Notes: generated from the letters alone by a model not told the origin. 64,000 nucleotides of DNA from Chlamydiota bacterium (GCA_016178055.1 JACOUC010000036.1:9-64008), one strand, 5' to 3'; positions 1 to 64,000 are shown, counted from the stretch's first letter. Numbers and translations are program-made.

Positions 1-57
1 CTGGCTTCACTCGGTTCGTTGCCTCTCCAAGTGCAGAGTTCAGTTCTGAGTCGGTGG

Positions 58-1242
58 TTAGCCTTTACTCAGGCTCCTTATTTCGGCTTGCTTTTGTTGG
101 CTTGCTTGGCGCACTGAACTTTCAACTTTAAACCTTAAACTTTCGTGATACATCGCATCTCTCTCAACCGGCTCACGTCCCGCATCAGAAATGAGTTTAA
201 TGAGCGTCTCTCGGGTGAGCGCATTTTGAGTTTTTGCTCCGGCATCATGATAAATTTTTTCCTCGATTACGGAGCCGTCAATATCATCGGCTCCATAAGA
301 AAGAGCCACTTGAGAGAGAGCGGGGGTGAGCATAACCCAATAAGCCTTGATATGATTAAAATTATCCAGAAGAAGACGAGAAATGGCCAATGTTTTTAAA
401 TCATCCATTCCCATCGTCCAACCGATCTTTCCCATCCGATTATTTTCAGGATGATAGGCCAAAGGAATAAAACATCGGAAGCCTCCTGTCTCATCTTGAG
501 CACTCCTCAACGCTAAAAGATGTTCAACACGCGACTCTAATTTTTCCAGATGTCCATAGAGCATGGTCGCATTGGTTGGGATCCCTAACCGATGAGCAGT
601 CTTTGCGACCTGGAGCCAGCGAGCCCCTGTCGCCTTCTCTCCACAAATTTTTTTGCGCAATTTTTCATCGAAAATTTCAGCTCCTCCCCCTGGAAGAGAA
701 TCCAAACCCGCTTCTTTGAATTCTGCCAAAACTTCATGAGCTGATTTTTTATAAATTTGAGAGAAAAAATCAATTTCAACACAAGTAAAAGCTTTAATAT
801 GAAGCGTCGGATATGCCTTTTTAATGGCCGATAAAAGATCCAAATAATAAGAATAAGATAACTCCGGATGAAGCCCACCGACCATGTGAAGTTCTGTTAA
901 ACCCTGATCCCAAACATTCTCAATTTTTTTTAGAATTTGATCAATGCTAAGTGTGTATCCTTCAGAATGGCCCAGGTCACGTCGAAAGGAACAAAAGAGG
1001 CAATCGACGGCACAGATATTGGTATAATCAATATGGAGATTAATAACAAAATAAGCCTTATTTCCATTTTTCTTCTCACGCACAAGATTGGCAAGAGCCC
1101 CAATTCCGTTCAAATCTCGAGAACGAAAAAGAGTCAAACCCTCTTCAAACGAAAGACGCTTGCCATGCTCAACTTTTTCGGCAATCAAAGACAATTCAGA
1201 TTTTTCTAATAAAAGATTCATCATAATCCAAACTTGTTCCAC
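58..1242 (-). CDS. Radical SAM enzyme of the MqnC/MqnE type (futalosine-pathway menaquinone biosynthesis)
   Basis: 394 aa ORF. It has a CxxxCxxC radical-SAM cluster motif (CAVDCLFC) near the N-terminus and the overall layout is typical of MqnC/MqnE. A UbiD-like gene is adjacent and an MqnA/D-like gene lies elsewhere in the window. I cannot separate MqnC from MqnE from sequence alone. Confidence 0.7.
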   Translation of the reverse strand: MEQVWIMMNLLLEKSELSLIAEKVEHGKRLSFEEGLTLFRSRDLNGIGALANLVREKKNGNKAYFVINLHIDYTNICAVDCLFCSFRRDLGHSEGYTLSIDQILKKIENVWDQGLTELHMVGGLHPELSYSYYLDLLSAIKKAYPTLHIKAFTCVEIDFFSQIYKKSAHEVLAEFKEAGLDSLPGGGAEIFDEKLRKKICGEKATGARWLQVAKTAHRLGIPTNATMLYGHLEKLESRVEHLLALRSAQDETGGFRCFIPLAYHPENNRMGKIGWTMGMDDLKTLAISRLLLDNFNHIKAYWVMLTPALSQVALSYGADDIDGSVIEEKIYHDAGAKTQNALTRETLIKLISDAGREPVERDAMYHESLRFKVESSVRQASQQKQAEIRSLSKG

Positions 1243-2666
1243 ATTTGAGTGACCCGCTCTTTTACTTGAGCATCCATCACAATTTCATCAGGCCAATCAC
1301 GAGTAAAACCTTCTTCCTTCCATTTACGCGTGGCATCAATCCCCACCTTACTTCCCAGACAGGGTAAGCGACTCGCATGATCCAGAACATCAACCGGTCC
1401 AGTTGTAAAAAGAAAATCCCGTTCAGGATCAATATGGTTCAAAGCCTTCCAAGCAACTTCTCTGAGATTGTGAACATCCACATCTTTATCCACCACTACA
1501 ACCACTTTTGCAAAGCACAATTGAGCTAAACCCCAAATCGCACTCATCACTTTCCGAGCCTGACCCGGATAGCGTTTATCAATCGAAACGATTAAAAGAT
1601 TATGGAAAATACCCTCTGCGGGCATATTCATATCAATGAGTTCAGGAAGCTGTTTCTTCAAAAGGGGAAGAAAAATACGCTCCGTCGCCTTCCCCATAAA
1701 AAAATCCTCCTGAAGAGGAGGACCCACAATGATTGTAGGATAAATAGGATTTTTTCTCATCGTGATCGCGGTCACGTGAAATACAGGATAAAGATCAGCC
1801 AAGGAATAATAGCCGGTGTGATCTCCAAAAGGGCCTTCCGTTTTTGATTCTGTTGGGTTCACATACCCTTCTAAAATAATTTGAGAATTGGCTGGAACTT
1901 CTGAATCGATTGTTTTACAAGAAACCATTTCCACGGGACGATTGCGAATAAAACCGGCCAACATCATTTCATCGACTCCTTCAGGAAGAGGTGCAGATGC
2001 CGAATAAATGACCGCAGGATCAGGCCCTAAAGAAACCGCAACCTCTAGACGTTTTCCTAAAGACTTCGCCTTATGAAAATGGGCTGCTCCCCCCTTATGA
2101 ATTTGCCAATGCATCCCGATCGATCGTTCATCAAAAATTTGGAGCCGGTATATTCCATAATTTTTTGTTCCCGTCTCAGGATCTTTTGTAATCACGACCG
2201 GTAACGTAATATAGCGTCCACCATCTTTGGGCCAACATTGTAACGCGGGTAAATCAAAAAGTGAAAACCCTTCTTTTTTTACAATTTCCTGACATGGGGC
2301 CTGTTTTATCAACTTTGGTTTTAACGCCCTTAACGTTTGGAGCATGGGCAACATCTGAACAGATTCTAGAAAACCTGAAGGAATTTTAGGTTCTAAAAAT
2401 GAGGAAATGCGCTCCGCTAGCTCCTCTAGATTCTGAGCCCCTAAAGAAAGGGACATCCGCTTCGCACTTCCAAAAGTATTAATCAAAAGAGGAATGCTAG
2501 ACCCTTTGACTTTTTCAAAGAGAAGCGCAGGCCCACCCTGCTTGGTCACACGATCCGTGATCTCTGTAATCTCAAGAACAGGATCCACCTCGTAGGAAAT
2601 ACGCTTCAGCTCTCCTATTTTTTCAAGAGCCTGAACAAAATCATTAAGACTGTCGTAGGTATACAT
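1221..2666 (-). CDS. UbiD-family decarboxylase (menaquinone/ubiquinone biosynthesis decarboxylase-like)
   Basis: 481 aa ORF with UbiD-like conservation along its length (for example GGPALLFEKVKG and a C-terminal oligomerisation region). Its start overlaps the upstream radical SAM gene, so the two are likely an operon. Confidence 0.7.
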   Translation of the reverse strand: MYTYDSLNDFVQALEKIGELKRISYEVDPVLEITEITDRVTKQGGPALLFEKVKGSSIPLLINTFGSAKRMSLSLGAQNLEELAERISSFLEPKIPSGFLESVQMLPMLQTLRALKPKLIKQAPCQEIVKKEGFSLFDLPALQCWPKDGGRYITLPVVITKDPETGTKNYGIYRLQIFDERSIGMHWQIHKGGAAHFHKAKSLGKRLEVAVSLGPDPAVIYSASAPLPEGVDEMMLAGFIRNRPVEMVSCKTIDSEVPANSQIILEGYVNPTESKTEGPFGDHTGYYSLADLYPVFHVTAITMRKNPIYPTIIVGPPLQEDFFMGKATERIFLPLLKKQLPELIDMNMPAEGIFHNLLIVSIDKRYPGQARKVMSAIWGLAQLCFAKVVVVVDKDVDVHNLREVAWKALNHIDPERDFLFTTGPVDVLDHASRLPCLGSKVGIDATRKWKEEGFTRDWPDEIVMDAQVKERVTQMWNKFGL

Positions 2667-2819
2667 ATTTTATGGAGGAAACGATACCAAAAGGCTCATA
2701 AAAAAGGAAGGATTACCTCTTAGATATTTCAAGGTTCATAAGAGGTTCATAAAAAAATTGACGTAATACTGAATTACTGATATTCTTACTTTCATCAGTC
2801 TAGAAAGGCGAGATACTAA

Positions 2820-3083
2820 ATGATCCTACAACTTAATAATCGCTCAACCATTACGATCCCTTTGGTAACACGAAGAGAATTGGGTATTGGGCCAGGTGAT
2901 CCCTTGGAGGTATGGATCGAGAATGGTCGTTTGGTTCTTGTACCGGTATCCCCTGTTCCAAGGATGGCCAAATTGACTCCCAAAGGCGAACGGAAGGAAC
3001 GCGTTGCCCAAAGAGAGATGCGGAAGGGTAAAATTCGTAAATATGCATCATCGCGGGATCTTTTGAAAGATTTGTTACCTTGA
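2820..3083 (+). CDS. AbrB/MazE/SpoVT-type antitoxin
   Basis: 87 aa. N-terminal swapped-hairpin pattern (TITIPLVTRRELGIGPGDPLEVWIENGRLVLVPV). It has a 4 bp ATGA overlap with the downstream toxin-like ORF. Confidence 0.6.
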   Translation: MILQLNNRSTITIPLVTRRELGIGPGDPLEVWIENGRLVLVPVSPVPRMAKLTPKGERKERVAQREMRKGKIRKYASSRDLLKDLLP

Positions 3084-3343
3084 CCATTGCTAGAACAGAT
3101 ATTTTTAAAAAAGACTTTTTGGCTTTGCCTCCTGAAGTCCAGAAGGCTACAGCCAAGCAGATTGCTCAACTCTTAATTGATCACTTCCACCCTTCTTTGA
3201 ATTTAGAAGGGATCAAAGGACATCAGGGTTTGTTTTCTGCCCGAGTTAATCAAAGATACCGGATTTCCTTGAGCTTTCAAGGAAGTGATACCCTCTTATT
3301 AAGACGCGTTTTTGATCATGATGATCTCTATTGGAGGCCGTAG
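3080..3343 (+). CDS. RelE/ParE-family toxin
   Basis: 87 aa. The pattern F.KDF..LP.EVQK...KQI..L...P....EGIKG..GLFSARVN.RYRI....Q.D.LLLRRV..HDDLY matches the RelE/ParE fold consensus. It is translationally coupled to the upstream antitoxin. Confidence 0.55.
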   Translation: MTIARTDIFKKDFLALPPEVQKATAKQIAQLLIDHFHPSLNLEGIKGHQGLFSARVNQRYRISLSFQGSDTLLLRRVFDHDDLYWRP

Positions 3344-3364
3344 CTTGCATCTACTCAAACGGCA

Positions 3365-3613
3365 CTAGGAGCTCAATACCAACATGCGATCTCGCAAGAA
3401 TTCTGGAGCTAAGTCAGCTCCATTTTCCCAGACCAGAGTTTCTAGTTCCGGGTCTACTCGAAAAGATTTAAATCTTTTAATATTTTTTAATGGTTCAAAC
3501 ATCTCTCCATAGAGCTCGTCTTTTAAATCTACAATCCCTTCAGACCCATCATTGAGTCGCAACCAAATCATATATTTTTTTTTATATCTAGCTTTCACAA
3601 TGTGTAAAATCAT
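3365..3613 (-). CDS. DUF2442 family protein
   Basis: The body of the ORF (MILHIVKARYKKKYMIWLRLNDGSEGIVDL...LVWENGADLAPEFL) resembles DUF2442. The start was moved to the internal Met to avoid overlapping the upstream DUF4160 gene. The two families are a known co-occurring pair. Confidence 0.45.
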   Translation of the reverse strand: MILHIVKARYKKKYMIWLRLNDGSEGIVDLKDELYGEMFEPLKNIKRFKSFRVDPELETLVWENGADLAPEFLRDRMLVLSS

Positions 3614-3617
3614 GCTT

Positions 3618-3878
3618 TTACTCCAAGGGTGGAATACAACGAAGAGGGCTCCTTTTTCTTGCCCGATCCCAATCATCCACCAACTCACTCACATGAATTT
3701 TTCTCCACGCATTCACCAATCCCAAAGCCCGCTTGGACAAAGATCCTTTAATAATTTTCCCGCTTTCGATCTCAATCACAGCCTCCTCACCACCATACTT
3801 GGCATGAAAATGAGGCGGAGCATGATCATTCCAATAAATCGCAATGAGAATTCCAAAAAACCTACTGATGATTGGCAT
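3618..3878 (-). CDS. DUF4160 family protein
   Basis: 86 aa. The segment ...IYWNDHAPPHFHAKYGGEEAVIEIESGK... is the characteristic DUF4160 core. It is paired with the DUF2442 gene. Confidence 0.45.
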   Translation of the reverse strand: MPIISRFFGILIAIYWNDHAPPHFHAKYGGEEAVIEIESGKIIKGSLSKRALGLVNAWRKIHVSELVDDWDRARKRSPLRCIPPLE

Positions 3879-3930
3879 GCGTTGATTTTACCATAAGAAG
3901 AGACAGACTTTTCAAAAAAAATTGAACTCT

Positions 3931-6900
3931 TCACATGCTTCGTTCCGTCATCTCCGTCGCTTCACGAAATTTTTCCATTTGATCATGCCAACGGCTTACA
4001 TTTGCGAAGGGCGTAACCTGATGCTCGTCCACATCCACAAGCAATCCTTCCAACTCATCAGGTTTAAAACCATGCTGAAGCAATGCTCGGGTAATCGCTT
4101 CGGCATCCCCATAACAAATGGCAGCCATCACGGACACCATCTCCTGACCGTACATGAATTTGTCAAAGAGCCCTTGAATGGGTTCATATAAGTTCCTATT
4201 TTCGCGATGCCCCAGCAGCCACTTTTCTGCCTCCTTCCCGCGAAAAAGTTCCCTCACTTTTGTATCGATTGCAGATCTCGCATCTTGTTCATTCAAATCT
4301 GTCAGGAAAAGAACTCTATCTTGAGGAATTTGATGTTCCCTGCAAAGGGTATCAAACTCTTCTCGAGATCTTTTTCGTTCCACAAAAACCATTTTACGAT
4401 TTCCTGTTTCGGATTCTTTAATAAATTCTGTCGGACTCAAACCTCCCAAACTTTGAACCGGTAAATCCATATCGGGGAATAGACAAACAGGTTTTTGATC
4501 TGCAGATGGTTTTAGAGCCGCTAAAAATTTTTTCTGAAAATGACGCAGCTTGGTTTTTAATCCAATCAGATAAGCGAGGGCCAAAGATAAATCTCTAGGC
4601 CGTGACATCTGAACGTGTGTGACACCCAGCGTCTGGGAATTCAGCTGAGCGGTCATTTCTCCTATTTCCATTTCGAATGACGCACCATTCATATCCTGTC
4701 TGATAGACCAAGTCACATCCCCACTAAAGTCGAGCGTAATCGAGCTTTGCTGAAATTCTCCTCTTTCTACCTTTCCTTCAAGCTCTTGCTCAATATTTTG
4801 AACTGTTTGACCCAACCCCTCCTCATCCAAAAGCCTCCTTGCCTCTAGCTCGAGAGAAAGTCTTTCAGTTTTTGCCTGATGAGCCTCTGCCTCTCTAATA
4901 AGATCCGGATGTTTGACTTGGATCATGAGTTCGACCAGTACAGCATCTAAAGTCTTAAGATCATTCTCTGAAAGCGATGTCTCTTTAGCAAATGAATGTG
5001 TCGCATCTCCCAAAGTCCAAAGAATGTCATAAACGGTATGGCTCTCCATCCATTCCCTTAAGGAAAGTCCCGCCGTTATGTTCTCCTGGGCCCAGGATTC
5101 AAAATTTTGAATTAAATTTTGTTTATGGAATTGAACAACGCCCTCTAAAATTCTAGACTTCAAAGGTTCATCTTCGGGCACCAAATGAAGATAAGCTGAA
5201 AAAATTTCTACTAAACCCTTTCGTTCATTGATGGCCCTAACAGCCGCCCGAACACTGGCCCAGGGGAAGGCGTCTCTTCCTTGATAATGACAAACCAAAA
5301 GGTCCGCTCGATACAACCATTTGTTTATCTCTGTAAAAAAGGCATTTGTCTCGTCAGGGTATAACGACCGAATCCCTGAAGTGTTATAGCCCGGGAAAGA
5401 CAAGCCCGTTATAAGAAATTCTACAGAGGAGTAAACTTCATACTCTGGTTGAAACGGGATGGCCTCTTGATAAAGGCAGTATTGATTCTCACCAACACGT
5501 TGAATCACCAAATAAAGATCTTCATTCTGATTTTCAAAATAAATTTCCCCCCTCGGTAAATTTAAAAAGCAAACGCCTTGATGGGAAAGACGCTTTAACA
5601 ATCTCTCCACCACCTCCTGTTGAGTCTGGGTCAATAAATAAAAAGGCTGAATGGCATTTCCAGATTCATCAACCCAATCGACCCCCTTCGCCAAAAACCT
5701 GCGTTCTACCCCTTCATCAGGTTTCTTTAAATGGTGTAAAGTCATGCTAAGCGAAATAAAATCAAAAGATTCTGCAGAACGATTCTGCATAAACGATTCA
5801 CTCATTACATCATTTTGAGGAATTCTGGCGTCAAGATATGTCACCCCTTCTACATCCGTTTGTCCTCTCTCCCTAAAATCCGCACTGTTAAAAGCACTCT
5901 CTCTGATCTCTCCACTCTCTAGCGAATAACTGGGGAAAAAGGCATCTGTTCCTTCATAGCTAAAATGGGTCCCGGGCAAAGCCTCTTCAAAAGTTTTTCT
6001 CAAAAGATTGAGCGTGGGAGCCCCATAAGCCTTCGGGGCAGATCCAATGTCCAGCCAACGATAATGGTCTTTATGAGGTATCGACAAATGAAGTGAAGGA
6101 AGGTGAGTGGGAATCCATTCCGCTTCAACACCAAAGGGATTTGCATAAAGATGATACATGTCCAGTAAATATCGAAACTGAGGATTGATTTGGATAAACC
6201 GGACAATCGGCTCTCTTGAAAAAATATCTCTTCCTTCAAACATATTCACCACTGCAAGTGCAAGAGGCATGAAACGATGTTCTCCACTGGCATGCCAGGT
6301 CATGAATTTTAGAAAACGCACTATATTTTCTAAGACCTCTTTTCGCCGAGTCTCTGGCAAAGCAGCAACGATTGATAAAATCTTTCCTGCCTCTCGATGT
6401 CGTTCATCGTCATTAGCAAAATCCAACCCGAAAATAGCTGCAATTCCTTCTAAAATATTTTTCTCTTCAATCGTTTGGTGATTAATCTCCGTATAAATTC
6501 GTTTAATCTCAGTTAAGATATTCGTCCGACGCATAACACCTAAAAACAACTTCAAATGTCTCTCCAAATTCGCCTCTCGGGAAAACCTCTTGCCAGCCAC
6601 TTGTCTCGCCCTTTGTCCCATCGTAACTCTTAAATTTGGATGACGGATTAATTCCTCAATTTTCCCTCTAAACGCTTCAACATTTCCAGACTCAACAATA
6701 CAGCCTGTTTCTCCATCCACAACTGTTTCAGGCAATCCTCCCGATCGAGAAACAATAACGGGTTTTCCCATACTTTGAGCCTCTAAAGACACGAGACCAA
6801 ATGTTTCCTCATTTTTTAATGGTTCATCTCGTCTGCTTGGCATGGCAACGATATCGGAAAGAAAATACCAATCTCTCATTTCTTCCGCACTCAAAGGGCC

Positions 6901-9900
6901 TAAAAGAACAATTAAAACACCCTCTTCACGCAAATGTTGAATTTTCTCATACAAAGACTCTCTGAACTGTCTATTGTAGTCGTCATCTCCGTCTCTCAGC
7001 ATATCCTCCGTGAAACCCGCAATGACAACAGCCGCATTCCTCTTTAAATCATTTGATAAGCCCAATATGGCATCGAGCACGACGTCATATCCTTTCCGTT
7101 CCACTGGACGGCCCGACATCAAAATAACTGTCTTACCGGACAAAGAATGATTTACTCTCAAGTCATCTGTTTTGGTAGTAGTCACATAACGAGGATCGTA
7201 AAAACTTAAATCAGCAACAGGATAAAGGCACTCCACTTCAACACCAAAGTCCTTCTGAAATCTTTTTTGAACAGACTCACTAACCGTCAGAGCTAAATCA
7301 GCTTTCTTAAGAATATTTACCGTATTCGGAGAGAAAAATCTTGAATCACCAACCAAATCTTCTGGGACTCGATCTAACAAACGCCAGGGCCCTGAGTGAA
7401 ATTCTTGGATCACAGGTATTTTATTTTGTTTTCCGAACGCATTAAAAGCATTCCCTGCATAGTGAAAAGAAGATTCACTCACAATGAGATCTACTTTACC
7501 CTCTTCTTGTAAAATTTTCCTTAACAAGCCATTGACTTCATCTGCAAGATCTTGCCCTGGCTCATTATTCTGACGAGTCATATGAATTTGAACAACGCCT
7601 TCCAATTCCGATGAAACGACGACTTTACCCCCATCCCGTTTCAATAATGGAGACACCCTTTGACCACCACCCAGAACAATCACATGGATTTTGAGTCCTT
7701 TAATCTCTTGAGCCAATAATAAAAGCAGATGATCCATATAGGTCGATACCCCATTCATCTCCAAATACCCAGGGGCATAAAAAACAAGCACTTTTCCCGA
7801 AAATGCCTCTTTGAGTTGAGATAAGTTCTCTGTTGTTGAAGCTTCCCCCTGTGTAACAGTAATCGAACCCTCTGGACTTGTTTGGGAACCTTGGTCATCG
7901 TTCGCATCATCCCCTAACACCCCCTTCTGATAAAGGGCCCCTGTGACCGTTACCCAATGATTAGAGACAATGTGGGCAATCAGGCCCATGGCCAAAACCG
8001 GCCAGAGGCGAAGTATATTTGAAAAAAGGTTTGATACAACACTCGTCGGTTGAATATCCGGAAGAAGACCAGCAAGGGCAATGTCAGGTTGAATTAACGA
8101 AGTTAATATCAGCAACCCCATGCCCACTACTAAAAAAATCGCTGCTCTTTGACTCTTTCCCTTGACTTGCCTAAGCATCTGTCCTACGATTCCTGCCATG
8201 GAAGAAAATAAATCTGAAAATGATTCCGTAATGAAATCAAGCCACGTGGCTGTCATTCTTGAAGACCTTCGAGGCCAATTTAAGGTTTTTGGAGAAGGGT
8301 TATCCGGACTTCGTGAAAAGACAGAGGAAGGCTTCGCAAGAATCGATAAAAAGTTCGACCGTATCGAAAATGAGCTTGCTAATTTTCGCGTTCGTGTGCG
8401 CGGAGTTGAAGACGGCAATGCACGTATAGAGACCAAAGTCGATAAGATCGAAACCCGACTAGAGAAGGTTGAGACCAAGGTTGATAAGATCGAAATCAGG
8501 CTAGGGAAGATCGAAACCCGACTAGAGAAGGGTGAAATCAAGGTAGAAAAGATTTCAGAAAGTAACGTCCGAATTGAGGCCGATCTTAGGATCATCAAAA
8601 ATCTTGTCAAAGTGAAGGTTGATTTGGAAGAATATAAAATTCTGGAAGATCGTGTTGCCCTTCTTGAATCAAAATTTGCTGCTCTAGCGAGATAACGCGC
8701 TCCATACAAATTCCACACCAAATAAAAAGTTATCCCAACCACCAAAATCATCTCCCACGATGAGAGCCCTGTACGGAAAAATCCAAGAAGTGAGACCAGA
8801 GAAATCAAGGTTGGAATGAAAATTCTTCTGAAGCTAGATGAAAAACCGCTCGAAGCTCGAGGCTCAAAGCTCGAGGTAAATACTTCTTCGGTTCTTTGCT
8901 TTTCCCTCGAGCTTCGAGCCTCCAGCTCATTTTTAGCTTCTAGCCGCCTTTCATGCCCCCACACAAACACCACTCTCAAGACGGCGTAGAGCACAGGACT
9001 TCCTAAAGATAAGGCCCAAATAAAAATTTCTTCGATAAAAGGAACAACAAAATCTTCTTTAAAATCTCGACTCAAAGACTTTCGTCCAAGAACATTTACC
9101 CAAAACCAGTCGAGAGGTCGAGTAACCTGAGACGCCAGCCAATAGGAAGGAAGAAGAACGCCTTTGCCAGAAGAGAAAGAACCTAAAGCAGGATCAACAT
9201 AGCGACTTATAAATGCTTTTAACTCTTGCACTTTAAACAGAGGTTTTTCAGAAAGTTTTCGGGCTTGAATCTCATTAATATAGTGATTGAGCCAAACTTT
9301 TGCTAATTCTAGTCCCTCCTTATTGCCATGTTTTTTCATCATCTCTAGCAAAAATCCTTGCATGACCCCTGTTCGAAGAATGGCATCATGCCCCTGGCCA
9401 AGACTTTCATGTCGATAGCCCTTCTCACCTTCCCTCAACGAGCCAAGCCAGTGTAAATTAAAATAGTAATCAAGAAAGTGAGATGGATCGATCCCTCTTT
9501 TAGTTCCCCGCCATGTGATGAGAGAGAATTTCATTTCCCGACCCGAAATAACAGAAGCTCTCCCTTGTGCCGCTGTCAAATCTCGAACATCCACTCCCAC
9601 ATCTCCTGCATTAATTCTAAAGCCATCAATCAGGGTTTGAGCCTCAGGATTATAGTAACGAACCAAAAACCGTCCCATGGCCGCAAGGGTATTGATCATA
9701 TCTCCAGGCTCAACAAAAGCGCCCCACTTTCCAGGCAAACTTGTATTAACGAGTAAATATCCAGGAGGGATTCGATTTGCCCAAGCATGATGAGGCGAAA
9801 TATACTGAATCTCATCCCGACCATTGATGAATCGACTCGTGTAGGCGCTCACTTTTCCTTCCTGAGTCTCGACCTCTCCATCACGCAAAACCTCGACCAA

Positions 9901-12900
9901 TTCTGCATCCCCGCGATGGCTTAAAAGGGCTTGATACTCACTCGATGTAACACGTGATTTTTCTTGTGCGTCTCTGGCCATGACCATCACCAAAGGAATC
10001 ACTTCCTTCGTTTGTTTTAAAGTTGTCAAAATAAAATAAATATTCTGATAAACCCCCTCTTGAAGGCGAATGACTTGAACAGGAAATTCAATATCATCTA
10101 AAGAAAGTTTACGCCCTCCCAATTCATCCTGAAGAGAATCGAGCAAAATATTTCCCTCTCCCGTTTCAAGATTCTTCATCAACAGAGCCTCAACCGCATT
10201 TCTTGATTGTGCCAATGTCAAATCATTGCGATCCCGAGGCACATCCCACTGATCTCCCTGCCGCCACTGACCCGCTCGATAGAGGTCATAATGGCAAATC
10301 CTACCCCCTTGAGCCATCGAGGCATTGTCCGGCATTTTCTCCATCGCTTGAGATAATCTTTGATAGATCTCAAGCGTCTGAGAGAAAGTGGAGGGCATTT
10401 TGGTTTTGAGTATATTCAGCTTTGATTGATAACGCTCAAGCAAAGTCCGATCCTGCAAAATCACAAAATTGACTGCTGTTAGAAATAAGAGTTGGTCTAC
10501 TTGACTCTGAATCGCCCCTTCAATAAGTTTTCCAAGTGTCCCGATCTCCTCGGAAAGCAAGGCCTGTCTCACTTCTTCTGTGATACGCTGATGCACATTT
10601 TCTCGTCGAACCACAAGAGGTTGAAGAGTAGAGGCTGCAGGCAAAGCAGTTTCACCAGACAAAATATGCGCCTCAATAAACCTCCTCAACGCCTTGCCCA
10701 GGGGATTTTTGCCTTCGCGATTGAAAATTTTATCTGTGAGCTGGATAATCTGAGGATGCGTAAGACGGGTTCTTTCCAAGGCCTCATGAAGGGTCGCTTC
10801 ATCCACCAGATCCGAAATGCCAGTGCTCTTTTCCTCCGCCTCAAGAAACTGCATCAGATTGACCGCCAAAGCGCTTTCAGAGCCCAAGAAATATTTTTCT
10901 CTGCTCAAGACCCGAGCCTCAAACCATTTGAAAGCCTCTCGAGGATTTTGAAGAGCCGCCAAGACCTTTACTATTTCATCGTTTTCAATTCCTTGCTGAA
11001 CCAATGTGCTCCAAATCTCACTTCCAAGGCGCCCAGCCAAAGCCCTCGAGCGTTCTTCCACAAGCGTTACAACAGGCTCATGGGAACTTCTCACCTTGTC
11101 ACTTTGCTCTTCAATTTCTCTTCGCCACTGGGCTTCTTCGTCAGGCGTAACCTCTGGGCCAATGATGTTGCCTGAAGATGGCTCTTCTTCACTTAAGGCG
11201 AGTGACGGAGATTGGGAAGTTTGAAGTTGCCACACAATTTTAGAAGATCCATCACCATTCGTCGTTAACACCTGACTCCCATCTTCAGAAAACTTAGCAG
11301 AGCGCACCCAATTTTTTCCTCCATAAAAAGTCTCAAGGAGCTCTCTTGTTTCAACATTCCATACTTGACCACTCCAATATCGAGTTCGCTCTAGGTAATA
11401 GTTATATTGATCACCCCCCCAGCTTGTTTCAGTTCTATCAAAACGCATTGTTAATACTGTACGTCCATCAGGGGAAACAAGAATATGAACAAGTTTTTTG
11501 CCCATGTATTCCCTATAACGCTTGATAATGCGTTCCTTTGCTTCTTCGGTTAATAGAGAATCAGGAGATCGAGGAGTCGTGGTACCTAAAGGAGCGTCTG
11601 ACGCTGTCGAAGTTACACTTCCTTTTTTCCCCCTCTTTCGAGAAGGACTTGACGGAGGTGTGACTGTTGCTCCAGCAGAGTCAGCTGTTATCGTTGTCGT
11701 GGTCGAATCAGCCCCTGAGCCCGTTTCATCTCGCACAGGTTCAGGGACTATGACTACTTTTGGAGCTTCCGTACATTCCATCCTCAACCAATATGTCACT
11801 TCATTCTCCCCTTCTGTAAAGCCCAACTGACACCCTGGAATAGATGCCATTTGTGCCTTGAGTTCGAGTAGTTTATTCCTGACATTGGATTCTCCTGATT
11901 CTCTGAGACGAAGGGCCTCCTGTCTTGCAGCTTCAATGTCTGGATATTCACCGGTGAGATGTGTTTTTAAGAATTTCTCTTCGTTGGCAGACATTCTTCC
12001 TTCTCTGACAATCTGAATATTAAAGTGGCCTTCTTTTAATTCACTTCCCAGTTCAATGAATCGGCCTGGGTTGTGGGTTTTGGCGATGCGGACAAATTCA
12101 TTGAGCCAGTCTTTTGCGATGGGTCTTTGTTCTTCTGGTAGAGGGAGAGCTTGTGTGAATGGGGTGATGGCTGCATCTTTTAGTTGGGGGTCGTTGTGGT
12201 TTGAACGCTGCCTTTGTTGAGGGGGTGCAGGTAAAGGGGTTCTGGCCCAGAAGCAGCCATATTGTCCATTCATCTGATCGGTTTTGGGAGCGGTTCTTTC
12301 AGAGTCGATGAGATTTGAAAGCACGGCTGGCTCCACCCCATCATTCTGAGAATCCACTGTTTGGCCGACGAGTCCCATGATCTTCTGAAAGATGGGAGCG
12401 ACAGCTTGAGAAGCTGATAATCGATTGTCTGAAGGGGGCGCAGGGTCGAAGGTGAATTGAAAGCCTCTTTCTGGGTTGATGTCTATGTGGAAGGTTCCGC
12501 CATTGAGAATGTGGCCTTGAGCCATTTCTTCGAGGATTCTGTTGCTTAAGGGGTCTCTGATCTCCTGTTCGATGAGTCGTCGTAAGGGCCGTGCCCCATT
12601 GATGATGTCATAGCCTCTTTGAGCGAGGGTTTCATAGACGTTATCCGCGACTTCGACTTTGAATTTGTTTTCTGTGAAGTCACTGAGTTCCCGTTTTAAG
12701 AGGATGCGAGCAATTTGTCTTATGTTTTCAGGGGTGATGACGTTGCAGGCGATGATGTGGTCGATGCGGTTGATGATTTCAGGTTTGTATTTGGCTCTGA
12801 TGCTGGTTTCTACGGTTTGGGCAATGAGGTCGTTCATTTGGGTAATAATAGCTTGTGTTGCCTCTTCTGTTTCTGCGGTTTTAAGTTCTTCAGCCAGGGT

Positions 12901-15900
12901 TCGTAATGGACCTTGTATTTTCTCCATGCCAATGTTGGAGGTCATGATGATGAGGGTGTTTTTGAAGTCGACGGTGTTCCCTTGGCCGTCGGTGAGTTTT
13001 CCTTCGTCGAAGACTTGCATGAGGGTGGTAAGGACGTCCGAATGGGCTTTTTCGATTTCATCAAAGAGGAGAACGGAATAAGGACGTTTGCGGACGGCTT
13101 CGGTGAGTTGGCCGCCTTCTTGGAATCCCACATAACCCGGTGGGGAGCCGATGAGTCTGGATTTTTGATGGGATTCTTGGTATTCACTCATATTGAAGAC
13201 CGTTAAGGCCTGGTCGCTGTCAAAGAGGAATTGAGCTAAGGCTTTAGCCAGTTCTGTTTTGCCTACGCCTGTGGGGCCGGCCATGAAGAAGACGCCCATG
13301 GGACGTTTGCGCTCACCGGGGATAGCCCGGGCACGACGAATGGCTTGAGCGACGGCTTTGATGGCGTCTTCTTGGCCTACGACTCTTTTATGGAGTTCTC
13401 CTTCGATGTTCAAATATTTGGCTGCGTCGTCTTGGTCTAAGGCACCGACGGCCATGCCGGTCATGTCGGCTAAATATTCCTGGACGTCGGCTTGGGTGAT
13501 GCGGATGTCTTTTCTTAAATTGGATAATCGGCTCAAAATAGTATGGTAAGCCTCGAGTATGCCGATCATTTGGTTATGGACTTCGATGACGGTGGGGTCG
13601 GTGTCTGGAACTCCTTCTTTTTTAAGGTCGATGTATTCGTTAATGACGCTGTGGAGACGGTTGAGGAAGTCTTCTTTAGTCATTTCTAGACTGTTCCTTC
13701 GGGCGTTGACTCGGCCCATGGTTCCTTCTAAGACGTCAATGGCTTTGCGGGGTTGGGATTTTTCAGAGAGATAGCGTTGGGCGCATTTGACAGCGGCTTT
13801 AATGGTAGCACGATCTATTTTGAGTGAGAATTTTCCTTCTAAGTAGGTTTTGGCGCCCGTAAGAATGGTTTCTGTTTCCTGGACACTGGGTTCAGGGACA
13901 GAAACTTTGGTAAACCTGTCTTCGAAGGGTTTGTCTTGTTCGATGTAGGCTTTGTATTCAGGGTCTGTCGTGGCCCCAATCACAGTGACTCGCCCTTTTT
14001 CCAGGATGGGCTTTAAGAGGTCTGCGATTCGGGTGTCAATGCTGTTGCTGGGCCCTTTCAATAGGAAATGGATTTCATCGATGAAGAGAATGACGTTGTT
14101 GTTGGTTTTTTCAAGGAGTGGGATCAGTGTTTTGAGGTTGTCTGACATCTCTGAGAGGGTGCTTCCTAAAGCACCCGCTTTAAGGGCAATGATTCTCCTA
14201 CCCTTTAAAGGGCCATCGAGGTTGTTTCGGGCAAGTTTCAAAGAGACGAGTTCGACGAGGGCTGTTTTACCGACTCCTCTGGGGCCGACAAGAACTAAGC
14301 TGTTTTTGATTCTTACTGGAGTGGCCAGACGAGCCATGATGCGGCCGATTTCTTCAGAGCGCCCCACCAATGGGCGAGCGCTGTCAGCTTCAAGAGCGAG
14401 GTCATAGGTATAGTCTTTTAATACCTGCCACTCTTTTTTCTTTTGACCATTGCCTAAATCGACATCTGCGTTCAGTCCTATTCTCTTCAAGTAATCATCC
14501 AGGGGCTCCATCGGAGACTCACCTACAGAGAGTCGAAGGAATGGGACACCGAGGAGATATCCTAAAAGACCTGCAACTACGGTAAACAATAAGGAAGCAA
14601 TCGAAGATCTCCCATTGATCATCGAAGCCCCCCATGGTACTATTTTGATAAAGGAGGCTTTAAAATGTCCGCGAAACTGCAAGAGCTGACGGAATTGATG
14701 GGAGAATTGGAGCCTAAAAGTCTTTCTCGACGAAGTAGAAATGTTGCCAAAGCGCTCTTGGGTAGCTGCCGCGGCCTCATCACGCCTCGAGGTAAGTCCT
14801 CTACCCGGTGGATCCGACAAGAACGTTCCTCCCTCCACAGCAAGGTGAGATAGTTCTGTGCCCTCATTACCAACACTCATTCTCGATACAGATGTCATTG
14901 TCAACTGGCTATCGGAAGAGCTTGAAACAGGAACAGGTCGAGAGTTATGGAAAGCCCCATTTGACATTATCTCTAAAGCAGAAGAAGGTCGCTCTAGTGT
15001 ACTCATTTGTCTTACAACTCTGTTAGAGCTTAGATTTCTCTTGAGGAGAAAGAAACGGCTGAGTGACGCTTCGATTCGGTCTATTATTAATCGAATGTTC
15101 CAAATTATTTCGGTCAATGTTCCTGACAAAACTGAATTGCTCAGGGCCAACCATCTCCAGAGCCTCCATCCTTTGGACCCGTTTGACGCAATACTGCTCG
15201 CTTGCGCCATGTCGTCTGAAGAAGCTATTCTTGTTTCTCGTGACAAGCCACTCCTTCGCATTGCATCTGAATTCCTTGAAGCACTTAACCCTGAAGATGC
15301 CCTCGCCAAAATTTCAAAGTCTTGAATAGCATCAATGCTAAGACGAAAAACCGGAGAGCCAAAAATCCATCCTAAGAGGCCTGTCCCTATGGCTAATAAC
15401 ACAGAACCAATTTTGAGGATGTGTTGAGCATGTGTATGCTCTCCTTTTCCATCGCCATGAGAATGGGTGTGAGCGGGTTTCATCACTATGCTTGAGGTAG
15501 GGCCTCCTTCATTTGAGGATTGAAGAAGTTCGAGGATTTTAAATTCATCGAGCCAATTCCCAATGGCTTCTACGACGCTTACTCCGTCAGGGAGCCTACA
15601 CTCTTCTATAAGTTTTCTTACAGTGGCTTCATCATCGGCCCCCATTTTTCCCATTTCACGCAGTTTTTCAATCAGCCTGGGCGTTAAGGCCTCACGAAAG
15701 CGCTCTTGAGTATAAGCACCGCTATTGATCATTTCATCCAGGGCCTCAGGGACGGCATGGGAAGCAGCATGTTCTGCGTCTTCTGAGTCTAAGTTGCTTT
15801 TGATGTCGGGATTCTTTTCGGCATCTTGAGCAAGTTGCCGCCCGATCCGGCCTAAGATCTGAGTCAATTTCTTCGCCGCTTCGTCTAGTTTTTTCTGAAT

Positions 15901-18900
15901 AAATTCTTCCTTCATGAGAATATTGGCTTGAATCTCTTTAAAAGGCTTACCGTAATGCTGTTCCAGCTCTTTTTGAAAAAGTTTAATAAAAAGGTCCCGC
16001 GTCTTAGGATCAGCCGTTTTTAATCGATCCGCCAGAAATTCACGTAAGGGTCTTTCCTCACACCAGCCCAGGGCACCAAAACCAAAGAATGCAGATATGG
16101 GAGACGTCATTGCGAGGAGCGAGAGCTCCGAAGCAATCCCAGCTTTGCGCAAAACAGAGATGGCTTCGTCGGCTTCACCTCCCTGCAATGACGGCCAAAC
16201 ATAGCTTCCATCCAAAGACGGAAGAGGCAAAAGATTCACCAACCCTAAAGCCAAATTAATTTTGACTCCCCAAATAAGCGGGCCCATTAAAAATCCAAAA
16301 GGCCCAACGGCATTAGCGGCAAGGGCCCCTACCGCAAAGACCACGGCCAAAATTAAATTACTCACCGGCCCCGCAAGCGCTACTTTCTTCATCGAAGATT
16401 CTGAGAGCCGCCAAGAAGAAATAGGAACGGGCTTTAACCACCCGATCGGAATCCCGATCAAAAGCGTAGACGCTAAAAAAGAAATCGTCCCCCAAAAATC
16501 TAAATGCCTCCAAAACCTGAGCAACGTCAATCGCCCCGCCTCCTCAGCCGTCCGATCCCCCAACCTCGCCGCCAGCCATCCATGGGCATATTCATGAAGA
16601 ATCGCGGAGAAGAGAATAATTGCTATCAATGGAACAGCACTTCCTAAAAGGCCAGGGTTGGCCACAAATACAGCGGCAAAAGGAATGCACAAAAAGACAT
16701 AAATATTCTTGACTTGCCCCGGACTTGATTCTATGATTTTTCTCATGAATGAGAAAAAGACTCCAAAACCTATTCCTACTCCAGAAGAAGCCCAGCGATA
16801 CAACTCCGTTATTATTGAGGAGATGAGAAGCCAATTTAAGGTTTTTGGCGAAGGATTAACCGGTTTTAGAAAAGAAACGAATGCACGATTTGACAGACTC
16901 GAAGAAGTCGTTATGGATACGCGTGAACGTGTCTCTAGGGTAGAGAATAGACTCACCAAAGTTGAAGAGAGCAACGCTCGCATTGAATCTGACATTCGCC
17001 TCATCAAAAACCAAATCAAAGTCAAGGTGGATTTAGAAGAATTTAAAGTACTTGAAAATCGGCTTGTGATCGTTGAAAAAAGACTGGCTGCCCTTCCCAT
17101 CTCCGCTTGATTAGCGCTATTTGAAACTCTTCTGGAACCCCCTATACTGCGTATCAAGCCATCCACATCCCCCACATATCCTCCTAATTCCAAGGCTCTT
17201 CTAAGGTAAATTTCTATTGAATGAGCCGTTTGTGCGTGACTCAGGAAAAATCGCATCTGATCTTGCGTGAGCGTAGTCACGCGTTCAAGCCAAAGAAGAG
17301 GGTTTTTCTGCAATTCATCGGAAACTTCCGAACGATTTTCCTTTCCCGCTTTCCTCTCTATTTCTCGAATAACCCCTTCTAAATCTCTCGCCACCTCCTC
17401 CCAATTTTCTAAATTAAGTTCTCGGGCCAAAACCTCTTGATCCCTTTGCCATTGATCAAATTGGAGAGCCGTAAGCCCCGCAGCAAAAGCAGCCTCTTCT
17501 CCCAACGAGCGTATTTCCTCAAGAAAATGAAGCCTCGCGATTTTCTGAAGGGTCGGAAGTGAGGCTTCTTTTAAAGCATCAGGAGCGCCCGAAATAAATC
17601 CAAATTGCTCTTTCATCTTCCTAAAATAGGCGCTGCGATCGTCATGACCCGTCATACGAGGGGCAATGACCCAATAACCGATCTTGGCCTCTTTCAATTT
17701 CTTCGTGATCCCCTCCGTATGAAACCCACCCACCACAAGCGCTGCACAGGGAAGTTTCTTTTCCTGAATTAATTTAAGAGATTTTTCGAACATGATTTTG
17801 TCTCGTTTTAGAACTTGAGTGTAGAATTTTTGGGAGAGGTTAAAGATTTCTCCAAAATCAGGAGATTCATAGTCTATTGCTTCCTTTTTAGCTAATTCGC
17901 CAAGTTGAATTAGAAAATCTCCGATAAAGTCGTTCGGGCCTGCTTGGCTCGAGGCTCGAGGATAATACTTTGCTCGAGGCTCGAAGCTCGAGGCTCGAAG
18001 TAAATGCTTCTCCAGTTTTTGCTTTTGCCTCGAGCCTCGAGCTTCGAGCCGTTTTATGTCTTCCCTACTTCCTTCCATCGCAATCACACGCCTGAGTAGG
18101 TCATAGTCTTTTTCTAACGCCAGCAGCTCTTTCGCCTGAGGCGTTGTCGCCAAATTTTCAACGAGTTCTCCTTCGAGGTTTTTAATTTCTTCATCCAACT
18201 TCTCCCAAGAGATTTGTTTTAGGAGAGACATTTGTTGAATAAGGAGTTGAAGATTGGGATATGGAGCTGATTTCTCGACAGGCTCGAAACGTTTATTAAT
18301 TCTGTTATTGGAGTGCTTCTCGACTGCGCCTCTCGCTCCACTATCGTTTCTCGACGCGTTTCGACTAATGTCGAAACTTGCTTGAAAACTAAATTTATTG
18401 TTCGAGCGTAGTCGAGAACCTTCCTTCGCGTCCTCTACCTCCTCCTGGCCCCTCCTTGTGGTTTGCGCCGTGTTAGGCTCCAACCACTTCCTCGTCCACC
18501 CGCTACGGCGGGTACCCGGACTTGGTCGCAAGGAAGGGAGATTATTTCCCTCTAGCTTCGAGCCTCGAGCCTCGAGCATTCCTAAGTACTTGCTTAGGAA
18601 CAAATAATGCTCTTCATCACTGGTTCTGCCCAGCCGATGCTCTAAGATATTTCTCAAAACTTCATTGAGTTCTTCTTTTGGAAGCTTCTTCTCTAGTTCA
18701 GATAAAAATAAGAGGTATTCAGACTCAATTTTTGATGCGTCCGTTTTCTTTTCGAGTGCTTGGAGTCGAAGGTAGAAATCAAGCTGGGGGTAGTTTTGGC
18801 TCGAAGCTCGAGGCTCAAGGCTCGAGGAGGAAAGAGGAAGAGATTTATTTTCTACATTTTCAGTTTTTCCTTTTGTCTTTGCTTTTGCCTCGAGCTTCGA

Positions 18901-19887
18901 GCCTCGAGCCTTCAGCCCGTTTTCCGCTTCTAGCTGCTTTACATATTCCCCCATCTCTATCTTATGCTCCCTATACTTCTCCCTTTCTTCAATGAGCTCT
19001 ATCAATTCCTTTGGATAAATTTTTTCGGACAAACCCCTAAATATATCATCTAAACCCTGCCAGACATGCTCTTGTAAATTCCTCTCCTTCAAAAGCTCCC
19101 CCATCGCCCTTAAATTCTCGACATAATCAGACAGTTCTTCCACCCCCACTCCCTTAACCTTTTTTGGCCCTTCCTTAACGAGAAAAGTCTCCACCCCATC
19201 GAGTTCATTTTTATCCAAGAATTTTTTGAGAAGAGAAGCTAAAACCCTCTGATCTGGGAAAGACCAGAAAAAGGACATGTCCATTTCACCATCAGCAGCC
19301 TCACAAAATATATGAAATGGTTTAAAATTCTCAGATACGGCTCTAACTTTGAGATTGTTTTGGCTCGAAGCTCGCCCGCCTCGCCTGACTCGTTCGTCAG
19401 ACGAGTCGCCGCCTTTGGCGAGCCTCGCCCTTTGGCGGGAGGTGGGAGGCTCAAGGCTCGAGGTAAATACTTCTGCTTTCTTTGCTTTTGCCTCGAGCTT
19501 CCAGCTTCGAGCCTCGAGCCCGTTTTTTTCTTCGAGCTTCGAGCCTCGAGCCTCTAGCTGCTTTTGTAAAATTTTCAACATCCTCTGAATATTCTCTTGC
19601 GCCTGAGAATTACAATGAATATCTTCAATAATGAAGAGATGAGGTGCTCCGGGGACATAGAATTGATCGGTCACTTCCCCTATTTCATGGGGAATACGCA
19701 TCTCCTCCAAAACTGAACTTAAATCGAGGGATTTGCGATCCACAGGATTAAACTCATTTACAGAAGTGACTGCTTTCAAATGAGTTGCGAATTGAGTATT
19801 CTGGCCAACAGAATAAGAAATGTCATAAAAGAGGAAGGAAAAACAAACGCACAAACTAATCAATGAACGCATAAACCTGACAAGCAT
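3931..19887 (-). CDS. Giant multidomain membrane protein, ORF1 (Tiki/ChaN-like N-domain, M50 protease-like, ClpB-like AAA+ pair, GT4 glycosyltransferase, large unknown regions)
   Basis: The open frame is continuous from 3931 to 19998 and begins with a GTG. The likely true start is ATG 19887 ([18 protein letters not shown], a signal-peptide-like N-terminus), preceded by GAGAGGGG. Domain motifs are listed as separate features. Confidence 0.65.
   Translation of the reverse strand: [5318 protein letters not shown]
6600..8199 (-). other. GT4-family (GT-B) glycosyltransferase module in ORF1, preceded by a transmembrane hairpin
   Basis: [36 protein letters not shown] is the E-x7-E GT4 signature, at about 6724-6810. 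Upstream are [10 protein letters not shown] and two transmembrane helices. An internal Met (MAGIVGQ) lies at 8199. Confidence 0.65.
8162..8190 (+). promoter_or_regulatory. Sigma70-like promoter for the nested coiled-coil gene: TTGACT, 17 bp spacer, TACGAT, 7 nt, then ATG (leaderless-like)
   Basis: TTGACT at 8162-8167 and TACGAT at 8185-8190, with the ATG at 8198. The architecture is identical to 16709-16737. Confidence 0.45.
8198..8695 (+). CDS. Coiled-coil protein (paralog of 16745..17110), nested antisense within ORF1
   Basis: 166 aa, E/K/R-rich heptad-like sequence with tandem 11-aa units (VDKIETRLEK). Its N-terminus matches the paralog (QFKVFGEGLxGxR), and the differences between the two copies are enriched for plus-frame synonymous changes (GGC/GGA, GGT/GGA, AGA/CGT, ACG/ACA). 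It has its own -35/-10 promoter. Confidence 0.5.
   Translation: MEENKSENDSVMKSSHVAVILEDLRGQFKVFGEGLSGLREKTEEGFARIDKKFDRIENELANFRVRVRGVEDGNARIETKVDKIETRLEKVETKVDKIEIRLGKIETRLEKGEIKVEKISESNVRIEADLRIIKNLVKVKVDLEEYKILEDRVALLESKFAALAR
8848..8926. repeat. Family A palindromic element, full hairpin, in frame inside ORF1
   Basis: gctcgaagctcgaggctcaaagctcgagg, then loop taaatacttcttcggttctttgcttttc, then cctcgagcttcgagcctccagc. It translates as [32 protein letters not shown]. Confidence 0.75.
12450..14623 (-). other. ClpB/ClpA-like double AAA+ chaperone module in ORF1
   Basis: AAA-1 has Walker A [12 protein letters not shown] (about 14265-14300) and Walker B [8 protein letters not shown]. AAA-2 has Walker A [19 protein letters not shown] (about 13261-13293) and [10 protein letters not shown], with a ClpB-type C-terminal [13 protein letters not shown]. 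An internal Met (MINGRSS) and a transmembrane helix lie at 14623. Confidence 0.7.
14665..14853 (+). CDS. Small protein, putative VapB-like antitoxin partner of the downstream PIN gene (nested antisense in ORF1)
   Basis: 62 aa. A strong Shine-Dalgarno AAGGAGG lies 7 nt upstream of the ATG. It ends 4 nt before the PIN ORF. I recognised no antitoxin fold from the sequence itself. Confidence 0.35.
   Translation: MSAKLQELTELMGELEPKSLSRRSRNVAKALLGSCRGLITPRGKSSTRWIRQERSSLHSKVR
14858..15325 (+). CDS. PIN-domain (VapC-like) protein nested antisense in ORF1
   Basis: 155 aa. It starts LILDTDVIVNWL (first PIN acidic residue) and ends ...DPFDAILLACAMSSEEAILVSRDK (C-terminal PIN acidic cluster). Confidence 0.55.
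   Translation: MPSLPTLILDTDVIVNWLSEELETGTGRELWKAPFDIISKAEEGRSSVLICLTTLLELRFLLRRKKRLSDASIRSIINRMFQIISVNVPDKTELLRANHLQSLHPLDPFDAILLACAMSSEEAILVSRDKPLLRIASEFLEALNPEDALAKISKS
16100..16746 (-). other. M50 (site-2 protease) metallopeptidase-like module in ORF1
   Basis: HEYAHG (HExxH) lies in a transmembrane helix at about 16580-16597, and [10 protein letters not shown] (the LDG motif) lies downstream. The module begins at an internal Met, MRKII, at 16746. Confidence 0.6.
16709..16737 (+). promoter_or_regulatory. Sigma70-like promoter for the nested coiled-coil gene: TTGACT, 17 bp spacer, TATGAT, 7 nt, then ATG
   Basis: TTGACT at 16709-16714 and TATGAT at 16732-16737, with the ATG at 16745. The spacing is the same as at 8162-8190. 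Confidence 0.45.
16745..17110 (+). CDS. Coiled-coil protein (paralog of 8198..8695), nested antisense within ORF1
   Basis: 121 aa from ATG 16745 (the ORF track begins at TTG 16709). The block QFKVFGEGLTGFRKETNARFDRLEE is shared with the other copy. The ATG overlaps the minus-strand Met of the M50 module in a CATG palindrome. Confidence 0.5.
   Translation: MNEKKTPKPIPTPEEAQRYNSVIIEEMRSQFKVFGEGLTGFRKETNARFDRLEEVVMDTRERVSRVENRLTKVEESNARIESDIRLIKNQIKVKVDLEEFKVLENRLVIVEKRLAALPISA
17945..18050. repeat. Family A palindromic element, full, in frame in ORF1
   Basis: ggctcgaggctcgagg...ctcgaggctcgaagctcgaggctcgaag taaatgcttc...tttgcttttg cctcgagcctcgagcttcgagcc. Confidence 0.75.
18315..18420. repeat. 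Family C compound palindrome in ORF1 (TCTCGACTGCGC / GTTCGAGCGTAGTCGAGAAC arms with an inner gtttcgac/gtcgaaac hairpin)
   Basis: The GTTCGAGCGCAGTCGAGAAC motif recurs at 20103-20122 (intergenic MITE-like element) and at 54661-54680 (in ORF2). Confidence 0.55.
18554..18577. repeat. Family A element, single arm, in frame in ORF1
   Basis: agcttcgagcctcgagcctcgagc. It encodes [10 protein letters not shown]. Confidence 0.6.
18798..18910. repeat. Family A palindromic element, full, in frame in ORF1
   Basis: ggctcgaagctcgaggctcaaggctcgagg ... ttttgcttttgcctcgagcttcgagcctcgagcc. Confidence 0.75.
19362..19562. repeat. Family A compound palindromic element, in frame in ORF1, with an inner gactcgttcgtcagacgagtc palindrome
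   Basis: About 200 bp. Both arms are present, with a loop taaatacttctgctttctttgcttttg typical of the family. Confidence 0.7.
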
Positions 19888-20084
19888 GACAACCCCTCTC
19901 GATCTTGAAAAAATCAATAATGACTGCAAGCTTACATAAGTAAAGACACTTTGGGGACTAGAAATGTAAAAATAAAAATTTAGAAATTTCCATCTCACAA
20001 TTGATAAAGGAAGGTTTCTTATAGAATAACCAGCTATTCCTTCAAGCCCTTACATAATGATTTCCTCTACTTTATGGAACTGTT

Positions 20085-20215
20085 GCAAAATGTAAGCTTT
20101 ACCGTTCGAGCGCAGTCGAGAACAAATGTTTTGAGCTCGAACTTCTCGATTCGGCTCGAAATCTTCGACTTCTCGAGACTCGGCTCGAAGAATAACGGGT
20201 GATGCACATTTTGCA
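20085..20215. mobile_element. MITE-like element, about 130 bp, with 13 bp perfect terminal inverted repeats (TGTTGCAAAATGT), in the ORF1 upstream intergenic region
   Basis: ctgttgcaaaatgt...acattttgcaacag. The interior carries GTTCGAGCGCAGTCGAGAAC and TCGAA/TCGAG-rich palindromes related to families A and C. There is no ORF. Confidence 0.5.
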
Positions 20216-20286
20216 ACAGAGCCTTTATGAACTAAAAGTAACTGTTTTTATATACCTTTAGTTCACATTGTTTTCCAATCTCCCTT

Positions 20287-21978
20287 TCACCCCACCTTAA
20301 CAAGCCCCAACGTCACATCATCGGTTTGGGGCTGATCTTGGATGAATTCTGTTACTTGCTTTAAAAGTTTTTGGAGAATCACTTTCGCCTTCTCGTGTGA
20401 GGCCTCTTTGAGGACATTTTCGATGGCAGGTATAAAATAATGCTCGAAAGTTTGATGAAAAGCATTTCGAGCATGAAGGGCTCCATCCGTGTAAAAGAAA
20501 ATTTTATCTCCTTTTTTTAATTCTATATTTTTTTCTTCAATCATATTTTCAGAATCCCAATCAGAGACCCCTAATGCAACACCCTTGGTAGTTAATTGAA
20601 TCTTTTCCTTTCCTTCATCCCTCATGATTAAAAGAGGTAAATGCCCAGCTCTCGCAAAAGAAAGAACATCATTCTTAACATCTAAAAAAACAATATTGCA
20701 ACTGATCAACATATCTTTTTTCAAGTTCTTCAAAAGCCATTGATTAAGTGTGTTAAGTAATTCCTTCGGCGATAAAGCCCCTTTTATTTTGGTCTTAAGC
20801 ATTAAACGAAACATCGCCATCGCAAGCGCTCCCGAAATACCCTTGCCGCTCACATCCGCCAAGACCAAGGCCAATCGATAATCATCGACCCAATACCAGT
20901 CATAATAATCATTCCCGACTTCTTTTGCAGCCCAGCGGCAAAATGAAAAATCAAATCCTGGAATTTCTGGAAATTCTTTTGGAAGTAAAGCCTGATGAAT
21001 TTGATCAATGGCTTCAGATTCATATTTCACATTCTGCCCTTCTCCATAAATCTTTTGATACTGCCGCACTTGAGAAAGACTCACCGCCACTTGTGCCGCA
21101 AATCCGCTCAAAAAACGCAAATCATCTTCTTCAAATTGACCCATTTTAAAAAGCGTATCGCAATAGATCATCCCTAGAACATTTTTCTTTAAAATAATCG
21201 GAACACAAATCGCTGATTTGATCCCATGAATCTGTACGGTTTGCGATTTTCGAAATCTTTCATCCTGACCTGCATGCACACAAAGAACGCCCACCCCTTC
21301 ACGAAGAACGGTATCCAAAATTTCCTTACTGATCTCCAAAGGATAATATCCAGCCCGATCCGTTCCACGTCGAATGCTCCGGGGAACAAATTCTTGAGTC
21401 TTTTCATCACAGCAAAGAATGACATAGCGGTCTGCAGAAATAACTTCTCCTATCAAGTCCAAAATTTTATAAATCAAAAAATCCTCTTCTAAAATAGAAT
21501 TTAAAATAGAGCTTGCCCGATAAAAAAGTGAAAGATTTTTTTCTGTTTTTTTGATGAGTTCTAAATCTGAAAAAGAAGGTTCAAATTCAAGATAAGAAGA
21601 AAGATCCTGACTCGGAAAGATTTGAGCAATCGGCGGAGAAATTAATTTTTTGGTAACGACTTCCAAAGGGTTTTCTCTTTCTTCATGAGATAACGCAAGG
21701 GCACTCGAAAATTTTAGAAGCGTCCCTCCCAAAAGAATTTCATCCCCCTCTTTGAGCACATACCGATTAATAAATATGCCATTGACATATGTCCCATTAA
21801 CGGCATCTAGATTTCGAAGAATGTAGGAGCCTTCATCCTTGCTAATTTGGGCATGAAACTCTGAGACGCGCAGATCATGAAGAACCCATTGATTGCTCTT
21901 ATCTCGCCCAATGGAAACCCCCTCATGAATAGGATAGACCTGTCCTTCTTCAACACCATGAATAACAATGAGATTCAT
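20287..21978 (-). CDS. FHA - GAF - PP2C (SpoIIE/RsbU-type) Ser/Thr phosphatase
   Basis: 563 aa. The N-terminal FHA domain has GRDKSNQWVLHDLRVSEFHAQI...NGTYVNG. The C-terminal PPM segment has LVLADVSGKGISGALAMAMF and FYTDGALHARNAF. Confidence 0.7.
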   Translation of the reverse strand: MNLIVIHGVEEGQVYPIHEGVSIGRDKSNQWVLHDLRVSEFHAQISKDEGSYILRNLDAVNGTYVNGIFINRYVLKEGDEILLGGTLLKFSSALALSHEERENPLEVVTKKLISPPIAQIFPSQDLSSYLEFEPSFSDLELIKKTEKNLSLFYRASSILNSILEEDFLIYKILDLIGEVISADRYVILCCDEKTQEFVPRSIRRGTDRAGYYPLEISKEILDTVLREGVGVLCVHAGQDERFRKSQTVQIHGIKSAICVPIILKKNVLGMIYCDTLFKMGQFEEDDLRFLSGFAAQVAVSLSQVRQYQKIYGEGQNVKYESEAIDQIHQALLPKEFPEIPGFDFSFCRWAAKEVGNDYYDWYWVDDYRLALVLADVSGKGISGALAMAMFRLMLKTKIKGALSPKELLNTLNQWLLKNLKKDMLISCNIVFLDVKNDVLSFARAGHLPLLIMRDEGKEKIQLTTKGVALGVSDWDSENMIEEKNIELKKGDKIFFYTDGALHARNAFHQTFEHYFIPAIENVLKEASHEKAKVILQKLLKQVTEFIQDQPQTDDVTLGLVKVG

Positions 21979-22247
21979 GAGTTATCCATTTTCAATTTTA
22001 AATTATCAATTTGTTTTAGATAGCCAATCGCCACAACTTATTCTACAATCTTTTTCCAAAATCTAATGTAACCCAAGAACAGAGATAGGAAAATGGAATT
22101 CGACGCAAGATCTTGGCCATCTTGTCCTTCAGAAAGCCTCGACAGACACCTCTCAGTGTATGCCTACGTTTTCTTCAGGCCAATCTAGCTCAAGCTTTTG
22201 CGTCTCGGTTCTCATTTCCTATCTCTGTCCTTGGGTACGAATGAATC

Positions 22248-24209
22248 ATGATCGCATTTCATAAAGAAATTCTAAAGAACTATGATCGGGCCTCTAAACG
22301 AGAATGGGTCGTCACCAATGGCCTGGGCGGTTACGCCTCTTCGACCATCTGTGGCGCCAATACTCGCCGATATCACGGCCTCCTGGTTGCAAGTATAGAG
22401 CCCCCCACCAACCGCATGGTCATTCTCTCTAAAGTAGAGGAAACCATTCACATCGATGGAAAATCCTATGATCTTTCTTGCAACAAATTTCCTGAAACCA
22501 TTCATCCGATGGGTCATCAACATTTAGAACTTTTTTCTTTTGAATTCTACCCCAAATTCATTTACTCCGTTGATGGGGTTCGACTCGAAAAAAATGTTTA
22601 TATGATTTTTGAAAAGAATGCGACAATTATTTTTTATCGCCTGCTTGAGAGTCCTAAACCGATTAAACTCAGTCTCATGAGTTTTGTGGCTTGTCGAAGA
22701 TTCCATGAACTCACCCATGAGAATCCTTTCTTTAATCCCAAAGTCGAATGTCAAGAGGGCCTACTCAGACTGAAGCCCTACAAAAATGCCCCGATGATTC
22801 ATTTCTTTTTTAGCCCTGCGCAATTTGCCGATAACCCATTATGGTATCAAAATTTTGAATATGAAAAGGAATACCGTCGAGGCCTGGATTATCGTGAAGA
22901 TTTATTTACCCCTGGCGACTTAACGTTTGACATCGCTCCGGGAGGCTCCTGTTTCCTGATTGTTTCAACCGACGAGCTTTCATCCTCAGATCTTCTTCAG
23001 GCAGAATTTAAAGAAACAGAACGAAAAAAACTGATTCTAAAAAATTGCAATAAAGACGATAAGCTTGCCTTTTCCCTCTTCTTGGCGGCAGATACTTTTC
23101 TTGTCCAAAGAGGAGAAAAAGGTTCTGCCTCTGTCATTGGGGGATATCACTGGTTTAGTGATTGGGGGCGTGACACCATGATCAGCCTTCCCGGACTTAC
23201 CTTAGCGACAGGTCGATTTGACCTTGCAAAAAGCATTCTCACCACCTATTCAAAATATTGTTCACAGGGAATGCTCCCGAACCGATTTCCTGATGAAGGA
23301 AAAGAGCCTGACTACAACACCGTCGATGCAACCCTGTGGTTTTTTAATGCGATCTACCAATATTTTCTTTATACCGGCGATGAAATTTTTATTCGCTCGA
23401 CGCTTTTTCCTGTTCTTAAAGATATGATTCACTGGCATGAACAGGGAACCCGCTATCAAATTCACGTGGAAGAGGACGGTCTTCTTTTTGCAGGAGAAAA
23501 AGGCAGCCAATTGACTTGGATGGATGCAAAAATTGGTGACAATGTCATCACTCCCCGTGTAGGGAAAGCCGTTGAAGTGAACGCCCTTTGGTATAACGCC
23601 CTCAAAATCATGGAATTTTTTTCCGATCGATTTGGTTTTCTCCCACTCAGAGACCATTATAGCTCAATGGCCGACCTGGCAAAAAAAAGTTTTAACCACC
23701 TCTTTTGGAATCCCGAACTCGAATGCCTCTATGATGTTATTCAAGAAAATCAGGGAGATCCGTCGATTCGCCCCAATCAAATTTTTTCAATCAGCCTTCC
23801 CTTCCCTATTCTTAAAACAGAGCACCATCGTCCCGTTTTAAAAATCATTGAACAAGAACTCCTCACCCCTTATGGGCTTCGAAGTCTCTCCCCTCAAAAT
23901 CCAAAATACACAGGAAAATATTCCGGTAACGCCATTGTCCGTGACAAATCTTATCATCAAGGAACCGTTTGGCCCTGGCTCTTGGGGCCCTATGTTACTT
24001 CTTTTTTAAAAGTCCATGGTCGTACGGGCCGCACCCTTGATAAAGTCAAAGAAATGCTTGAACCTTTTCGGGATCATCTTTATGAAAATGGCATTGGAAC
24101 CATCTCCGAACTCTTTGATGGAGACGCACCCCATGAGCCCAATGGATGCATTTCTCAGGCCTGGAGTGTTGCAGAAATTTTGAGAGTCGTTGTGGAAGAA
24201 CTGAAATAA
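22248..24209 (+). CDS. Glycogen debranching enzyme (amylo-alpha-1,6-glucosidase, archaeal/bacterial GDE type)
   Basis: 653 aa. N-terminal GDE_N-like segment (VVTNGLGGYASSTICGANTRRYHGLLVA) and a C-terminal (alpha/alpha)6 glucosidase domain (GYHWFSDWGRDTMISLPGL...QAWSVAE). Confidence 0.7.
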   Translation: MIAFHKEILKNYDRASKREWVVTNGLGGYASSTICGANTRRYHGLLVASIEPPTNRMVILSKVEETIHIDGKSYDLSCNKFPETIHPMGHQHLELFSFEFYPKFIYSVDGVRLEKNVYMIFEKNATIIFYRLLESPKPIKLSLMSFVACRRFHELTHENPFFNPKVECQEGLLRLKPYKNAPMIHFFFSPAQFADNPLWYQNFEYEKEYRRGLDYREDLFTPGDLTFDIAPGGSCFLIVSTDELSSSDLLQAEFKETERKKLILKNCNKDDKLAFSLFLAADTFLVQRGEKGSASVIGGYHWFSDWGRDTMISLPGLTLATGRFDLAKSILTTYSKYCSQGMLPNRFPDEGKEPDYNTVDATLWFFNAIYQYFLYTGDEIFIRSTLFPVLKDMIHWHEQGTRYQIHVEEDGLLFAGEKGSQLTWMDAKIGDNVITPRVGKAVEVNALWYNALKIMEFFSDRFGFLPLRDHYSSMADLAKKSFNHLFWNPELECLYDVIQENQGDPSIRPNQIFSISLPFPILKTEHHRPVLKIIEQELLTPYGLRSLSPQNPKYTGKYSGNAIVRDKSYHQGTVWPWLLGPYVTSFLKVHGRTGRTLDKVKEMLEPFRDHLYENGIGTISELFDGDAPHEPNGCISQAWSVAEILRVVVEELK

Positions 24210-24213
24210 AGCC

Positions 24214-24246
24214 TATTTCGAATCTCGGATTTCGAATTTCGAATTG
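24214..24246. repeat. Left inverted tandem-repeat array (ATTTCGA/ATTTCGG units) flanking the four-helix-bundle gene
   Basis: tcgaatctcggatttcgaatttcgaattg. Its reverse complement is found at 24617-24650 (aatccgagattcgaaatccgaaatccgaaatc). Confidence 0.6.
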
Positions 24247-24255
24247 AAAAACAAA

Positions 24256-24618
24256 ATGAATTCTCAAGAGTTAAAAACGAGGACTAAACTGTTTGGACTT
24301 AAAATCATTCTTTTGGTTGAAAAATTGCCACGTTCAAAAACATTGGATATTATAAATCGTCAACTTCTACGCTCTGCAACATCCATCGGGGCAAATTATA
24401 GAGCTGCATGTCGTGCAAGATCCAAAGCGGATTTTGTGTCAAAAATTGGCATTGTCGAAGAAGAATCCGATGAATCAGTTTATTGGCTTGAATTGCTTAT
24501 AGAAACTAAGCTGGTTACTGATACCCAAATACATGTCTTGCTTAAAGAAGCAAACGAGTTAACAGCGATCTTTACCGCAACAGGAAGAACTACAAAAGAA
24601 AAACAGAAAAATGAATAA
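24256..24618 (+). CDS. Four-helix-bundle protein (23S rRNA intervening-sequence-type, bAvd-like)
   Basis: The segment ELKTRTKLFGLKIILLVEKLPRSKTLDIINRQLLRSATSIGANYRAACRARSKADFVSKIGIVEEESDESVYWLELL matches the family consensus. The gene is bracketed by inverted 7-mer repeat arrays. Confidence 0.65.
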   Translation: MNSQELKTRTKLFGLKIILLVEKLPRSKTLDIINRQLLRSATSIGANYRAACRARSKADFVSKIGIVEEESDESVYWLELLIETKLVTDTQIHVLLKEANELTAIFTATGRTTKEKQKNE

Positions 24619-26113
24619 ATCCGAGATTCGAAATCCGAAATCCGAAATCAAGAGGCTTTCCCTCGAATCCCTTGCCCAAAATGCCCTCGATGAGGCTATT
24701 TCGCTTGGAGCTTCCTACGCCGATGTCCGATTAATTGAATCCACCAGCCGAAATCTGGCCACCAAAAATGGAGTTCCAACCAGTTTGGATATTGAAGAAT
24801 CGCAAGGCCTAGGAATCAGGCTTCTTTATCATGGGGCCTGGGGATTTGCGGCTACGCATGATCTTTCAAATGAAAATGTATTACGGACAGCCTTTAAAGC
24901 CATTAAAATTGCTAAGGCCAGCGCCCTCACAAAAAAAGAGCCTGTTCGACTGGCCGAAGAAAAACCGATTCAAACAGAATGGTCCAGCCCCTTCTCCATC
25001 GATCCTTTTTCAGTTCCTATTGAAGAGCAACTTAATTTTTTATTACAAATCGATGAAGAAATCAGAAAAACCAAAGGGATCAGCATCTCTGAAACATCCA
25101 TGCATTTTCATAAAGAACACAAACTTTTTCTCTCGAGCGAAGGAAGCCGTATTCTCCAGCACTTTATCACCAGTGGAGCAGGGTTTGTTGCGATGGCTTT
25201 TCGAGATGGAGAATTGCAAAAACGTTCTTACCCTAATTCCTTTGGGGGACAATACCAAAAAAAGGGTTATGAGCTCATTCAAGAGCTAGAACTTCTCAAA
25301 AACGTTCCAAGAATCGCTGAAGAAACCGTTCGCCTTTTAGATGCCCCCAGTTGCCCTGTTGGAGAAAAGGATCTCATTTTAGACAGCTCTCAACTCGGTC
25401 TTCAAATCCATGAATCGGTTGGACACCCTATTGAGCTCGATCGAGTGCTCGGAAGTGAGGCCAATTACGCCGGAAAAAGTTTTCTTACGCTAGATCAATT
25501 AAAAACCCTTCAGTACGGATCCCCTATTGTTCACGTCGTCGCTGACGCTAGACTTTCACATGGTCCAGGTCTCGGCACGTTTGGCTATGATGATGAGGGC
25601 GTCCCTGCACAAGGAACGGATATTATTCGAGAGGGACAATTTGTAGGCTATCTCTCCTCTCGCGAGACCGCTCAAGATATCGGCGAAACACGCAGCAATG
25701 GAACCATGCGAGCTGAAAGCTGGAATCGGATTCCATTAATCCGCATGACCAATATTAGCCTCATGCCAAAAAATTGGGACTTTGAAAACTTAATTGCAGA
25801 CACAAAAGATGGAATTTATTTAGAAACAAATCGAAGCTGGAGCATTGATGATCGTAGGCTCAATTTTCAATTTGGAACTGAAATAGGATGGGAAATTAAA
25901 AATGGCAAGAAGATGAATAGGGTCAAAAACCCAATTTATTGGGGAATCACACCCGAATTCTGGAACGCCTGCGATGCCATTTGTAGTGATCGATATTGGA
26001 CGCTCTGGGGAACTCCCAATTGTGGCAAAGGACAACCCTGCCAAACCATGGGAACAGGTCACGGTTCTAGTCCAGCTAGGTTTCGCGGGATAAAGGTTGG
26101 AGCCAGTCATTGA
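24611..26113 (+). CDS. TldD-family metallopeptidase (TldD/PmbA superfamily)
   Basis: 500 aa with family-wide conservation, including HESVGHPIELDRV and GYDDEGVP. The N-terminal roughly 15 codons are encoded by the repeat array, so the true start may lie downstream. Confidence 0.7.
   Translation: MNKSEIRNPKSEIKRLSLESLAQNALDEAISLGASYADVRLIESTSRNLATKNGVPTSLDIEESQGLGIRLLYHGAWGFAATHDLSNENVLRTAFKAIKIAKASALTKKEPVRLAEEKPIQTEWSSPFSIDPFSVPIEEQLNFLLQIDEEIRKTKGISISETSMHFHKEHKLFLSSEGSRILQHFITSGAGFVAMAFRDGELQKRSYPNSFGGQYQKKGYELIQELELLKNVPRIAEETVRLLDAPSCPVGEKDLILDSSQLGLQIHESVGHPIELDRVLGSEANYAGKSFLTLDQLKTLQYGSPIVHVVADARLSHGPGLGTFGYDDEGVPAQGTDIIREGQFVGYLSSRETAQDIGETRSNGTMRAESWNRIPLIRMTNISLMPKNWDFENLIADTKDGIYLETNRSWSIDDRRLNFQFGTEIGWEIKNGKKMNRVKNPIYWGITPEFWNACDAICSDRYWTLWGTPNCGKGQPCQTMGTGHGSSPARFRGIKVGASH
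24617..24650. repeat. Right inverted tandem-repeat array flanking the four-helix-bundle gene
   Basis: See the left arm. This arm overlaps the annotated 5' end of the following TldD-like ORF. Confidence 0.6.
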
Positions 26114-26118
26114 CAAGA

Positions 26119-26178
26119 AGATCTATAAACGCGGATCTAACGCAGATCTATAAACGCAGATCAAATGCGGATCTATTT
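26119..26178. repeat. Left tandem-repeat array (about 11 bp AACGCGGATCT units) flanking the GxxExxY gene
   Basis: gatctataaacgcggatctaacgcagatctataaacgcagatcaaatgcggatctat. The inverted copy of the array lies at 26590-26648. Confidence 0.6.
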
Positions 26179-26655
26179 ATGGCTATAGAAGAAAAATTGC
26201 TGTATCAGGAGATTACATATGAGATTAGAGGAGCGTGTTTCTGGATATGGAAGGAATTCGCAAGTGCATTCAAAGAATCTATCATTGATAAAGCCCTCAC
26301 GGAGGAACTCAAGAAAAGGGGACTTAAGGTTGATAACCAAAAACACATAGACATTTTCTACAACAAAAAGAAAGTAGGAACTTATATTCCTGATAAAGTT
26401 ATCAATGATTGTGTGCTCGTTGAACTCAAAAGAAAACCTTTTTTACTACGGCAAGATAAAGAACAATTGTGGCATTATTTAAAAGGATCCGAATACAAAT
26501 TGGGTTTGCTAATCAACTTTGGAGAAAACGAACTAGAGTTTGAACGCATCGCCTACGACACTAAAAGAAGATCAAAGAGAGATCAGCGCCAGATCCGCGT
26601 TGCAGATCCGCGTTTGATCCGCGTAGTAGATCCGCGTTTGATCCGCGAACAATGA
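26179..26655 (+). CDS. GxxExxY protein (rRNA intervening-sequence-type, PD-(D/E)XK-like)
   Basis: The segment ITYEIRGACFWIWKEFASAFKESIIDKALTEELKKRGLKVDNQKHIDIFYNKKKVGTYIPDKVINDCVLVELKRKPFLLRQDKEQLWHYLKGSEYKLGLLINFGENELEFERI matches the GxxExxY family. The C-terminal tail is read from the repeat array. Confidence 0.6.
   Translation: MAIEEKLLYQEITYEIRGACFWIWKEFASAFKESIIDKALTEELKKRGLKVDNQKHIDIFYNKKKVGTYIPDKVINDCVLVELKRKPFLLRQDKEQLWHYLKGSEYKLGLLINFGENELEFERIAYDTKRRSKRDQRQIRVADPRLIRVVDPRLIREQ
26590..26648. repeat. Right inverted tandem-repeat array (AGATCCGCGTT units) flanking the GxxExxY gene
   Basis: cagatccgcgttgcagatccgcgtttgatccgcgtagtagatccgcgtttgatccgcg. This is the reverse complement of the array at 26119-26178. 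Confidence 0.6.
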
Positions 26656-27992
26656 AAATACTCAAAGAGAAATCTGAACAAGTTTTTGATACGGTTTTCA
26701 AAACCAGTCAGGCTGATGAAACTGAAATTCATTTTAACTGGATCACCCATGCCCTCACCCGGTTTGCCAATAACGAGATTCATCAAAATATGGGGGACGA
26801 AGATATTGAAGTTTCGATTCGTTCATCCTTTGGAAAAAAAACGGCTCGGGTCACTACGAATAAAACGGACATGGAATATCTCAAAAAAATGACCCAGTTG
26901 TCAAATCATCTGGCTTCCCTAACCCCTGAGGATCCCGACCTTCTTCCCATGCCAGGGCCCCAAACTTATCCCACAGTGAAACACGCTTATGAAAGAACAG
27001 ATCACATCAAAGCTGAAACCAGAGCTCGTGCGGTTTCAGTCCCCATCAAAATCGCACAACTAAAAAATCTGACTTGCGCAGGTATTTTCGCAAATGATCT
27101 CACACGTCATGCCCTTGGAAATTCCAAAGGACTTCGAGCCTATTCTGAGGAAACCTACGCTGTTTTTTCAACCACCATGATGGATAACAAACTAGGTTCA
27201 GGTTGGGCAAAAATGGGTCACCCCGATTCTACTCAAATCCCCGTCGAAACCTTGGCCTTACAGGCTTCTGAAAAAGCTATTTTAAGTAAGAATCCGATTG
27301 ATATTTCTGCAGGTGCTTACACCGTGATTCTCGAACCCTCTGCTGTGCTTGATCTCCTTGAATTCATGCTTCTTGATTTTGGAGGACTTTCCGTTTTAGA
27401 ACAAAGGAGTGCCTTTACAGAAAAATTGGATAAAAAAATTTTTGGTTCAAATATTACTTTTAAGGATGATATTTATCACCCCTTACAATCAGGAGCCCCC
27501 TTTGACGGTGAAGGATTTCCAAAAAAGCAAATTGAGTTGGTCCAAAATGGCATTTTAAAAAATTTGGTCTATAGCCAATCAAGCGCTCTTCGCTCTCAAA
27601 AAAAGCCTACAGGCCATGGATTTCCGGTTCCCAACGCTTATGGAGAAGCACCCATGAATTTCGTCATGAACGGGGGAAACTCCTCCCTCAAGCAAATGAT
27701 TGAAGGAACGGATCGAGGGCTTCTCATGACTCGTTTCTGGTATATCCGTGAAGTCGATCCCATGCAAAAAATCTTGACGGGAATGACAAGAGATGGGACT
27801 TTTTTAATTGAAAATGGCGTTTTAAAATCGGCCGTTAAAAATTTAAGATTCAACGAAAGCTTATTTCATCTATTAAATAATGTGGTTGAATTAGGACCCA
27901 GTGTCCGTGCCTCTGGAGAGGAAGGAATGGATATGATTGTCCCTGCTTTAAAAGCGAACGATTTTCACTTTACAAGCAGTACTAAATATTAA
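26652..27992 (+). CDS. PmbA/TldD-family metallopeptidase (second member of the pair)
   Basis: 446 aa with overall TldD/PmbA family similarity. It lacks the TldD HExxxH-type segment, which fits PmbA/TldE. Confidence 0.65.
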   Translation: MKILKEKSEQVFDTVFKTSQADETEIHFNWITHALTRFANNEIHQNMGDEDIEVSIRSSFGKKTARVTTNKTDMEYLKKMTQLSNHLASLTPEDPDLLPMPGPQTYPTVKHAYERTDHIKAETRARAVSVPIKIAQLKNLTCAGIFANDLTRHALGNSKGLRAYSEETYAVFSTTMMDNKLGSGWAKMGHPDSTQIPVETLALQASEKAILSKNPIDISAGAYTVILEPSAVLDLLEFMLLDFGGLSVLEQRSAFTEKLDKKIFGSNITFKDDIYHPLQSGAPFDGEGFPKKQIELVQNGILKNLVYSQSSALRSQKKPTGHGFPVPNAYGEAPMNFVMNGGNSSLKQMIEGTDRGLLMTRFWYIREVDPMQKILTGMTRDGTFLIENGVLKSAVKNLRFNESLFHLLNNVVELGPSVRASGEEGMDMIVPALKANDFHFTSSTKY

Positions 27993-28018
27993 TAAAATCC
28001 AAAATTTAAACATCAAAA

Positions 28019-28105
28019 ATCAAAATGACATCTCAAAATCCAAAATATATCTATGTCATAGATCATGAAATCATTTTAAATTTTAATATGTCATTTTGAT
28101 TTTTG
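28019..28105 (+). terminator. Possible long-loop hairpin downstream of the pmbA-like gene: 13 bp stem atcaaaatgacat / atgtcattttgat followed by TTTTTG
   Basis: Inverted 13-mers at about 28019-28031 and 28088-28100 in an AT-rich intergenic region. It could instead be an operator for the downstream mqn gene. Confidence 0.25.
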
Positions 28106-28221
28106 TCATCATGAACTTTCAGTCCACCCAAGTGGATGAAAATTGAGTTCCTCCCCTTTGGGGTACAAAGGAGGGAAATAGCCAGTAACAACGTCTCATT
28201 TTCATGACTGAATTTTGATTT

Positions 28222-29085
28222 TTGGAATATCGAAAGGATACTATGTTTTACTCTAAAACTAAAATGTCTCTTAAACTCGCCCACAGTCCCGACGCCGATG
28301 ACGCATTCATGTTTTACGGTCTAGCCAAAGGTTTTGTTCCGTCTGAAGAAATTGAATTCACACATATCTTAAGCGATATCGAAACCCTTAATCAAAAAGC
28401 CAAAGAAGGGATTTATGAAGTCACCGCCCTTTCAGTCCATGCCTATCCTTATGTCAGCGACCGCTATAACATTTTAAAATCTGGCGCAAGCATTGGAGAT
28501 AACTATGGCCCCCTTTTAGTCGCTCGAGAAAAAATGAGCATTGAAGATCTTAAATGGAAAATCATTGCGGTTCCCGGAACCCTGACCACAGCTTATCTTG
28601 CTCTTAAACTTTTTGACCGAAATATTCGAACCAAAATCATTCCTTTCAATCAAATTATTGCAGCCGTGGAAAAAAAAGAAGTGGATGTTGGCCTGATCAT
28701 TCATGAAGGACAGCTTACATTTTCAAAAAATGGCCTTCATAAAATTTTAGATTTAGGAGTTTGGTGGAACGAAACAACCGGACTTCCTCTTCCCCTCGGA
28801 GTGAACGGAATTCGAAAAGATTTAGAACCCTCTCTTCAGAAAAAAATCGCCCGTCTTATTAAAGAAAGTATTTGTTATTCACTTTCCCATCGAAAAGAAG
28901 CGGTAGAGTACGCCCTTCAATTTGCTCGTGGAATGGATCCCGTCCTTGCGGATAAATTTATTGGCATGTATGTGAACGACGACACCATTGAAATGAGCGA
29001 GCAAAGCCAAAAAGCCATTGACGTCCTTCTCACTAGAGCCTTTGAGGAAGGATTAATCCTCCAAAAAAAATTAGAATATATCTAA
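28222..29085 (+). CDS. MqnA/MqnD-family menaquinone (futalosine pathway) biosynthesis protein
   Basis: 287 aa. Periplasmic-binding-protein-like fold of the VitK2_biosynth family (SLKLAHSPDADDAFMFYGL). The start could be 28222, 28243 or 28264. Confidence 0.6.
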   Translation: MEYRKDTMFYSKTKMSLKLAHSPDADDAFMFYGLAKGFVPSEEIEFTHILSDIETLNQKAKEGIYEVTALSVHAYPYVSDRYNILKSGASIGDNYGPLLVAREKMSIEDLKWKIIAVPGTLTTAYLALKLFDRNIRTKIIPFNQIIAAVEKKEVDVGLIIHEGQLTFSKNGLHKILDLGVWWNETTGLPLPLGVNGIRKDLEPSLQKKIARLIKESICYSLSHRKEAVEYALQFARGMDPVLADKFIGMYVNDDTIEMSEQSQKAIDVLLTRAFEEGLILQKKLEYI

Positions 29086-29237
29086 TATAACTCCCTTTTT
29101 AGCAATGAGTTATCGATGTTCAAAACTGTTTAATGTCAGGATTCATTTTCCCTTGACATCGCCCACTCAGCAGCGTGAGAATGGGGGTAAGAGGTCTTAT
29201 AAAGAGACCTTGTGGTGTTAGTAAAAGCAGAATAAAG

Positions 29238-29345
29238 CAAGGTTATAGCCCGATAAAGGCAAACTATTCGAAAGAATGGGGCGCAAAGTTACAGATCCGA
29301 AGATTTTGAGTTCGTGAATCGTATAACATTCCACGAGTCAGGAAC
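29238..29345 (+). ncRNA. c-di-GMP-I (GEMM) riboswitch aptamer
   Basis: GGCAAACTATTCGAAAGAATGGGGCGCAAAG aligns closely with the Vc2 aptamer GGCAAACCAUUCGAAAGAGUGGGACGCAAAG, including the P1 GAAA tetraloop stem. It is followed by an intrinsic terminator and a pilin-like gene. A TTGACA is present at 29152-29157. Confidence 0.55.
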
Positions 29346-29403
29346 CCAGAGTCAGGGTGGCTGAACTGCCAAAGGCTGTGAACTTAGAGTTCCTTTGTGC
29401 ACA

Positions 29404-29435
29404 CCTGTTCTTCGAATAGAAGAACAGGTTTTTTT
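29404..29435 (+). terminator. Intrinsic terminator, likely the riboswitch expression platform
   Basis: Stem cctgttcttc/gaagaacagg with loop GAATA, then 7 Ts, immediately 5' of the pilin-like gene start region. Confidence 0.6.
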
Positions 29436-29456
29436 ATGGGCACGAAGAGGAACTCT

Positions 29457-30494
29457 ATGAAAAAGCGACGGGTCAAAGAATTTAGTCTGGGATTCAGTCT
29501 GATCGAAGTTGTTTCAGGCATTGCGATTATTCTAAGCATTGCAGGACTTCTCTTATCTGCAATTACATCCGCACGAGAAAAAGGACTCCAAGCAAAATGC
29601 ATCAGCAACCAGAAGAATTTAACCGCAGCGCTCATCATGTATGCTGTCGACCATGAAAATTTTCCGACAGAACTTGCCCAACTAAAATTATCCCCTCTCC
29701 AAAAAGAACGTCTATCTGGAGCATGGGTTTACGCTGATTCTTCCGTACCATTTTACTACGACTTACAATTTGGAGTCACTCAATGTCCTAAGGTACAAGG
29801 TAAAATTACAGATCCAACACCCACTTACTCCTATGGAATTAATGAATGGGTTCAAGGAAAAAGTCTAAGCCTTATTACGAACCCTTCCGAAACCATCGTC
29901 ACCTCTGACAGTCTTAACAAGGCCGCTATCTCAAGCGTCCAGGATGTCGACCCTCGCCACATGGGAGGAGCCTTTGCCGGCTTTGCGGACGGCCATGTAG
30001 AGTTAGTCAAATTCTCTCAACTTGAAACCTTTTTCACTTCAAGTGACACATCCTCTTCTTTAAACACGACTGACACTTTCCCCTCTCTTCCTGAAGGGGA
30101 TACAACAGGCGGCATTCTTTTTTACCGTGGCGGGGTCCCCACTGAGGAACCAGTAGCCGATGAGAATGAAGATGTTGAAGACAATGATGACTCTGCTGAA
30201 AGTGAAGACAGCCCTCCTTCAGACGAAGATGAAACAGAAGGGAAAAATTCTGAAGATGAAAATGAAGATGAAAATATTGAAGAACCCATCGAAGAAAATG
30301 ACGAAGAAGATCTTGAGGATCCTACTAAAGACGAAGAAGACCTTGAGGATACCGAAAATGATGATGATTCGGGAGAGGCTCACGATAATAACGGACATGG
30401 CAATAATGAGGACCACGATGACGAAGACAATCCTGGTCAAGGTAATGGAGATCACGGACATGACCACGACGAAGATACCGAGGACCTCCCATGA
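29457..30494 (+). CDS. Prepilin-type N-terminal cleavage/methylation domain plus DUF1559 pseudopilin-like protein with an acidic C-terminal tail
   Basis: N-terminus MKKRRVKEFSLGFSLIEVVSGIAIILSIAGLL (GF(S/T)LIE motif). The DUF1559 C-terminal motif is HMGGAFAGFADGHVELVKF. The D/E/H-rich tail is low-complexity. Confidence 0.6.
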   Translation: MKKRRVKEFSLGFSLIEVVSGIAIILSIAGLLLSAITSAREKGLQAKCISNQKNLTAALIMYAVDHENFPTELAQLKLSPLQKERLSGAWVYADSSVPFYYDLQFGVTQCPKVQGKITDPTPTYSYGINEWVQGKSLSLITNPSETIVTSDSLNKAAISSVQDVDPRHMGGAFAGFADGHVELVKFSQLETFFTSSDTSSSLNTTDTFPSLPEGDTTGGILFYRGGVPTEEPVADENEDVEDNDDSAESEDSPPSDEDETEGKNSEDENEDENIEEPIEENDEEDLEDPTKDEEDLEDTENDDDSGEAHDNNGHGNNEDHDDEDNPGQGNGDHGHDHDEDTEDLP

Positions 30495-30579
30495 TGGCAT
30501 CGATGATGACGAGATGGGAGGAGGAAACAAAAGTGGAGATGATGAGGATACTACTTCTAAAGGAAAGAAAAAATGAGTG

Positions 30580-31797
30580 TTACCGATCCCGCCCAGGTCT
30601 ACCTACTCCTGAGTCTCCCCCAGACATTCCAGGGTCATGAACATCAGTTCCAGAATGATCCCCTATCCCTCTACCCTCAGGTGCGTGAGATTCAATAGGC
30701 CCTATACCTCCATCCCCACCATGGGAAGGGCCTGGACTTTCAACAGCATTGGAAATGGTTTCCCTCAAAGATGAAGCAACACTCTCTCTTACATGACCTG
30801 ATGGAGCTCCAGAACCTAAATTTGAAGATGAAGGAAGATTAAGATTCAAATGAGCAGCTCCTTGATTTCTATCAAAATCCGGCCTCGAAAAATCCATTCT
30901 TCCCAACCCATTTTTAAAATCATTTCCTAATGTCTTAAAGTCATTCCCCTGAAGTTTCAGTGCATCCTTAAATTCTTGAAGGTCTTTGAAATCAAATTTT
31001 CCTCTGAGATCTTCTTTGATATTCTCCGCCCAATTTACATTTTGATGATTCTCTTGATATTCTTCATGAAGCTCTTTTAATTTCTTTTTAATTTTATGCC
31101 TTACCTTGCCATACCCTGGCCTTCCCTCTTCCATATTTTGACTGCCAGAATTAATAGTATCTGTCAGTCCTCCCGTTGAAGAACCTCCTCCAAACGAAGT
31201 CGGAGAACTCCAAAAATTACTACCTCCCACAAATCCTTCGTAATAATAATTATTTGAGGAATCACCCCCTTGAGCACTATCCTGGGTTGTATTTAAAGAT
31301 GAAGAATCACCCCCTGAACTCCCTGAACTACTCGTTCCTGAACTGCTCGTTCCGCCACTGCTTTCATTACTTGTATCCGTATTTGTATTTGAGTTTTCTT
31401 GATGATGTTTAATCAATTTTTTAATGACCTTTCGCCTACGTTGACGACGTTCTTTGGGAGATAATTTGCCATGGCCTAAAAGAGTTCCTTCCTTCAAATT
31501 TTTTAAATTTGGATTTTTCGGATTTCCTTTATTTCCATCTCCCTTTTTTCCTTTTCCTCCCGGCTGATCGCTATGAACCTCGCCCTCGCCCTTCTGACCA
31601 TGATGGTCTTGAACAGTTTCCGAACGCTTTTCTTCATGAGATCCCTCTCCTCCAGAAGACGGGTTATTACTCTGATTCACCTGTTCTCCAGGAGAGGAGG
31701 CCAGAGGGTCTCCTTCTCCAGAAGGCCCAGCGTCTGAAGAGAATCCACTGATGACAAACAAGGTGAGAAAAACAATTAGAGAAACCTTTCGTCCCAT
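30580..31797 (-). CDS. Secreted low-complexity (G/S/N-rich) protein of unknown function
   Basis: The signal peptide MGRKVSLIVFLTLFVISGFSS starts from ATG 31797, with GGGAG upstream. Long G/S/T-rich and basic segments follow. Confidence 0.45.
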   Translation of the reverse strand: MGRKVSLIVFLTLFVISGFSSDAGPSGEGDPLASSPGEQVNQSNNPSSGGEGSHEEKRSETVQDHHGQKGEGEVHSDQPGGKGKKGDGNKGNPKNPNLKNLKEGTLLGHGKLSPKERRQRRRKVIKKLIKHHQENSNTNTDTSNESSGGTSSSGTSSSGSSGGDSSSLNTTQDSAQGGDSSNNYYYEGFVGGSNFWSSPTSFGGGSSTGGLTDTINSGSQNMEEGRPGYGKVRHKIKKKLKELHEEYQENHQNVNWAENIKEDLRGKFDFKDLQEFKDALKLQGNDFKTLGNDFKNGLGRMDFSRPDFDRNQGAAHLNLNLPSSSNLGSGAPSGHVRESVASSLRETISNAVESPGPSHGGDGGIGPIESHAPEGRGIGDHSGTDVHDPGMSGGDSGVGRPGRDR

Positions 31798-31885
31798 AAA
31801 AGAATCTCCCATTACATTATAGCATGTAAAAGGAAAGGCGGTAGGGTAGCGGTAAATTTTACATAATATACTAGAGAGCAATAAG

Positions 31886-32230
31886 TTAAATATAAAAAGA
31901 GGCTTGCATTTGTGTTGATTTATTACTTGATGATTTGTCTTTTAGGAGGGGATCAAACTGACTTTCAATCACTTCCTTCAAATCTTTCATCTCGACATGG
32001 CGATACCAGATATTATCAGGGAAAATCATCACATTAGGCCCTTGAGCACAAAGATCAAAACACCCCGACCGACTCACACGGACTTTCCCTTTTAGACCAT
32101 GATCTTTCACATAAGACTTTAAATATTCGCAAATCTCTTCCCCTGCTTGAGCGCAAGACACTTCACCATTTTTACGATGGTTCGTGCAGATAAAGATATG
32201 CTTTTGATAAGGATTTTTAGAGGCTTTCAT
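31886..32230 (-). CDS. Thioredoxin-like [2Fe-2S] ferredoxin
   Basis: 114 aa with four Cys in the spacing typical of NuoE/thioredoxin-like ferredoxins (C..C, C...C). Confidence 0.55.
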   Translation of the reverse strand: MKASKNPYQKHIFICTNHRKNGEVSCAQAGEEICEYLKSYVKDHGLKGKVRVSRSGCFDLCAQGPNVMIFPDNIWYRHVEMKDLKEVIESQFDPLLKDKSSSNKSTQMQASFYI

Positions 32231-32300
32231 TGTTGACCTTCTTTTAGCACAATCATTTTACCATGAATATTTTGTATTTACTCACTCTAAGAGAAAGAAT

Positions 32301-33170
32301 ATGATATCTCCACTTATGCAAAAATTATCGATTAAAGAACTTGAAAATTTAGCCCATGAGATGAGAAAAGACATCATTATCATGATTGGAAAAGCCGCCT
32401 CGGGTCATCCAGGAAGTTCGCTTTCCGCCATTGATATAATCACAGCCCTTTTCTTCAATATCATGCGGCATGACTCTAAAAATCCGCACTGGCAGGATCG
32501 AGACCGCTTTGTTCTCAGCAAAGGCCATGCAGCCCCTGCCCTTTACGCCGCTTATGAAAGATCCGGCTATTTTCCCTATGAGTGGATTTATAATTTGCGA
32601 AAATTAGGCTCTCCCCTGCAGGGACATCCCGATCGTAGAAAAATGGATTTTGTCGAAGCCTCCACGGGTTCGCTTGGCCAAGGCCTTTCAGTCGCTTTAG
32701 GAATTGGGCTTGCAGCCAAGCTCGACAAAAAAGACTACTGGACTTACTGCATGATTGGCGATGGAGAATCCAATGAGGGGCAAATATGGGAAGCTGCGAT
32801 GTTTGCCTCCCATCAGAAAATAGACAATGTCACTGTCATTTTAGATTACAACAAATTTCAACTGGATGGGGCCGTCAAAGACATTTTAAACATGGAGCCC
32901 ATGAAACATAAGTGGGAATCCTTTGGCTGGCATGTTCAGGAAATTGATGGTCACAACATGAAACAAATTATTGATTCTTTAGAACAAGCTAAAAAAATCA
33001 AAAATCAACCTACGATGATCATTGCCCATACGGTCAAAGGGAAAGGAGTCTCTTTCATGGAAAATAACAATCACTTTCATGGGGTTGCTCCTACGCCTGA
33101 TGAAATGAGAAAAGCGCTCTCAGAATTAGGTGAAAAATCAGAACGAATTGAAGAAATTTTAAAAAGATAG
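32301..33170 (+). CDS. Transketolase, N-terminal (TPP-binding) subunit
   Basis: 289 aa with GHPGSSLSAIDIITALFF, GHAAPALYA and GDGESNEGQIWEA (a TPP-binding motif). Confidence 0.8.
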   Translation: MISPLMQKLSIKELENLAHEMRKDIIIMIGKAASGHPGSSLSAIDIITALFFNIMRHDSKNPHWQDRDRFVLSKGHAAPALYAAYERSGYFPYEWIYNLRKLGSPLQGHPDRRKMDFVEASTGSLGQGLSVALGIGLAAKLDKKDYWTYCMIGDGESNEGQIWEAAMFASHQKIDNVTVILDYNKFQLDGAVKDILNMEPMKHKWESFGWHVQEIDGHNMKQIIDSLEQAKKIKNQPTMIIAHTVKGKGVSFMENNNHFHGVAPTPDEMRKALSELGEKSERIEEILKR

Positions 33171-33181
33171 CGATGAACAAC

Positions 33182-33262
33182 GAGTCCACGGTCAACGGTC
33201 TACAGTCCATAGAAAAAAATAATTCCTTTAAAGCTGTGAACCGTTGACTGTGGACTGTGGAC
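33182..33262. repeat. Intergenic imperfect palindrome (hairpin with about a 15 bp stem) between the transketolase subunit genes
   Basis: gtccacggtcaacggt ... accgttgactgtggac with extra flanking complementarity. Confidence 0.45.
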
Positions 33263-33327
33263 CATTTTCCTCTAGATGGGTGGACGAAAGTTGGATGAAT
33301 TAAAATTACAATGACTAGGAAACATCT

Positions 33328-34287
33328 ATGCCTCTCGAAAAAAAATTAGGTGCAGCAACGCGTGATGCTTATGGGAAAGCCCTCATAGAGCTTGGGAAGA
33401 AAAACCAAAACATTGTCGTCTTGGATGCGGATCTCTCCAAATCAACTAAAACCGAACTTTTTGGAAAAGAATTCCCGGATCGATTTATTAACTGCGGCAT
33501 CATTGAAGCAAACATGGTGGGTGTTGCATCGGGACTCGCCCTTTCAGGAAAAATTGTCTTTGTTTCAAGCTTTGCCTGCTTTGTCATCTGCAAATCCTAC
33601 GATCAACTGCGCATGTCTATCGCCAATCCCATGGCCAATGTCAAAATCGTCGCCTCTCATGGTGGAATCAGTGTCGGTGAGGACGGAGCCTCTCAACAGG
33701 CGATCGAAGACATTGCTCTTGCAGCTTCTCTTCCAGGATTCACCGTCATCCTCCCTTCGGATGAACATTGCACGCGAGAGCTCGTCATTCAAGCAGCCCA
33801 AACTCCTGGCCCCTTTTATATTCGCACCGGACGCCCGAAAGCCCCACTTGTTCACACTGAAAAAACGAAATTTAAAATTGGAAAAGGGGTCCTCCTCCGG
33901 GAAGGACAGGATGTCACACTCATTGCAAATGGCCTTCTTGTCTTTGAAGCCTTAATGGCTGCAGAAAAACTTCAAAATGAAGGAATGAGCGCTTCTGTCA
34001 TTGACATGCACACCATTAAGCCTCTGGATTTGGAGCTCTTAAAATCCGAGTGCAAAAAAACGGGAGCCATTGTAACCGCCGAAGAGCATCTTTTAATTGG
34101 AGGCTTAGGAAGTGCAGTAGCCCAAGCAACGGCTCAAATCCATCCTGTTCCCATCGAATATGTTGCCATCAACGACACCTACGCAGAATCTGGAAAAGGT
34201 GACGAGCTTCTTGTAAAATATGGCCTCACCTCCCGCCATATTGTCGAATCTGTCCGAAAAGTGTTTAAGAGAAAATCTCTACGCTAA
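33328..34287 (+). CDS. Transketolase, C-terminal (pyrimidine-binding) subunit
   Basis: 319 aa with an N-terminal transketolase pyrimidine-binding domain and a C-terminal domain-III-like region. Confidence 0.8.
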   Translation: MPLEKKLGAATRDAYGKALIELGKKNQNIVVLDADLSKSTKTELFGKEFPDRFINCGIIEANMVGVASGLALSGKIVFVSSFACFVICKSYDQLRMSIANPMANVKIVASHGGISVGEDGASQQAIEDIALAASLPGFTVILPSDEHCTRELVIQAAQTPGPFYIRTGRPKAPLVHTEKTKFKIGKGVLLREGQDVTLIANGLLVFEALMAAEKLQNEGMSASVIDMHTIKPLDLELLKSECKKTGAIVTAEEHLLIGGLGSAVAQATAQIHPVPIEYVAINDTYAESGKGDELLVKYGLTSRHIVESVRKVFKRKSLR

Positions 34288-34502
34288 TTAATCTTTTTTT
34301 AAATCTTTTTACACAATAACACTAGAACCTTCGTAGGCAACCTTGATATGAAACTTACTCACCTTAGAAATCAAGCCACCAAAGCCATATCAAAATCTGG
34401 AAATAAAATAACGGCTGGATGAACCTTAAGGGCTTTTGCTAGAACCAAAGCCCTTTCTCTACCCATATAATGTGCATCTGTTTCCATGGCAAGAGAGAAC
34501 TA

Positions 34503-34679
34503 TCAAATGTTTTCTAAATGAGAACTGGGAAATTCTTGGAGATAAAGTTCCGTGGCTTCTTTTAAGTTCGAAATGGCCTCTTCCAATGCAGAACCTTGAC
34601 TGACAGTTCCAACCTCTGGACATTCCGCAACGTAAAGATGATCTTCTTTATGAATAACTGCGCAAAAGGACTGAAACAT
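34503..34679 (-). CDS. HicB-like (UPF0150/DUF1902) antitoxin-family small protein
   Basis: 58 aa hand-translated from the minus strand: MFQSFCAVIHKEDHLYVAECPEVGTVSQGSALEEAISNLKEATELYLQEF. It is below the ORF-track size cutoff. No HicA partner was found. Confidence 0.35.
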   Translation of the reverse strand: MFQSFCAVIHKEDHLYVAECPEVGTVSQGSALEEAISNLKEATELYLQEFPSSHLENI

Positions 34680-34713
34680 TTTACTATAGCTCCTATATAT
34701 CTTTAATTTAAGT

Positions 34714-34740
34714 ATTGCGGAAATCTATTACGCTGCGGCG
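34714..34740. repeat. Left copy of a 24 bp direct repeat flanking the HepT/MntA cassette
   Basis: gcggaaatctattacgctgcggcg here versus gcgggaatctgttacgcggcggcg at 35552-35575. The two copies are 21/24 identical and the right copy contains the stop codon of ORF2. Confidence 0.5.
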
Positions 34741-34768
34741 TCAGAGAGTGTTAAGAGTTATAAGGTGA

Positions 34769-35215
34769 TTAAATAAACTTTTTTTTGAGTTTTTTTAAGA
34801 AATCTTCGATTTCACCCTGTTGCATTCTTTGATGATCAATCAAGGCACAATCAATGGCCTCAATTAAACTATTTTTTTCAGAGTAGTTTAGAACTAATTC
34901 ATGAACTACCTTGTCAAGCAGTGGAAGCTCTTCTCTTAAGACAGACCAAACAATATCGATATCAATCCCAAAATATTCATGCGTAATTTTATTTCTAAAG
35001 TCTACTATTGGGCGATATTGTTCATTCAAAATTTTATATCGAATCAAATTACCAATCGCTTCCCCTATCACTTGTAGTTCTCTCAAAACTGCATCGTATG
35101 ACCTAAAATCTCGCAAGAGCTCTTGCTTGGAGAAAAAACTGCGAACAAGGTGATTTACCTTATAAATAGCCACTAAAACATCAACAATATAATGTTCCAC
35201 ATCACGCTTAGGCAT
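34769..35215 (-). CDS. HepT-like HEPN nuclease toxin (DUF86)
   Basis: 148 aa with the R-x4-H-x-Y HEPN motif (RNKITHEY). It has an 8 bp overlap with the upstream nucleotidyltransferase gene. Confidence 0.65.
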   Translation of the reverse strand: MPKRDVEHYIVDVLVAIYKVNHLVRSFFSKQELLRDFRSYDAVLRELQVIGEAIGNLIRYKILNEQYRPIVDFRNKITHEYFGIDIDIVWSVLREELPLLDKVVHELVLNYSEKNSLIEAIDCALIDHQRMQQGEIEDFLKKLKKKFI

Positions 35216-35498
35216 AAATCACATCTTTTTGAATACGACGGCGAATAAATTCTTTTAAGGAAGACTCAAGTCCAAGATCGACCTTTTTTTTGAAAGAAGA
35301 TTCAAGAAAATGGTTCAAATTAAAAAAACTCCTGAATTTATTTGGACTTACAATATCGACAAGAATATCAATATCACTCTCCTCACGAGCCTCATTTCGT
35401 GCGTAGCTCCCAAACAAACCGATGCTGACGACCCCAAAGTTTGTCTTAAGCTCTGCTTTATGTCTTTGAAGAAAATGGAGAATTTCGTCACGTGTCAT
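35208..35498 (-). CDS. MntA-like minimal nucleotidyltransferase antitoxin
   Basis: 96 aa with GLFGSYARNEAREESDIDILVD (the GS...D.D nucleotidyltransferase motif). Confidence 0.65.
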   Translation of the reverse strand: MTRDEILHFLQRHKAELKTNFGVVSIGLFGSYARNEAREESDIDILVDIVSPNKFRSFFNLNHFLESSFKKKVDLGLESSLKEFIRRRIQKDVIYA

Positions 35499-35549
35499 AA
35501 ATATATTTATTTAAGTATAGCGTATTTTTAAAGTTGATGGTCACAAAAA

Positions 35550-35576
35550 ATGCGGGAATCTGTTACGCGGCGGCGG
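35550..35576. repeat. Right copy of the 24 bp direct repeat flanking the HepT/MntA cassette (overlaps the ORF2 stop)
   Basis: See 34714-34740. Confidence 0.5.
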
Positions 35577-38500
35577 CGGCGAGTTCTGAGATGGCTTTGA
35601 GGTTGTTGCGAGTGATTTCGTCAGAAAGGTTTTTGCGTTCGATATGAATAGTTTTATTTTCTCTAAATTGTTGTGCAAGATTCGGGTCAATTTTCCCAAT
35701 CATTTCTAACACCTCGGGACTGACAGAATCTACCTGAATATTGATTTCATCATTGCTTAAGAGAATGATGTTAAGATCTTTCGAAATCAAACCTTCATAG
35801 AGACTACGATGTTCCATATGAACGATAAATTGAAAGTCTTTTTTCTCCAGTGCTTCTAATCCATATCCAGGTTTGGCAAGTTCAGCCTTAATAAAGTTGA
35901 ACAGTGCCTCACCCGCTAGGTCCTTACTTTCAGGAGTAAGTAATAAGACACTTCTATTGTTTTCCTCTCCTGTTATGCTAAGCAAGCTGTCAAACTCTGG
36001 CCCCAATGCACTCTTTAAAGAATCCTTTTTAATCTGATCATGATTCATGAGCACAATTTTAAATCCCTTATTATTTTTCATCTTCTGAGCAGCTTCTTTC
36101 AAAATCTCAATATAAAAATCCGCCTCAGGTCGCTTGACTCCCTTTGCATCGACCAAATTAGCTAAATCAAAATCAACGACGCCTTTTCCTTTACCAAACG
36201 ACTCGCGGCTGTTCACAAAGAGATTTAAGAAAGCTTTTGTTGCAACACGAAGATGATTGGGTAGCACTCGTATGTTTTTCAGCTCCTCGTCCTTCCATCG
36301 ATCAATCTGTTCAGATTTGGTTTTTAAACTTAGCTTTTCAGCATCCGTCATTTCATATTGATCAATTTTGGATTTGAAAGTGCTCGAAGGCTCTAATCCA
36401 TTCAGCTCTTCTCCACTGGCAAGTTTCATCTCAAGCTGCAATCTCCAACCAGCCTCGGCTGCAACGCCCGAGCGATGGGCATTAAGGCTCGAGGCTCGAG
36501 GCTCGAGGCTCGAGGTAGAAGACTTTTTCAGGCCAAACTCCCTATCTTCATGATTAAAAATATCATCAACAACATCTTTAAAGTGAATCCGCCCATCAAA
36601 AAGGGTTACCGTCGCGGCTTCAATCAAATATTCAATGGGGATGACTGACCAGCGAACGCCATCCACATCTACCGTGACAGAAGAAGCAGTAGAGACGACT
36701 CCATCTGCATCCGTCGTTGTGAAATAATAGGGATGCCGCCCCCTATCTGGCGAGTCGTTGCGACTTGCAAAAATAATGTTGCGGTCTGTAAACCATTCTT
36801 TGATCTGAGCATCGGTCAACGCCATTCCCCTAACGCTTAAACTATTCTTTAAACGCTCCACATATCCATCAGGTCCCGATTGACGATGTTTAACCTGCTC
36901 ATAAATATCTTGGGCATTTTCTTCAGAAAAATGACCGGACCCAATGGTGCGGGAGGTGATAGAAGAGGGCATCGCTGGAGCTATCGCAAGTGGATCCATA
37001 AGGCTCTGAACCTGAACAGTCTTATCATCCGAACCCTTGCTTCGAATGTTTAAGTTTGGTTGGGTCCTGTCGTCTAAGATATCTATCCCTTCTGCCTGCT
37101 CAACCAGGACGCGTGGAACATCTCTCACAGGAACCCTTGAAATCACTCTTCCCATCTGCGAGTCACTGAGGGGATCAGAGATTCCATCCGTCATTTCAAG
37201 TAGCCAAGACCCTGATGGAACCTCTTCTGCTACAACGACTATTGGAAAATATAGATGATTGGCAATCAGGCTATTCACCACCCTGTTTCTTCTCTGCCAC
37301 AGTTGCTCAGGAGTATATCGATTGAAGTCACTTGGAATGAGATGTTCCCACTTCTCAAAATCACCCTCCTGCTCCACAGTAGAATAAAAGGGCTGCAAGG
37401 TCCATATCAAACGTATTTTTTTTGCCCTTCGGGCATCGTAAATAAGAAGTGACGAAGAGGTTGTCACTGGATAATTGTCTATCGTTAAAGGTAAAAGTTT
37501 TGTCTTAGGCCTTCGTAAATAGACCCGAGAATCGCCCGCATTAATGGTATAGACCATATAGGTTCCGTCTTTTTTTGGGATCACAAGAGACACGGCTGCT
37601 GTTGTCCCCATTCTATTGATCGGAAAAAGTTTTAAAAAAATATTCCAATCCTTTCCGTAGAAGAAAGATTCCAACTCATTAATCCGCGCCTCAGATCGAG
37701 ATACTGCATCAAAAGCCTCTAATATACCCCTTTGATTATCGCGAAAATGTTTCCTTAAAGATTCGACATCACCCTGGGTCGTTGACCCTCTCTTCATCTC
37801 CTCGACCCATTCGGGTGTAAAAATTGACGGCTCAGAAGAAAAGGATTTTCTCAAAACTCTTTTGATCTGATTGCGATCATGGGCGCTTAAGGGGATGCGC
37901 AACACACGAGAGATGATGTTATCTAAGTAGGACTCGATCATCGATTCCGGCACTTCTTCTAAGATCATATAAGGATTTGGAACTTGGCTCATCTTCTCTA
38001 TGACAGAGTGGGCCCTTTTAAAAGAGCGAGCAAGGATTGTATAAACCTGATCTTCATCCGAGGCCTCCTCTAATTCCTCGGAAAGGATAGAGGAAATCAC
38101 AATCTTGGCAAGGGTACTGGCGACCTGCCCTCCAGGACGACCTCCCACGCCATCCAAAACGCCCGATACCCTCCAGCCATTCCTTAAAACCATCGCAAAT
38201 CGATTGTCCTCATTTCGATCCGGATGCGCACTGGAAGCCTTTGTCAGATGTGAAAACACAGTGGCTTCAACCCTCCATCGGTCGACATCCTGTGCTAAAC
38301 TCTCAAGGGAAGCTTGATCATTATGAGAAATGTTTGGATCATTGCGGATTTCGAGAATCAATTTTTCAGAGGGCGCTAAACCTTGTAAATATTTCTGGTC
38401 GCTTCTCTTCCTAGCCAGCAAAAGATCATGATGGATGCGCTCACCCTTTGAGGCACGGTATTCAGCGGCGACACCCACACGATGGGCTTGTTGACGAAGG

Positions 38501-41500
38501 TCAATAGACAACTGGTCGATTCGACTGACTCCCACTTTCTTCATTAGCTCAAGCAATCTTTGATATTCACTTCCTTCATGGGTCACAATGCCACTCACCA
38601 CTCTATCAATGTCTGTATCAAGCTCGCCAGAGGGTTCAAGATAATCGACGGTGATGAGGGTGTAAAGCTGGTTATTCGCCACAAAACTGATGGATGGACT
38701 GCGGGCTCCGATGATATTGGTAAGATAGTGAGAATCTCTTTGACGATCACCTCCCGGCATTTCTCGTAAGTCGCTTAACCGAACATAAAGAACTTGCACG
38801 TTTTGGGCCAATGCCGTTTGATCTATCTCTTCGAGATCGAGGCCCCACTGGGCACACTGATCACGCGTGTTTGTTTGAGTCGTTTTAATTCGATTTACAA
38901 AATCCGTCACACTCAAACTCGTCACATCCGAAAGCTGAATATCCGGGTGATTTCCAACGACATGGGAGTTAAAGCTTCCAGAACCTCCTGAAGTTTCAGT
39001 GTCCCATCCTTCCATACCCATTAGACCCCACTCACCCTGTCCAGTAAAGCTCATATCTCCTCCTGCCGATAAGAAGCTGGCCATGCTGGATTCTTCCGCC
39101 TTCAGCTTTTCACCAAGGCTAATAATCTCGAGCAACTTTTCTCTCGCTTCCTCAAAATCCATTCTGTTTTTTGCTGGATTCAAAACTTTTTGAGTTTCTC
39201 CATCAACAACCACCGAGGAACGATTTGCCGCAAGCTCGTTATGTAATCCCTTCTTTACCCACTCGATCCACAATTTCCACATTTCTCCCTCTCCTCGACC
39301 CAGAGGCCTGTTATCTTCCAAAATATTCAGATTAGGCTGTGCAAACAATTTTCTTAAAAACACATTCACTGTTTTTCTAAATGCTGGATATTGTTGAACA
39401 AGTACTCTCAAACCTCCATGAACTCCTTTTAAAAATTGGTTTGCATTTATCCACGAAATTTCTTCTTCTTGAATATCTTGATCAGAAAAAGGATCTTTTC
39501 CATGACTCAAAACATGAAAAATCATAACAGCCATGCCATATAAATCAGAACGTCTTAAAGGATCTGGATCACTGACATCAACCGGTTCTAAATGTTGCTG
39601 AAACATCTGTGTTAATAACTTTTCCGGTGATAAATAAGAGGAACTGCCTGATACTTGTCCTCCATCTTTAGAAAGGTCATCTGTTTTAGACCTTGCAAGT
39701 CCAAAATCGATCAATTGGGTCTGAAGCGTTATCGGATCTACGATCACATTATCTTCTTTAACATCATGATGATTGACATCACCGTCTTGAACTCCTTGTA
39801 AGGAGTTCAGAAAATTCAGCGATACGCGAGCCAGTTTGATCATGTCGTCCACCGAAAAAGCCCCAGATGATGGAAAATCCTTCACCCAATCATCGAAGGT
39901 CACCCCTTCTACCCATTCCATCGCAATAAAAAAGGACTTTTTCTCTTTTTTCTCTACACCTGAAACGAAAGTTCCTTCTCCAAAATCATAAATTGCTGCA
40001 ACATCTTTACGATGAATTTTGGCTTGAAGTTCAGCCTCCCTCTTAAAGAAAGGTAATTTGTCTTGATCCAATGCCTCTTTAATCAGAACGCGTCTGCCAT
40101 TCTCATCCTCTGCAATCCAAATCCTTCCCATTCCGCCTTGGGCAAGGTAGCCAACAATGTCATAACGATTTTCGAGCCTTGACCCCATATAGGGATATTC
40201 TGATAATTGCTTGCCTTCTAATTTACGAATAGCATCTTGGGCTTCTCCAATCGATAAATCTATACTTGCAATTATATTCTTATGATCAGTGATACGACTT
40301 TTATAGATATTCTTATCTAATCCATTTAAGAAACTCTCAGAAAAAGAAGCAATTCGTTTTATATCTTTAGTAATCTCCCATTTTTCCAACCTTGTAAGCA
40401 TAGTATTCAAGGAGCCTGTGAATGCGGCAGTAAAGGCATCAAAATTTAAAATGACGGTTTTTGGAGAAGTTGTAAGTGTCTGTAAAATAAACTCACAAGA
40501 TTGCTCAAAGGAATCCAATGTTCTTGGAGTTTGAACACTGTTTAAGTTTTCAAGACCTGCAATTAGAGCAATATAGGCATTGGCTAAATGAAGCTGGCTT
40601 TCAAGAGAGGCACCTCCTCTTTGAAGGGATTCAAGATTATTTCTGACCTCTGGTAAAAGAGGAGAAACAAGAGGATTCGTCGAATGATAACTCAAAAGGG
40701 CTTCGATCTTCCACTCATCTACTTGATTGGCTAAGCCCTCAAGATCTTTTGCACCTGTTGGAAGCTTAAGTTGAGAAGCAGGTTTCAGAGATTGAAGATA
40801 TTGAATATTTCCTGTCTTGGCAGCAAGGAGGATGTCCCAATGAATTCTTTCGCCATGAGTCTGAGCAAATTCTGTTCTGACACCCGTCTGATGGGCTTCT
40901 CTTCTAAGCGATTCAGGAAGAGCAGCTATCGTGTCTACCTGAGCTTCACCCATCCTCTCTATCAGCTCTTGATATTCCGACCTCTCATGAACGACAATAC
41001 CTCGGGCAGTTTTTTGAACATCTAAGCTTTCATCAGGCTTATCTTTTAAATAATCCACACTGATCACCGTGTAAAGCTGACCATTCACCACAAAACTGAT
41101 GGAGGAGCTTCTGCTCTTACCCGTTGAATCCGTGAAATAATGAAGATCTTGAGAACTGATCCGGCCAGGAAGGCCATTTAGAGTTGTGAAGAGAATATGA
41201 TGGGTTGGGTCCCCTGCTGTGACTGTCTCTAAAGACTGAGCATCAAGACCAAACTTGCTACATGCTTTTCGCATCTCCTCTTGCATACCTTCTAGCTGCT
41301 CAACAAATTGAGTATCTGTAAGGGTAGTTAAATCAGAAAGTTGAATGTCCTTATTTTCTCCAATGGTGTGGGATTGGAAAATTGGAGTAACTCCAGAAGC
41401 AGAAACAAGTGCTTCCCAACGGTATTGGGTGGGGAATGTCTGCCCTATTTGAGTGATGATAAGGGTTTGTCCATCTTGGCTTAAATTTAAGGAAAACTGA

Positions 41501-44500
41501 GGTGTTGAAATCTTTCTAGCGTTAGTATCATCTGGCAAGAGAAGATCCGATTCAGCAGTTTTTTTAGCGCGGCTTCCAACTGTGACGACTTTACCTTGTT
41601 CTAAGATAAAGTTTTCAACACCCGGCTGCCGGCCAGGGGCAAAAATCTTATCCCCCTTTTTAGGAAGAGAAAGGACAAACTGTCCTGAACGGTAATCTAT
41701 ATGTAATATCTCTTTATCAAAGCTTTCGGGTGCGCCAAGTTTTTTAACTAACCCTTTCACTCCTAAAACTAAGGTTCGGTTTGAGAAGTTGCCGGGTCCT
41801 ACCGGAAGACTGTCTCCGCTTTTCAATTCATTTATCCATTTTTCTGCTTCTACTTTGACAGCAGATTCAACGAATGGCGTGGGTGGTTTTTCTTCACCCC
41901 TAAATGAGGTTCGAGAACCCAAATGTTCTACTTCCAAGTCATCTTCAACTCTTTGGATTCTGACATGTTTTTCTGAAAGAGCTTGAAACAGACGGAGTAA
42001 AGTCTTATCATCCCTTCCTAAAATTTGGCCAGCAGTAAGATGATCCTTATTCCATTTACAAAGACTCGTAGAAGAAATTCCTTTCCCTTCAAAAGACAAA
42101 GCAACCCCTCCATCCAGTTGGAGTGAAACTCTGACTTCAATCGACTCCTCACTGCGTGCTCCAGGCACTCTAAGAATCAAATCTTTCTTTTCCAAAACAC
42201 TCATCGGAAAACGCAATAAAGGCCCCGGTTGATCCTTTGCAGTCTTTACTTCACCTAAGGGGGTATTTTCTAGAGGCAAATCTTTCAGTTCTAAAACTTT
42301 TCTTTGAGCTGAAGGCTGGACTGCAAGAGGAGCAAATTTTGAAGGCTGAATCACCTCTTCATAACCGGTCATGTCATCATCTTTTGCACGACCTCGTAAA
42401 GGATGTGTAGAACCTTTATTGGCAGATGTATCTCTAACTTCACGACTCTTTTGAATCAGAAGAAGAGGGGCCTCTCCAGGGGCTGTTTCATCCATGATTT
42501 TATCAATTGAATCGTGGATCGAACCGCCTGGAGTCTCGTCGGGTAAATTATCTCTCAGTCCATCGCACACCCCTATTAAGCGAGTGCCAGCCTTCACTCC
42601 CTCAGCTTTTACGATAACAGGAATACATTTCATACCCGGTGTTAGAGAAGTTCCGAGGGCGTTCCTGTTTTCAAAAACTTCTTTAGGGTTTCCTTGAAGA
42701 TTGCTAGGAAGCAAGTTCTCACAACGATCACAATCACGAAGACTTAGAACGGAGGCCAAGAAAAGTTGAGGGGTGTTTTTTCTAGCCTTATCAGCCTCAT
42801 CCAAAGAGATAGACCTGTTTCTTTGTTCTTCTGAAGGAATATAATTATCAATGGTCATCACACGTAATTTTTTACCGGGTTCCTTCAAATAAAAACCGGT
42901 ATCCCCTACATTAATCACGTAAATATTGGAAGTCCCATCAGATTGGGGAACAATGATCGAAGTTCCTCCCGCTGTTCCCATATTTGAAAGGGGGAAAAAC
43001 GCCTTCCAAAATGCTTCTATAGATTGATTCTCATTGATTGCCCGATCCATTTTCCTATTCATTTCCTTTACAAAATTTCCTATCAATTTTTTAGCATCAT
43101 CTTGTTTCAAATTAAGAAAAGTATTTGAAAACTGTTTTCCTACCTCTATAGTAAAGAATCTCTTCCAATCATTTAAAACAGAATCTTTTAAAGTAAGAAA
43201 ATTATATTGTTTATCTACATCCTGACCATATACAGATTTCAGATAACCCAGAACGGCGTTAGATAAAAGATTTTCAATTGAATAAGCAGCAAAATGACTC
43301 TTCATCACCCCACGAATTTCCGAGACATCAAATGAAAACTTCAAACGCCCCGGAAGCAAATTCAAAACTTTTTCTAAAAATGAATCCAAAAACTCATCCT
43401 CAAAAAGAGGACGGGGAAGACTTGCAACTAATTCAATCGCAAGTTGAGCTTTTTGATAAGCCTCACCCAAAATCGAAGGGATTTGCTCTTCTGAAGCATT
43501 TGAAATTTTTTGTTTAAGATATTCGCTCACGACAACTCTGGCAATGGTGCTGGCCACTTCTCCTCCTGCCGCCCCTCCCATTCCATCAAAGACGCCTCCT
43601 ACAATCATCTCATCCTTCAAAACAATTCTAAAATAACTGTCTTCATTTCGCCCCATGTGTGCATTTGCAGCGAGAGTCGCCATGCTATAGACTCCAGGTT
43701 CTCTCTTGACTTCAATCCCTATCTCCTCCTCTTCAAGTGAAAGTTGGCCCGGCTTATCCTCATAAGAAATCGTTAGACCTTCTCTATAGCCAATGAAAAG
43801 CTTCCCATCGCTAACACGAAGCGAAACACGACCGATCGGTGTGCCTCCGTTAACCGAAGGAAGGCGAATATTTCTAGTATTGGTATGAGGTCCTAAACTG
43901 CCCAAAAGAATTTTTTCTTCTAAAATATCAGTGGCTCTTGATCCCAAACTTACTTCCTCATCATTAGATCCGATCCGAGAAAAATTAAAATTCCCATCTT
44001 CGAGACTAACTTTCACAACAACCGAATTTCCTAAATCTGGCGAAGAACCCGTCCATGTCAGAAGAATATCCTGAGACTCTAGATCTGTCAGATTGATCTC
44101 TTCAAGTCCGGTAGAAGCTATAACATCAAAGTCATCAATGGCTTGATCTATGGTTTGAGTTCGTTGCTGTGGGTCTTTCTCAAGAAGTTTTCTCAACCAA
44201 TCGACCCATGGAGAAGGTAAATTCAGCAAGCGGGGATGATGAGGATTTTTCTCGAAAAAATCTACCGCAACAGTATTCGTTAAAACTTGCCGTTTTTGAC
44301 CTTCGTCAAGAAATGCCTCTGCCCCAAAAGGATTTTTGCCAGTCAAGGCCTCTAAAAAAAGAGTTCCCAGTGAAAATAAATCTGAAGAGAATCGAACGCG
44401 ATAGCCAGGGGCACTTTCAGAAATTTGATCTATATCTACAATCTCAGGGGCCATATAACCAAGCGTTCCAACTATGCGATGAATCTCTTCATTGACCGAA

Positions 44501-47500
44501 ACTGAGATTCCAAAATCTAAAAGGGTTATCCTTCCCGTCTCCTCATCATAAATGATATTTTCCGGCTTAAGATCAAGATGAACAATATTTGCCTGATGCA
44601 CCTTTTGAACAGCCAAGAGAATCCTCCTAAAACATAGCAGCATTCTCTGAATATCGGCCTCTTCCAGAGTCTCCTTAGCCCTAAACCTCTGAATGAAATC
44701 TTTCAGTTGTTTTCCAGATCCATACTCCATCGCAAAATAGTGACGTGTCCCCCCTGTCGTCGGATCTCGATAGGAACTCTTTTCTAACACCCTTGGGACA
44801 ATATTTTCACCTTCCGAAATTTTAACTACAGCCTCTTGCATCTCCATTTCACGATTTCTTGCCTGACCCTGACTCATAGCGGGTTCTTGATCTAATGGGA
44901 CTTTGACAACACACCGTGTTCCTGCGGAATAAGAGCCTTTTGGTTCATCTGATTCAAGAGGTTTAACTAATTCAACCTCGAAGACCTTGGCGATACTTGA
45001 ACTCACCAATAATCCAAGAATTTTGTACTTTTCTCCAAGCGGTGGCAAATTTTGTTCAGGAAAAGAAGCCATCCAATTTTCCGGGGCTGAATCTTTTAAA
45101 AATGGGAATAATTTTTGTTTCATCTGACGAGTTCGTTCAGGCCCCACAATAGAAACAACTCGATCGTAATCAAAATGATTTCTTCGCTCATAGGCTCTTT
45201 GAGCAACATTCTCAAAACCCTTCATGATATCGTTAAATGTCTTTTCGAAAATAGGTCTTAATGTTGAATCTAATGTGGCATTAGGACTTAACCGTCCTTG
45301 GGTTATATTAAATGCCCGTTGAAATTTAGCAATGGCAAAACCCGTTTGATTAAGCTCAAATTCCCTTAACCCTTCAAGAAAACTAACACTCGCTCGGGTA
45401 TAATCAAGCATGCACTCGTGTAATAAATCTAAGCTTTTATCTCGATCAGAGGATTTCTGTTTAATCGTAATCCCTGGAGTTTTTTCCCAAAATTTCTTTA
45501 GGCTTTCCGATAACTGCATCGCACTAGATTTATCACCCCTTTCAAGAGCTTCGCGAACGACCTGATCGTGCCTCTGAACAAGCCCTATCAATCGCGTGTA
45601 TGTACTCTGAAATTGAGTCGGATCTTTAAGAAGGTTATTCCACAAAAGTTCACAGGCTTTCGCATCATCTTGCGTTTGAAGAGCGGCTTCAACCGAATCT
45701 TGTCCCCTTGCTGAGGGGGAATTACGCGGCGGCGCAAGGGCCGCCATCGAAGCCAGAGGAAGGATCTTAAGAAAATCACTGACCCCTCGTGGCACCCATG
45801 AAGGGAGTCTTCCCTCTCGAGCCCGTAAAATAAGACGGTTATATATCGAGTGAATCAACGCAAGACCGATAGAAGCACTGACTAAAGGTGCCACAGGTGC
45901 ACTAAAAATAAATATAGCTACATCATAAATTCCAAGATAAAAAATGGAAAAGTAGACATAGACGACAAAATAGTTTAAAAATTCTCTTTTAAACGCATCC
46001 CCAAAATTTCGATAGCGCTGATCGCTGGGCAAGCGATAGCGATCGATCATCCACAGCACAATCACATGTCCAGCCGAAAAAAGAAACCCGCTCACGAAAA
46101 ATGCAGTCAAAGCCAAAGGCGCCTGCAAAGAGAAATAATCCACACTTCCATGCACTAAAGACCAAAAGAGACCCGTTTCAAGAATGGGTGCTACCCACGT
46201 GATCAGGATCCTTCCCCAGAAGGTCTTTGATGGCTTGATCAGAAATCGCTCACGAAGACTAAGAGCTGCCTCGCTCACTTCTTGACCGTTACGAATATAA
46301 GTTCTGCCAGACTCATGCGCGGACATCCAGGCTGTATCTTCAATAAAAACTGGAATCTCTTTAAACTCCCTTTTATAGAACTCTTTCAATAGTTCTAGAG
46401 CAATCTCACGAATTTTTTTAGAATCACGGCCTGCTGCCTCCCAAATTTGACCTGAAACTGCAAGTAGTTTTTCCTTTTGTTTCTCTCTATCCAGGTTTCT
46501 CATTGCTTCAGGCTCTGGTATGATGATCTGTGTTCCTGTCGGCGAAGAAAGTTTTTTTGCAAACTCCTTGAACAAGTGATGAATGGCCTGGGCATGTCCC
46601 TTTTCAATTTGGGGTATGGCCATAGTACCAGTGTCTAAACCGCCTTGCTGACGAACTTGCTCTTTTACCTCTTCAACCTTTTTCCAATATTCAAAAAGCT
46701 CTGTTTCAAAAAATCTCATAACGTTGATTTCATCCGGGATGGCCGCTAAAGAACCCAGGTAAGCCGTGTATTCATCGTTAGGGCGTGAAAGCCCCTTGTT
46801 CAACAAGTCTGCCAACTCATTCAATTTATGAATCGCTTCATGATAAACGGTGGATAATGTCAAGCGCTCGTCTCTCCCCTCTTTAAGAAGAACATAAACC
46901 TCATCCTGCTTGCTCGGAGCAAAACATCTGTAATTATCCTTATTCGTATAATCTGGTCTGACAAAGGCAACCCGAAATTCTGAATAGGGCTCAAGATGAA
47001 TCGGGATATAAGAGTCTAGGCGGCCCAAAAGAACGATGTCGGACGGGTGGGCATAAAAGACAAGATGATAGGGCTTGAAGAATTGTCTTAAGAATTCAGC
47101 GGCTTGTGTATAATTCCAGCTCTTTTGAAGAACGGCTCCCACAGATTCCACAAGTTTGGGATTTTTCCTTTTCATGTCACTGATCCAGGTCTGATATTCA
47201 CCACCATCCGCCTGAAGCTTGCCTTGAAAGAATTTCAATAACATTGAATAAATCCCTTCTGCTTGAGGCTGGGTATAGGTTGGTCTGAAAGATTCACCCT
47301 TTAGAAGAACCTCCCCATAAACCTTCAGGCTTGTCTCAAACCAATCAAATACAAATATTTCACCATCCTTTCCGTCAAAGAACAATTTCCTCAACTGGCT
47401 GTGAGCACTTCGATCTTGGCTAAAAAAAGCGCTTTTATCTTGAGAAGAAACCTCAACATTCGAAACGTACTCATTCACCTGACGTGTGAGAAAGGTTGAA

Positions 47501-50500
47501 TTGTCAACGATGCTCCAACTATTTTCTTTAATCAAAGAGCCCCAGGCCAGCACATGAGCCATTCGAATAATATTGGGGCGGCCTTTCTCCATAAAGGATG
47601 GAGGAATTTTTGCTTGTAACTCCAAATCTTGCGGCAATGTCCAACGCAGCTTGTGATACCAAGCGGCTTTCAGCTTTTCAAACTGAAGCGCCTCGGCACG
47701 TTCGGACTCATTAAGACTCTGATCCATAAAGATGTAATAAACAGGATTTTGTCCATCACTACTTTCAACAGGCAAGAGATAGGCCCCTGTAAAAGATTTT
47801 AGATGCTGGCCGATGACATCACTTTCATTCTGACTGTCATAATTAAAAATACGACAAGTGATGGCTTCATTATTAATGGTTTCCGTTGTCACCTCTCCCT
47901 GTGTGGAAATAGGCAATTCAACTGTTTTCTCTAGGTTAATGGTTTTCCCAAGACGGAGCGCTACCCTTTGCCCCTGAATCTGTTGCGCTTTGATTAGAAT
48001 CACTCCATCACCCTCTTTCCCCAAACTATCTCCCTCGCTCCAAATATTCTTACGAGCGCCGCCACCGGTGATATTGGGCGGATTAATCGAGGGAACTCGC
48101 AGAAGAGCGGGGGCTAAACTTCCACTGCTTAAGAGGCTTAGGCTCAAAATGACACCGCTCATTCTTCGGGCAAGAATTCCATGCTGCCTCAACCAATTCC
48201 AAACGGGATAGAGCCAATTCATCCTTCCTTTAAGTTCTCTTCTCGCCTCATCTCTAAACCTTTCTTCATAGGTATGAATAGAATCTATCGAAAGAATCGG
48301 ATAGCGATATTTTTGCAAAAGAGGATTGATGAGCCCAGACAATTGATTTTGATAATTAATTCTTGCTTGAATATTTTCGGCCTTAAATGCACTTTCAACA
48401 AATCCTGCCAATTCAGTCCCATTCATCTCTAATATTTTCAAACGGCTTAATTGAGTCAATCCTTCAGGTGTTTGACCCGCTTCAAGGTAGGATTGAACTT
48501 GATGGGCAATGATTGTGGCTAGAATAAGAGCTTTATCAGTATTGGGATGATCCCGCTCATCAGCATCAAAACGCTCCTCTACACCCGGAAGAGCAAGTAG
48601 CTGTGTTTTTAATTGAGAGTCCCTTTCACCCAAAGCAGCTAAAATAATCTGAATGATTTGCCATTCTCCACTTTCATGTCTCAAAACTTCGTCAAATGCT
48701 TGACTTGGCTTCCCCTGACTGCAAAGATCTTGCCTTACCTGAATAGCAAGGGCTGTAGCAGTGCCCTCATGCCCTCCATGATGGCCTCTTGGAAAATTTT
48801 TCAGAGAAAGAGAAGGTTCTACTGCTTGATCCGTTACAGGATTTAAAATGGGCTGACCTGACCATACAAGAGAAGGCGAAACTTTATCAGTCACAGATCC
48901 AGATGCAGCCAAGGAAAGTGGAAGAGCTGAGTCATCACCCGGATAGCCCACAAATGGTTCCCGTCTCATAGATCCGACTAGAGGTATTTCACCTAAAGAT
49001 GGAGCAACAACCGCAGGCACACTCGCAAGTCTAGGCAAGAGCCCAAGCCGAGATTGAGTCGGAGGTTGAAGCTCACGCATGGCCGTGGGTAAAAGGCCTT
49101 GATAAATATTTAGAATGATTTCTCTAGAAAGATCTACCATTGCTTGAGCAATTTGTTCAGCTGAAATTTGTTGTTCTCGTCCTGGAGGGCCACGAACACC
49201 TGCAAGTTTATTTAACAAAACAGGAGGAGCTCTTCCCGAAGAGGGTTCTACCCATTTTTGAAGTTCTAGAGCAACAGCCTCACGTGATTTAAGAATACCC
49301 TTTACATATAACGCCTTCTTTGCGAGTGCATGAAGTGTTTCCATTCCTGGGCCTGAGAGACCTGCCTTCAATCCTGCATCACGAATTCGAGCCATATATT
49401 TGGCAGTCTTCATTAAAGTTTGGATCGGATCCCCCTGATACGACTCTCTCTGGTGCTCAAATTTACCTAAGAGCTCAGTCATGGAATGAAGGTAACGCAA
49501 GGGCGTCATATCGATGAATTCAATTCTCTCACCCTCTTTCTGCATTTGATTGACCACATGGAAAATAGCCCCTGTAGAATAGTGAGGATCTTTCTCGAAA
49601 AGACGGACTTCCATGGAGAGGCTTAACAACTGAACTCTCTGGGACATACTCAGCGGTATAATATTTTCTTGAGTGACGACATTATTTTCTTCCTTGAAAC
49701 GAGCTAATCTCTCAAGCTTCCTTCGTAAAATTCGACGTCTGGCTTCTTCTTCCCGCAATCCCTCTGGAATTGTTGGATCCAAATTTGAGATTTCAGCGGC
49801 AAGCTGCCCTTGTACTTTTCCATAGTAGGCCTCGGCTTGTGCCAAAAAATCTTGCAAGGAAGGAATTTCCTTTAAAGACTTCCACATTTCATGGGAAGGA
49901 CCCCCCCCATCGATCAAAAAAGCAGTATAGGCGACCTGAGTCTCCAATAGCAATGCCTGTTGACGACGAAGAGAATCTTCTTGGCGAGAGATATCGATGA
50001 TCAAGGGGTCTCCATAAGAATTTGCATCGAAAACCTGATAAGAAGAATCTTGAAAGCCCGCCTCTTTCCAAACATCATCAAAGGCCATCAAAATCCGCTC
50101 GGACCCTTCATTGAGAATGCTGAGGTCATAATCACTCCCCATTCCAACTGAACCTGTAGAGTTTAAACGGACTTCTCGGAAATTTTTGATTTTTGAATGA
50201 ACTTTAATCCAAGAATAATTCTGATGAGCCCTTTCTTCCGCCTTCATTAAAAGGGTATCCACAACCGCCTTTCTCTGTCGTTCAAAAGCCTTTTGAAGTT
50301 CTTCAGAAAGATTAAATTCTTTCACCCATGCACGAATCTGATCCCAATCTTGCACCTCTTTAAAAAAGGCAAGAAAACGCTCATCCACCCCCTCATCGGT
50401 GACTTGGGAAAGTCCATTTCCAACAGAAGATAAAAGCTTTTGAAGAGGAAGAGGAAGCGGCTGATGAATCCTCTGGATAATATTTCCTTTATAAAAATCA

Positions 50501-53500
50501 AAGTCATAGGTCAAAAGATTTCCCTTTCGATCGGTAGAAGTAAAAAAAGTTTCTTTCAAAACGCCCAGGGCATCGCGAAAATAAGTTTCTGCCTCTACTC
50601 CAAACTTCTGAAGTAATTCTGAGCTCCGCGAAAGATTTTTTAAGAGATATTCCAACTCCTTTGAATTCATCATGTACCATGAACCCGCAATGGCGACCAC
50701 CTCATGGGGATTTTGTTTCCAATGAGACCGGTCTCCCTCTTTATCTTCTCTAAGTTGGCTGAAAGAAATACCTGCCTGACGAAGTTGAATCGCTCGAGCC
50801 TCAAGAAAACCAAATAGATCATCCCCTTTTGTCTCTTTAAATTGAGCGATTTCCTCATCTATTTGGAAAACATCGCCTGTTAGCTGGATCATATCTTTTT
50901 TGTTCAACAAATTCATATATTCATAAAGATCCGAACTCACATAAACCACCTCTTCTCCTCGTTCCTGACGAACCCAACCGTCTGGTTGCAATGATCTAAA
51001 GCCCTCAATACTGAGGGAAGCAAGCTGATCCATTGTAAACCTGCTCCCTGCATCATCAATATAAGCGGTAAACCCCGAAGCCTTACTCATACGAATCCAA
51101 CGATCAACAGAGAAGAGAGGCGTTTTTTCACGATTTGAGCCCGTCGAGAGTTTGTGACACAGCTCATGAAAAAATGTGACCGCCATCGGCTCACTTGTTC
51201 TTTGTTGCTCTAACAGTTGAAAATTAAGTGAAAGGGAAAGAACCGTTTGAGCAAGCCGAGCTACCCCCAGTGAAGACATTCCTCTTTCCGCACCTGAAAA
51301 AGCAATAAAGGTACGATAGGCATCCGTCATGGGGCGGGGAAGAAAACTGACGGCCTCTTCCATTTCTTTTATGAAAGACTCTGGAATGGGTGCCTCAATC
51401 GCAATGTTACGTGCTCGAGCCTCAAGGTGGAGCAAAACTAGATGATATAAAATAGATGATTTCCACTCTGCTTCTCTTCCCAGGACAAAATTTCTTTGGA
51501 GATATGAAAGCAAATTTTGTCCTTCCCGATCTATGCCTCTTTCCTCTTTTTTATATTTTTGAAAGAGAAAATCATTAAAAAGATGGCTAACCATATGATT
51601 GAGAATTGCATCCCCAACATCCGGAATGTAGGATAGTGCGATCATCAAAGCCCCTATCTCATCTTGGGTCAGCTCAAGTCCGCCAAGAGGATTTTGGAAA
51701 GTGCGGTCAAACACGGAAAGATGAACCGTCCTGGTTTCAAGACAATTTGATACAAATAGGACCAGTTGATCCTTAAGCTCAGGTCGTATAGGTAAAGGCC
51801 TCAGCTTTTGTTTGAAGCTCTCTAATTCAGGCCTTTCTACAACCGTTTGTCCCCCCAAAACTTCCAGTTTCACCGTTTCAGCTATATCAAGTCTGCGAGG
51901 CTCAACCGAAGGAACCAATATCGCTGAATCCCCTTCCACAGAACGGGCCGGCATAGATGTAAAAATACCGCTGGGTTTAAAAGCAATGGAAACTGGAACA
52001 ACCTCGCGTACAGTAGAATCATGTTTTCCATTAATACCCTCAACAATTGTGGCTGTACTCGTAAGAGCTTGCTTCAAAGCACTTATTTTATCCTTTATGT
52101 TTAAATATGAACCATTTAAAAAATTAATCACTTCCTTCAAAGCAGGGGTCACCACAGCAACATTTGCTTGGTAAAAACGAAGAGCGGCCTCTAAATCAGA
52201 ATAGCTATAATGTACCGCCAAATAAGCAGCAACTTTCTTTACAGAATCAAGGTCCCCTTCTTCGAGAAGAGGAAGCTGTTTATTTAACCCAACTTCTTTG
52301 CCGTCTCTAACATAGACACGAGACAATTCATGAGCCCTCATCCAGCTTGTATCCTCTACAAAATCTGGGACATACCCAAGTCCTTTTTCATCCCTGTAAA
52401 ACTCTTTCATGAGTTCCAAAGCAATATCATGAATCTTGTTGGAATCCTGGCCTAAATCTAGCCAAATTTTTTGCGAGATAGCCTTTAATTTTTCCTTTTG
52501 TTCACTCCTAGACAACCCCTGCAAATCAATAAACTTAGGAATAACAATTGGAATTGCGGTCCTTGCAGAAACTTTTTTGGCAAATTCTTTGAATAAATGA
52601 TGAATGGCCTTGGAATGCCCCCCTTTATCGTCGCTTTCAACAGCCAAAGTGTTTGAAGTTGATTCACCTCGTCCACGCGCTTGGGCTTTAGCTAATTCGG
52701 CCTCTTCCCAATAGCCAAAAAGCTCTGTCTCAAAAAAACGCTTCACATTGACTTCATCAGGAATGGCAATCAAGGAGGCAACGTAAGCCGTATATTCATC
52801 ATCAGCAAAACTCAATTTAAAATGTGGATTTATCTTTTTTAATAAAGCATTAAAATTATGCAAAGCTTCATGATAACCTGTGGAAAGTCTTAAGCGCTCA
52901 AGTTCTTCACTAGAAAGTTCCCGCCGACTCTCGCTATCCTGCAATAGAACATAAACTTCATCATTTATTCCCGGAATTTTAAAACCTCGGGCATTTCCTC
53001 GATTATCGTAATCTGGATGAACAAAAAGGATACGAAATGGGGGATGAAGACCTAAACTGATCGGAATGTATGAATCTAGGCGACCGAGCAAGATCGAACC
53101 ATAAGCTCTTCTACTCTGGAAAACAAAATGGTAGGGTTTAAAAAATTCCCTTAAAAATTCTGCGGCGGCAGCATAGCCCTGTCCTTTTTTGAGGATAATT
53201 TCAATATTTTTAAAAAGCTCTGTATCTCTATTTTTGGGGGAAAAGCTTACTTCTATTGAAGGATTTCCACTTTGAAGAGATACTCGAAAGCGGTTGTAAA
53301 TTTCTTCAACCTCTGCCTGTGTGTAGGACAACGGTTTTTCTACAGAGGATAGTGAATAAGGGCTCTTATTCTTTCCAAGATGCCTTACAATCAAATGACC
53401 CTGACTATCCTTCTTTAATGAAAGATGAAAACGAGATATCAGACTTTCAGAATCCTTAATAACTAAATTGAGACTCTTCGGAGAGCTTCCAGCAAATGGC

Positions 53501-56500
53501 GAACTTCCAACCCGTAATTCTTGATCACCAACCTGAATGACGCTCTCACCAGAAACCACAATGAATTGACCCTTTGCTGAATCATATGTAATAGTAATAG
53601 GCGCCTCTGAATAACCTGCGAGTTTGACCTGTAAAATTTTTCCAGATAAGAGATCAGGTGAAATGCGGTAGAATTCTCCTTTCTTCCAAACTCCTTCTTC
53701 CAGCGATATAGATTGTGAAAATCTGATTAAGGCTTCTTCCTTCCATTGATCTATTTTTTGGGCCAGCTCACCAAGGACATCCGCATATTTAACAGGCAAA
53801 CCTTGCTGGACATATTCTTTAATCTTTGATTTATATTCACGAGCACTTTTGAGATTGTCTAAATAAGCCCAATCGCCTCGTTGAGTTGCACTGAAAATTT
53901 CATAACGAATTCTTTCTCCTTGAGAAGCTCTATATTCTGCAACCACCCCAACTCGATGCGCATGAAGTTGAACTTTAGAATCCTTAGATTGTTTGGCCAA
54001 ATTTTCTTTTGTCTCATGGAGAGCGACACCTCTGATCATTTTCATGATATCAAAATCAAGGGCTCTCGCTTCTTTCAAAGACTCTAGGCTCATCACCGTA
54101 TAAAGTTTTCCATCCACTTCAAAACTGAGGGTCGAACTCTTGCCGCGCGAGCCTTCAAAGAAAACAGAAGTCGAATCTGTCCCCGAACGCAAAGCCCCCG
54201 GTAAATCTTTTAGAGAGGTAATAAAAATATTATTCTCTTTAAGCCAATCAGATTCATCTTTTTTCAAACCTAGTCCAGGGGAACTTCCATTCACCAAACC
54301 AATCTGTAAACGTTGAAGAACCATTACAAAATCTATCGAACTCAATGAAGTTAAATCCCCTAATGCCAATTCCTGATGCTCGCCCACCGGCTGAGCGGTG
54401 GAAAGAGGAATTATTTCCGCTACCGGAGGGCCACTGGCTTCGAGAGCAGCTATATTAACTTCTACCTCAGACAGCTGTAACCCCATAACCTGACTGGTTT
54501 TTCCATCGATTAAAAAAGTAGCGAGATTAATTATTAAATTTTTTCCGGGCAAACCTTCAAGAGGAATCGCACATAAAAGCTCGCTTCCTTGTAAAATGAA
54601 TTTTAAATTTTGAAGATCTAGAGAGAAATCTCGAAGAATAGCCCCTGGCGACGACCGATCTTGTTCGAGCGCAGTCGAGAACCCGCTCTTTCCCATAGCC
54701 TGAAGCCTTGCCCCAACAAAATCACCAAAAGATTGTGGACTGACAGCCGCATCAGTTGCTTTAAATTCAGCATAAAGACTTTTTAAAATGGTCGAAATCA
54801 ACTGAAGTTCATAGGCAATAATCGGAGCTCGGTCTTCGGGAAGGCCTTCAGCATTGGTCATGAGCCAATGCATGAGACTCTTCTGGCTCGAGGCTCGAGG
54901 CTGGAGGCTAGAGGAGGAAATAGGAAGAGATTCATTTTCTGCTTCTTCGGTTTGTTTTTTTTCTTTTGTTTCTGCCTCGAGCTTCGAGCCTCGAGCTTCG
55001 AGCCTAAGATTTTCCCCCACCCATTTCTCAAAAGGGGTCAGCTCCCCCATCATTACAGATTCATAGCGGTCCGCAGAAGATGCATTAAAATGAGGGATGA
55101 AGACAACATACGAGTAGCCCGCCTGTTTCAAGGCTTCCTTTAGAGCTGGAGTATGGAACCCCCCGGTCATCACGGCCCCGAAAGACTCATCAGACTCTTT
55201 CAAGCGATTTAACGCCCGAAGCGTCATTTCATGATCCCGTTCAAGCGTTGCTTCATAATAAGGTTCGATCTGGCTAAGCCGATCGGCCAAGGGATAATGG
55301 ATATCTTCAGCATGCTCTTCTACAGTGTAAGCCCCCGATTCATGCTGAATGAATTTTAAAATTTTTGGAATGAGCTTATCTTTTTTAGAAACGTATTCCT
55401 GATATTCAGATTTCTCAATGGAGAGATCTGTAAGGCGATCCAGAAGATTAATAAAGGATGAATAGAGGCATAAAGATTTTTCTTCCTCGGTCACACATTC
55501 AGCAAATAAGGTTTCAAAGGCAAGTTTTTGGATTTGTTCAAAGAGGAGGGCATCACTGACTTTTTGCACCGCTTCGAGATAGTTCATGTAGTTTTGGATA
55601 TTTGGATAAGAATTTGAAATGCTCGAGGCTCGAGGCTCGAGGATCGAAGCAGGCATAGAAAGCTCCATAAACCTCTTCACTGTCTGATAAAATTCTAAGG
55701 GGGCAATCTCATTCAAACGATACGATAAAGTCTGCTCTAAAAATTTGGCCATTTCCTCATCACTGGCCTTTCCGTTGACGGCGATGAGAAGCTTTCCCAT
55801 TTCATTGTGAATTTTCTTTAGATCAATATTTTTCTTGAAGGGAAGCGTTGCAAGATAAGGCTTAATCTCTGAAAAATTTTCAAGATTGATTTTTGCCTTT
55901 TCGCTCTCCCTCATGAGACTTCCCATAAAATGCTCTAAATCTATTTTGTAGGTAAGATAGTCATTCAATTCCCTTACAAAACTCTGAACTTCACCTGTAT
56001 AGACATAATCCGAAAACTGAGCCATTAAAATTTTTAATTTAGCAATATGCTCTTTCAATTCTTTGCGAAGAGAGACCGTATCCCGGTAGGCATGATAATT
56101 TTTTAAGTAGAGATGGATATCCTCAATCCCATAAAGTTGAAGAGGCTTTTCTCCATTGATCGCTTCAAACTCAGCACCCGTGAGCTGACCCAAATTGAGA
56201 TATTCCTCGGACACCTCTTTTAATATTTTTTTATCGGGGAAAGATCGAAAGCGTTGGGTCGAGAGCTCACCCGAGGCGGCTTCGATGTTGATCCTTTTAA
56301 GATTATATTTTTGAGCGAGATATTCTAAGAGGTCCACCGTATTTTTCTGAGCTTGAGGATGGGCATGAATATCCTGAAAGAGGAAAACGGTATGGCTTGA
56401 GTTCGGCGCTTGATACGTCTCGATCACCCGTCCCAGCTCTGTCGGAATAAAAATAGAGGAAGAATTTTCAAGAGAAGAAATGGACGCCGCTTCTTTAGCC

Positions 56501-56601
56501 CCTAAAGAGGCGTAAAGGGAGAGGTTGTCCTGAGCCAGAAAGGCCAGAACAACCGTTGAGCTGATAATTTTTTTGAAAAATTTAAAATTAAAAATCCCCA
56601 T
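35563..56601 (-). CDS. Giant multidomain transmembrane signalling protein, ORF2 (7012 aa: Tiki/ChaN-like N-domain, HExxH modules, transmembrane cluster, two Ser/Thr kinases, two PP2C domains, four-fold repeated module)
   Basis: Continuous 21 kb open frame with ATG at 56601 and GAAGGA 6 nt upstream. The N-terminal signal peptide is MGIFNFKFFKKIISSTVVLAFLA. Confidence 0.7.
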   Translation of the reverse strand: MGIFNFKFFKKIISSTVVLAFLAQDNLSLYASLGAKEAASISSLENSSSIFIPTELGRVIETYQAPNSSHTVFLFQDIHAHPQAQKNTVDLLEYLAQKYNLKRINIEAASGELSTQRFRSFPDKKILKEVSEEYLNLGQLTGAEFEAINGEKPLQLYGIEDIHLYLKNYHAYRDTVSLRKELKEHIAKLKILMAQFSDYVYTGEVQSFVRELNDYLTYKIDLEHFMGSLMRESEKAKINLENFSEIKPYLATLPFKKNIDLKKIHNEMGKLLIAVNGKASDEEMAKFLEQTLSYRLNEIAPLEFYQTVKRFMELSMPASILEPRASSISNSYPNIQNYMNYLEAVQKVSDALLFEQIQKLAFETLFAECVTEEEKSLCLYSSFINLLDRLTDLSIEKSEYQEYVSKKDKLIPKILKFIQHESGAYTVEEHAEDIHYPLADRLSQIEPYYEATLERDHEMTLRALNRLKESDESFGAVMTGGFHTPALKEALKQAGYSYVVFIPHFNASSADRYESVMMGELTPFEKWVGENLRLEARGSKLEAETKEKKQTEEAENESLPISSSSLQPRASSQKSLMHWLMTNAEGLPEDRAPIIAYELQLISTILKSLYAEFKATDAAVSPQSFGDFVGARLQAMGKSGFSTALEQDRSSPGAILRDFSLDLQNLKFILQGSELLCAIPLEGLPGKNLIINLATFLIDGKTSQVMGLQLSEVEVNIAALEASGPPVAEIIPLSTAQPVGEHQELALGDLTSLSSIDFVMVLQRLQIGLVNGSSPGLGLKKDESDWLKENNIFITSLKDLPGALRSGTDSTSVFFEGSRGKSSTLSFEVDGKLYTVMSLESLKEARALDFDIMKMIRGVALHETKENLAKQSKDSKVQLHAHRVGVVAEYRASQGERIRYEIFSATQRGDWAYLDNLKSAREYKSKIKEYVQQGLPVKYADVLGELAQKIDQWKEEALIRFSQSISLEEGVWKKGEFYRISPDLLSGKILQVKLAGYSEAPITITYDSAKGQFIVVSGESVIQVGDQELRVGSSPFAGSSPKSLNLVIKDSESLISRFHLSLKKDSQGHLIVRHLGKNKSPYSLSSVEKPLSYTQAEVEEIYNRFRVSLQSGNPSIEVSFSPKNRDTELFKNIEIILKKGQGYAAAAEFLREFFKPYHFVFQSRRAYGSILLGRLDSYIPISLGLHPPFRILFVHPDYDNRGNARGFKIPGINDEVYVLLQDSESRRELSSEELERLRLSTGYHEALHNFNALLKKINPHFKLSFADDEYTAYVASLIAIPDEVNVKRFFETELFGYWEEAELAKAQARGRGESTSNTLAVESDDKGGHSKAIHHLFKEFAKKVSARTAIPIVIPKFIDLQGLSRSEQKEKLKAISQKIWLDLGQDSNKIHDIALELMKEFYRDEKGLGYVPDFVEDTSWMRAHELSRVYVRDGKEVGLNKQLPLLEEGDLDSVKKVAAYLAVHYSYSDLEAALRFYQANVAVVTPALKEVINFLNGSYLNIKDKISALKQALTSTATIVEGINGKHDSTVREVVPVSIAFKPSGIFTSMPARSVEGDSAILVPSVEPRRLDIAETVKLEVLGGQTVVERPELESFKQKLRPLPIRPELKDQLVLFVSNCLETRTVHLSVFDRTFQNPLGGLELTQDEIGALMIALSYIPDVGDAILNHMVSHLFNDFLFQKYKKEERGIDREGQNLLSYLQRNFVLGREAEWKSSILYHLVLLHLEARARNIAIEAPIPESFIKEMEEAVSFLPRPMTDAYRTFIAFSGAERGMSSLGVARLAQTVLSLSLNFQLLEQQRTSEPMAVTFFHELCHKLSTGSNREKTPLFSVDRWIRMSKASGFTAYIDDAGSRFTMDQLASLSIEGFRSLQPDGWVRQERGEEVVYVSSDLYEYMNLLNKKDMIQLTGDVFQIDEEIAQFKETKGDDLFGFLEARAIQLRQAGISFSQLREDKEGDRSHWKQNPHEVVAIAGSWYMMNSKELEYLLKNLSRSSELLQKFGVEAETYFRDALGVLKETFFTSTDRKGNLLTYDFDFYKGNIIQRIHQPLPLPLQKLLSSVGNGLSQVTDEGVDERFLAFFKEVQDWDQIRAWVKEFNLSEELQKAFERQRKAVVDTLLMKAEERAHQNYSWIKVHSKIKNFREVRLNSTGSVGMGSDYDLSILNEGSERILMAFDDVWKEAGFQDSSYQVFDANSYGDPLIIDISRQEDSLRRQQALLLETQVAYTAFLIDGGGPSHEMWKSLKEIPSLQDFLAQAEAYYGKVQGQLAAEISNLDPTIPEGLREEEARRRILRRKLERLARFKEENNVVTQENIIPLSMSQRVQLLSLSMEVRLFEKDPHYSTGAIFHVVNQMQKEGERIEFIDMTPLRYLHSMTELLGKFEHQRESYQGDPIQTLMKTAKYMARIRDAGLKAGLSGPGMETLHALAKKALYVKGILKSREAVALELQKWVEPSSGRAPPVLLNKLAGVRGPPGREQQISAEQIAQAMVDLSREIILNIYQGLLPTAMRELQPPTQSRLGLLPRLASVPAVVAPSLGEIPLVGSMRREPFVGYPGDDSALPLSLAASGSVTDKVSPSLVWSGQPILNPVTDQAVEPSLSLKNFPRGHHGGHEGTATALAIQVRQDLCSQGKPSQAFDEVLRHESGEWQIIQIILAALGERDSQLKTQLLALPGVEERFDADERDHPNTDKALILATIIAHQVQSYLEAGQTPEGLTQLSRLKILEMNGTELAGFVESAFKAENIQARINYQNQLSGLINPLLQKYRYPILSIDSIHTYEERFRDEARRELKGRMNWLYPVWNWLRQHGILARRMSGVILSLSLLSSGSLAPALLRVPSINPPNITGGGARKNIWSEGDSLGKEGDGVILIKAQQIQGQRVALRLGKTINLEKTVELPISTQGEVTTETINNEAITCRIFNYDSQNESDVIGQHLKSFTGAYLLPVESSDGQNPVYYIFMDQSLNESERAEALQFEKLKAAWYHKLRWTLPQDLELQAKIPPSFMEKGRPNIIRMAHVLAWGSLIKENSWSIVDNSTFLTRQVNEYVSNVEVSSQDKSAFFSQDRSAHSQLRKLFFDGKDGEIFVFDWFETSLKVYGEVLLKGESFRPTYTQPQAEGIYSMLLKFFQGKLQADGGEYQTWISDMKRKNPKLVESVGAVLQKSWNYTQAAEFLRQFFKPYHLVFYAHPSDIVLLGRLDSYIPIHLEPYSEFRVAFVRPDYTNKDNYRCFAPSKQDEVYVLLKEGRDERLTLSTVYHEAIHKLNELADLLNKGLSRPNDEYTAYLGSLAAIPDEINVMRFFETELFEYWKKVEEVKEQVRQQGGLDTGTMAIPQIEKGHAQAIHHLFKEFAKKLSSPTGTQIIIPEPEAMRNLDREKQKEKLLAVSGQIWEAAGRDSKKIREIALELLKEFYKREFKEIPVFIEDTAWMSAHESGRTYIRNGQEVSEAALSLRERFLIKPSKTFWGRILITWVAPILETGLFWSLVHGSVDYFSLQAPLALTAFFVSGFLFSAGHVIVLWMIDRYRLPSDQRYRNFGDAFKREFLNYFVVYVYFSIFYLGIYDVAIFIFSAPVAPLVSASIGLALIHSIYNRLILRAREGRLPSWVPRGVSDFLKILPLASMAALAPPRNSPSARGQDSVEAALQTQDDAKACELLWNNLLKDPTQFQSTYTRLIGLVQRHDQVVREALERGDKSSAMQLSESLKKFWEKTPGITIKQKSSDRDKSLDLLHECMLDYTRASVSFLEGLREFELNQTGFAIAKFQRAFNITQGRLSPNATLDSTLRPIFEKTFNDIMKGFENVAQRAYERRNHFDYDRVVSIVGPERTRQMKQKLFPFLKDSAPENWMASFPEQNLPPLGEKYKILGLLVSSSIAKVFEVELVKPLESDEPKGSYSAGTRCVVKVPLDQEPAMSQGQARNREMEMQEAVVKISEGENIVPRVLEKSSYRDPTTGGTRHYFAMEYGSGKQLKDFIQRFRAKETLEEADIQRMLLCFRRILLAVQKVHQANIVHLDLKPENIIYDEETGRITLLDFGISVSVNEEIHRIVGTLGYMAPEIVDIDQISESAPGYRVRFSSDLFSLGTLFLEALTGKNPFGAEAFLDEGQKRQVLTNTVAVDFFEKNPHHPRLLNLPSPWVDWLRKLLEKDPQQRTQTIDQAIDDFDVIASTGLEEINLTDLESQDILLTWTGSSPDLGNSVVVKVSLEDGNFNFSRIGSNDEEVSLGSRATDILEEKILLGSLGPHTNTRNIRLPSVNGGTPIGRVSLRVSDGKLFIGYREGLTISYEDKPGQLSLEEEEIGIEVKREPGVYSMATLAANAHMGRNEDSYFRIVLKDEMIVGGVFDGMGGAAGGEVASTIARVVVSEYLKQKISNASEEQIPSILGEAYQKAQLAIELVASLPRPLFEDEFLDSFLEKVLNLLPGRLKFSFDVSEIRGVMKSHFAAYSIENLLSNAVLGYLKSVYGQDVDKQYNFLTLKDSVLNDWKRFFTIEVGKQFSNTFLNLKQDDAKKLIGNFVKEMNRKMDRAINENQSIEAFWKAFFPLSNMGTAGGTSIIVPQSDGTSNIYVINVGDTGFYLKEPGKKLRVMTIDNYIPSEEQRNRSISLDEADKARKNTPQLFLASVLSLRDCDRCENLLPSNLQGNPKEVFENRNALGTSLTPGMKCIPVIVKAEGVKAGTRLIGVCDGLRDNLPDETPGGSIHDSIDKIMDETAPGEAPLLLIQKSREVRDTSANKGSTHPLRGRAKDDDMTGYEEVIQPSKFAPLAVQPSAQRKVLELKDLPLENTPLGEVKTAKDQPGPLLRFPMSVLEKKDLILRVPGARSEESIEVRVSLQLDGGVALSFEGKGISSTSLCKWNKDHLTAGQILGRDDKTLLRLFQALSEKHVRIQRVEDDLEVEHLGSRTSFRGEEKPPTPFVESAVKVEAEKWINELKSGDSLPVGPGNFSNRTLVLGVKGLVKKLGAPESFDKEILHIDYRSGQFVLSLPKKGDKIFAPGRQPGVENFILEQGKVVTVGSRAKKTAESDLLLPDDTNARKISTPQFSLNLSQDGQTLIITQIGQTFPTQYRWEALVSASGVTPIFQSHTIGENKDIQLSDLTTLTDTQFVEQLEGMQEEMRKACSKFGLDAQSLETVTAGDPTHHILFTTLNGLPGRISSQDLHYFTDSTGKSRSSSISFVVNGQLYTVISVDYLKDKPDESLDVQKTARGIVVHERSEYQELIERMGEAQVDTIAALPESLRREAHQTGVRTEFAQTHGERIHWDILLAAKTGNIQYLQSLKPASQLKLPTGAKDLEGLANQVDEWKIEALLSYHSTNPLVSPLLPEVRNNLESLQRGGASLESQLHLANAYIALIAGLENLNSVQTPRTLDSFEQSCEFILQTLTTSPKTVILNFDAFTAAFTGSLNTMLTRLEKWEITKDIKRIASFSESFLNGLDKNIYKSRITDHKNIIASIDLSIGEAQDAIRKLEGKQLSEYPYMGSRLENRYDIVGYLAQGGMGRIWIAEDENGRRVLIKEALDQDKLPFFKREAELQAKIHRKDVAAIYDFGEGTFVSGVEKKEKKSFFIAMEWVEGVTFDDWVKDFPSSGAFSVDDMIKLARVSLNFLNSLQGVQDGDVNHHDVKEDNVIVDPITLQTQLIDFGLARSKTDDLSKDGGQVSGSSSYLSPEKLLTQMFQQHLEPVDVSDPDPLRRSDLYGMAVMIFHVLSHGKDPFSDQDIQEEEISWINANQFLKGVHGGLRVLVQQYPAFRKTVNVFLRKLFAQPNLNILEDNRPLGRGEGEMWKLWIEWVKKGLHNELAANRSSVVVDGETQKVLNPAKNRMDFEEAREKLLEIISLGEKLKAEESSMASFLSAGGDMSFTGQGEWGLMGMEGWDTETSGGSGSFNSHVVGNHPDIQLSDVTSLSVTDFVNRIKTTQTNTRDQCAQWGLDLEEIDQTALAQNVQVLYVRLSDLREMPGGDRQRDSHYLTNIIGARSPSISFVANNQLYTLITVDYLEPSGELDTDIDRVVSGIVTHEGSEYQRLLELMKKVGVSRIDQLSIDLRQQAHRVGVAAEYRASKGERIHHDLLLARKRSDQKYLQGLAPSEKLILEIRNDPNISHNDQASLESLAQDVDRWRVEATVFSHLTKASSAHPDRNEDNRFAMVLRNGWRVSGVLDGVGGRPGGQVASTLAKIVISSILSEELEEASDEDQVYTILARSFKRAHSVIEKMSQVPNPYMILEEVPESMIESYLDNIISRVLRIPLSAHDRNQIKRVLRKSFSSEPSIFTPEWVEEMKRGSTTQGDVESLRKHFRDNQRGILEAFDAVSRSEARINELESFFYGKDWNIFLKLFPINRMGTTAAVSLVIPKKDGTYMVYTINAGDSRVYLRRPKTKLLPLTIDNYPVTTSSSLLIYDARRAKKIRLIWTLQPFYSTVEQEGDFEKWEHLIPSDFNRYTPEQLWQRRNRVVNSLIANHLYFPIVVVAEEVPSGSWLLEMTDGISDPLSDSQMGRVISRVPVRDVPRVLVEQAEGIDILDDRTQPNLNIRSKGSDDKTVQVQSLMDPLAIAPAMPSSITSRTIGSGHFSEENAQDIYEQVKHRQSGPDGYVERLKNSLSVRGMALTDAQIKEWFTDRNIIFASRNDSPDRGRHPYYFTTTDADGVVSTASSVTVDVDGVRWSVIPIEYLIEAATVTLFDGRIHFKDVVDDIFNHEDREFGLKKSSTSSLEPRASSLNAHRSGVAAEAGWRLQLEMKLASGEELNGLEPSSTFKSKIDQYEMTDAEKLSLKTKSEQIDRWKDEELKNIRVLPNHLRVATKAFLNLFVNSRESFGKGKGVVDFDLANLVDAKGVKRPEADFYIEILKEAAQKMKNNKGFKIVLMNHDQIKKDSLKSALGPEFDSLLSITGEENNRSVLLLTPESKDLAGEALFNFIKAELAKPGYGLEALEKKDFQFIVHMEHRSLYEGLISKDLNIILLSNDEINIQVDSVSPEVLEMIGKIDPNLAQQFRENKTIHIERKNLSDEITRNNLKAISELAAAAA
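36486..36516. repeat. Family A element, single arm (CTCGAGG x4), in frame in ORF2
   Basis: ggctcgaggctcgaggctcgaggctcgagg. It encodes SSLEPRASS. Confidence 0.6.
37150..38240 (-). other. ORF2 PP2C phosphatase domain B
   Basis: GVLDGVGGRPGGQVAS at 38101-38180, INAGDSRVYL and LLEMTDGISDPLSD. Confidence 0.6.
39480..40200 (-). other. ORF2 Ser/Thr kinase-like domain B (divergent)
   Basis: Gly-rich loop LAQGGMGRIW, then RVLIKEA, NHHDVKEDNVIV at 39725-39790, IDFGLA and YLSPE. Confidence 0.6.
42550..43700 (-). other. ORF2 PP2C phosphatase domain A
   Basis: GVFDGMGGAAGGEVAS at about 43541-43591. The later motifs are NVGDTGFYL and GVCDGLRDNL. Confidence 0.6.
44300..45045 (-). other. ORF2 Ser/Thr protein kinase domain A
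   Basis: VHLDLKPENIIY at 44540-44592, then DFGIS and GTLGYMAPE. Confidence 0.7.
45840..46260 (-). other. ORF2 mid-protein transmembrane cluster (about 4 helices)
   Basis: WGRILITWVAPILETGLFWSLV...LALTAFFVSGFLFSAGHVIVLWMI...NYFVVYVYFSIFYLGIYDVAIFIFSAPVAPLVSASIGLALIHSIY. The kinase and PP2C domains lie on the far (C-terminal) side. Confidence 0.5.
46500..47110 (-). other. ORF2 HExxH module, copy 2 (AEFLRQFFKPYH...STVYHEAIH...DEYTAY)
   Basis: Paralog of copy 1. A third HExxH (FFHELCHKL) lies at about 51128-51190. Confidence 0.4.
52550..53190 (-). other. ORF2 HExxH module, copy 1 (AEFLREFFKPYH...STGYHEALH...DEYTAY)
   Basis: About 200 aa, internally duplicated with copy 2 at 46500-47110. It has a zincin-like HEAxH. 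Confidence 0.4.
54884..55006. repeat. Family A palindromic element, full, in frame in ORF2
   Basis: ggctcgaggctcgaggctggaggctagagg ... loop ... cctcgagcttcgagcctcgagcttcgagcc. It translates as LEARGSKLEAETKEKKQTEEAENESLPISSSSLQPRASS. Confidence 0.75.
55050..56520 (-). other. ORF2 N-terminal Tiki/TraB/ChaN-like domain
   Basis: LFQDIHAHPQAQKN...INIEAASGEL and AVMTGGFHTPALKEAL. It is homologous to the N-terminal domains of ORF1 and ORF3. Confidence 0.35.
55621..55648. repeat. Family A element, single arm, in frame in ORF2
   Basis: gctcgaggctcgaggctcgaggatcgaa. It encodes ILEPRASS. Confidence 0.6.
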
Positions 56602-56701
56602 AATCCTTCTCTTGAGAAAAGCATAACTTTTCTCTCCGTTTGATAAAGTAAACTTCTCGACTCTCTCTCGATAAACTCAAGATCACTCGAAGAATAAAAG
56701 A

Positions 56702-59700
56702 CTACGCCTTTACCGCAGCCAAGTCATACATCTGACGCGTTGCTTTATATTTTTCCTCGTCTAATTCTTCTTTCTTAAGATGCACGCTATAGGTCTTCAC
56801 TCCTTGTCCCACCTCTTTTGCCTTAAACCGTTTTGCAAGCTCTGCATTCATTGCGCTCAATTTATCAAACATCGTTTGATCAAGCTGGATATCAATCGCA
56901 TCGCCCAGTATGAGTTGATTCAAAATTTTCGAGTAAATAGATTGATGGCTGGGGTCGATCACAACCTGAATATTTTGAACTTGTAATCCCATTAAACCCT
57001 TCGCCTCAGCCGCTTTTATAATATAATTTTCCATATTTTCAGGGCTTGCCTCTTCTCGAGTGGGTGCCTGCTCAAAAATAATTCCTTCATTTCTAAATCT
57101 CAACAAAACTTCGGCTCCAGGAATTTTCTTATCAACCAATGCCTGAAGGCCACCGATCTTACCTTCATGGTCAACCAATACTATTTTCATTTGGCCTTGA
57201 CTCTGACGCATCTGGGCCGCTGCTTTTACTAAAACTGCAATTGAAGCCTCAGCCCCAGGACGAGCGATATTATTACCATCCACAAGAGTCGAAAGATCGA
57301 TCAGCAAAAGCGCCGGAGCTCTATCCAGTGCCTCTGGTCTGTCCATAAAAAGTCCACGAACAACTCCCTCAAGCGCTTCAGCCTTAGACGCTTCAAAACG
57401 ATTCGCAGATGTTTTCCGGATTGACTTCTGAAGCAATGCAAATTGTTTAACCGAGGTCTCAAATTTTTCAATTTGGAATATGACATTATCCGGAGACTTT
57501 CCTAAGGCTGTTAATATCAAGGGTAAATATTGCTTAATAAATTCTCTCTGCTCAGCACGATCATCTCCAATCACAGCTTGAAGGGCATCTAGATCCATTT
57601 CTCGAATTTCATTCCAGAGAAATTCTACTTGAGTAATATCAGTCCAACCATTTTCAATGATTTGAAGGGCCCAGGCCAATATATGACTGACACGAGCAAG
57701 ATCTGGTAACTCCCCCAACCCCTCTTGAACCAAGAGGGGAGTCCCTCCTACTGAAGTCTCTCCCCTTTCTTTTAAGGGGGAGCTGGAGAGGTTACTCTCC
57801 ATCCAATTTTTAATAAATATTTCCATCTTTTCATGCTGAAGAGCAATTTTTTTATCTTGGGCATTCCTAGAAATAAATATATAGAGCTTGCCATCATTCC
57901 CATAGCAGTGATAGGCCCCGCCGACCGTCTTTAAAATATCTTTTAAACCTGGAAACAATTTTTCCAGATGAGGATCATTTTCATCATAGTTCACTTCCTG
58001 ATACGTTGTAACCCCTCTAACTCCCCTTAAACTAAGGGGAGAGCCCGTCTCCCTTCCCGATTCAAGAGTAGCCATCTCCCCTCTTGGTTCAAGAGGGGTT
58101 GGGCGAGTTACGTTCTTTAACTTACTTAAATAAGGGTCGCCATCATCAATTGTCACCGTCCGACTCTTACTAATTTTTTTTAGATTTACTGCAAATTCAA
58201 TCATCTTTAATTCCTTATCACGACTCAAACTCACTTGATGATGCACCAATTTCTTACGAGCTCCGCCGCTTCCTGGCGTACCAGAGCCCGGAGGTGTTTT
58301 GGAGCCTGAAATTCGGGCGAGCCATCGGACGAAGGGAGATTGCGCAAACGCTTCAACCTTAAGCCAAGAAATTCCTGCCAATGTTGTATAAATTAGACTT
58401 TTTCGAAAGGTTAATTCCTCTAATGCCCTTTCCCTGAACCTTGATTCATAAGCGTTTAACTCGTCCATATTAATCTGCATAGTTCGCATAGGTTCTGGCA
58501 TGCGCCTATTTAAAGTTTCTATGACCCGATGCTGAAGAGATGCCCGCATTTCAGACGTTTCTGCTTCAACTCTTTCGAGAAATGCAGTGTCTTTCTCCCT
58601 CATTTTTCTTTCATGAAGTAGTGTCAACCCTTGTTTTCCATATTTGATGACCTCTAAAGCCGCCGCCCCTATGTGAGCTGCAAGGACAGCGATGCTATAT
58701 TCACGAGTTTCTCCACTATATCTTGCTCTACGCTGGACAAGTCTCTCTTCTAAAATAGGCTCTAGTTCATCTATCAAATCTGGATTGCTTATAATCCACT
58801 GCATCAAGTGCCATTCTGAAATTTCATGAACACCCACTTCGTCACGTTCTTCCATTTTAAGGTTTCGACTCATCCAAATTTCAACACGATTCCTTTCAGC
58901 AACTTTAATCACCGCATCATTTCCTTGAAGTTTATCAGCAGGCACCAAATAACAGCTTAGTTCGGCATCTTCACCCAAAAAGTTTTTAATCTGTTTATAA
59001 GGAAAAGATGGAATTAAAAATGACTCGTACTTATTTGACTCTGCCGGCTCATGAAGTGAGGGAAGACCCATCTCACCCTGAGAAGAACGGCTTTGATCGG
59101 CCCTTTGACCCGTAGAAGTAGTTGTAGAAACTGCATGAGCAAGCGTACCAAAAGCACCCGCCACCTCTGGAGCCAAAACATCATCAACGATTTCGATGTC
59201 AGGTGAAATTTCCTCTGGTAAAACAATGTCTAATTGATCTAGGGCCTCTGAAGTCGACATTCTCTGTGTAACGTCCTTCGCGAGAAGTCCTCTGAAAAAA
59301 GTTTGAAGATCGGAATTCAATTTTGAAAAAGCTGCTTCATATTGTCCATCAAAGGGATCGACATTTGTCACCTTTTCACGCCCTTTTACTGCACGACCTT
59401 GCCCCGTGGGCACTTCTCTATCCATGACTCGAAAGGGACTTGTGTTTAAAAGGGACATATATAAAATAACCCCCAGTGCAAAAAGATCACTTTTAAAACT
59501 GAAATTGCCATCATAAGTTTCTGGAGACATATAGGTAAGAGAGCCAATAATGAATCCGGATCGAACCTTTATTTCAGGAGAACCCGCAGCCCCAAAATCG
59601 ATCAGGGTCATTTTGTTTGTTTTAGGATTATAAAAGAAGTTTGCAGGCTTAAGGTCTCGATGGACTAAATTTAGGCCATGAACTTCTTCCAAGGTTTTCA

Positions 59701-62700
59701 GCAGCTCTTTAAAAGCCGTCAAAATATTATTCTGAAATGTTTCATATGTTAACTCTCCACTCACCAGTTGAGTTCGAAGGTTATGAACATATTGATCCCA
59801 TCTGATTGTCCCTTCTTCTTGAGTTACATCATCCATTGCAATGAATGAATCCCCATTTTCTAGAACACCAAACTCACGAACCGCAGGGTCTGGATTGTTT
59901 GGAAGGTCATGTACTTGTTTCTGAATTTGAGCTTCTCTTTCAGGGGTTGGGAGATAATGATAATCATCCTCTGGGCGAGGCGAAATAATTTTTAAAGCTA
60001 CGTGCTCGTTAGCATTTGTATCCAGAGCTCTAAAAACAGAACCTTGACCTCCTTCACCTAACTTCTCCAAAATCTGATAGTGACCCATGACTGTTCCAAT
60101 CTCATAAACATGTCTAGGTGTAGAAGGTGAAGCAGAGGGCGACAATCCACTCTCCCCTTCAGGAGCAGGTTCTTCTAGCAAGGCTTCGACTGGGACTTCA
60201 GGTCTAGCTAAAAAAGAGGAAGCCTCTGCCTCAGCCAAAATAACCGGTGTTATTCTCTCTAACTCATTCAAAGCCTGAGCGGCATTTTTGAATCTTTGAC
60301 TCACATGCTGATCTAGAATTTGTCTTATATAAGACATCAAGGGAGGAGAAATAGAAGCAATATCTTGTCCCTGAAACGCATCATTACCCAATTTCTTCGT
60401 TGCAATCACAACTTCTACATCTCCTGGAGCAATGCCAAAGGGAAAAGAAGCAGCGATCATATTAAAAAAGATTACGCCAGCAGAATACAAATCTGATTGA
60501 ACCGTTCGTCTTGTCTCAGGAGCTGCGTATAAGAAAGAAAGCTGCTGAAGGGCTTGTTCTTCTTCCGTCTCACTTGTTGAAGAACCAAAATCAAGGAAGG
60601 TGATTTGATGCTTAGAGGCATTGTAGCGTATATTTTCAGGTTTAAGGTCATTGTGTAATATCCCCCGAGCATGAAGTTCACCCAAAGCAGTCAGTAAAGC
60701 TTTAAAAAACGTTAGCATCTCTTGCATGTATACATCTCTTGAAAGAGTTCCTTCATCCATCCCATCTTGTAAGCGTACAATATAATCCTGAAGATCTTCA
60801 TCTTGATTAAAGTCCATCACAAGAAAATGACGTTGGCTCCCCTGATCATAACCATATCCATAAACTGAGGGGGCAGGTCCTCCATCGCGGGATGCAGATA
60901 ACTGACGTTGATATTCTTGCTCAATTTTTCTTTCGGCATCCTCAGCTCCCTCTTTCATCCACTTAATAGCACGTACATTGCCATCAACATCCTTAGCCTC
61001 CCAGGTTTCTGCAGTCGTTCCTTCACCTAATTTATTTACTAAGCGATAGCGACCATCAATAATCGTTGCCCCCTGACGATTCCATTGACTTAACACTTCA
61101 AAAGCTTGGACTTCAGCATTCAAAGCTTCTAAGGCATCATTGATATTCCAATAAAGCTCATCCAGTTGTTTTCTATCTTCCGCCGAAAGTTGAGCCAAAG
61201 CATCTCTTGCACTAACAAAATCATTCACTAAATTTGCTTCGCTCAGATTTAACGACGTCACCTCATCAGGTGAGGCAGAAGATAAATCTTCCCTCCATCC
61301 CTCAACTTGATTCATTGCCTCAGCAATACGATTCCGTAGAGAAAGCATTTGAGACCGAAGCGTCTCTTCTCCTTCAGACCCAGCCAATTCAGGAGACGGA
61401 GCTTCTTCTCCTCCACCAGCCAATTGAAATTCATCTAAAGAAGCGCTGTTAAAATCAATTCTCAAAACGGGCAGAAGATGATCATAAGTATGCTGATCTG
61501 GCGAAGACAAAACCTGCTTCAAAATTGCCTTTCGTTGCTGGTGAATTCCTGTTTCTAATACAGGATCATTTAATTGGTTTAAAATAGATCTCAAGTCCTG
61601 ATCACTTTCAAGAAGTCCTAAAAATTCGACATATCGCTCATCGATTCTTTTCAAGGAGGCCCCGCTCCCTTTCGGAAGTTTCCGAGCTCGATCAAGGAGA
61701 CAATCCATCCAAAAGGCTGAAACAGCATGAGGAGTAAGCGTCTCCACAAAAGTATTCCCTAAAACGCCACGAGCAAGAACCTGTAAGGGTGCTTTAAAAG
61801 GTTTCATTCCCTTTTCACTGTAAGGTCTAAATCGAAAAATGAGGGGCTCCCCTTTTATTAATCCAAATACAAGCCGGGCCCCTTCTTCATCCAAAGCACT
61901 ATATAAAATTTTAATCCCTTCACGATCTCTATCTTTTAACCACTGCGCTAATTCAGGATTTTTCTCTCTCCGCTTACGCGCATAAGCAAGCGTTGCTGCC
62001 GTCAGAGCAAATTCAGCCTTAAAATCATCTCCCACTTGCGTTTTTCTTCTGGGATCCGTGCTGATAAATCCAATGCCATCCTCTAGAGCAAGCATTTCTC
62101 CAATCCCCTTTAGATCTTCAGCCGTCAACGCATATTCTGGATCGCCCATTCTCTTCAGATAAAGCTGATAAGCCTCTTCAATAGAGTCCCTCGGAATCAC
62201 AGGAGAAATCACATGATAGGAAATATTTTTTTGTTGAAAGAATTTTTCCAAACCAGGGGTATGATAACCCCCAACCATCAGAACAGCACTCTTAACATTT
62301 TTTTCAGAAAACGAAGCCATGAAATTTTTGGCGATTTCTCCATCGCGAGATTTAATAGTTTTGTAATATTGCTCATACAATGGAAAATATTTTTTCAATG
62401 GAGCACTATCTTCGCCCATAAACTGCTGAATTTTATCCCAGCCCAAACGCTCAATCGTTTCCTCAACAAGCGTTAAGTCATCTTCACGACCTCTTAATTC
62501 CGCCATTCTTTTAAGGGCATAGAGCCATTCAAAAATAATTGCGGATTTATCAGAAATAAAACTCAGTTTAAGATTCTCTTCAATCTCACGAATTTCTTCC
62601 ATCAATTGATTGTCATTAATTTCAGTTCTAAACTGATAGGCCTGAATCGAACGGTCAATATTAGGGTAATCTTTTAGATTAATTTCTGAGCGCTTAGAGA

Positions 62701-63754
62701 AATCAATCAGAGCCAGATAATATTCATTAATTGAAAGCTCATTCATTCGATATTGAAGCGTCAGTTCAAGTAATTGAATGAGATCCTTTCGGGATAATTC
62801 ATCACCTAAAACATCCAGAAGCTTTCTCTCCTCATCTCCCAAGAGACTTGGATGAATTTCTTTTTCCATTTCAAAGTAATGAAGAACGTTTACATAATTT
62901 CGGATTTTGGATTTTGGATTTTGGATTTTTAAGGAGATCTGTAAATCGCTTAAAGCCTGGCAATAATCAAAAAGGCTTAATTCGTGACGAACATATTGAT
63001 CATGAAATTTAATCAATGAAATAAGTTGAGAGTTTTTTGCCTCGAGCCTCGAGCCTCGAGCCTCGAGCTGCTTTATTAATTCCTCTAAAACGGGCAGGAC
63101 TTCATCCTTCACCTTTAAAACATCTAAAAAGAGTTTCTTATTTTTTAAATAGTAAAGAGGCGTTTCAATTCCATAGAGAAGTGGATTGGACTCACTTGTA
63201 ATGGCATAAAACTCAGGCCCATTGAGCTTGGCATTTTTCATCAAAAATTCTGCAGTATCTCGGCGGATTTCTGGATCTGGAAGATTCTTAAAATAAGAAT
63301 AATCAAGGGCGCCACTGGCGCCTTCAAGGGCGATGAGAAAGCTGGAGCTTCGAGCTTCGAGGCTACTTTGGCTCGAGGCTCGAAGCTCGAGGCTCGAGGT
63401 AAATACTTTCTCAGTTTTTGCTTTTGTTTCTGCTTCGAGCTGATTTTCAATAATTTCCAAGATCCTGGCCATTCGCCATTGGACTTCAAAGTTCCCGTGG
63501 GCGTCTTGAAGGAGATAAATGGTTTTTGCATCTTTATCGGGAGAAATCCAGCTTCGCTCAATCCATCCTAATTTTTGAGGAATATAAAAATCTATATTTT
63601 TACCGAGAGAAGAAACGGAAGCAGGATTAAAGGGCAGCGTTTGCGCAAAAAGACTCTGGGAAGAGAAAATCATATCTTTCTCTATCAAAGAGAATGCGAA
63701 GGCAACCGTCACCCCAATACGGATCAATTTTATAAATAATGTTTCTCTTTTCAT
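56702..63754 (-). CDS. Giant multidomain protein, ORF3 (2350 aa: Tiki/ChaN-like N-domain, two Ser/Thr kinases, C-terminal module shared with ORF2)
   Basis: ATG at 63754 with AGGAG 4 nt upstream. Signal peptide MKRETLFIKLIRIGVTVAFAFSL. Its stop is about 100 bp upstream of the ORF2 start on the same strand. Confidence 0.7.
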   Translation of the reverse strand: MKRETLFIKLIRIGVTVAFAFSLIEKDMIFSSQSLFAQTLPFNPASVSSLGKNIDFYIPQKLGWIERSWISPDKDAKTIYLLQDAHGNFEVQWRMARILEIIENQLEAETKAKTEKVFTSSLELRASSQSSLEARSSSFLIALEGASGALDYSYFKNLPDPEIRRDTAEFLMKNAKLNGPEFYAITSESNPLLYGIETPLYYLKNKKLFLDVLKVKDEVLPVLEELIKQLEARGSRLEAKNSQLISLIKFHDQYVRHELSLFDYCQALSDLQISLKIQNPKSKIRNYVNVLHYFEMEKEIHPSLLGDEERKLLDVLGDELSRKDLIQLLELTLQYRMNELSINEYYLALIDFSKRSEINLKDYPNIDRSIQAYQFRTEINDNQLMEEIREIEENLKLSFISDKSAIIFEWLYALKRMAELRGREDDLTLVEETIERLGWDKIQQFMGEDSAPLKKYFPLYEQYYKTIKSRDGEIAKNFMASFSEKNVKSAVLMVGGYHTPGLEKFFQQKNISYHVISPVIPRDSIEEAYQLYLKRMGDPEYALTAEDLKGIGEMLALEDGIGFISTDPRRKTQVGDDFKAEFALTAATLAYARKRREKNPELAQWLKDRDREGIKILYSALDEEGARLVFGLIKGEPLIFRFRPYSEKGMKPFKAPLQVLARGVLGNTFVETLTPHAVSAFWMDCLLDRARKLPKGSGASLKRIDERYVEFLGLLESDQDLRSILNQLNDPVLETGIHQQRKAILKQVLSSPDQHTYDHLLPVLRIDFNSASLDEFQLAGGGEEAPSPELAGSEGEETLRSQMLSLRNRIAEAMNQVEGWREDLSSASPDEVTSLNLSEANLVNDFVSARDALAQLSAEDRKQLDELYWNINDALEALNAEVQAFEVLSQWNRQGATIIDGRYRLVNKLGEGTTAETWEAKDVDGNVRAIKWMKEGAEDAERKIEQEYQRQLSASRDGGPAPSVYGYGYDQGSQRHFLVMDFNQDEDLQDYIVRLQDGMDEGTLSRDVYMQEMLTFFKALLTALGELHARGILHNDLKPENIRYNASKHQITFLDFGSSTSETEEEQALQQLSFLYAAPETRRTVQSDLYSAGVIFFNMIAASFPFGIAPGDVEVVIATKKLGNDAFQGQDIASISPPLMSYIRQILDQHVSQRFKNAAQALNELERITPVILAEAEASSFLARPEVPVEALLEEPAPEGESGLSPSASPSTPRHVYEIGTVMGHYQILEKLGEGGQGSVFRALDTNANEHVALKIISPRPEDDYHYLPTPEREAQIQKQVHDLPNNPDPAVREFGVLENGDSFIAMDDVTQEEGTIRWDQYVHNLRTQLVSGELTYETFQNNILTAFKELLKTLEEVHGLNLVHRDLKPANFFYNPKTNKMTLIDFGAAGSPEIKVRSGFIIGSLTYMSPETYDGNFSFKSDLFALGVILYMSLLNTSPFRVMDREVPTGQGRAVKGREKVTNVDPFDGQYEAAFSKLNSDLQTFFRGLLAKDVTQRMSTSEALDQLDIVLPEEISPDIEIVDDVLAPEVAGAFGTLAHAVSTTTSTGQRADQSRSSQGEMGLPSLHEPAESNKYESFLIPSFPYKQIKNFLGEDAELSCYLVPADKLQGNDAVIKVAERNRVEIWMSRNLKMEERDEVGVHEISEWHLMQWIISNPDLIDELEPILEERLVQRRARYSGETREYSIAVLAAHIGAAALEVIKYGKQGLTLLHERKMREKDTAFLERVEAETSEMRASLQHRVIETLNRRMPEPMRTMQINMDELNAYESRFRERALEELTFRKSLIYTTLAGISWLKVEAFAQSPFVRWLARISGSKTPPGSGTPGSGGARKKLVHHQVSLSRDKELKMIEFAVNLKKISKSRTVTIDDGDPYLSKLKNVTRPTPLEPRGEMATLESGRETGSPLSLRGVRGVTTYQEVNYDENDPHLEKLFPGLKDILKTVGGAYHCYGNDGKLYIFISRNAQDKKIALQHEKMEIFIKNWMESNLSSSPLKERGETSVGGTPLLVQEGLGELPDLARVSHILAWALQIIENGWTDITQVEFLWNEIREMDLDALQAVIGDDRAEQREFIKQYLPLILTALGKSPDNVIFQIEKFETSVKQFALLQKSIRKTSANRFEASKAEALEGVVRGLFMDRPEALDRAPALLLIDLSTLVDGNNIARPGAEASIAVLVKAAAQMRQSQGQMKIVLVDHEGKIGGLQALVDKKIPGAEVLLRFRNEGIIFEQAPTREEASPENMENYIIKAAEAKGLMGLQVQNIQVVIDPSHQSIYSKILNQLILGDAIDIQLDQTMFDKLSAMNAELAKRFKAKEVGQGVKTYSVHLKKEELDEEKYKATRQMYDLAAVKA
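57713..57782. repeat. Family B palindromic element (CCCCTCTTGAACCAAGAGGGG and CTCCCCTTTCTTTTAAGGGGGAG hairpins), in frame in ORF3
   Basis: It is an inverted partner of 58021-58103, about 240 bp away. Confidence 0.6.
58021..58103. repeat. Family B palindromic element, inverted partner (CTCCCCTTAAACTAAGGGGAG ... CCCCTCTTGGTTCAAGAGGGG), in frame in ORF3
   Basis: The reverse complement matches 57713-57782 over about 80 bp with gaps. Confidence 0.6.
59380..60095 (-). other. ORF3 Ser/Thr kinase domain 2
   Basis: HYQILEKLGEGGQGSVFRALD at 60020-60088, VALKII, VHRDLKPANFFY at 59643-59665, IDFGAAG and LTYMSPE. Confidence 0.7.
60330..61070 (-). other. ORF3 Ser/Thr kinase domain 1
   Basis: RYRLVNKLGEGTTAETWEAKD at 61021-61070, RAIKW, HNDLKPENIRY at 60612-60660, LDFGSS and LYAAPE. 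Confidence 0.65.
63039..63068. repeat. Family A element, single arm, in frame in ORF3
   Basis: gcctcgagcctcgagcctcgagcctcgagc. It encodes LEARGSRLEAK. Confidence 0.6.
63343..63440. repeat. Family A palindromic element, full, in frame in ORF3
   Basis: gagcttcgagcttcgaggc...ggctcgaggctcgaagctcgaggctcgagg taaatactttctcagtttttgcttttgtttctgcttcgagc. Confidence 0.75.
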
Positions 63755-63844
63755 ACTCCTTCTCTAACTCCCCCATCTCCAAACTCCCAATTTAAAGATA
63801 CGATCGAGATGGACATTTCCAACATAAAAAAACCTCTTTTTTGT

Positions 63845-64000
63845 TTACGCTGCTTCTTGGGCCATCGGATGCACCCTTCTTCTTTCATCTAATCTTTGAG
63901 AAGGACTTGAATTCGTAGATGGATCATTCGATAATCCTGCAAGCAAGAGATCCACAGCCCCAATAAAATCCGCTTCAGTTGCAATATCTCTAAAATGGGC
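63845..64000 (-). CDS. C-terminal fragment of an unidentified minus-strand gene, truncated by the window edge
   Basis: Hand translation gives ...IATEADFIGAVDLLLAGLSNDPSTNSSPSQRLDERRRVHPMAQEAA*. It was not in the ORF track because the window ends inside it. Confidence 0.3.
   Translation of the reverse strand, partial: AHFRDIATEADFIGAVDLLLAGLSNDPSTNSSPSQRLDERRRVHPMAQEAA

What the first reader, a model, noticed from the sequence alone, without database searches (positions are those of the whole stretch)
24214..26648. Two rRNA-intervening-sequence-type genes (four-helix-bundle and GxxExxY), each bracketed by inverted tandem-repeat arrays, flanking the tldD/pmbA pair
The four-helix-bundle protein gene is flanked by inverted ATTTCG(A/G) arrays at 24214-24246 and 24617-24650. 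The GxxExxY gene is flanked by inverted AGATCCGCGTT arrays at 26119-26178 and 26590-26648. Both protein families are best known from intervening sequences excised from 23S rRNA by RNase III. Here the same cassette design, a small ORF inside a long inverted repeat, is inserted between protein-coding genes. The TldD N-terminus and the GxxExxY C-terminus are read from repeat DNA. This suggests a mobile or RNase III-processed cassette that modulates tldD/pmbA mRNA.
Basis: partly seen in the sequence, partly recalled or inferred. Interest (0 to 1): 0.6.

Follow-up and report, generated by a model that had tools for sequence, protein, structure and literature searches.

The report
Repeat-bounded small-gene cassettes flanking tldD
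Two small genes, each boxed in by inverted arrays of short tandem repeats, were inserted exactly at the gene junctions on either side of tldD; more than 150 relatives in other bacteria have the same repeat-plus-gene layout, so they look like widespread selfish cassettes of the ribosomal-RNA "intervening sequence" type, not a tldD/pmbA regulator.

Summary
A PF05635/TIGR02436 four-helix-bundle (4HB) gene (24256-24618) lies between inverted heptamer arrays. A TIGR04256 GxxExxY PD-(D/E)XK gene (26179-26655) lies between inverted 11-13-nt arrays. Each pair of arms is predicted to form a long stem (-38 and -67 kcal/mol).

Syntenic loci from related Chlamydiota show these are insertions. One relative has GDE-tldD-pmbA with both junctions empty, and another has tldD-pmbA empty. 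One has the orthologous GxxExxY cassette. One carries a different 4HB cassette at exactly the same tldD|pmbA junction.

The design is family-wide. About two thirds of 78 4HB loci carry period-7 arrays on a given side (about half on both), with the consensus unit G-R-A-W-T-K-Y, 4-5 units per array and a fixed orientation. GxxExxY genes carry CGCNGA iterons at 10-12-nt spacing, and 26 of 80 have sharp TAGAAGC...GCTTCTA ends. The arms match within an element but differ between elements, and they diverge together with the protein.

The Coxiella 23S IVS has the same heptamer, stem and 4HB layout, and RNase III cuts it. RNase III processing here is plausible but untested, and at cassette 1 it would cut tldD off from its only start codon. 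I found no support for an evolved role in regulating tldD/pmbA.

The parts
22248..24209 (+). Upstream host gene: glycogen debranching enzyme (GDE_N/GDE_C). Its stop lies 4 nt before the left array of cassette 1.
   Evidence: Pfam. The same gene precedes tldD in relatives L163 and L165.
24214..24246 (+). Cassette 1, left arm: 4.4 tandem heptamers (ATTTCGA/ATCTCGG, which rotate to GGATTTC/GAATTTC and fit the family consensus G-R-A-W-T-K-Y).
24256..24618 (+). Cassette 1 gene: 120-aa four-helix-bundle protein (PF05635/TIGR02436; closest solved structure 2RLD).
   Evidence: The start at ATG 24256 agrees with all aligned homologues.
24617..24650 (+). Cassette 1, right arm: 4.7 tandem heptamers (AAATCCG), the reverse complement of the left arm. 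It is translated as TldD residues 3-13.
24611..26113 (+). tldD-like metalloprotease gene. Its start codon lies inside the cassette and overlaps the 4HB stop (ATGAATAA).
   Evidence: In relative L165 the N-terminus is MKIHRLTYEPLAQ, with the ATG overlapping the GDE stop.
26119..26178 (+). Cassette 2, left arm: four units with the core (A)ACGC[GA]GATC (the last is ATGCGGATC) at 11-14-nt spacing. It ends 1 nt before the ORF's ATG.
26179..26655 (+). Cassette 2 gene: GxxExxY PD-(D/E)XK nuclease-fold protein, with a conserved core of about residues 1-130. D72, E82 and K84 are invariant in the family. The C-terminal tail is read from the right array. The stop overlaps the pmbA start (ATGA).
26580..26648 (+). 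Cassette 2, right arm: 5-6 units GATC[CA]GCG(T), the reverse complement of the left-arm units.
26652..27992 (+). pmbA-like gene, starting 3 nt after the right array.
27994..28105 (+). ORF-less hairpin built from heptamer arrays (AAAATCC/CAAAATC type and its complement), directly after the pmbA stop. It fills the third junction of the operon.
   Evidence: I5: 33 nt, 88%; -24.3 kcal/mol, z -5.9. It is 89% identical over 66 nt to a copy at a different junction in relative L162.

Best explanation
These are two unrelated members of a widespread class of small, repeat-bounded single-gene cassettes, the same kind of element as the ORF-carrying 23S rRNA intervening sequence. Here they were inserted independently at the stop|start junctions on either side of tldD, in an otherwise conserved GDE-tldD-pmbA-mqnA gene row.

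Each cassette is a heritable unit made of one small gene plus its own family-specific inverted arrays:
- 4HB gene: 4-5 heptamers per side.
- GxxExxY nuclease-fold gene: 3-6 iterons per side at roughly one helical turn of spacing.

Neither cassette has a recognisable promoter or terminator. Both point the same way as their neighbours and fill the junctions completely, so I infer they are transcribed as part of the host operon.

The host genes have adapted (the overlaps are shown; the coupling is inferred). tldD lost its own start and now initiates at a cassette ATG that overlaps the 4HB stop, then reads through the right array. The pmbA start overlaps the stop of the array-extended GxxExxY ORF. 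Both downstream genes are therefore probably translationally coupled to the cassette ORFs.

I infer that the arrays are the element's cis-acting ends and are recognised by the cassette's own protein. As a by-product they give a 30-45-bp stem in the transcript, which RNase III could cut as it does in rRNA IVSs. Any effect on tldD/pmbA expression is incidental, not the reason the cassettes exist.
For: Insertion and polymorphism (shown):
- L165 has GDE-TAATG-tldD and tldD-TAA|ATG-pmbA with no cassette. L164 has tldD-TGAaaaaATG-pmbA.
- L162 has the orthologous GxxExxY cassette, with 3 left units against 4 here.
- L163 has a different 4HB cassette (heptamer AGAGTTA) exactly between the tldD TGA and the pmbA ATG. 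It also has an ORF-less heptamer hairpin at GDE|tldD.

The cassette gene is functional: for the window and L162 GxxExxY pair, pN is 0.106 and pS 0.816, like the neighbouring genes. D72, E82 and K84 are invariant and the model has a PD-(D/E)XK fold.

Family-wide design, 4HB:
- In the 84 gene copies found in the 80 loci, spread across many phyla, the inverted-repeat score between a gene's own flanks has median 42.5, against 19 for flanks taken from different loci.
- Of the 78 copies whose flanks carry no N runs, 49 have period-7/14 arrays upstream and 55 downstream, against 2/170 control segments.
- Arrays hold 4.3-4.4 units (IQR 3.7-4.7).
- 57/64 dominant units fit G-R-A-W-T-K-Y, although 28 different units occur.
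- Array orientation relative to the ORF is canonical in 57 loci and inverted in 0.
- Protein similarity correlates with flank similarity (rho 0.22, 0/300 permutations).

Family-wide design, GxxExxY:
- The core CG[CT]NGA occurs at least 3 times upstream in 47/80 loci. Its complement occurs at least 3 times downstream in 54/80. Controls give 0/54. Spacing is 10-12 nt.
- 26/80 have termini TAGAAGC...GCTTCTA; in 25 of them the two ends lie 461-578 bp apart, and one pairing was spurious.
- The variable base inside the core is the same on both arms in 42/58 loci (19 expected). Elements sharing a variant have more similar proteins (64.9% against 57.2%, 0/1000 permutations).

Other support:
- The architecture also occurs in a finished genome (Nostoc punctiforme pNPUN02).
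- Cassettes share the neighbours' orientation in 71-82% of cases and lie about 60 nt from them.
- Promoter and terminator matches do not exceed chance.
- Stems are stable.
- The Coxiella IVS has the same heptamer, stem and 4HB layout and is cut by RNase III in vitro (PMC4990558).
Against: - No transposase, integrase or reverse transcriptase lies next to either cassette. The neighbours are GDE, TldD and PmbA.
- No target-site duplication is evident.
- No second copy of either cassette exists in the 64-kb window, so current mobility is not shown.
- Binding of either protein to its arrays is inferred, not tested. A 120-aa helical bundle has no known catalytic activity.
- Co-divergence of arrays and protein could reflect shared descent alone.
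- The co-orientation bias is only slightly above the general bacterial background (my estimate, not measured here).
- Transcription, hairpin formation and RNase III cleavage are all untested in this organism.
Confidence: 0.7

Rival explanations
1. One reading: an RNase III-processed regulatory cassette. Each stem would be a dedicated RNase III site that sets tldD and pmbA mRNA levels or uncouples them, and the cassettes would be kept for that purpose.
For: Both stems are long and stable and exceed the roughly 20 bp that RNase III needs. The homologous Coxiella IVS stem is cut by RNase III within its heptamers. The cassettes are embedded in the operon with no spacer. The same two junctions carry array hairpins in three of five related genomes.
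Against: - The cassettes are absent or different in close relatives that keep intact tldD and pmbA.
- Their nearest homologues lie in unrelated operons such as polysaccharide synthesis and ABC transporters.
- A cut in stem 1 would separate the tldD ATG (24611, on the loop side) from its coding sequence, and no alternative start exists before codon 58.
- Arm mismatches show no sense-strand G.U bias: 36 against 39 for 4HB and 31 against 44 for GxxExxY.
- In GxxExxY elements with clear termini, the spacers between cores match between the two arms no better than they do between different elements (0.39 against 0.30).
Confidence: 0.12
2. The arrays are generic intergenic hairpins or simple-sequence repeats of this genome. 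The two small genes merely happen to lie inside two of them.
For: Heptamer arrays and array hairpins without ORFs are common in the window. Examples are 27994-28105, 33178-33265, and many GCCTCGA arrays inside the three giant ORFs. Relative L163 has an ORF-less heptamer hairpin at GDE|tldD.
Against: - The two unit types that flank the genes occur nowhere else in the window.
- The same unit classes flank homologous genes in more than 100 loci from unrelated phyla, with fixed orientation and constrained copy number, and they co-diverge with the protein.
- The 11-12-nt GxxExxY unit is specific to that gene family.
Confidence: 0.05
3. Domesticated host modules. The arrays would be operators or iterons through which each small protein controls its own or its neighbours' expression, or the protein would provide a cellular function such as nucleic-acid surveillance. 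The units would no longer be mobile.
For: The GxxExxY cassette has been inherited vertically under purifying selection since the window and L162 lineages split. In this lineage the family termini TAGAAGC/GCTTCTA have degenerated. The iteron cores have element-specific variants. Both downstream host genes overlap the cassette ORFs.
Against: Neither protein matches PADLOC or PHROGs. No conserved partner gene or context was found. Presence and absence vary among close relatives.
Confidence: 0.13

Closest known systems
ORF-carrying 23S rRNA intervening sequences (Coxiella burnetii helix-45 IVS; also Leptospira and others)
   Same: A PF05635 four-helix-bundle ORF of about 120 aa sits in the loop of a stem of about 28 bp or more formed by terminal inverted repeats. 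Tandem heptamers lie directly upstream of the ORF, and their copy number varies between strains. Total size is about 430-480 nt. The function of the ORF is unknown (PMC4990558).
   Different: The cassettes here are not in rRNA. They lie between protein-coding genes in an mRNA operon (one search found no rRNA in the window). RNase III excision is unproven, and at cassette 1 it would destroy the tldD message. The heptamer differs (GGATTTC type against GACAGAT). The second cassette carries a PD-(D/E)XK gene with 11-13-nt units.
REP/REPIN elements and their RAYT genes (from my own knowledge: Nunvar 2010; Bertels and Rainey 2011)
   Same: A gene is flanked by inverted copies of a short hairpin-forming repeat, and ORF-less hairpins also occur at other intergenic sites. 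In this window the ORF-less arrays are of other unit types than the two that flank the genes. The CAAAATC type is a class that flanks 4HB genes in other genomes.
   Different: No HUH/Y1 transposase is present. The repeats are tandem arrays of 7-12-nt units, not a single palindrome. Each cassette copy has its own unit variant.
Transposons with multiple subterminal protein-binding repeats (Tn7 and Mu ends; the Tn7 TnsA is a PD-(D/E)XK nuclease; from my own knowledge) and MITEs
   Same: Many GxxExxY elements have sharp conserved termini (TAGAAGC/GCTTCTA), several inverted subterminal repeats at regular spacing, a uniform length of roughly 460-580 bp, and presence/absence polymorphism at a precise site.
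   Different: There is no recognisable transposase and no clear target-site duplication. A single 125-aa protein would be far smaller than any known autonomous transposase. Mobility has not been demonstrated.
Avd accessory proteins of diversity-generating retroelements
   Same: Same fold family (PF05635/cd16375): pentameric four-helix bundles that bind nucleic acid (PMC10053308; pentamer noted).
   Different: No reverse transcriptase or template/variable repeat lies next to the gene. The neighbours are GDE and TldD.
Abundant heptameric tandem repeats in bacteria (Xanthomonas GGGAATC, with 70-75 convergent pairs per genome; Nostoc GGGGA(C/T)T; Beggiatoaceae TAACTGA)
   Same: Intergenic period-7 arrays, often as inverted pairs able to form stem-loops, with no known function (PMC4692102; PMC4679880).
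   Different: Those studies report no link to 4HB or GxxExxY genes. Here the arrays bracket a gene and track its family.

Membership tests
23S rRNA intervening sequence (IVS) | Located inside a 23S rRNA gene (helix 9, 25 or 45) | tested here: not met
   Rfam finds no rRNA in the window. The cassettes abut the GDE, tldD and pmbA coding sequences.
23S rRNA intervening sequence (IVS) | Terminal inverted repeats forming a long stem that encloses the element | tested here: met
   stems of about 35 and 45 bp, -38.3 and -67.5 kcal/mol, z -6.7 and -8.9.
23S rRNA intervening sequence (IVS) | Excision from the transcript by RNase III | not testable with these tools
   [quoted passage not shown] Shown only for Coxiella and other rRNA IVSs.
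23S rRNA intervening sequence (IVS) | Loop ORF of the PF05635 family, with tandem heptamers upstream (Coxiella type) | tested here: met
   Cassette 1. Coxiella description. Cassette 2 carries a different gene family.
PF05635 / TIGR02436 four-helix-bundle protein | Score above the curated cutoffs over the full length of the model | tested here: met
   PF05635 62.9 bits (cutoff 33.8). TIGR02436 82.9 bits (cutoff 24), model positions 3-108 of 109. PDB 2RLD, E 7.5e-19.
TIGR04256 GxxExxY / PF13366 PD-(D/E)XK | Score above the cutoffs, a conserved D...E-x-K catalytic motif, and the nuclease fold | tested here: met
   96.9 and 97.6 bits. D72, E82 and K84 are invariant in 30 homologues. The AF2 model (pLDDT 82.8) matches Cas4 SSO0001 and the Hjc resolvase. 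Nuclease activity itself was not tested.
Insertion sequence / MITE-type transposable element | Terminal inverted repeats | tested here: met
Insertion sequence / MITE-type transposable element | Target-site duplication | tested here: inconclusive
   No direct repeat at the window, L162 or L163 junctions. In the 25 validly paired elements with sharp termini (26 matched, one pairing spurious) the flanks differ. A TA duplication hidden in TAGAAGC...GCTTCTA cannot be excluded.
Insertion sequence / MITE-type transposable element | Encoded or trans-acting transposase of a known family | tested here: not met
   The only ORFs are a 4HB protein and a 125-130-aa PD-(D/E)XK core. There are no transposase domains.
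Insertion sequence / MITE-type transposable element | Presence/absence polymorphism at a precise site among relatives | tested here: met
   (L165 and L164 are empty; L162 and L163 are occupied).
DGR accessory protein Avd | Adjacent reverse transcriptase and template/variable repeats | tested here: not met
   The neighbours are GDE and TldD. The only repeats are the flanking arrays.
REP/RAYT system | HUH Y1 transposase gene flanked by REP hairpins | tested here: not met
   No such domain was found.

The most novel reading that the evidence does not exclude
The 4HB and GxxExxY cassettes would be a previously unrecognised class of minimal mobile elements, about 0.45-0.55 kb long. Each small protein would recognise its own iteron-like arrays: possibly one heptamer per subunit of a pentameric 4HB ring, and helical-turn-spaced cores for the PD-(D/E)XK nuclease. 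The rRNA 'intervening sequences' would simply be the copies that landed in rRNA helices. The ORF-less array hairpins would be their non-autonomous derivatives. That group would include the abundant heptamer repeats of cyanobacteria and Xanthomonas and the in-frame hairpins in this genome's giant genes.
Probability: 0.2. Interest if true: 0.8.

Novelty: new variant of a known kind. Interest (0 to 1): 0.6.

Why it matters
The function of the ORFs in rRNA intervening sequences has been unknown for about 30 years. So has the origin of the over-represented heptameric tandem repeats in bacterial genomes.

This locus and its relatives show three things:
- The IVS design (gene plus inverted tandem arrays) is a general, heritable unit found mostly outside rRNA.
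- Each gene family has its own repeat unit, and each element has its own variant of it.
- The units come and go at exact gene junctions.

That makes the question directly testable. Do the proteins bind or cut their own arrays, and are the cassettes mobile?

The locus also shows a cost and its repair. A host gene (tldD) lost its start codon to the insertion and now borrows one from the cassette.

For annotation, it explains the odd repeat-encoded N- and C-terminal extensions that are common in these families and in their neighbours.

Tried and rejected
- Other copies in the window: phmmer of both proteins against all six-frame ORFs found none.
- Known RNA families: Rfam found nothing in the cassettes or in 11 related loci, and no rRNA. 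A grep for conserved 23S motifs in 171 sequences gave only one stray 11-mer.
- Defence or phage origin: no PADLOC or PHROGs hits. A viral-contig scan for GxxExxY relatives found nothing.
- RNA-specific selection on the stems: arm mismatches show no sense-strand G.U excess, so pairing at the RNA level cannot be told apart from DNA-level symmetry.
- Target-site duplications: none seen.
- Own promoter or terminator: matches do not exceed shuffled expectation.
- Solved structure for GxxExxY by sequence: none. The fold search gave only generic PD-(D/E)XK relatives.
- Literature: six searches found no paper describing the repeat-flanked architecture of these two families outside rRNA. The statement that GxxExxY proteins are IVS-encoded could not be verified.
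- A 4HB gene with GCCTCGA arrays, the unit in the giant ORFs: none among the 360 proteins fetched.
- The Mantel test for GxxExxY crashed. It was replaced by the core-variant test.
Full report
**1. What is there**

The window comes from a Chlamydiota metagenome-assembled genome (source names). An independent assembly of the same 5.9 kb is identical.

On the + strand the genes run in this order:
- glycogen debranching enzyme (GDE), 22248-24209
- a 120-aa four-helix-bundle (4HB) protein, 24256-24618
- a TldD-like protease, 24611-26113
- a GxxExxY PD-(D/E)XK protein, 26179-26655
- a PmbA-like protein, 26652-27992
- a MqnA-like protein, 28222-29085

The 4HB gene is bracketed by 4.4 and 4.7 tandem heptamers in inverted orientation, at 24214-24246 and 24617-24650. 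The arms are 31 nt and 87% complementary, with an 18-nt perfect core.

The GxxExxY gene is bracketed by 4 and 5-6 units of an 11-13-nt repeat whose core is ACGC[GA]GATC, at 26119-26178 and 26580-26648.

Folding each cassette as RNA closes the ORF inside one long stem. The arms alone give -38.3 and -67.5 kcal/mol (z -6.7 and -8.9).

No spacer is left anywhere in this gene row:
- The arrays begin 4-5 nt after the upstream stop codons.
- The 4HB stop overlaps the tldD start (ATGAATAA).
- The GxxExxY stop overlaps the pmbA start (ATGA).
- An ORF-less heptamer hairpin starts 1 nt after the pmbA stop.

**2. The cassettes are insertions**

I fetched syntenic loci from related Chlamydiota whose TldD is 77-83% identical and read the junctions.

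| Locus | GDE/tldD junction | tldD/pmbA junction |
|---|---|---|
| L165 | empty (TAATG overlap) | empty (TAA then ATG) |
| L164 | different upstream genes | empty (TGAaaaaATG) |
| L162 | an AAA_14/DUF4143 gene | orthologous GxxExxY cassette (79% aa identity), 3 left units against 4 here |
| L163 | ORF-less heptamer hairpin (GTTGTAA x4, aaaa, complement x4) | a different, Avd-like 4HB gene with AGAGTTA heptamers, exactly between the tldD TGA and the pmbA ATG |
| window | 4HB cassette | GxxExxY cassette |

The same zero-length junctions have therefore been occupied independently by different elements.

The orthologous GxxExxY pair is under purifying selection like its neighbours (pN 0.106, pS 0.816).

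The nearest homologues of the window's 4HB protein (69-72% identity) sit inside unrelated operons, again flanked by heptamer arrays.

**3. Consequences for the host genes**

In L165 the TldD N-terminus is MKIHRLTYEPLAQ, and its ATG overlaps the GDE stop. In the window that ATG is gone. The only in-frame ATG/GTG/TTG before codon 58 is the ATG at 24611, inside the cassette.

As a result TldD begins MNKSEIRNPKSEIKRLSLESLAQ, and residues 3-13 are translated from the right array.

The GxxExxY ORF runs on through its right array. That tail has pLDDT below 50 and is absent from most homologues. The ORF stops on the pmbA start codon.

I infer that both downstream genes are now translationally coupled to the cassette ORFs. 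I also infer that ribosomes reading through the right arms help to open the stems.

An RNase III cut in stem 1 would fall between codons 3 and 15 of tldD and would leave the message without a start codon. That argues against efficient IVS-style excision at cassette 1. At cassette 2 a cut would simply separate the tldD and pmbA messages.

**4. The design is a property of the two gene families**

*4HB family.* I examined 80 genomic loci of 4HB homologues (50-63% identity) from Planctomycetota, Bacteroidota, Verrucomicrobiota, Acidobacteriota, Chloroflexota, Nitrospirota, cyanobacteria and others. They hold 84 gene copies; the array statistics below use the 78 whose flanks carry no N runs.
- The best inverted-repeat alignment between a gene's own flanks scores a median of 42.5, against 19 for flanks from different loci.
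- Period-7/14 arrays occur upstream in 49/78 and downstream in 55/78, against 2/170 control segments.
- Arrays hold 4.3-4.4 units with a narrow spread.
- 28 different dominant heptamers occur, but 57/64 fit G-R-A-W-T-K-Y. The window's unit (GGATTTC/GAATTTC) fits it.
- The orientation of the unit relative to the ORF is fixed: 57 canonical, 0 inverted.
- Protein similarity correlates with flank similarity (rho 0.22, 0/300 permutations).
- A finished genome shows the same layout: CAATTCG x5, gene, TTGCGAA x4 in Nostoc punctiforme pNPUN02.

*GxxExxY family.* I examined 80 metagenomic loci.
- The core CG[CT]NGA occurs at least 3 times upstream in 47 loci. Its complement occurs at least 3 times downstream in 54. 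Controls give 0/54. Unit spacing is 10-12 nt.
- 26 loci matched sharp termini TAGAAGC...GCTTCTA. In 25 of them the two ends lie 461-578 bp apart; one pairing was spurious.
- Aligning the two arms from those termini separates two kinds of position. The variable base inside the core is element-specific and shared by both arms (0.80 identity within an element, 0.32 between elements).
- The 3-4-nt spacers between cores match between arms no better than they do between different elements (0.39 against 0.30).
- The dominant core variant agrees between arms in 42/58 loci (19 expected). Elements sharing a variant have more similar proteins (64.9% against 57.2%, 0/1000 permutations).

**5. What this says about mechanism**

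Shown:
- Gene plus arrays is an oriented, heritable unit.
- Each gene family has its own repeat unit.
- Each element has its own variant of that unit.
- The units are gained and lost at precise junctions.

Inferred:
- The arrays are cis-acting recognition sites, most simply for the cassette's own protein, and not merely a base-paired stem. A pure stem would need neither a family-specific unit, nor a conserved core with unpaired spacers, nor roughly helical-turn spacing, nor a fixed copy number.
- Arm mismatches show no excess of sense-strand G.U-compatible changes (36 against 39, and 31 against 44). So there is no RNA-specific signature.
- The cassettes lack detectable promoters and terminators. 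They are mostly co-oriented with their neighbours and lie about 60 nt from them. They must therefore be transcribed within host operons, and the stems will then exist in the RNA.

The published Coxiella IVS has three to four GACAGAT heptamers upstream of the 4HB ORF, inside a 28-bp stem. RNase III cuts it at the first repeat, and copy number varies between strains (PMC4990558). That links this design directly to true IVSs and makes RNase III cleavage plausible here.

GxxExxY keeps an intact D...ExK motif and a PD-(D/E)XK fold nearest to Cas4 and Hjc. It is therefore probably an active nuclease, but its substrate is unknown. The 4HB protein is closest to 2RLD and belongs to the Avd fold family.

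**6. Comparison with what is known**

The cassettes work like, and are built like, ORF-carrying rRNA IVSs. They fail the defining location test, because they are not in rRNA.

They resemble REP/RAYT and transposons with subterminal repeats in layout. However, they lack any known transposase and show no target duplication.

Inverted heptamer arrays have been reported in Xanthomonas, Nostoc and Beggiatoaceae without a link to these genes.

In the searchable literature I found no description of the family-wide repeat-plus-gene architecture, or of the GxxExxY element termini. Absence from that corpus is not proof of novelty.

**7. Verdict**

RNase III processing is plausible but untested, and at cassette 1 it would be harmful. 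A dedicated role in tldD/pmbA regulation is not supported.

I rate this a new variant of a known kind, with interest 0.6. The most novel reading that remains open is that these are minimal mobile elements with cognate protein-iteron recognition, and that ORF-less array hairpins are their derivatives.

Noticed in passing
window 3931-19998 (-), 35563-56601 (-), 56702-63754 (-): Three giant uninterrupted ORFs of 5355, 7012 and 2350 aa take up about 44 kb of the window. The first combines an M50 peptidase motif, a ClpB-like double AAA+ module and a GT4 glycosyltransferase.
   Followed up: partly
window 8854-8927, 17946-18050, 18549-18577, 18798-18917, 19490-19558, 36482-36515, 54883-55005, 55618-55649, 63036-63071, 63343-63403: Tandem heptamer arrays (GCCTCGA/GCTCGAG) lie inside the giant ORFs, many of them as inverted pairs forming hairpins with 13-60-nt loops. 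They stay in frame and are translated as LEARGSKLE...SSLEPRASS. This resembles the in-frame palindromic elements of Rickettsia (from memory). Whether relatives lack them was not checked.
   Followed up: partly
window 27994-28105: An ORF-less hairpin made of CAAAATC-type heptamers, a unit class that flanks 4HB genes in other genomes, sits directly after pmbA. A copy 89% identical over 66 nt lies at a different junction (AAA_14|tldD) in relative L162, so the hairpin itself appears to be dispersed.
   Followed up: partly
window 33178-33265: An intergenic ORF-less hairpin built from CCACGGT/CAACGGT heptamers and their complement, with a 33-nt loop (-40.1 kcal/mol, z -5.7). It lies between ORFs 32301-33170 and 33328-34287.
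   Followed up: partly
window 29248-29373 (+): A c-di-GMP-I riboswitch (Rfam RF01051, 56.9 bits, E 3.9e-8) lies upstream of a 365-aa ORF (29397-30494) that has a hydrophobic N-terminus and a highly acidic tail.
   Followed up: no
window 57706-57741 / 58076-58111: A 36-nt inverted repeat, 97% complementary and not made of tandem units, has arms 334 nt apart inside the third giant ORF (I1).
   Followed up: no
window 18280-18545: A G+C-rich stretch of about 260 nt lies between heptamer arrays inside the first giant ORF. It translates to low-complexity Arg/Ser/Pro-rich sequence and looks like inserted non-coding DNA kept in frame. It has no Rfam match.
   Followed up: no
L162 4374-6000; L163 10346-11533: In related Chlamydiota an AAA_14/DUF4143 ATPase gene occupies variable positions in the same gene row: between GDE and tldD in L162, and after mqnA in L163. 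In L162 it is preceded by a GTTGTGA/GGGGTGA heptamer array.
   Followed up: no
L166 3880-4480; L029; L060; L072: Variants of the 4HB architecture occur. L166 has a complete hairpin on each side of the gene. L029 has four tandem 4HB copies. L060 and L072 each have two cassettes in one locus with different units, including an 8-nt unit (GCCGAAGT).
   Followed up: no
L172 (Fusobacteria plasmid pZRK30-1) 1240-1920: A distant GxxExxY homologue (38% identity) is flanked by direct, not inverted, copies of a roughly 45-nt unit (AATCAGTGAAAA..ATCAGA..TAATCCGTG.ACCT). So the arrangement of the arms differs between subfamilies.
   Followed up: no
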